Assembly: GCF_014279995.1 (NCBI RefSeq)
Contig: NZ_CP047935.1
Location: 321,243-345,242, forward strand
Source of the DNA: Synechococcus sp. BIOS-E4-1
GTDB lineage: Bacteria; Cyanobacteriota; Cyanobacteriia; PCC-6307; Cyanobiaceae
Length of the DNA: 24,000 bases
Reading direction: 5' to 3'
The translations under genes and the position numbers were made by a program. The notes under the pieces were generated by a model. It made no database searches, was not told the DNA's origin, and saw only the letters and a program-made list of their open reading frames with translations. Every line of letters begins with the position of its first letter. Positions within the stretch are counted from its first letter, which is position 1. Shown piece by piece: positions 1-24,000 of the stretch.

Positions 1-46
1 ATTTTCGGTAACTGGATTAATTTGATAATTTTTAGTCATTGTTTTT

Positions 47-1195
47 ATGTTGAATATAGTTTTTGTTATTACCAACCTCAGCACTGGTGGTGCTGAAACT
101 ATGCTTTACAAGCTGCTTAAGCATATTGATCGGACTCGTTTCAATCCTACGGTGATTTCGCTTGTTGGGTTCGGCGAAATTGGTCCGCTCATTCGAGCAC
201 TTGATCTTCCTGTCTTTGTGCTAGGGGCAAATCCAAAAATCCCTAACCCCATTATTATATTTAGACTGTACTATTTAATACGAAGTCTTAATCCTGATAT
301 AGTTCATACGTGGATGTATCATGCTGATTTTTTGGGAGGTTTGACGGCAAGATTGGCCGGTTGTCAACGTATTGTATGGGGTATACGTCACAGCAATCTG
401 TCCCTGTCCAAAAATAAGTTCTCGACACTATTAGTTGTAAAACTCTGTTCATTTCTTTCTCACCAGATTCCTTGTCGTATTCTCTCTTGCTCCGAATTTG
501 CCAAGGACATACATATTTCTACTGGGTATGTTGCGAACAAGTTTCACGTTATACCAAATGGATTTGAATTAGATCAGTTTTTCCCGGATCCTTCTTCCTC
601 CTTAGGTCTGCGTGCCGAATTAGGTTTATCTCCTCAGACTATATTGGTTGGCTTGATTGCGCGTTTTGATCCTCAAAAAAATCATTTGGGTTTTATAAAG
701 GCCGCAGCTTTGGTTAACTCTAAACTTCCAGATATTCATTTTGTTTTGGCAGGCCATCGTGTAGATCCCTTTAATAACGAGCTTATGACCGCTATTGCTG
801 CTTATGACCTGCAGGATCATATGCATTTGTTAGGCAGACGCAAGGATGTCCCATTTCTGATGGCTTCCCTTGATGTGCTCGCGTCTAGTTCCCACGGTGA
901 GGCTTTTTCGAATGTTTTGGGTGAGGCCATGTCCTGTGGAGTTCCCTGTGTCGTTACAGATGTAGGTGATAGCGCTGAGATTGTTGGCAATACAGGGCGT
1001 GTGGTGCCCGCAGGGGATATGGTAAGTCTTGGCCTTGCGTTGGTAGAGCTCTTGTCCCTGCCCTCAGCGGAAAAATCTGCTTTGGGTCTACAAGCGCGTA
1101 GTCGTGTTAAGGCCCATTATGAGATATGCCATGTAGCAGGCCTTTACGAATCTTTTTATGAGCAGGTATTTGTAAATCCATGTGCGGTCTCGTAG
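47..1195 (+). CDS. Glycosyltransferase, GT4 (GT-B fold, Glycos_transf_1-type)
   Basis: 382-aa ORF starting at ATG 47. The C-terminal half carries the GT4 E-x7-E-type region (SSSHGEAFSNVLGEAMSCGVPCVVTDVGDSAEIV). The N-terminus MLNIVFVITNLSTGGAE resembles the GT4 N-domain glycine loop. About 40% GC. The next gene overlaps its 3' end by 16 nt. Confidence 0.85.
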   Translation: MLNIVFVITNLSTGGAETMLYKLLKHIDRTRFNPTVISLVGFGEIGPLIRALDLPVFVLGANPKIPNPIIIFRLYYLIRSLNPDIVHTWMYHADFLGGLTARLAGCQRIVWGIRHSNLSLSKNKFSTLLVVKLCSFLSHQIPCRILSCSEFAKDIHISTGYVANKFHVIPNGFELDQFFPDPSSSLGLRAELGLSPQTILVGLIARFDPQKNHLGFIKAAALVNSKLPDIHFVLAGHRVDPFNNELMTAIAAYDLQDHMHLLGRRKDVPFLMASLDVLASSSHGEAFSNVLGEAMSCGVPCVVTDVGDSAEIVGNTGRVVPAGDMVSLGLALVELLSLPSAEKSALGLQARSRVKAHYEICHVAGLYESFYEQVFVNPCAVS

Positions 1196-3135
1196 GTTTC
1201 CTTACCCAAGGTATTTGGTCATCTGAAGAGGAAACCGTTCCTTTGCTTCACAGAATGACCAATCGAATTGTCAACCGTGGCCCCGACAGTGCTGGTTATT
1301 GGCATGATTCGGATGCTGGTATTGCTCTTGGGCATCGTCGTCTTTCTGTAGTTGATTTATCGCCTGCGGGAGCTCAGCCTATGCACTCCGCATGCGGGCG
1401 TTATGTCATGGCCTTCAACGGTGAGATCTATAACCATCTTGAGCTACGCGAATTACTGGGCAACTCACTGTGGCGGGGACATTCTGATACTGAGACTGTT
1501 TTAGAGGCTTTCAGTTCTTGGGGCATTATAAGTACTTTACAACGTTGTAATGGTATGTATGCCATTGCATTATGGGATAAAAAAGAACGAACACTTACCT
1601 TGGCTCGGGATCGTATTGGTGAGAAACCACTTTATTATGGATGGCAGGGTCAAGGTGCGAACAGCTGTTTTTTATTCGGCTCTGAGTTAAATGCTCTCAA
1701 GGCTCATCCATCATTCTCTACTGTTATTAACCGTGATGCATTGTCTTTGTACATGCGTCATAACTATATCGCATCTCCCCACTCCATTTACCAAGGTATT
1801 CATAAGCTAACGCCGGGTTGTTTCCTTACTATTTCTCTTTCTTTGCAAGAGCCCGACGAGATATCTTATTGGTCTCTTCCTTTGGTTGCGCAGCATGGAG
1901 TTACACAACCGTTTACAGGTTCTGATGATTCAGCCATAGATACTCTGGAATCTTTACTTAAAGATTCCGTGCGGCAGCAAATGGTCGCCGATGTTGATCT
2001 CGGTGCATTCCTGTCTGGCGGTATTGATTCCTCTACGGTTGTTGCGTTGATGCAAGCACAGTCTAATCGACCAGTAAAAACCTTCACAATTGGATTCAGT
2101 GAAGATGCCTACAACGAGGCTATCTACGCCAAAGCCGTGGCTAAGCATCTCGGCACGGAGCATACTGAACTTTATGTCACGCCCCAGCAGGCACTTGACG
2201 TTATCCCTAAATTGCCAAATCTTTACAATGAGCCATTTGCTGACTCTTCTCAAATTCCAACTTTCTTAGTTAGCCAATTGGCTAGCCAATATGTGACCGT
2301 TTCTCTTTCCGGTGATGCTGGAGATGAACTATTTTGCGGTTATGGCCGTTACATGTTCACTCGCAGTCTTTGGGATCGTATCCGTATTTTGCCATTGCCT
2401 TTCCGCAAGATCCTTGAGGCTGGAATTACTGGCTTGTCACCTGCTCATTTGAATATTCTTTTGGCTCCACTGAAGTTATTCAAATCATATTCTCTCCGTA
2501 AAGGAAATTTAGGCGATAGATTGCACAAAGCAGCTGGCCTTTTAGCCTCGCCCAGTTTAAACTCATTATATCTTGACTTAGTTACTCATTGGGTTCCCAA
2601 TGATTTAGTCCTAGGGGCTAATGAACCCTTAACTTATCTGAGTGGTAACAACCTGGCATTATCGGGTCTTGATTCCATGCAGCGCATGATGGCGCTTGAT
2701 ACTCTTTCATATTTACCTGACGATATTTTAGTTAAAGTCGATCGTGCAGCTATGGGTGTTTCGCTTGAAACCCGTTTGCCCTTTTTAGACCAACGTGTTG
2801 TGGAGTTTGCCTGGCAACTTCCGCAAGATCTCAAGATGCGCGGTGGTGCTGGAAAGTGGGCGCTTCGTCAGGTTCTCAATCGTTATGTACCAAGTGAACT
2901 AATTGACCGCCCAAAAATGGGTTTTGGAGTACCTCTTGATGACTGGCTACGAGGTCCATTACGTGATTGGGCTGAAGATCTTTTGTGTGAATCGCGCATG
3001 CGCCAAGAGGGTTACTTAAACCCTGAACCTATCCAAAGGAAATGGGCTGAGCATGTGAGTGGTACCCGTAATTGGCATTACCACTTATGGGATGTGTTGA
3101 TGTTTCAGTCCTGGCTTAGATGCCATAGTTCCTAG
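1180..3135 (+). CDS. Asparagine synthase (glutamine-hydrolysing) family amidotransferase, WbpS/WbtH-like, in a polysaccharide context
   Basis: 651-aa ORF beginning MCG; Cys2 is the class-II glutamine amidotransferase nucleophile. GATase-II N-domain motifs are present (HRRLSVVDLSPAGAQPM, FNGEIYNH). The synthetase domain has the PP-loop LSGGIDSSTVVALM. ATG 1180 overlaps the upstream stop (1193-1195), suggesting translational coupling. Confidence 0.9.
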   Translation: MCGLVGFLTQGIWSSEEETVPLLHRMTNRIVNRGPDSAGYWHDSDAGIALGHRRLSVVDLSPAGAQPMHSACGRYVMAFNGEIYNHLELRELLGNSLWRGHSDTETVLEAFSSWGIISTLQRCNGMYAIALWDKKERTLTLARDRIGEKPLYYGWQGQGANSCFLFGSELNALKAHPSFSTVINRDALSLYMRHNYIASPHSIYQGIHKLTPGCFLTISLSLQEPDEISYWSLPLVAQHGVTQPFTGSDDSAIDTLESLLKDSVRQQMVADVDLGAFLSGGIDSSTVVALMQAQSNRPVKTFTIGFSEDAYNEAIYAKAVAKHLGTEHTELYVTPQQALDVIPKLPNLYNEPFADSSQIPTFLVSQLASQYVTVSLSGDAGDELFCGYGRYMFTRSLWDRIRILPLPFRKILEAGITGLSPAHLNILLAPLKLFKSYSLRKGNLGDRLHKAAGLLASPSLNSLYLDLVTHWVPNDLVLGANEPLTYLSGNNLALSGLDSMQRMMALDTLSYLPDDILVKVDRAAMGVSLETRLPFLDQRVVEFAWQLPQDLKMRGGAGKWALRQVLNRYVPSELIDRPKMGFGVPLDDWLRGPLRDWAEDLLCESRMRQEGYLNPEPIQRKWAEHVSGTRNWHYHLWDVLMFQSWLRCHSS

Positions 3136-3152
3136 ATGAACAATTTGGAGCT

Positions 3153-4274
3153 ATGAGGGTTCTTGTTATTGCAGGATTTGCGGAGTCTCTGCTTAATTTC
3201 AGAGGGCCTTTGTTATCCGCCATGATTGCTCGTGGGCTTGAAGTGCATGTGGCAGCTCCCAATCTGTTTGAAGACTTTTGTATTCGTAAGAAGCTTGAAT
3301 TACTTTCTTTAAACTTGCATGATATTTGCTTGTACAGAGCCAGTACAAATCCTCTCACCGATTTGAAATTGCTTTGCTCTTTAACTCTGCTTATCCGAAA
3401 AATTCAGCCCGATTTTGTTCTAAGTTATACCATCAAGCCTGTTATTTATGGGACTATTGCTTCTTGGCTTGTTGGTGTTCCCCGCCGTTGTACTCTAATA
3501 ACTGGTTTAGGTTACGCATTCACTGGGAATGCTGGAGGTGTTCGTGGTTTAGTCAAAATAGTTGTACAGAGCTTATATAAGCTGGCTTTATTCCGTTCAC
3601 ATAAGGTCTTTTTTCAAAATAATGACGATTATGATTTGTTTCGTACACTGGGATTGATCACTAATCGAACTTCAACTGTAGTTGTTAATGGCTCTGGTGT
3701 TGATTTGGAATTCTTTTCAGTAGCGCCACTACCCTTGGGACCTCCACATTTTTTGATGATTGCACGACTTTTGGGGGACAAGGGTGTACGTGAATATGCG
3801 CAAGCTGCTCAGCAGCTCAAAGCGAAGTGGCCAGACATTGAATTTTCTCTTGTAGGGTGGTTGGATCAAAATCCAGATTCTATATCTCAATCTGAGTTGG
3901 ATTCTTGGATACAATCTTCTAGCCTCAATTATTTAGGTCGTCTACAGGATATTCGTCCTGCTATGCGTCAATGCAGTGTTTATGTTTTGCCTAGCTACCG
4001 AGAAGGTATGCCACGTACTGTGCTCGAGGCCATGGCTATGGGTCGTGCTGTCATTACTACCCATGCTCCCGGTTGTCGCGAAACAGTTGTTGAGGGTGAA
4101 AATGGTTTTTTGGTGCCAATTAAGTCAATAGACGTGTTGGTTTCTGCCATGGAACGATTCATTTATGAACCGCAATTAGCTCATAGGATGGGGCGGCGCG
4201 GCAGAGAACTTGCCGAAGAACGTTTTGATGTCAATAAGATTAATGATGTTATGCTTACCAATATGGGACTTTGA
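3153..4274 (+). CDS. Glycosyltransferase, GT4 (GT-B fold)
   Basis: 373-aa ORF with the C-terminal motif LPSYREGMPRTVLEAMAMGRAVITTHAPGCRETVVEGENGFLV, typical of Glycos_transf_1. It starts 17 nt after the asnB-like stop, with GGAG just upstream of the ATG. Confidence 0.85.
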   Translation: MRVLVIAGFAESLLNFRGPLLSAMIARGLEVHVAAPNLFEDFCIRKKLELLSLNLHDICLYRASTNPLTDLKLLCSLTLLIRKIQPDFVLSYTIKPVIYGTIASWLVGVPRRCTLITGLGYAFTGNAGGVRGLVKIVVQSLYKLALFRSHKVFFQNNDDYDLFRTLGLITNRTSTVVVNGSGVDLEFFSVAPLPLGPPHFLMIARLLGDKGVREYAQAAQQLKAKWPDIEFSLVGWLDQNPDSISQSELDSWIQSSSLNYLGRLQDIRPAMRQCSVYVLPSYREGMPRTVLEAMAMGRAVITTHAPGCRETVVEGENGFLVPIKSIDVLVSAMERFIYEPQLAHRMGRRGRELAEERFDVNKINDVMLTNMGL

Positions 4275-4639
4275 TTAATCAATCTGGCTGCGATTTGTCA
4301 CGTTGACTTCTTGGTTTAAAAATTACCAGTTATTGACTTGTTGATTTTTCTCTTCATTCTCTCAATAATGTTTTTTAGGTCTATCCAGTCATGCTGTTGT
4401 TTGCAACGGTTACATTGATTCCGCATATTGGTTTTGTTGAGTTTCGTTCAAGTGTTGTGAATGTTTGGTTTCACAGCCTCGTGTGTCCAAATTGATGTAC
4501 AATGTCACTGCTAATCTTTACAAGCATATTAAACTTTTGAGATGGCCTCTTATTCTTGTAAGTCAATTCGACGCCCACGTTGTCTTTTGTATTCTGTTTT
4601 CATGAAAGCTGCATCCGGTGTAGATAGTCAAAGTCCTCA

Positions 4640-5827
4640 ATGATTTCGATTAGTCATTCAAAATGGCCTGGCAGGCCTACCTCGCTTCTGCCTTTAACCA
4701 TTCTTTTTGCCATATTTTTCTCTTTTATTTTCTGCTCGATTAGCAATTTCCTAGTTCCTCCCCCCGATGCAGTTAGCTATAGCCTGGTTGGGGCTACTAA
4801 AAACTTTGCTGAATTCTCTGCTGGTTCTTATCACTTCGGCTACTATCTTTTCAATATACTAATTGTCTCTCTATCTGATTTCGTTGGCTTAAGCGCATCT
4901 TCATTGATTGTAATCACAAATGTAGCTTGTTCCTATGTCTCAGTGTATTTTCTCGTTCGATTTCTAGATCTTCTTCTTTTTAGGCTTAATGCTAATATCA
5001 TTCTTTCTGATTTCTTTGTTCCAAATAGAACTAGATCTTTTTTGTTTTTGCTTTCGCCTTTAAGCCCTTTCATCGCTTGGATACCATACAATCTAAAGGA
5101 TTGTCAGGTTGTGGCGCTTTCTAGTATTATGATTTACTCTATATGTTTTGTTTTTGAATCTATTTTTTCCGGAAATGTTTTTTCTTGGAAAGTCTTTTGG
5201 ACGGCCTTTCTTTTTGTTTTTGCATTTTCGTATAATTTTACATTGCGTTCGTACTTTGCCTTTTCGGTGACTGTTTTTAGCCTCTTGTTTTTCTACCTAT
5301 TAACTAATAAGTTTTCAGCGTCACCTGTTATCAGATTTGTATTTCAAAAGTCCCAATTATTTGCATTTACTGGTGTTATGCTTGCCTCCATGGTGATTCT
5401 TATTTTAACCTCTGACCTATTTTACTCTAGGTTTATTGCATTTTCGAACTTCTCTTTTGTCAATATTGCGACTATATTTTTAAATTTAGTTAAATTTCTT
5501 TGGGGTCCTCTTTTATGGAGTGTTTCACCATCTTACCCGCTGTTGTATGTGTCAACTGTACTAAATATTGTTTTGTGGGTTGGATTTGGTTATCTTTTGA
5601 TTCTCAAATCTTCTGATCCTTTTCGAATAAGGTTGTGTGCATTAGCCCTGTTATTTATGATAGTCATTGCATTGCCCTACTGTATTTATGACACTCAGGT
5701 TGGTCCTAGGTACAGGTTCTTTGCTGAAATGATTCTATATGTTTGCTGTGTATATGGATTCTATGGACGCACCAGCAAAGCTATTGAGAATGATAATACC
5801 AATTCATTTCTAATTTTTAAGCATTGA
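4640..5827 (+). CDS. Polytopic inner-membrane protein (~10-12 TM); candidate Wzy-type polymerase or GT-C-type glycosyltransferase, function unassigned
   Basis: 395-aa ORF, extremely Phe/Leu/Ile/Ser-rich, with ~12 hydrophobic segments read by eye. About 35% GC. I see no Wzy_C/O-antigen-ligase-type motif. After TM1 there is a PPPDAVSY loop faintly reminiscent of the first-loop Asp of GT-C enzymes. Its position inside a glycan locus is the main argument for function. Confidence 0.6.
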   Translation: MISISHSKWPGRPTSLLPLTILFAIFFSFIFCSISNFLVPPPDAVSYSLVGATKNFAEFSAGSYHFGYYLFNILIVSLSDFVGLSASSLIVITNVACSYVSVYFLVRFLDLLLFRLNANIILSDFFVPNRTRSFLFLLSPLSPFIAWIPYNLKDCQVVALSSIMIYSICFVFESIFSGNVFSWKVFWTAFLFVFAFSYNFTLRSYFAFSVTVFSLLFFYLLTNKFSASPVIRFVFQKSQLFAFTGVMLASMVILILTSDLFYSRFIAFSNFSFVNIATIFLNLVKFLWGPLLWSVSPSYPLLYVSTVLNIVLWVGFGYLLILKSSDPFRIRLCALALLFMIVIALPYCIYDTQVGPRYRFFAEMILYVCCVYGFYGRTSKAIENDNTNSFLIFKH

Positions 5828-6360
5828 CGTTTTTCTGTCCATTAATTACTTTGCATGGTTTGCTGTCTTGGTTTTATCTTTTTCTAGTCGTTAGTTTAAT
5901 TTAGTATGCTTCTTAATTTCTACATTCACAGTTGCCAAAATAAGCGTGTTTATGTCTCGGGTTCTTTTTTTGTTTCTAGCGCATTTTGTGATTTTAGTTT
6001 TTGCGTATATTCTTTGTGGGTGTTGTTTTACTTAAGTTCTCATCTCACCTCTTTCGTGGTAGTTTAAAGCCTGTCTTGTATCTTTTTTCTTTTCTGGCCT
6101 TTTGCATGATATTCAACTATGGCAAGACCATTCTTTGGGAGCCCATTGCACTATTTTGCTGTTGTTGAAGTGAGTAAAGGGCCGATCAGCTTTGTCTGTC
6201 TTTCGCCTATTGCAATGCTTGCTTGTGATCTGGCAGGTGTATGTTATCAATCACTCCTGCCATTATAGCATCTCTAGCGTATATATTGTTGCTTCTTTGT
6301 GTTGTTAATTGCTGTTGTTTGATGAATCCCTCCCGCAGCTTGAGACCTTCTAATCGACCG

Positions 6361-6960
6361 ATGAAATCCTTTTTTGATCGATTGTTTGCTCTGCTTAGTC
6401 TTTTTATTCTTTCGCCTCTGTTTATTGTTACGGCCTTATTGGTGCGTTGGCGACTCGGAACTCCTGTTCTGTTCAGGCAACAGCGCCCTGGCTACCGCGG
6501 AAAGCCTTTCTGGCTTTTGAAGTTCCGAACCATGAGGAATGCCTGTGATGCTGGCGGCGCTTTACTTCCTGATGCTCAGCGGCTTACACCTTTCGGTCGC
6601 TGGCTTCGCGCTACTTCGATTGATGAGCTTCCAGAGCTGATCAATATCTTGCGCGGCGAAATGAGCTTCATTGGCCCCAGGCCCTTGCTGATGCAATATC
6701 TCCCGTTATATTCTCCCCAGCAGGCTCGCCGACACGACGTGAAACCCGGCTTCAGTGGTTGGGCCCAGATCAATGGACGTAATTCTATCTCCTGGGATGA
6801 GAAGTTCCGCCTAGATGTCTGGTACGTCGATCACCAAAGTTTTAGGTTGGATCTACTCATCTTTTTGCTAACGATCTGGAAGGTGATCCGTCGCGAAGGC
6901 ATCAGTGCACGTGGCGAAGCAACAGTTCAGTATTTCAAAGGTTCTCCTTCAAATGACTAA
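6361..6960 (+). CDS. Small monotopic phosphoglycosyltransferase (Bac_transf family, PglC/WbtB-like; undecaprenyl-phosphate sugar-1-phosphate transferase)
   Basis: The ORF track gives 6241-6960. The family-typical N-terminus MKSFFDRLFALLSLFILSPLFIVTALLV (re-entrant helix) starts at ATG 6361, with an alternative ATG at 6322. Signatures present: PVLFRQQRPGYRGKPFWLLKFRTM and the catalytic Asp-Glu dyad region SIDELPELINILRGEMSFIGPRP. Confidence 0.9.
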   Translation: MKSFFDRLFALLSLFILSPLFIVTALLVRWRLGTPVLFRQQRPGYRGKPFWLLKFRTMRNACDAGGALLPDAQRLTPFGRWLRATSIDELPELINILRGEMSFIGPRPLLMQYLPLYSPQQARRHDVKPGFSGWAQINGRNSISWDEKFRLDVWYVDHQSFRLDLLIFLLTIWKVIRREGISARGEATVQYFKGSPSND

Positions 6961-7741
6961 AATTCTTTTTATGGGTCGTAAGAAAGTTGCCGCGAAGTGC
7001 TTAAGGTGGCTTCATTCTTTGCCTGAGGTGGAGATAGTCGCCACCGTTACTGACAGTCATCTTGAGGGTTCAGTGACTGCTGTTTTGTCTGCCGAGCTTG
7101 GGATCCCTTTATTGGATTACGACTCTGCAATGGAGCGCGCGTTTGAACTGGACATTGATCTTGGTATTTCTGTCCTTTATTGGCGTAAACTAAAAGGGGC
7201 GCTGCTTTTCCCCCAAAGTAAGCATGGTTGTGTAAATTTTCATCCAGCACTTTTACCTCAATACAAGGGTTGTGCGGGATATAACCTCGCCATCATGGAT
7301 GGTTTGTCTCAGTGGGGCTCGACGTGCCATTACGTCGACGAGGAAATCGATACTGGCGGAATTTTGGATGTCCAGAAATTTAACGTCGATTCCGATTTTG
7401 AAACGGCTCTCTCTCTCGAGGCTAAAACTCTCAATGTTATGGAGCAGCAGTTCAGGAGGGTGATTCAGGCAATCCTTGCTTCGCCAAATGGTCGTCTTTC
7501 TGTTTCTCCAAATATTGGTGGTAAGTATGTCTCACGTTTTCAAATGGAAGAGTTAAAGCAAATTTTGCCTGGCGAGGATCCTGATAGAAAGTCCAGAGCT
7601 TTTTGGTTTCCTCCTTATTGTGGTGCGTGGGTTGAAGTGAATGGTCAAAGAGTAAATGTCATCCCGGATTGTGTTCTTCGCGCAATGGGTGATCCCACAG
7701 CTACAAGTTTGTTTGCAGACCCTTGTGTCGGGAAAATTTGA
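6953..7741 (+). CDS. N10-formyl-THF-dependent formyltransferase, sugar N-formyltransferase-like (WbtJ/WlaRD/VioF size class)
   Basis: The ORF track gives 6905-7741. The likely start is ATG 6953 (MTKILFMGRKKV), which overlaps the upstream TAA (6958-6960) by 8 nt. The Formyl_trans_N catalytic signature Asn-x-His is present (VNFHPALLPQYKGCAG), as is the downstream Asp (HYVDEEIDTGGILD). At 262 aa it is shorter than Met-tRNA formyltransferase. Confidence 0.8.
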   Translation: MTKILFMGRKKVAAKCLRWLHSLPEVEIVATVTDSHLEGSVTAVLSAELGIPLLDYDSAMERAFELDIDLGISVLYWRKLKGALLFPQSKHGCVNFHPALLPQYKGCAGYNLAIMDGLSQWGSTCHYVDEEIDTGGILDVQKFNVDSDFETALSLEAKTLNVMEQQFRRVIQAILASPNGRLSVSPNIGGKYVSRFQMEELKQILPGEDPDRKSRAFWFPPYCGAWVEVNGQRVNVIPDCVLRAMGDPTATSLFADPCVGKI

Positions 7742-7849
7742 CGAAAGTAATTGTTAATCGATGTTAGCGTTTACTTGCGTGCAGTGTCGTGGCGGAGCTA
7801 TTTTTGCTGATTGTCTGTTTGATGGACGTTAGTTTAAGTCCTTTTTTGT

Positions 7850-9028
7850 TTGCTTCCTCAAGTGATTCTACCTCTCTGGCCTTCGTTTGATGCTGAACAA
7901 ATTGCAGTCGCCAGCCAGGTTCTCGCCTCAGGAAAAGTAAACACCTGGACCGGCAATGAGACAAGGGCTTTTGAGGACGAGTTTGCTCTATGGTCCGGCA
8001 CTAGTCATGCTATTGCCTTAGCCAATGGCTCTTTGGCCCTTTCCGCTGCCTATTTGGCTGTTGGTCTCGGCCAGGGCGATGAGCTGATTACTACGCCACG
8101 CACTTTTATCGCTACTGCCTCAAGCGCCGTACTTCTTGGTGCAAAGCCGATCTTCGCGGATGTCGATCCGAATTCCGGAGCGATCACAGCCTCCACCATT
8201 GCTCCGCTGATCACCCCTCGTACCAAGGCTATTGCTGTGGTGCATTTAGGCGGCTGGCCTGCTGATATGCCAGCGATCTGCGATCTTGCCCGAGCTCATG
8301 GCATCGCCCTTATTGAGGACTGTGCGCAGGCACATGGGGCTCGCATTAACGATCAGTCAGTGGGCAGCTTCGGCGATGTGGCGGCTTGGAGCTTCTGTCA
8401 GGACAAGATCATGTCCACCGCGGGTGAAGGTGGAATGGTGAACACCTCGCGCCCTGAACTCTGGGATGCGATGTGGTCTGTCAAGGACCATGGCAAAACC
8501 CATGATGCTGTCTTCGGACGAGATCACCAATCAGGCTTTCGCTGGCTGCATGAACGCTTCGGTTCTAATTTCCGCCTCACTGAGCTGCAAAGCGCCATCG
8601 GTCGTGTTCAGCTTCAGCGCCTTCAAGAATGGACCTTTACTCGCACTCGTAATGCTCTCTTGCTCGCGGAAGCACTGGGTGATTTTCCCTCAGTGCGTGT
8701 GCCCCGACCGCCAGAGCATCTCACCCACGCTTGGTATAAATTTTATGCTTTCGTAGAGCTCGAGGCCATGGCCGATGGCTGGAGCCGTGATCGCGTTCTT
8801 TCGGAGATTGCTTCACTCGGGTATCCCGCTCTCTCGGGTAGCTGTAGCGAGGTCTATCTGGAGAAATGCTTTCAGGATGCTGGGCTGGCTCCAGCCGAGC
8901 GTCTGCCTGTGGCTCGGATGCTCGGTGAAACCAGTCTGATGTTCTTGGTGCACCCGACCATTACCCCTCATCAGATGGAAGGCTACGCCGACGCTGTCCG
9001 ATCAGTTGTTCAACGAGCCTGCCGATGA
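7850..9028 (+). CDS. DegT/DnrJ/EryC1/StrS-family PLP-dependent sugar aminotransferase (PglE/WbtI-like)
   Basis: 392-aa ORF. Family motifs present: NGSLALSAAYLAVGLGQGDELITTPRTFIAT, the DCAQAHGA region, and the PLP-lysine region SFCQDKIMSTAGEGGMV. The start is uncertain (TTG 7850 or GTG 7862). GC is host-like. The stop forms ATGA with ATG 9025. Confidence 0.9.
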   Translation: MLPQVILPLWPSFDAEQIAVASQVLASGKVNTWTGNETRAFEDEFALWSGTSHAIALANGSLALSAAYLAVGLGQGDELITTPRTFIATASSAVLLGAKPIFADVDPNSGAITASTIAPLITPRTKAIAVVHLGGWPADMPAICDLARAHGIALIEDCAQAHGARINDQSVGSFGDVAAWSFCQDKIMSTAGEGGMVNTSRPELWDAMWSVKDHGKTHDAVFGRDHQSGFRWLHERFGSNFRLTELQSAIGRVQLQRLQEWTFTRTRNALLLAEALGDFPSVRVPRPPEHLTHAWYKFYAFVELEAMADGWSRDRVLSEIASLGYPALSGSCSEVYLEKCFQDAGLAPAERLPVARMLGETSLMFLVHPTITPHQMEGYADAVRSVVQRACR

Positions 9029-9073
9029 ACGTGCGTTTCGCCTCTGTTTGGGCTGCGCAGCCACTGACTGGCA

Positions 9074-9083
9074 CCCCCCCCCC
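9074..9083 (+). repeat. C10 homopolymeric tract at the frame junction in the 5' end of the dehydratase gene
   Basis: Direct read of the sequence: gca + cccccccccc + tcatt. It is the longest homopolymer I found in the window. The ATG-9025 frame and the main dehydratase frame differ by one nucleotide exactly here. Confidence 0.95.
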
Positions 9084-9130
9084 TCATTCGCAGACTCCTG
9101 CTCATCGGCATTGATGCGCTCCTACTGCCT

Positions 9131-10909
9131 TTGGCGGTATGGCTGAGTTTCTGGTTCCGTTTGGCGCATCCCCTTCATCCCAACTTCATCTCTGCTGGTA
9201 GTTGGATTTTGATCAGTAGCCTCTTCATTGGATTGCCTCTCTATGCATACACCGGGCAATACAAAGGCCTCACCCGCTACGTGGGCAGTGCTGCCTTCTA
9301 TCCCCTCGCCGGGCGCAACGGACTGCTCGTGCTCTTGTTGGCTGGCATCGGCGTGATGCTGCGGCTGCCGATGCCGCCCCGCAGCAGCTGGATCCTGTTG
9401 TGGTTGCTGCTGACAGGCTTCACAGGGGCGGTGCGCTTTGCCTTGCGAGATATGTTGCTCAATTTGCGTTCTACTCAGCACAAGCAGCAGTTGCGTGTCG
9501 CCATCTACGGCGCCGGTCAAGCCGGTGCCCAGTTGGCGGCCGCCTTGCGGCTTGCCGGCAACCACAGGATCGTCGCCTTCCTCGACGACAACCCGGCCTA
9601 TTGGAGTCGTTCGATCAACGGTGTTGCAATCCAACCGCCCCAGAAATTGATGGAAATGGAGGATTCCATTGATCAGGCGCTCCTGGCGATTCCTTCTCTT
9701 CCCCGTAGTGAACGGCGTCGCATTGTCGAGGGCCTTCAGAGTCTTGGCATCCCCGTATTGCAGGTGCCGTCGGTGGATGACCTCACCTCCGGTCGCGCCC
9801 GTATCGATGCTCTGCGTCCAATCGCGATTGAAGATCTGCTTGGTCGCGATGAGGTGCCAGCCGATCCACAGCTGCTTGGCCCAGGCATTCGTGATGCCGT
9901 GGTCTTCGTCACCGGTGCTGGCGGCTCGATTGGTTCGGAGCTCTGCCGCCAGATCCTGGGGTTGTTTCCAGCGCGGTTGATTCTTCTGGAAAGCAGCGAG
10001 CCGGCGCTCTATGCCATCGAGCAGGAACTCTGTTTGTCGTTGCCTGATGGAGTGGCGCTTCAAGCAGTTCTTGGCAGTGCCACTAACCCGCAGTTGTTGC
10101 AGCGCTTGTTTGATGAGCAGGCGGTGGAGCTTGTGTTCCATGCCGCTGCTTACAAGCATGTCCCCCTCGTGGAGGCCAATCCGTTGGCAGGCCTGGCCAA
10201 CAACGTGGGTTCTACGGATCAGGTGTGCCGCGCCGCAGTCGCCAGCGGGGTGAGGAAGGTAGTGCTGATCTCCACTGACAAAGCCGTGCGCCCCACCAAC
10301 GTGATGGGAGCATCCAAGCGTCTGGCCGAATTGGTGGTTCAAGCCCACTCTGCTGAGTCCACCAGCACCTGTTTGTCCATGGTGCGCTTTGGCAATGTGC
10401 TCGGCTCCTCAGGCTCGGTGGTGCCCTTGTTTCGCCGCCAGATCGCTGCCGGTGGTCCGATCACCCTCACCCATCCGGAGATCATCCGCTATTTCATGAC
10501 CATCCCTGAGGCGACCACGTTGGTGATTCAGGCCTCCGTGCTCGCCCAAGGTGGAGATGTGTTCCTCCTCGACATGGGCGAACCGGTACGGATCAAAGCC
10601 CTGGCTGAGCAAATGGTGCGGCTGAGTGGTTTATCCCTGCGTGATGCAGCCTATCCCGATGGTGACATAGAGATCGTTTGCACTGGTTTACGCCCTGGCG
10701 AGAAACTCTATGAGGAGCTGCTGATCGATGCTGAATCCCAGCCCACCGCCCATCCGTTGATCTACCGGGCAATGGAACGATCCTTACCTCCTCATGAACT
10801 CTGGCCCAAATTAGATGCTTTGAATAGAGCGTTTGCAGCGCAGGATGTGGAAGCAGCGCTCAAGGTTTCGGCGGAGCTGGTGCCTGAATGGCGAAGGGCC
10901 AAGCCTTGA
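9131..10909 (+). CDS. Membrane-anchored nucleotide-sugar 4,6-dehydratase/epimerase (Polysacc_synt_2 family; PglF/WbpM/CapD/WbtA-like); 5' end disrupted relative to ATG 9025
   Basis: 592-aa ORF from TTG 9131. It has N-terminal TM helices, two Rossmann motifs (VAIYGAGQAGAQLA and VFVTGAGGSIGSELCRQI), and the active-site region LISTDKAVRPTNVMGASKRLAE (the Thr-Asp-Lys arrangement of PglF-type enzymes). Conserved N-terminal sequence (LIRRLLLIGIDALLLP) is encoded in frame upstream of 9131 (9083-9130) but has no canonical start codon. See the C10 finding. Confidence 0.9.
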   Translation: MAVWLSFWFRLAHPLHPNFISAGSWILISSLFIGLPLYAYTGQYKGLTRYVGSAAFYPLAGRNGLLVLLLAGIGVMLRLPMPPRSSWILLWLLLTGFTGAVRFALRDMLLNLRSTQHKQQLRVAIYGAGQAGAQLAAALRLAGNHRIVAFLDDNPAYWSRSINGVAIQPPQKLMEMEDSIDQALLAIPSLPRSERRRIVEGLQSLGIPVLQVPSVDDLTSGRARIDALRPIAIEDLLGRDEVPADPQLLGPGIRDAVVFVTGAGGSIGSELCRQILGLFPARLILLESSEPALYAIEQELCLSLPDGVALQAVLGSATNPQLLQRLFDEQAVELVFHAAAYKHVPLVEANPLAGLANNVGSTDQVCRAAVASGVRKVVLISTDKAVRPTNVMGASKRLAELVVQAHSAESTSTCLSMVRFGNVLGSSGSVVPLFRRQIAAGGPITLTHPEIIRYFMTIPEATTLVIQASVLAQGGDVFLLDMGEPVRIKALAEQMVRLSGLSLRDAAYPDGDIEIVCTGLRPGEKLYEELLIDAESQPTAHPLIYRAMERSLPPHELWPKLDALNRAFAAQDVEAALKVSAELVPEWRRAKP

Positions 10910-11176
10910 CAAGAGCTGTGCCTATCTACCCCTCATTGAGCAAGTGTTGAGTGCTCCGAGACCTCTGTCGCTCCGTATGCTCATGTAGTAATCCCTGTCA
11001 TGCAAGCCGAAGCTGGGGAATTGCGTCTTCAGCCTTTTTCGATGAAAAATGAGCGAGCTTGTCGTCTAGCGTCCCGACGAAGTGGTGCCTCTTCTGCAGA
11101 CCACCGCTAAGGGACGTTTCGCCTCTAGGAATCAGCGATAACCTTCCAGCGTTTGACGGCTTAGCCCCATCTTTTA

Positions 11177-12619
11177 ATGCCAGTTGCTTCAATTCGCTCT
11201 ATTTGTTGCATCGGTGCTGGTTACGTTGGCGGACCGACCATGGCAGTCATTGCCGACCGCTGCCCTGAAGTACAGGTCACAGTCGTAGATATCAACCAAA
11301 CCCGCATCGATGCCTGGAATAACAGTGATCTGAACATGCTGCCGGTGTACGAGCCAGGCTTGGATGCCGTTGTTGGGCGTGCGCGAGGCCGAAACCTGCA
11401 TTTCTCAACGGCTGTGGACGAGGCGATCGGCGCAGCAGATATGGTTTTTATTTCCGTCAACACTCCCACCAAAACCAAGGGTTTGGGAGCTGGTCAGGCC
11501 AGTGATCTGCGTTGGGTGGAAGCCTGCGCCCGTCAGGTTGCTAAGTCGGCAGTGGGTCACACGATTGTGGTGGAGAAAAGCACCCTGCCGGTGCGTACCG
11601 CAGAAGCGGTCAAGGCCATTCTCTCTGCTGCGCAGCAATCCTCCGCGGGTACCGAATGCAGTTTCGCGGTGCTGTCCAACCCTGAATTTCTCGCCGAAGG
11701 CACCGCGATCCCTGATCTTGAGTCGCCGGACCGGGTGCTGATCGGCGGCGAAAGCCCTGAGGCCATTGACGCTCTGGCATCGGTGTATGCACAGTGGGTG
11801 CCGCAGGAGCGCATTCTGCGCACCAACCTTTGGAGCAGCGAACTCTCCAAGCTCACCGCGAATGCCTTTTTGGCTCAACGGATTAGCTCGATCAACTCTG
11901 TTGCAGCTCTCTGTGAAGCCACTGGTGCTGATGTGCGCGAGGTGGCCCGCGCGGTTGGCAGCGACAGCCGAATTGGTTCCAAATTTTTGCATGCTGGGCC
12001 GGGCTTTGGTGGCAGTTGCTTCCAGAAAGACATCCTCAACCTGGTTTATCTCTGCAGGCATTTCGGGCTCCCTGATGTAGCCAACTACTGGGAGTCAGTG
12101 GTGCAGCTGAATAGCTGGCAACAGCACCGCATTGCTCGCTTGGTGGTGCAGAAACTGTTCGGTACCGTCACCGGCAAACGCCTGGCCATCCTTGGTTTTG
12201 CCTTCAAGGCCGACACCAACGACACCCGCGAAGCTCCGGCGATCCGCATTGCTAAGGATTTATTGGAAGAGGGCGCTCAGCTCGCAATCCATGATCCCAA
12301 GGTTGATTCGGATCAAATTGCTCGTGATCTGAATTTGGCAGCCAGCACTGCACCGGATGCTGAGTCGGGCCCTACGCGTGCCGCACTCAGCGGTGAGGGC
12401 ACTTGGTGGCCCAGTAACGAAATTGACTCGGCCTTGAAGGGAGCTGATGCTGTGCTCATCCTCACGGAGTGGAGCCAGTACAGAGAACTCGATTGGGCAG
12501 TACTGGCTCCATTGATGCGTCATCCCGCCTGGGTGTTTGATGCCCGCTCGATGGTCACACCGGCAGAGGTTCAGGCCGCCGGTCTTTATCTCTGGCGTGT
12601 GGGTGAGGGTCAGTCATGA
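11177..12619 (+). CDS. ugd: UDP-glucose 6-dehydrogenase
   Basis: 480-aa ORF starting at ATG 11177. It has the N-terminal NAD fold [18 protein letters not shown] and the catalytic Cys motif [12 protein letters not shown]. The C-terminal UDP-binding domain includes [17 protein letters not shown]. This is the long (~480 aa) UGDH class. Confidence 0.92.
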
Positions 12620-13390
12620 AACGCCCTGTTTTGGTTACGGGTGCTGCTGGTTTCATCGGTGCTGACCTCTGTCTGCGTTTATCGGAACGCGGCGAACTAG
12701 TCGTCGGTATCGACAATCTCAACAGTTACTACGATCCCCAACTCAAGCCGCACGCCTCGCTCGCATGGATTCAGTAGCTCCAACTGATTCCTGCCGTTCT
12801 ATGAGCAGCAGCCTGTGAACCACCCTGTAAGCCTGTATGCCGCAAGCAAGAAAGCCAATGAGCTAATGGCTCATACTTACAGCCATTTGTATGGCCTGCC
12901 TGCAACTGGACTGCGTTTTTTCACCGTGTATGGCACCTGGGGGCGGCCGGATATGGCGCCGATGCTCTTCGCCAAGGCGATCCTCGCGGGCGATCCGATC
13001 AAGGTGTTTAACCACGGAAAGATGCAGCGTGATTTCACTTATATCGACGACATCGTTGAAGGGGTGCTGCGCTGCTGCGATAAACCTGCGACGGCTAATA
13101 CAGAATTTGATCCTCTGCAGCCCGATCCAGCTACTGCCGCAGCTCCTCACCGGGTGTTCAACAATGGCAACAGCCAGCCCACTGAACTTCTGCGCTTCAT
13201 TGAAGTGATGGAACAGGCGTTAGGGAAAGCAGCGATCAAGGATTTTCAGCCGATGCAGCCTGGTGATGTGGTGGCCACTGCTGCAGACACTCAGGCCTTG
13301 GAGGATTGGGTTGGGTTCCGCCCCAGCACGTCGATCGAGTTTGGAGTGGGTTGTTTTGCCAGTTGGTATCGCAATTTTTACGGCGTCTGA
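12616..13390 (+). pseudogene. UDP-glucuronate 4-epimerase-type NAD-dependent epimerase (SDR), decayed by internal deletion plus frame disruption
   Basis: ATG 12616 is ATGA-coupled to the ugd stop. It opens [44 protein letters not shown] and hits TAG at 12775-12777. A different frame resumes at about 12790 with FLPFYEQQPVNHPVSLYAASKKANELMAHTYSHLYGLPATGLRFFTVYGTWGRPDMAP, containing the YxxxK catalytic motif, and runs to 13390. The Tyr lies only ~73 codons from the ATG, against ~150-170 in intact homologues as I recall them, so roughly 270 bp are missing. Confidence 0.75.
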
Positions 13391-13420
13391 GTGTTATTGC
13401 CACTGGGCTGAACCTTTCCT

Positions 13421-14188
13421 ATGGCCTACTGGCTTAGCAAAATCCTGCCCCTGGCTCTGTTGCCTCTTGGCCTCAGTCTGATCCTGCTGCTGGTCGGCTT
13501 GATCGGTCGCTTGCGCTGGCCGGTGATCACTGCAGCGGTGCTGCTTTGGCTGTTTTCTCTGGGATTGGTGAGCCAGATCCTTTGGCGCTGGTTGGAGTCA
13601 CCTTGGCAGCGCCAATCCGCAGCCAAAGCGGCGTCGGCTGATGCGATCGTTGTGCTCAGTGGCGGACGTCACCCCGTGCCAGGAGCAGCGCGCGTTAGCG
13701 AGTGGCATGACCCTGATCGCTTCTTCGCTGGGCTTGAGCTTTATCGCTATGGCAAAGCACCTCTCTTGTTATTTACCGGGGGTGTCAGTCCTTTTCGACC
13801 CGGTGAACAACCGGAAGGGCAGCGTTATTTGGTGGAAGCTCAACAGCTCGGCATCCCTGCTTCGGCGATGGAGACCACGCTGCCGGTGGTCAATACTGCG
13901 CAAGAAGCCAATGCAATTTACAAGCTGTTGCAGGGTTCTGATCGCTTGGACAGCAGCCCAAGCATTCTTCTAGTTACCAGTGCATTTCATATGCGCCGAG
14001 CCCAACGCTTGTTTGAACGTCAGGGTTTGAGGGTGGTGCCATTCCCGGTGGATTTCCAGGCCCGTGGCAATTGGGCAGGGCCTCTTTGGCGCGATCCCAT
14101 TCAGTGGATTCCGACCGCTGGTGCTCTTGATGGCAGTTCCCGCGCTTTACGTGAATTGCTTGGGCGACTGGTTTATCGGACTTGGTAG
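13421..14188 (+). CDS. DUF218 / YdcF-ElyC-family protein with N-terminal membrane anchor
   Basis: 255-aa ORF. N-terminal TM segments (ILPLALLPLGLSLILLLVGLIG, VITAAVLLWLFSLGLV) are followed by DUF218-like motifs: DAIVVLSGG, LLLFTGG, and LLVTSAFHMRRAQRLFERQGLRVVPFPVD. Confidence 0.8.
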   Translation: MAYWLSKILPLALLPLGLSLILLLVGLIGRLRWPVITAAVLLWLFSLGLVSQILWRWLESPWQRQSAAKAASADAIVVLSGGRHPVPGAARVSEWHDPDRFFAGLELYRYGKAPLLLFTGGVSPFRPGEQPEGQRYLVEAQQLGIPASAMETTLPVVNTAQEANAIYKLLQGSDRLDSSPSILLVTSAFHMRRAQRLFERQGLRVVPFPVDFQARGNWAGPLWRDPIQWIPTAGALDGSSRALRELLGRLVYRTW

Positions 14189-14256
14189 GTGTTCCAATAT
14201 TTTTTGATCAAGTAATTTAATTTCTTATGACGTTGATTGATCGCAAATAAGCCCAT

Positions 14257-14279
14257 AAAAAAACCAGGATTAGACCCGG
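14257..14279 (-). terminator. Possible intrinsic terminator of psbEFLJ
   Basis: On the minus strand, ~30 nt after the psbJ stop, the sequence reads CCGGG-tctaat-CCTGG followed by T7. This is a 5-bp stem including one G-U pair. It lies in the AT-rich convergent gap between the DUF218 gene and psbJ. The stem is weak, so confidence is low. Confidence 0.3.
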
Positions 14280-14311
14280 AATTTTTGTTTCGAATGAAAG
14301 TGTCAAAAAAG

Positions 14312-14515
14312 TCAGGCCGAACCAACTCCCGTGTAAGACCCGTAAAAGAACAGTCCAACAACAAAAATGGCAGCCATGCCACCAGCTGTTGCCACCAGCC
14401 AGAGGGGAAGAGCTCCTTCAGTCCAGCGTGAGCGCCATTTGACAGCTGGAGAACCATCAGGAAGACGGTCAGGAATACGTCCGTCTGGCAAATTGCCTGC
14501 ATTCTTAGGCTTCAT
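14312..14515 (-). CDS. psbJ: Photosystem II protein PsbJ (long N-terminal form)
   Basis: 67 aa. The C-terminal region [32 protein letters not shown] is the PsbJ TM helix. It is the last gene of the psbE-F-L-J order. Confidence 0.9.
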
Positions 14516-14526
14516 GATTTAAAACC

Positions 14527-14646
14527 TCAGTTGAAGAAGTAGCTGGAGAACAAAATGCCGGTGACGAACACGAACAGCAATCCGAGATAGAGGCTGGTTC
14601 TGTTGAGTTCAACAGGCAAGGTGTTGGGATTTTTGTTGCGCTCCAT
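14527..14646 (-). CDS. psbL: Photosystem II protein PsbL
   Basis: Absent from the ORF track because it is under 60 aa. Hand translation of the minus strand gives [39 protein letters not shown] followed by a stop (39 aa), the canonical PsbL sequence. Confidence 0.93.
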
Positions 14647-14666
14647 GATGAGTCAGATCTGTTGAA

Positions 14667-14804
14667 TCAACGACGGATGAACTGCATGGCTGCCAGAGCA
14701 CCCAAGAAAAAGACGGTTGGGACGCCCAGGGTATGGAGCGCAAGCCAACGGACCGTGAAGATCGGATAAACGCGAGGCTTAGAGGTGGTTGGAGACTGGG
14801 TCAT
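14667..14804 (-). CDS. psbF: Cytochrome b559 beta subunit
   Basis: Absent from the ORF track. Hand translation gives [45 protein letters not shown] followed by a stop (45 aa), with the haem-ligand His in the RWLALHTL context. It starts 9 nt after the psbE stop. Confidence 0.95.
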
Positions 14805-14813
14805 GGATGGGAA

Positions 14814-15065
14814 TTACTTGTTCAGGCGGACATCGAGGTCGGATTTGCCTTCGAATCGCTGGCTGAGAACGGGTGCTTTGCCTTCATTGACCTGGAAATA
14901 TGCATCCGGTCGGGGAGTTCCAAAGGCGTCGTAGGCAAGACCTGTCGACACAAACAGGAAGCCTGCAAGGAAAATGGAAGGCAGCGTGATGGCGTGGATC
15001 ACCCAGTAACGGATGCTGGTGATGATCTCGAAAAACGGGCGTTCACCCGTAGAGCCTCCAGCCAT
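14814..15065 (-). CDS. psbE: Cytochrome b559 alpha subunit
   Basis: 83 aa: [53 protein letters not shown]..., the canonical PsbE sequence with the haem-ligand His (RYWVIH). Confidence 0.95.
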
Positions 15066-15171
15066 AAAAAAGATCCTCTGTCTTGCGAGATCCTAAGTGC
15101 ATAGGGCTCATCTCCGCGCATGACCCTTCTGGTTGGTTACGAAGAGTTGTTGGTCGAAGGGGGGAAACGAT

Positions 15172-16182
15172 TCAAGTCAGCGCGGACCAACGCAGCATCA
15201 GACCCCTTTCACCCAGCAGGAATACATGCTGTTGGCGATCAGTGTCGTCGAAGACAAAGCGCGTGAAATTGGTTGGAGCCTGCACGCTTTCAGGATCGCG
15301 CTCCCAACTGTTGCCTTCGTCTCGGCTGACGAGAAGGGTGCCGTTGCCACCGCTGGCCCAGATCGCGCCGTCATCAGACCAGGCCATGTCCAGGTACCCA
15401 TAGCCATTAGTGATGGGGATGATTGGCTTGCTCCAGTTTTCTTTGTCAGAGGCGTCTTCGTTGAAGCGAATCTGAGCACCGCGAGCCACCATCCAGAGCC
15501 GGCCATCGGGCTGGTAGCCGATGCTCTGAAGACGTTGGCTGCTGACCCGTTGGTGAACCTGCCAGACCGGTTGTCCGGGATCCCAGGTGGCATAGAAGTT
15601 GCCAAGGCTGCTCACGCTCACGTAGGCACCATCAGGGCTTCGGCGCAGGTCACGTGTTGCACCTGCCGCATCGCTCACCTCAGCGTCCCAGCTGCCACCA
15701 CCGTCGCTGGTTCGGTAGACAGCCCCCACGTTGGTGGCCAGTTCGGCGCTGTTGGGGCCAAGGGCAGTGATCAGATAAGGCTCTCCTGGCAGCTTGGTGT
15801 CCAGGAACAGTCGCGTCCAGTTCTGTCCAGCGTCGGTGGTGTGCATCAGCAGGCCGGGCTGACCGGCGATCCAGCCGTCATCACCATCAAAAGCGATGCT
15901 GATCAGGCGGAAATTCTCTTCCTCCGGCAGATCCAGACTGCGTTCGTTCCAGCTCGCGCCACCATCGTTGCTCTCCAGAATCAGGCGATTGCTGCCCACC
16001 AGGAAGCCATGGTCGGCGCTGGTGAAAGCAATGTCCAGCGGATTGGCCTGGGTGTTGAGATCAATCACCTGCCAGGGGCTGGCGGTCGCTGTTGGAACTT
16101 TGGTGGTCACACAACCACCAAGACCGAAGCCGATGCAGACCACAAGTGCTAACTGGGCCAGGGATTTGATCAGGGAATTCAT
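15172..16182 (-). CDS. ycf48: Photosystem II assembly/stability factor Ycf48 (HCF136), lipoprotein
   Basis: The ORF track gives 15172-16215. The likely start is ATG 16182 (MNSLIKSLAQLALVVCIGFGLGGC), a signal peptide with an LGGC lipobox. Beta-propeller repeats of the type SxDGGxSW / TxDxGxxW recur (SNDGGASWNE, TTDAGQNWTR, TSDGGGSWDA, SRDEGNSWER). It has conserved synteny with rubA and psbEFLJ. Confidence 0.9.
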   Translation of the reverse strand: MNSLIKSLAQLALVVCIGFGLGGCVTTKVPTATASPWQVIDLNTQANPLDIAFTSADHGFLVGSNRLILESNDGGASWNERSLDLPEEENFRLISIAFDGDDGWIAGQPGLLMHTTDAGQNWTRLFLDTKLPGEPYLITALGPNSAELATNVGAVYRTSDGGGSWDAEVSDAAGATRDLRRSPDGAYVSVSSLGNFYATWDPGQPVWQVHQRVSSQRLQSIGYQPDGRLWMVARGAQIRFNEDASDKENWSKPIIPITNGYGYLDMAWSDDGAIWASGGNGTLLVSRDEGNSWERDPESVQAPTNFTRFVFDDTDRQQHVFLLGERGLMLRWSALT

Positions 16183-16260
16183 GCCGGATTGAGAATGAAG
16201 GCAGGCTTGGAGCAATGCGGGTGATTCAGCGCGAAACCATCTGCGCAGATGAATCAGCGC

Positions 16261-16728
16261 TTAACGCAGGGAATACAACGAGAGGAAGAACGCAAATCCA
16301 AGAGCCAAACTGCCAAAGATCAGCACATTCTTCTGGCCTGGAGTCAAGCGGTTGACACCCAGTCCGAAATCGAGATTTTCTTCAAAACCGCTGGCCTTGG
16401 AGCGCGGGCCGATGTCGCGGAAGGCGCCAACTTTGCTGCGGCAGACGGGACAGCGAAACGTGAAAGCATCCAACTGTTGAAATGGAGTGCCTGTTTCGAT
16501 ACGCAATTTTTTGACGCCTTCTTCAGGGTCGTAAACGAATCCGCAGCTTCTGCACTCGAAGCGGTGCGTGAGTGGATCACTGGCTTGTTCCGCCAGAGTT
16601 TTCTCAGGGGCGCGAACCTTGGCCTCAGTTGAGATCTGCTCAGAGGGATCCGCTTCTGAGCCTGTCTGCTCGTCGTCAGTGATGCTCTCACTCGCAGGGT
16701 CCTGCGGTGCCTGTATTTCGTCGCTCAC
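16261..16728 (-). CDS. rubA: Membrane-anchored rubredoxin RubA with an extended acidic N-terminus
   Basis: 155 aa from GTG 16728. The rubredoxin Cys pairs are CRSCG and CPVCR, and there is a C-terminal TM anchor ([18 protein letters not shown]). It sits directly upstream of ycf48, as in other cyanobacteria. Confidence 0.9.
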
Positions 16729-16829
16729 CGCTGACTGACCGAAGGGATGACACTCTATCTGCGTTACCCGGCCAAACGTCAGCCAGAGGCTGTAAATGCC
16801 AGACTGAATCGCACATTGGTGCTGCCCAG

Positions 16830-17192
16830 ATGTTTGTGCTCCCGGGCTATGACGCCTTCCTGGGCTTTCTGTTGATCGCCGGAGCTGTGCCTGTGCTGGC
16901 TTTGGTGACCAACAAGCTTGTTTCCCCGCGCAGTCAGGTCGGTGAGCGCGAGCTCACCTATGAATCGGGCATGGAGCCGATCGGTGGGGCTTGGATCCAG
17001 TTCAACATCCGCTACTACATGTTTGCGCTGGTCTTCGTGATCTTCGATGTGGAGACGGTTTTTCTCTACCCCTGGGCCGTGGCATTCCACCGACTAGGTA
17101 TTTTGGCTTTCATAGAAGCGTTGGTGTTCATTGCCATCCTCGTGGTGGCTTTGGCCTATGCCTGGCGTAAGGGCGCCCTGGAGTGGAGCTGA
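16830..17192 (+). CDS. ndhC: NAD(P)H-quinone oxidoreductase (NDH-1) subunit 3
   Basis: The ORF track gives 16707-17192. The canonical N-terminus [18 protein letters not shown] starts at ATG 16830 (120 aa). Conserved NdhC/NuoA core: [40 protein letters not shown]. Confidence 0.95.
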
Positions 17193-17196
17193 TCCC

Positions 17197-18006
17197 ATGA
17201 CCTCATCCATTGAACGAGCTGCAACAACCGGGGATGCCCCCTCAATCCAGGCCGTTCGCGACCTGAGGGAATCCAGTTGTGGGCCAGTGGCTGGTGCTGC
17301 TGATGGGGTGCCGACGGTTACTCAGGACCTCAGTGAAAACATCATTCTCACCAGTCTTGATGATCTGCACAACTGGGCCCGATTGAGCAGTCTCTGGCCA
17401 CTTCTCTACGGAACAGCGTGCTGTTTCATCGAATTCGCTGCCTTGCTGGGCTCCCGTTTCGATTTCGACCGCTTTGGTCTTGTGCCACGAAGTTCACCTC
17501 GCCAGGCAGACCTTTTGCTGGTTGCTGGCACAGTCACCATGAAAATGGCGCCTGCATTGGTGCGTCTGTATGAGCAGATGCCCGAACCCAAATATGTGAT
17601 TGCCATGGGTGCTTGCACCATCACCGGTGGCATGTTCAGTGCAGACTCGACCACTGCGGTTCGTGGTGTGGACAAGCTGATTCCGGTTGACCTTTATCTT
17701 CCCGGCTGTCCGCCAAGGCCTGAGGCGATCTTTGATGCTGTGATCAAGCTGCGCAAAAAAGTAGCCAATGAATCCGTGGCCGATCGCCGTCTGTTGATGC
17801 AAACCCATCGCTACTGCACGGTGGAGCATGCGATGACTCCTGTTGAGCCGATCGTCACCGGCGCTTACCTGCGTGCTGAAACACAGGTCGCCGCTCTCAA
17901 GCCTGGTGCCGGTTTGCCGATGCCCGCCCTGGAGACTGCCCAACACGAGAGGGGCGAAGCCGAAATGGTCGAAGCCGAGACCGTCACGATCCCCGAAGAG
18001 TCATGA
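17197..18006 (+). CDS. ndhK: NDH-1 subunit K (NuoB homologue, Fe-S)
   Basis: The ORF track gives 17131-18006. ATG 17197 lies 4 nt after the ndhC stop. Conserved motifs: [29 protein letters not shown] and [10 protein letters not shown] (the N2-cluster Cys ligands). Confidence 0.93.
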
Positions 18007-18605
18007 GCGCCACCCCTGAGAAGGACACCAAGCCCGAAAAGCTCACCGAAGCTGAGAACAACCCAAAACCTCAGAAGGAGGCCAAGAAGGATGCTCCAGT
18101 GGCAACAGGCCCCGAGCCAGGTCCCGTCAGTCAATGGCTGAGTGAGCAAGGCTTTGAACATGTGGTTCTGGATCCTGACCATGTCGGGGTTGAGCAGATC
18201 GGTGTTGAGGGATTGTTCCTCCCCGTGATTGCAGCGGCACTCAAGAGCCATGGATTTGATCATCTGCAGTGCCAGGGCGGCTACGACGAAGGGCCCGGCC
18301 AGCAACTCGTCAGCTTTTATCACTTCATTGCCATGGCAGAGGTTGCCGACGGTCTTGTGGATCAGTTACGCGAAGTGCGCCTGAAAGTGTTTCTCCCCAG
18401 AGAGGGAGAGCCGAGTATTCCCAGTCTTTACGGGCTGTTTCGCGGGGCTGATTGGCAAGAGCGCGAAACATTCGACATGTTTGGAATCACGTTCGAAGGT
18501 CACCCCCATCCCAAGCGCTTGCTGATGCCTGAGGACTGGACCGGTTGGCCTTTGCGTAAGGACTATGTGCAGCCTGACTTTTATGAGATGCAGGACGCAT
18601 ATTGA
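18003..18605 (+). CDS. ndhJ: NDH-1 subunit J (NuoC homologue)
   Basis: 200 aa with an ATGA overlap onto the ndhK stop. The conserved C-terminal core is [38 protein letters not shown]. The N-terminal ~40 aa form a Lys/Glu/Pro-rich extension. Confidence 0.93.
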
Positions 18606-18656
18606 TTTCGAAAAAACATTTCGCTTCTTGAGTCCTTGAGATTCGGGCGCGTCGAA

Positions 18657-20018
18657 TCAACTTGCTAACGACGCTTTATCGGTTTTGTGCTTTCTGTAAA
18701 AGCGCATCACTCCCAGCGCCAGACTGCGTGGGTCATGACGCAGGGTTGCGGTTGGCCTGCTGCCTTGCAGTGGTGCTTCCATCACGTCGTACCCCTCGGT
18801 CTCCAGCTCGCGGCGATTGCAGGTCACCGGCTCAGCGCCGCGTGAGCGGTAATGCTTGATCAGGGGTAAGTCTGCGATGGGCTCTTGAGCGAGCACGGCA
18901 TCAAAGAGTCGATGGTTGATGCCCAGTGAGGCCAGTTGGGCTTCGATGGCCCTCAGATGTCCGCTCACATCCAGTCCGTCAGTTTCACCGGGCTGCGTCA
19001 TCAGATTGCAGATGTAGAGCCTGGGTGCACGGCTGCGCTGAATGGCACTCACCAGTTCAGGAACCAGCAGATTGGGCAGCAGTGAGGTGTAGAGGCTTCC
19101 TGGGCCCAGCAGAATCAGATCCGCCTGGGCAATGGCTTCCAAAGCTCTCGGCAGTGCTGGGGGGCGTTCCGGCAGGCATCCCAGGCGAACGATCGGGCTT
19201 GGTGCCTTTCCGATCGCCGATTCCCCTTCGATGCGGCGACCGTCCTCCAGTTCCGCCCACAGCCGCACATCCACATTGGTGGCGGGTACCACCTGGCCTT
19301 GCACAGCCAGCACTCGGCTTGAGGCGGTGATCGCCGTTTCCAGGCTGCCGGTGATGGCGGTGAGCGCCGAAAGGAAAAGATTGCCGAAGCTGTGACCCTC
19401 AAGGCCTCCCCCGGCGGAGAAGCGGTACTGAAACAGACGCGTCAGCAGTGGTTCTTCGGTGGATAAGGCGGCCAGACAGTTGCGGATGTCGCCGGGTGGC
19501 TGCACGCCCAGCTCTCGCCGCAGCACGCCGCTGCTGCCGCCGTCGTCAGCCACGGTGACGATGGCCGTGATGTGGCTGCTGTAGCGCTTGAGCCCACTCA
19601 GGAGCGTGGAAAGTCCGGTGCCGCCGCCGATGGCCACGATGTTCGGGCCACGGTTGAGGCGGCTTTTGGCGCGCAGTGCATCCACCAGAACGGTGTCTTT
19701 TTCAGGAGCCAGGGCCTGCTGGATGGAGCCGAAGCTGCGGCTCTGCCCCCAGAGCAGCAGACCGATGCCCACGAGCAGCACCAACGGACCGGTAATCCCC
19801 CTGGGCAGGACTCGGGTGATCCAGCTCAATGATTCCTGGATGGCCCAGAGCATCCAGTAGATCGGCTGTAAATCGGCCCAGACGGCAGCGCCGAGCAGCG
19901 CCAGCATCAGTCCAATCCCTGAGGTGAGCAGCCAGCGCTTCACCACCAGACCTGGCTGAAGCCAGCGCACCGCTCGGCGGGAGCGCATCATCAGATCACG
20001 CTGCCGTGCGGCCTGCAT
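18657..20018 (-). CDS. YvcK/CofD-like (UPF0052, gluconeogenesis-factor family) protein with N-terminal TM segments
   Basis: The ORF track gives 18657-20159. The more plausible start is ATG 20018 (MQAARQRDLMMRSRR...), giving 454 aa. Two hydrophobic helices (LLTSGIGLMLALLGAAVWA; ITGPLVLLVGIGLLLWG) precede the family core IVAIGGGTGLSTLLSGLKRY, VTVADDGGSSG and LGPGSLYTSLLPNLLV. Confidence 0.8.
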   Translation of the reverse strand: MQAARQRDLMMRSRRAVRWLQPGLVVKRWLLTSGIGLMLALLGAAVWADLQPIYWMLWAIQESLSWITRVLPRGITGPLVLLVGIGLLLWGQSRSFGSIQQALAPEKDTVLVDALRAKSRLNRGPNIVAIGGGTGLSTLLSGLKRYSSHITAIVTVADDGGSSGVLRRELGVQPPGDIRNCLAALSTEEPLLTRLFQYRFSAGGGLEGHSFGNLFLSALTAITGSLETAITASSRVLAVQGQVVPATNVDVRLWAELEDGRRIEGESAIGKAPSPIVRLGCLPERPPALPRALEAIAQADLILLGPGSLYTSLLPNLLVPELVSAIQRSRAPRLYICNLMTQPGETDGLDVSGHLRAIEAQLASLGINHRLFDAVLAQEPIADLPLIKHYRSRGAEPVTCNRRELETEGYDVMEAPLQGSRPTATLRHDPRSLALGVMRFYRKHKTDKASLAS

Positions 20019-20186
20019 GGCCCGGATGCGTTGACGGCGTCCGCGGTGGCTGGGGCTGGTCAAGTGCAATCCGGGGCCGGGGTCGTCGCTTCCCTTGCGA
20101 TGAGAGAACTGTACGGAAGTTGTTCTTGATGGCCATCCCCTTCGCTGCAAACAAGGCAAGATGGGCCTCTGACGCGCAAAAGCCCC

Positions 20187-20999
20187 GTGCCGACCAGGCT
20201 GGACCCGACATCTCCAGCAACCCAGACGCCTGTGGTGGAGATGCGTGACCTCACCATGCAGTGGGGGGCCAAGCCGGTGCTGGACAATGTGAAGCTGTCC
20301 ATGCAGCCGGGTGAGCGTATTGCCGTGGTTGGGCCTTCAGGGGCGGGGAAGTCCACGGTCCTGCGGTTATTGGCTGGTCTGCAGTTGCCCACTGCCGGTG
20401 AACTGCGCCTGTTTGGTGAACCGCAGGATTACCTCCGCCTTGATCAGCGCCGTCCGCCGGACGTGCGACTGGTGTTTCAGAACCCTGCATTGCTGGCCTC
20501 ACTCACTGTTGAAGAAAACGTCGGCTTTCTGTTGATGCGCCTCGGGCGACTGAAAGCTCCCCAGATTCGTGAGCGGGTTCAGCAGTGTCTTGAGGCCGTT
20601 GGTCTGAATGATGTGGCTGATAAATATCCCGGCCAGCTCAGTGGCGGCATGCAGAAACGGGTGAGCTTCGCCAGGGCTCTGATTGACGATCCCGACCGCG
20701 AAGAGGGTGCGATGCCACTGTTGCTTTATGACGAGCCGACGGCAGGGCTTGATCCGGTTGCCTCAACCCGCATCGAGGATCTGATCGTGAAGACCACCAC
20801 CGTGGCCCGTGGCTGCTCAGTTGTGGTGAGTCATGTGCAGAGCACAATCGAGCGTTCTGCGGAACGCATCGTGATGCTCTACGGAGGCCGTTTTCAGTGG
20901 GACGGCAGTGTCGATGAGTATCGCTCCACCGACAACCCCTACGTCGTTCAGTTCAGGACGGGTAACCTGCGCGGACCGATGCAGCCCTCCGACCAATGA
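20187..20999 (+). CDS. ABC transporter ATP-binding protein, MlaF/TGD3-like
   Basis: 270 aa from GTG 20187 (alternative ATG 20241). Walker A is GPSGAGKST, the signature is LSGGMQKRVSFARAL, Walker B is LLLYDEPTAGLD, and the H-loop is VVVSH. It is immediately followed by an MCE-domain gene. Confidence 0.85.
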   Translation: MPTRLDPTSPATQTPVVEMRDLTMQWGAKPVLDNVKLSMQPGERIAVVGPSGAGKSTVLRLLAGLQLPTAGELRLFGEPQDYLRLDQRRPPDVRLVFQNPALLASLTVEENVGFLLMRLGRLKAPQIRERVQQCLEAVGLNDVADKYPGQLSGGMQKRVSFARALIDDPDREEGAMPLLLYDEPTAGLDPVASTRIEDLIVKTTTVARGCSVVVSHVQSTIERSAERIVMLYGGRFQWDGSVDEYRSTDNPYVVQFRTGNLRGPMQPSDQ

Positions 21000-21002
21000 G
21001 CC

Positions 21003-21932
21003 ATGCGCCGTAGTGTCCGCGAAGCCTTGGTTGGCTTTTCGATCGTCGGAGCGATCGCAGGATTTGCCGGCACCATGCTGTGGCTCAGAGGAGTGCGTCT
21101 CGGGTCGGAGACCTGGACTGTGACTGCAGACTTCGCCAATGCCGGAGGACTGGCGGCCCGCTCACCCGTCACGTTTCGCGGAATCATGGTGGGAACGGTC
21201 CGATCCGTCAAAGTGACTCCGATGGCGGTGAAGGCCATGTTGGAGATCCATGCCGACGATCTCAAGCTGCCGTTGCCTGTGAAGGCTTCCGTCTCTTCGT
21301 CATCACTTCTGGGGGGCGATTCACAGGTTGAACTGGTCACAACAGGCTCGCCGCTACCAAAAAATGCGCCCACGCCGAAATCAGGCCGTTGTCGCAACAG
21401 CGGAATCCTTTGCAATGGTGCAACCGTTCCTGGCGAGTCGGCCGCGAGTCTTTCCACCGTGACAGCCACCCTCGAGCAGCTGCTCAATGAGGCAAAGAAG
21501 TCGAACCTGATCCCCGAACTGGTGGAGTCCACCAAGCAGTTCGGGATCACCAGTCAGGACGCTTCAAAGTTCCTGAACACGGCAGATGTGGCGGCTGAAA
21601 ATGTCGACGAGCTGGTCCACCAGCTACGCGCTGAAGTGGCCAGAGCCAATCCCACCATTGAAAATCTGAACAGGGCTACCGCTGAGGCTGCCGATGCTGC
21701 AGCCCATATCAATAATCTGGCAGGCGCGATCGACAACCCTGAAACGGTGAGTGATCTCAAGCAAACGGTGACCAATGCCCGTGATCTCACGGCTCGCATC
21801 GATCAGGTCGGTGGTGATATCGAACAGCTCACCGATGATCCCCGTTTCATGAAGAGCCTGCGCAGCGTGATGATCGGACTCGGGACCTTGTTTGAGGAGG
21901 TTTATCCCGCGCAGACCGGTACATCGAAGTAG
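21003..21932 (+). CDS. MlaD/MCE-domain substrate-binding protein (TGD2-like) with a long helical C-terminal region
   Basis: 309 aa. An N-terminal TM anchor (ALVGFSIVGAIAGFAGTMLWL) is followed by an MCE-domain pattern (FANAGGLAARSPVTFRGIMVGTVRSVKV). It starts 3 nt after the ABC ATPase stop. The C-terminal half is Ala/Glu/Asn-rich and looks helical. Confidence 0.8.
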   Translation: MRRSVREALVGFSIVGAIAGFAGTMLWLRGVRLGSETWTVTADFANAGGLAARSPVTFRGIMVGTVRSVKVTPMAVKAMLEIHADDLKLPLPVKASVSSSSLLGGDSQVELVTTGSPLPKNAPTPKSGRCRNSGILCNGATVPGESAASLSTVTATLEQLLNEAKKSNLIPELVESTKQFGITSQDASKFLNTADVAAENVDELVHQLRAEVARANPTIENLNRATAEAADAAAHINNLAGAIDNPETVSDLKQTVTNARDLTARIDQVGGDIEQLTDDPRFMKSLRSVMIGLGTLFEEVYPAQTGTSK

Positions 21933-21942
21933 TGCTGCAAAG

Positions 21943-24000
21943 TCAGGTCACTGCACTGATGGCATCCATGGCTATGGCCGCGATGGCCTGATCGCTGGCT
22001 TTCGGCAGCTGAACATATTTGCCCCCTGCGGCTTCGGCCAGGTCTTTGCCCATGCCACTGCCGATGAATTTGCGCTCGGTGTCGATCACCAGCAGCTTGA
22101 TGCCCAGCATGCGGTAGCGCGTCGCCACATCCAGCACTTCCTGTTTGAGGTCAGGCTTTTGTTCGCCTTCCAATTCCGGCTGGCCCAGGGATGTGCTCAG
22201 GGGCACGTTGCCTCGTCCATCGGTAATGGCCACGACCACAACCTGGCCCAGATCGCCTGTGGCCAGGGCATTGGCGCCAACCCTGGCTGCCTGGGTCAGT
22301 CCATGGGCCAGTGGTGACCCTCCGCCGCAGGGCATGGATTCCAGGCGCCGGCGCGCAGCGGTGATCGAGCGCGTGGGAGGCAGCAGCACCTCGGCCTGAT
22401 CGCCGCGGAAGGGGATCAACGCCACTTCGTCGCGGTTTTCGTAGGCCTCGGTGAGTAGCCGGATCACGGCACCTTTGGCGCTCTGCATGCGGTTGAGGGC
22501 CATGGAGCCGCTGGCATCCACCAGGAAGATCACCAGGGCTCCGGCCTGGCGCTGCAGCAGCTTTGCGCGCAGATCGGCTTCCTCAACAATCACACTGCGC
22601 TCGGGCTGGCGTTCGCGCCTTGCTTTCTGGTACGGCGCCGCTGCCCGCAGCGTGGCATCCACGGCGATGCGTCGCACGGGTCCTCTGGGCAGCATCGGTT
22701 TCACGTAGCGGCCGCGGCTGTCGCTGAGCACGACCGAACGACTGCCGCTGCTGCCGCTCTTGCTCTTGGCAGCATTGAACAGCAGCAGGTCGGGATCGAT
22801 GGACACCGCCTCCGGATCGAGCATGAATTCCTCGGGGACCGAGGGCGGTGCCTCGTCCTGGTCCGACTCGTCATCGTCGCTGTTGTCGTCTTCGCGGCTG
22901 TCGTCTTCTTCGTTGTCGTTGGAGTCCTGCTCGGGCGGGTCGTTCTGATCTTGATCAGAGCCTTCCGGCGGCGGTGGTTGGTTCTCCGGGTTCTGCTCGC
23001 CTGCCTCCGGTGGTGGTGGGTTCTGGTCTTGAGGGGGTTCCGGCGGCGGTGGTGGCTCCATCTGCTGATCCGGCGGCGGCAGTTGTGACGCACGTGGTGC
23101 GATCACGAGGGCCACAGCCACCTGCAGGTCTTCCGCTTCGACCTGTTCACGACCGCTGAGGGCTGCATGAGCCCTGGCGACGCGCACGGCGTAGAGCTCG
23201 GATCGGTGCCCCTCCACGCCTCCGCGGATCGCTTCGGTGACGAGGTACTCGATCTGCTCACCACTGATGCGCACGTCCGGCAGCCACTGACGGGCCAGCA
23301 GCAGCTGGGTTGCCAGGGCATCAGTCTCCTCTTTCCAGCGCTCGGCAAAGCTGCGGCTGCATTGGCCGTGGCTCAACACCGCATTGGTGATTTCCACGCG
23401 CTCCTCCGTGCTCACAAGCTGATTGGCTGAGAGGGCGATCGCAAAGCGGTCGAGCAGGTGGTCGCGGACGTTGCCCTCCTCGGGGTTGTAGGTGGCGATC
23501 AGCAGCGGCCTGCAGGGGTGGCTGAGGCTGAGGCCTTCCCGCTCCACCTGGTTTTCACCGGTTCCCACCGCTGCCAGCAACAGATTGATGATGCCGTCAT
23601 CGAGCAGGTTGAGCTCATCGACGTACAGCACTCCCCGGTGAGCTTCTGCCAGCAACCCCGGCTGGAACACAGGGCTGCCGCTGGCCAAGGATGCGGCCAC
23701 GTCCACGGCACCGACCAGTCGGTCTTCGGTGATGCCAAGGGGCACCTGCACAAAGGGAGCGGGAATCACCTTGGAGGGTGGATCCTGGCTCAGCCGCTCG
23801 CGCCAGCTGGCATCCCATTCCTCGGGCCTGGTTGGGTCGAGGTTGAGCCCCGGTCCGGCAGGGAGATCCGCGCTCTCCTGATCCAGCACCTCGATCGGTG
23901 GCAGCAGGGCATGCAGGCCTCTTGCCAGAACCGACTTGCCGGTGCCTCTGCCCCCGGCGATGATCACGCCTCCCAGAGCGGGGTCCACCGCTGCCAGCAT
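21943..24000 (-). CDS. chlD: Magnesium chelatase subunit D (partial; the N-terminus lies beyond the window end)
   Basis: 685 aa within the window. There is an AAA+-like N-domain ([29 protein letters not shown]) and a Pro-rich/acidic linker ([21 protein letters not shown]...[20 protein letters not shown]). The C-terminal vWA domain has the MIDAS motif [11 protein letters not shown]. Homologues have ~20-30 more residues upstream of LLAAVDP, so the ATG at 23998-24000 is probably internal. Confidence 0.93.

Follow-up and report, generated by a model that had tools for sequence, protein, structure and literature searches.

Why should a dehydratase gene that is otherwise intact be cut off from its start codon by a run of ten cytosines, and is that run a switch, an accident or a flaw in the record? 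The question arises in Synechococcus sp. BIOS-E4-1, a reference strain of the CRD1 clade, within the 24,000-nucleotide stretch of DNA analysed here (the window). Picocyanobacterial surface-glycan islands are thought to govern resistance to phages and grazers, and with a hypermutable tract placed at the first committed step, cells would have a cheap and reversible switch for resistance. Read against its orthologues, the gene proves to carry a +1 frameshift just downstream of an ancestral start codon that is coupled to the preceding gene through an ATGA overlap.

The aminotransferase-dehydratase junction

The aminotransferase stop (TGA 9026-9028) is overlapped by the dehydratase ATG (9025-9027). 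From this ATG, frame 1 reads MNVRFASVWAAQPLTGTPPPHSQTPAHRH and ends at TGA 9112-9114. Its codons 1-19 (MNVRFASVWAAQPLTGTPP) form the genuine N-terminal tail of the enzyme, being homologous to the N-termini of the proteins P0009, P0014, P0007, P0073 and P0100, and the remainder runs out of frame to the stop. The dehydratase frame itself reads LAPPPLIRRLLLIGIDALLLP after TGA 9065-9067; neither the ORF list nor the codons read by hand contain an ATG, GTG or TTG in this frame between that stop and TTG 9131. The C10 run lies 49 nt 3' of the ATG and its length sets the frame: with C9 or C12 the ATG would read into the dehydratase, the in-frame version being C9 (ACC CCC CCC CTC, for T-P-P-L), and the deposited C10 is one base over. 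An earlier note on this DNA had placed the ATGA, the stops, the C run and TTG 9131, and had argued that C10 parts two frames that C9 or C12 would fuse. All of the coordinates hold on re-reading, as does the argument, the frames having been read anew and the C9 reconstruction aligning without gaps to P0009.

Table 1. Features of the junction and its surroundings (positions in the window).
Feature	Position	Strand	Basis
DegT/PglE-like sugar aminotransferase gene	7850..9028	+	PF01041, E 8.4e-89; translation
Ancestral, translationally coupled dehydratase ATG	9025..9027	+	aligned ATG used in 4/4 independent orthologous loci
Frame-1 remnant ORF, 29 codons as deposited	9025..9114	+	translation and homology
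TGA closing the dehydratase frame on the 5' side	9065..9067	+	sequence reading
Open dehydratase frame	9068..10909	+	translation
C10 homopolymer, frameshift site	9074..9083	+	exactly ten C; one-base gap in orthologues
GenBank CDS QNI52888.1, 592 aa, TTG 9131 as first canonical start	9131..10909	+	ORF list, record
Cytoplasmic region: PglD_N-like linker, then Polysacc_synt_2 catalytic domain, intact	9773..10909	+	PF02719, 5bju, motif
Epimerase gene, genuine internal-deletion pseudogene	12616-13390		real decay in same cluster

The C10 run is the longest homopolymer in the 24-kb window, as had been noticed before, the next longest run of C or G being 6. A first-order Markov model predicts about 0.02 runs of at least ten C in 24 kb; this amounts to a few per 3.3-Mb genome, so that the run by itself is unremarkable. 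It is the homology flanking the tract, rather than the tract itself, that goes beyond chance: the 19 frame-1 codons on its 5' side and the frame-2 codons on its 3' side are collinear with the N-termini of the orthologues.

By its predicted activity, the gene is one for a PglF/WbpM-type membrane-anchored UDP-GlcNAc 4,6-dehydratase. This identity, already proposed from the letters alone, is fully borne out by the sequence. The Polysacc_synt_2 SDR domain (PF02719) is recognized with an E of 1.2e-110 over profile positions 1-291 of 293, and the best solved relative is PglF (5bju, E 6e-80). The TDK...Mx3K signature, with Met in place of the catalytic Tyr, is present in the translation as STDKAVRPTNVMGASK (TDK...MGASK); the motif that defines this dehydratase class is tabulated in PMC8987622. 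In the C9 reconstruction, four hydrophobic segments corresponding to four TM helices (at about 24-44, 54-72, 98-116 and 122-140) lie 3' of an RR basic patch, and this patch and the first helix (TM1) are found in every homologue. The epimerase pseudogene further downstream is part of another sugar pathway, that of UDP-GlcA, and lends weak support to a real lesion in the dehydratase.

Comparison with orthologous loci

In four independent orthologous loci the dehydratase, of 627 or 628 aa, begins at an ATG overlapping the stop of the DegT gene, which is 388 aa long and ends in the same ATGA; the junction is present in the window, in L082, in L083, in L085 and in L086-88. These aligned starts establish ATG 9025 as the native start of the dehydratase, as the earlier note had supposed. 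At the DNA level, alignment opens a single one-base gap at the tract in each of the four orthologues. The C9 reconstruction yields 627 aa and matches the 627-aa orthologue P0009 at 626 of 626 aligned positions, with 85% identity and zero gaps. As homology to orthologue N-termini extends over the 19 upstream codons in frame 1, from the conserved ATGA onward, the present arrangement is, on this comparison, derived by a 1-nt insertion. The event would seem to be recent, since the other 592 codons are undamaged and share 85-89% identity with those of the orthologues.

The 5' ends of orthologues had also been expected to tell whether a poly-C tract accompanies the coupled start. The start is there in 4/4 loci; the tract is not, its site reading C6, C6, C4 and C2 with interrupting T/A. 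No interruption of the 5' end is seen in any of the 119 other close homologues. Four short gene calls, P0003, P0086, P0089 and P0093, were considered as further frameshifts and rejected: their upstream frames are uninterrupted, with ATG/TTG starts, and the calls are start mis-calls. Neither the C9 product (627 aa) nor the C12 product (628 aa) has an exact match in a collection of 15 billion proteins, and the nearest sequence in the collections searched is at most 89% identical to the dehydratase. Look-ups of three proteins of the window likewise gave no record under their exact gene models. A DNA-pattern scan of metagenomes for C7 or longer before CTCATNCGCAGA gave a single match, which on reading turned out to be an unrelated chance match. 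In a scan of a genome collection with the reconstructed protein, the matches listed had 38-53% identity and came mostly from Proteobacteria, with a few from Cyanobium and one from Prochlorococcus; they reflect generic SDR motifs and are uninformative on the 5' end. Among the sequences compared, these results demonstrate that the C10 tract is specific to BIOS-E4-1.

Origin of the extra cytosine and state of the gene

We favor a real replication-slippage insertion in the cultured strain, which would have turned an ancestral C9 (Thr-Pro-Pro-Leu) into C10 and left the dehydratase switched off or at a low level of expression, a state that may be leaky and may revert; we put the probability of this reading at roughly 0.55. 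Ribosomes arriving by coupling from the aminotransferase would make a 29-aa dead-end peptide, full-length dehydratase would be lost or strongly reduced, and the downstream branch (aminotransferase, formyltransferase and phosphoglycosyl-transferase) would be starved of its 4-keto-6-deoxy sugar. By analogy with other organisms, some residual enzyme is plausible through three leak routes. A spontaneous +1 slip of tRNA-Pro on CCC-C, a sequence at which +1 frameshifting reaches up to about 1% in E. coli (PMC4519876), would yield the T-P-P-L product in its exact ancestral form. CTG 9068, if weakly used as a start, would supply a complete TM1, and re-initiation at TTG 9131, 17 nt past the stop of the leader, would produce an enzyme that lacks TM1 but may still be catalytically competent; the catalytic region of WbpM needs no membrane anchor for its activity (PMC8987622). 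C10 being intrinsically hypermutable, a return to C9 should be a comparatively common event.

A sequencing or assembly consensus error is the main contender, though less likely. The strain would then truly be C9, with an intact 627-aa gene from ATG 9025 and a frameshift in the record only. The lesion indeed affects just one base, within the window's sole long homopolymer, a classic place for indel miscalls, and the rest of the dehydratase gene is intact and highly conserved. Furthermore, BIOS-E4-1 was sequenced with Illumina short reads, assembled with the CLC assembler and finished manually, and it is among three genomes in which gaps remained (PMC7522525). However, the ORF list and a scan for runs revealed no second homopolymer-linked frame break in the window, and the real deletion in the neighboring epimerase gene indicates that genuine lesions exist in this cluster. 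Illumina consensus sequences are, besides, usually reliable at 10-nt homopolymers. With an Illumina assembly (not 454 or nanopore) and a real pseudogene nearby as indirect evidence, a real insertion is the most likely origin of the tenth base.

One could also envision an evolved contingency locus, in which slipped-strand events reversibly switch the first amino-sugar enzyme, for instance under pressure from phages or grazers, and the sequenced clone was caught in the OFF phase. Such a system would toggle the initiating amino-sugar of the surface glycan, and with it susceptibility to phages or grazers; even with a young, strain-specific tract, it would provide the first description of phase variation by homopolymer in marine picocyanobacteria. 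The tract is a G/C run of outlier length near the 5' end of the coding sequence of a surface-glycan gene that heads a pathway; it sets the reading frame, as homopolymers do in contingency loci, ON is one slippage step away from OFF, and the remainder of the gene is intact. We nonetheless hold this scenario to be improbable, and doubt just as much that the tract functions as a switch for which natural and cultured BIOS-E4-1 populations mix C9 (ON) with C10 (OFF). Contingency loci keep their tract in orthologues or have several tracts in surface genes, and neither was found here: the interrupted, shorter runs of the orthologues and the uninterrupted 5' ends of the other homologues were described above, the 24-kb window has no other G/C run longer than 6, the adjacent glycosyltransferase and glycan genes included, and 52 kb of orthologous loci contain none longer than 7. 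No tract-length variants are on record in the protein collection or the metagenome pattern scan, and a full-text search for literature linking phase variation, homopolymers and marine Synechococcus returned incidental reference-list matches only. With the tract absent from orthologues, single in its surroundings and free of recorded length variants, the earlier suggestion of slipped-strand phase variation in marine picocyanobacteria finds no support in the comparative data obtained. As far as the sequences tell, the frameshift is on present evidence an ordinary homopolymer indel or a consensus error, and we found no evidence of an evolved on/off switch.

It is very improbable that the gene is normal as annotated, with a native start at CTG 9068 or TTG 9131 and an irrelevant upstream similarity in frame 1. 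A non-canonical or truncated start had rightly been listed among the possibilities from the outset, next to a gene switched off and an assembly error, and public records use both: the GenBank entry starts at TTG 9131, and RefSeq WP_186540663.1, of 613 aa, at CTG 9068. The latter product would retain the RR patch and all four TM helices, and short tails do occur naturally before this patch (MPPLFRR in P0092, MALPAIFRR in P0046), so that a CTG-initiated protein beginning MAPPPLIRR would be structurally complete. Against this stand the 19 upstream codons, clearly homologous to orthologue N-termini from the conserved ATGA, and the very weak initiation that CTG supports in bacteria. The TTG product would lose the RR patch and 13 of the 21 TM1 residues, elements universal among the homologues. 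A promoter search and direct reading detected no promoter-like site or obvious ribosome-binding signal near either start. Two competing starts are the ordinary outcome for a 5'-proximal frameshift.

Least credible of all is a design in which this gene is expressed through a dedicated +1 frameshift of the ribosome or through transcriptional slippage along the C run: CCC-C is a known +1 slippery motif and a +1 shift anywhere in the tract rebuilds the ancestral T-P-P-L junction exactly, but all orthologues are in frame, so that none conserves a need for the shift, the 0-frame runs on as CCU CAU UCG at the site, with neither a stop nor an obvious hungry codon, the folding analysis gave no unusual RNA structure flanking the tract (z = -0.57), and programmed recoding is not supported by the comparative data.

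Whether the tenth base was inserted by slippage, as we favor, or miscalled, the true gene model is a 627-aa protein from the ATGA-coupled ATG, and the 592-aa and 613-aa annotations conceal a 5' frameshift. The UDP-GlcNAc 4,6-dehydratase step should be treated as possibly inactive when the glycan island of BIOS-E4-1 is read.

Relation to known systems

The locus joins the class of frameshifts that are masked by alternative start calls: the GenBank and RefSeq starts differ and neither record flags the lesion. In its potential for leakage it resembles the sites of spontaneous +1 frameshifting at CCC-C (tRNA-Pro, m1G37, EF-P), the tract likewise offering overlapping CCC-C and Pro-Pro-Pro. Such slippage occurs at the level of errors (in E. 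coli, about 1% or less) and has no conserved programmed site.

Another analogy is with the phase-variable poly-G/C genes of Campylobacter, Neisseria and Haemophilus (Cj1295, lgtA/lgtC, pgl). These pathogens have many such tracts and their switching is documented. The BIOS-E4-1 gene has the same run of about ten G/C, the same position at the 5' end of a glycan gene and the same one-step relation between ON and OFF. Unlike the phase-variable loci of the pathogens, it presents one tract in one strain, with no conservation in orthologues, no companions and no observed length polymorphism.

A close parallel is with PglF (C. jejuni WlaL, PDB 5BJU) and WbpM of P. aeruginosa, with which the enzyme shares the Polysacc_synt_2 domain, the TDK...Mx3K signature and the N-terminal four-helix anchor. 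In contrast to the genes for these proteins, the BIOS-E4-1 gene as deposited has a 1-nt insertion that separates it from its start. The partners in its operon, a DegT aminotransferase and a Bac_transf phosphoglycosyl transferase, recall pglE and pglC. The N-acyl step sets this cluster apart, since a formyltransferase-like gene stands here where the orthologous loci have a PglD acetyltransferase, and the final sugar of the BIOS-E4-1 cluster probably differs.

A PglF-type dehydratase beside a glycan island

The 592-aa ORF considered here is QNI52888.1 of Synechococcus sp. BIOS-E4-1 (100% identity, 3.31-Mb contig). Its PglF/WbpM-type assignment, made in an earlier note from the sequence alone, is borne out by the Polysacc_synt_2 domain (PF02719, E 1.2e-110), by the nearest solved structure, C. 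jejuni PglF/WlaL (5BJU, E 6e-80), by the element STDK...VMGASK, which is the TDK...Mx3K signature that sets apart PglF/WbpM dehydratases (PMC8987622), and by a reconstructed N-terminus in which a basic RR patch precedes four hydrophobic helices (~24-44, 54-72, 98-116, 122-140). Together with phosphoglycosyl transferase, formyltransferase-like and DegT genes, it forms a pgl-like amino-sugar module at the margin of a low-GC (33-46%) glycosyltransferase island.

GC content steps sharply from 33-46% (1-8000) to 56-66% (8000-24000) from the DegT gene on. On the low-GC side lie genes for glycosyltransferases, an AsnB-like protein and membrane proteins of unknown function; the step would fit a glycan island gained by horizontal transfer and lying next to core-like genes (DUF218, possible glnB, ndhCKJ). 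The place between phosphoglycosyl transferase and DegT is taken by a PglD-type hexapeptide acetyltransferase in the orthologous loci (L082 1167-1811, L083 541-1185, L086 682-1341) but by the formyltransferase-like gene here, which suggests that the BIOS-E4-1 amino sugar is N-formylated rather than N-acetylated. No ATG lies close to the 5' end of the DegT ORF, whose longest version (392 aa vs 388 aa in orthologues) begins at a TTG shortly after a T6 run. The 395-aa ORF could encode a membrane protein that is polymerase- or ligase-like.

Features of the window
Feature	Positions	Strand	Remarks
395-aa ORF	4640-5827	+	no Pfam match; lowest-GC stretch of the window
Bac_transf phosphoglycosyl transferase	6241-6960		upstream of dehydratase
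Formyltransferase-like gene	6905-7741	+	PF00551; upstream of dehydratase
T6 run	7842-7847
DegT-family aminotransferase ORF	7850-9028	+	PF01041, E 8.4e-89; from TTG 7850; 3' end ...CGATGA
ATG of ATGA junction	9025-9027
Aminotransferase stop TGA	9026-9028
TGA in dehydratase frame	9065-9067
Run of ten C (C10)	9074-9083
Stop TGA of frame from ATG 9025	9112-9114
ugd and broken epimerase	11177-13390		between dehydratase and DUF218 gene
Epimerase N-fragment	12616-12777	+	53 aa; residues 6-46 of 5u4q_A; ATG overlaps ugd stop as ATGA
Epimerase C-fragment	12815-13390	+	191 aa; residues 146-336 of 5u4q_A
Further ORFs	14733-16632		123, 339 and 127 aa; no Pfam match
ORF	15133-16152	+	competes with antisense ORF
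Antisense ORF	15172-16215	-

Native start and inserted base

The aminotransferase stop is overlapped by an ATG, from which the frame translates as MNVRFASVWAAQPLTGTPPPHSQTPAHRH before terminating. The next frame, after its own TGA, reads LAPPPLIRRLLLIGIDALLLPLAVWLSFWFRLA... and is open up to 10909. Its codons 9068-9130 (CTG GCA CCC CCC CCC CTC ATT CGC AGA CTC CTG CTC ATC GGC ATT GAT GCG CTC CTA CTG CCT) include zero ATG, GTG or TTG; the first is TTG 9131, where the 592-aa ORF begins in a mechanical ORF list. On re-reading the junction, both frames, the stops and the C run, we found every coordinate in the earlier note to be right, as was its description of C10 as the window's longest homopolymer (runner-up C or G run, 6). 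A first-order Markov model expects ~0.02 C runs of at least 10 per 24 kb, or a few per 3.3-Mb genome, so that the tract alone is unusual, not astonishing.

Nearly all of the best 120 homologues (77-100% identity, window protein included) have 616-640 aa and begin with a variable tail, (P)xxRR and the first transmembrane helix (TM1). One subgroup agrees residue for residue with the peptide read from ATG 9025 (P0009, MRVRFAFTWAAQLLTGLSPLLRR; P0014, MNVSFAVAWAARPLTDVSPLIRR; P0007, MKLRFASALAVRPLTGFSPLMRR), and the N-termini of P0073 and P0100 are similar to it. DNA was compared for four independent orthologous loci, L082 (JGI), L083 (ENA), L085 (Logan) and L086-88 (ENA/Tara). All four carry a 388-aa DegT gene with a terminal ATGA, and in each the dehydratase starts at that ATG. 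Their alignment with the window has one gap column only, inside or beside the C run, where a single base is missing from 4/4 orthologues; a conserved poly-C, about which the earlier note had wondered, is not found.

Codons at the tract site
Locus	Codons	Residues	C run
L082	CTT TCC CCC CTC	L-S-P-L	C6
L083	GTT TCC CCC CTC	V-S-P-L	C6
L085	TTT TCC CCT CTC	F-S-P-L	C4
L086-88	ATT CCA CCT CTG	I-P-P-L	C2
Window	ACC CCC CCC (C) CTC	T-P-P-L once one C removed	C10

With one C removed the protein has 627 aa, as does P0009, and the two can be aligned over 626 positions with 85% identity and no gap. From the alignment, the tract-site codons and this gapless product, we conclude that the native start is the coupled ATG 9025, that the deposited sequence has a +1 insertion within the tract, and that the long tract is confined to BIOS-E4-1 among the loci compared.

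Four homologues with short gene calls (P0003, P0086, P0089, P0093) were considered as further frameshifts and rejected: all four have an open frame upstream, with the usual tail, RR and TM1 and an ATG or TTG start. As these calls are gene-caller start errors, 5' frame interruptions number 0/119 among the other close homologues. G/C runs >7 are absent from ~52 kb of orthologous picocyanobacterial loci.

Both public annotations mask the frameshift, and neither record flags it. The submitters' GenBank entry (QNI52888.1, 592 aa) starts at TTG 9131, losing the RR patch and 13/21 TM1 residues; RefSeq WP_186540663.1 (613 aa, MAPPPLIRR...) starts at CTG 9068. The latter product would be structurally complete, and tails as short occur in natural orthologues (e.g. 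P0092, MPPLFRR). CTG is a very weak initiator codon, and neither initiation signals at CTG 9068 nor a promoter-like site nearby are visible.

Mutation or miscall

What the deposited gene shows near its start is either a +1 frameshift in a strain-specific poly-C tract or a miscall. We put the probability that C10 is real at about 0.65, with a slippage mutation, fixed or acquired in culture, slightly better than an even bet. Sequencing or assembly error is the less probable account. It would fit a one-base change in the window's sole long homopolymer, the pristine remainder of the gene, the absence of the exact C9 and C12 products (tract lengths joining the two frames) from the protein collection, and the lack of an independent assembly of the locus. 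However, Illumina chemistry has no marked tendency to err in homopolymers of 10 nt, and the window has no other homopolymer-linked frame break. The genome was built from Illumina paired-end and mate-pair libraries by CLC assembly with manual finishing (PMC7522525). Moreover, the same cluster holds a lesion that no homopolymer miscall could make: the NAD-dependent, UDP-glucuronate 4-epimerase-like gene after ugd (12616-13390, +) is split into fragments ~40 bp apart with ~100 codons missing, a pseudogene by internal deletion. In L082 (4884-5691) nothing separates the dehydratase from the DUF218 gene, so the ugd-epimerase pair appears to have been inserted where the island ends.

If C10 is real, ribosomes re-initiating at the ATGA junction would read 29 codons and stop, leaving only three routes to full-length dehydratase. 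The tract offers overlapping CCC-C contexts, and tRNA-Pro slipping there by +1 would restore exactly T-P-P-L; the Pro-Pro-Pro stretch may contribute pausing. In E. coli, reporters show +1 frameshifting at CCC-C of up to ~1% (PMC4519876). Translation might instead begin at CTG 9068. Lastly, re-initiation at TTG 9131, 17 nt past the leader stop, would give an enzyme without TM1, which could keep some function because the WbpM soluble catalytic region is active alone, as PMC8987622 states with reference to Creuzenet and Lam (2001). The DegT/formyltransferase/phosphoglycosyl-transferase branch would be expected to receive much less of its 4-keto-6-deoxy intermediate. Programmed recoding is unlikely because the shift requirement is not conserved, and we see neither RNA structure (z = -0.57) nor any other stimulator near the tract; together with a gene normal as annotated, it shares the small remainder left by a real insertion and an error.

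Relation to contingency loci

The frameshift is another instance of a familiar lesion type, and its value lies in a corrected dehydratase gene model. Of the earlier interpretation, the 5' poly-C frameshift in a PglF-type gene stands; phase variation finds no support, its comparative hallmarks being missing. The tract is not kept in orthologues, adjacent glycan genes have no companion tracts, and tract-length polymorphism is not seen in the sequences available. Full-text literature searching turned up no account of phase variation by homopolymers in marine Synechococcus, in agreement with the note's remark that the mechanism is not established in marine picocyanobacteria; there is hence no precedent. 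An evolved or functioning slipped-strand switch, with a truly switching population behind C10, is accordingly improbable. Reversion should be comparatively frequent, since a C10 run is intrinsically hypermutable. What speaks for a switch is the anatomy. Much as at contingency loci in Campylobacter, Neisseria and Haemophilus, a G/C tract lies early in the coding sequence of a glycan gene, and a single step separates ON from OFF.
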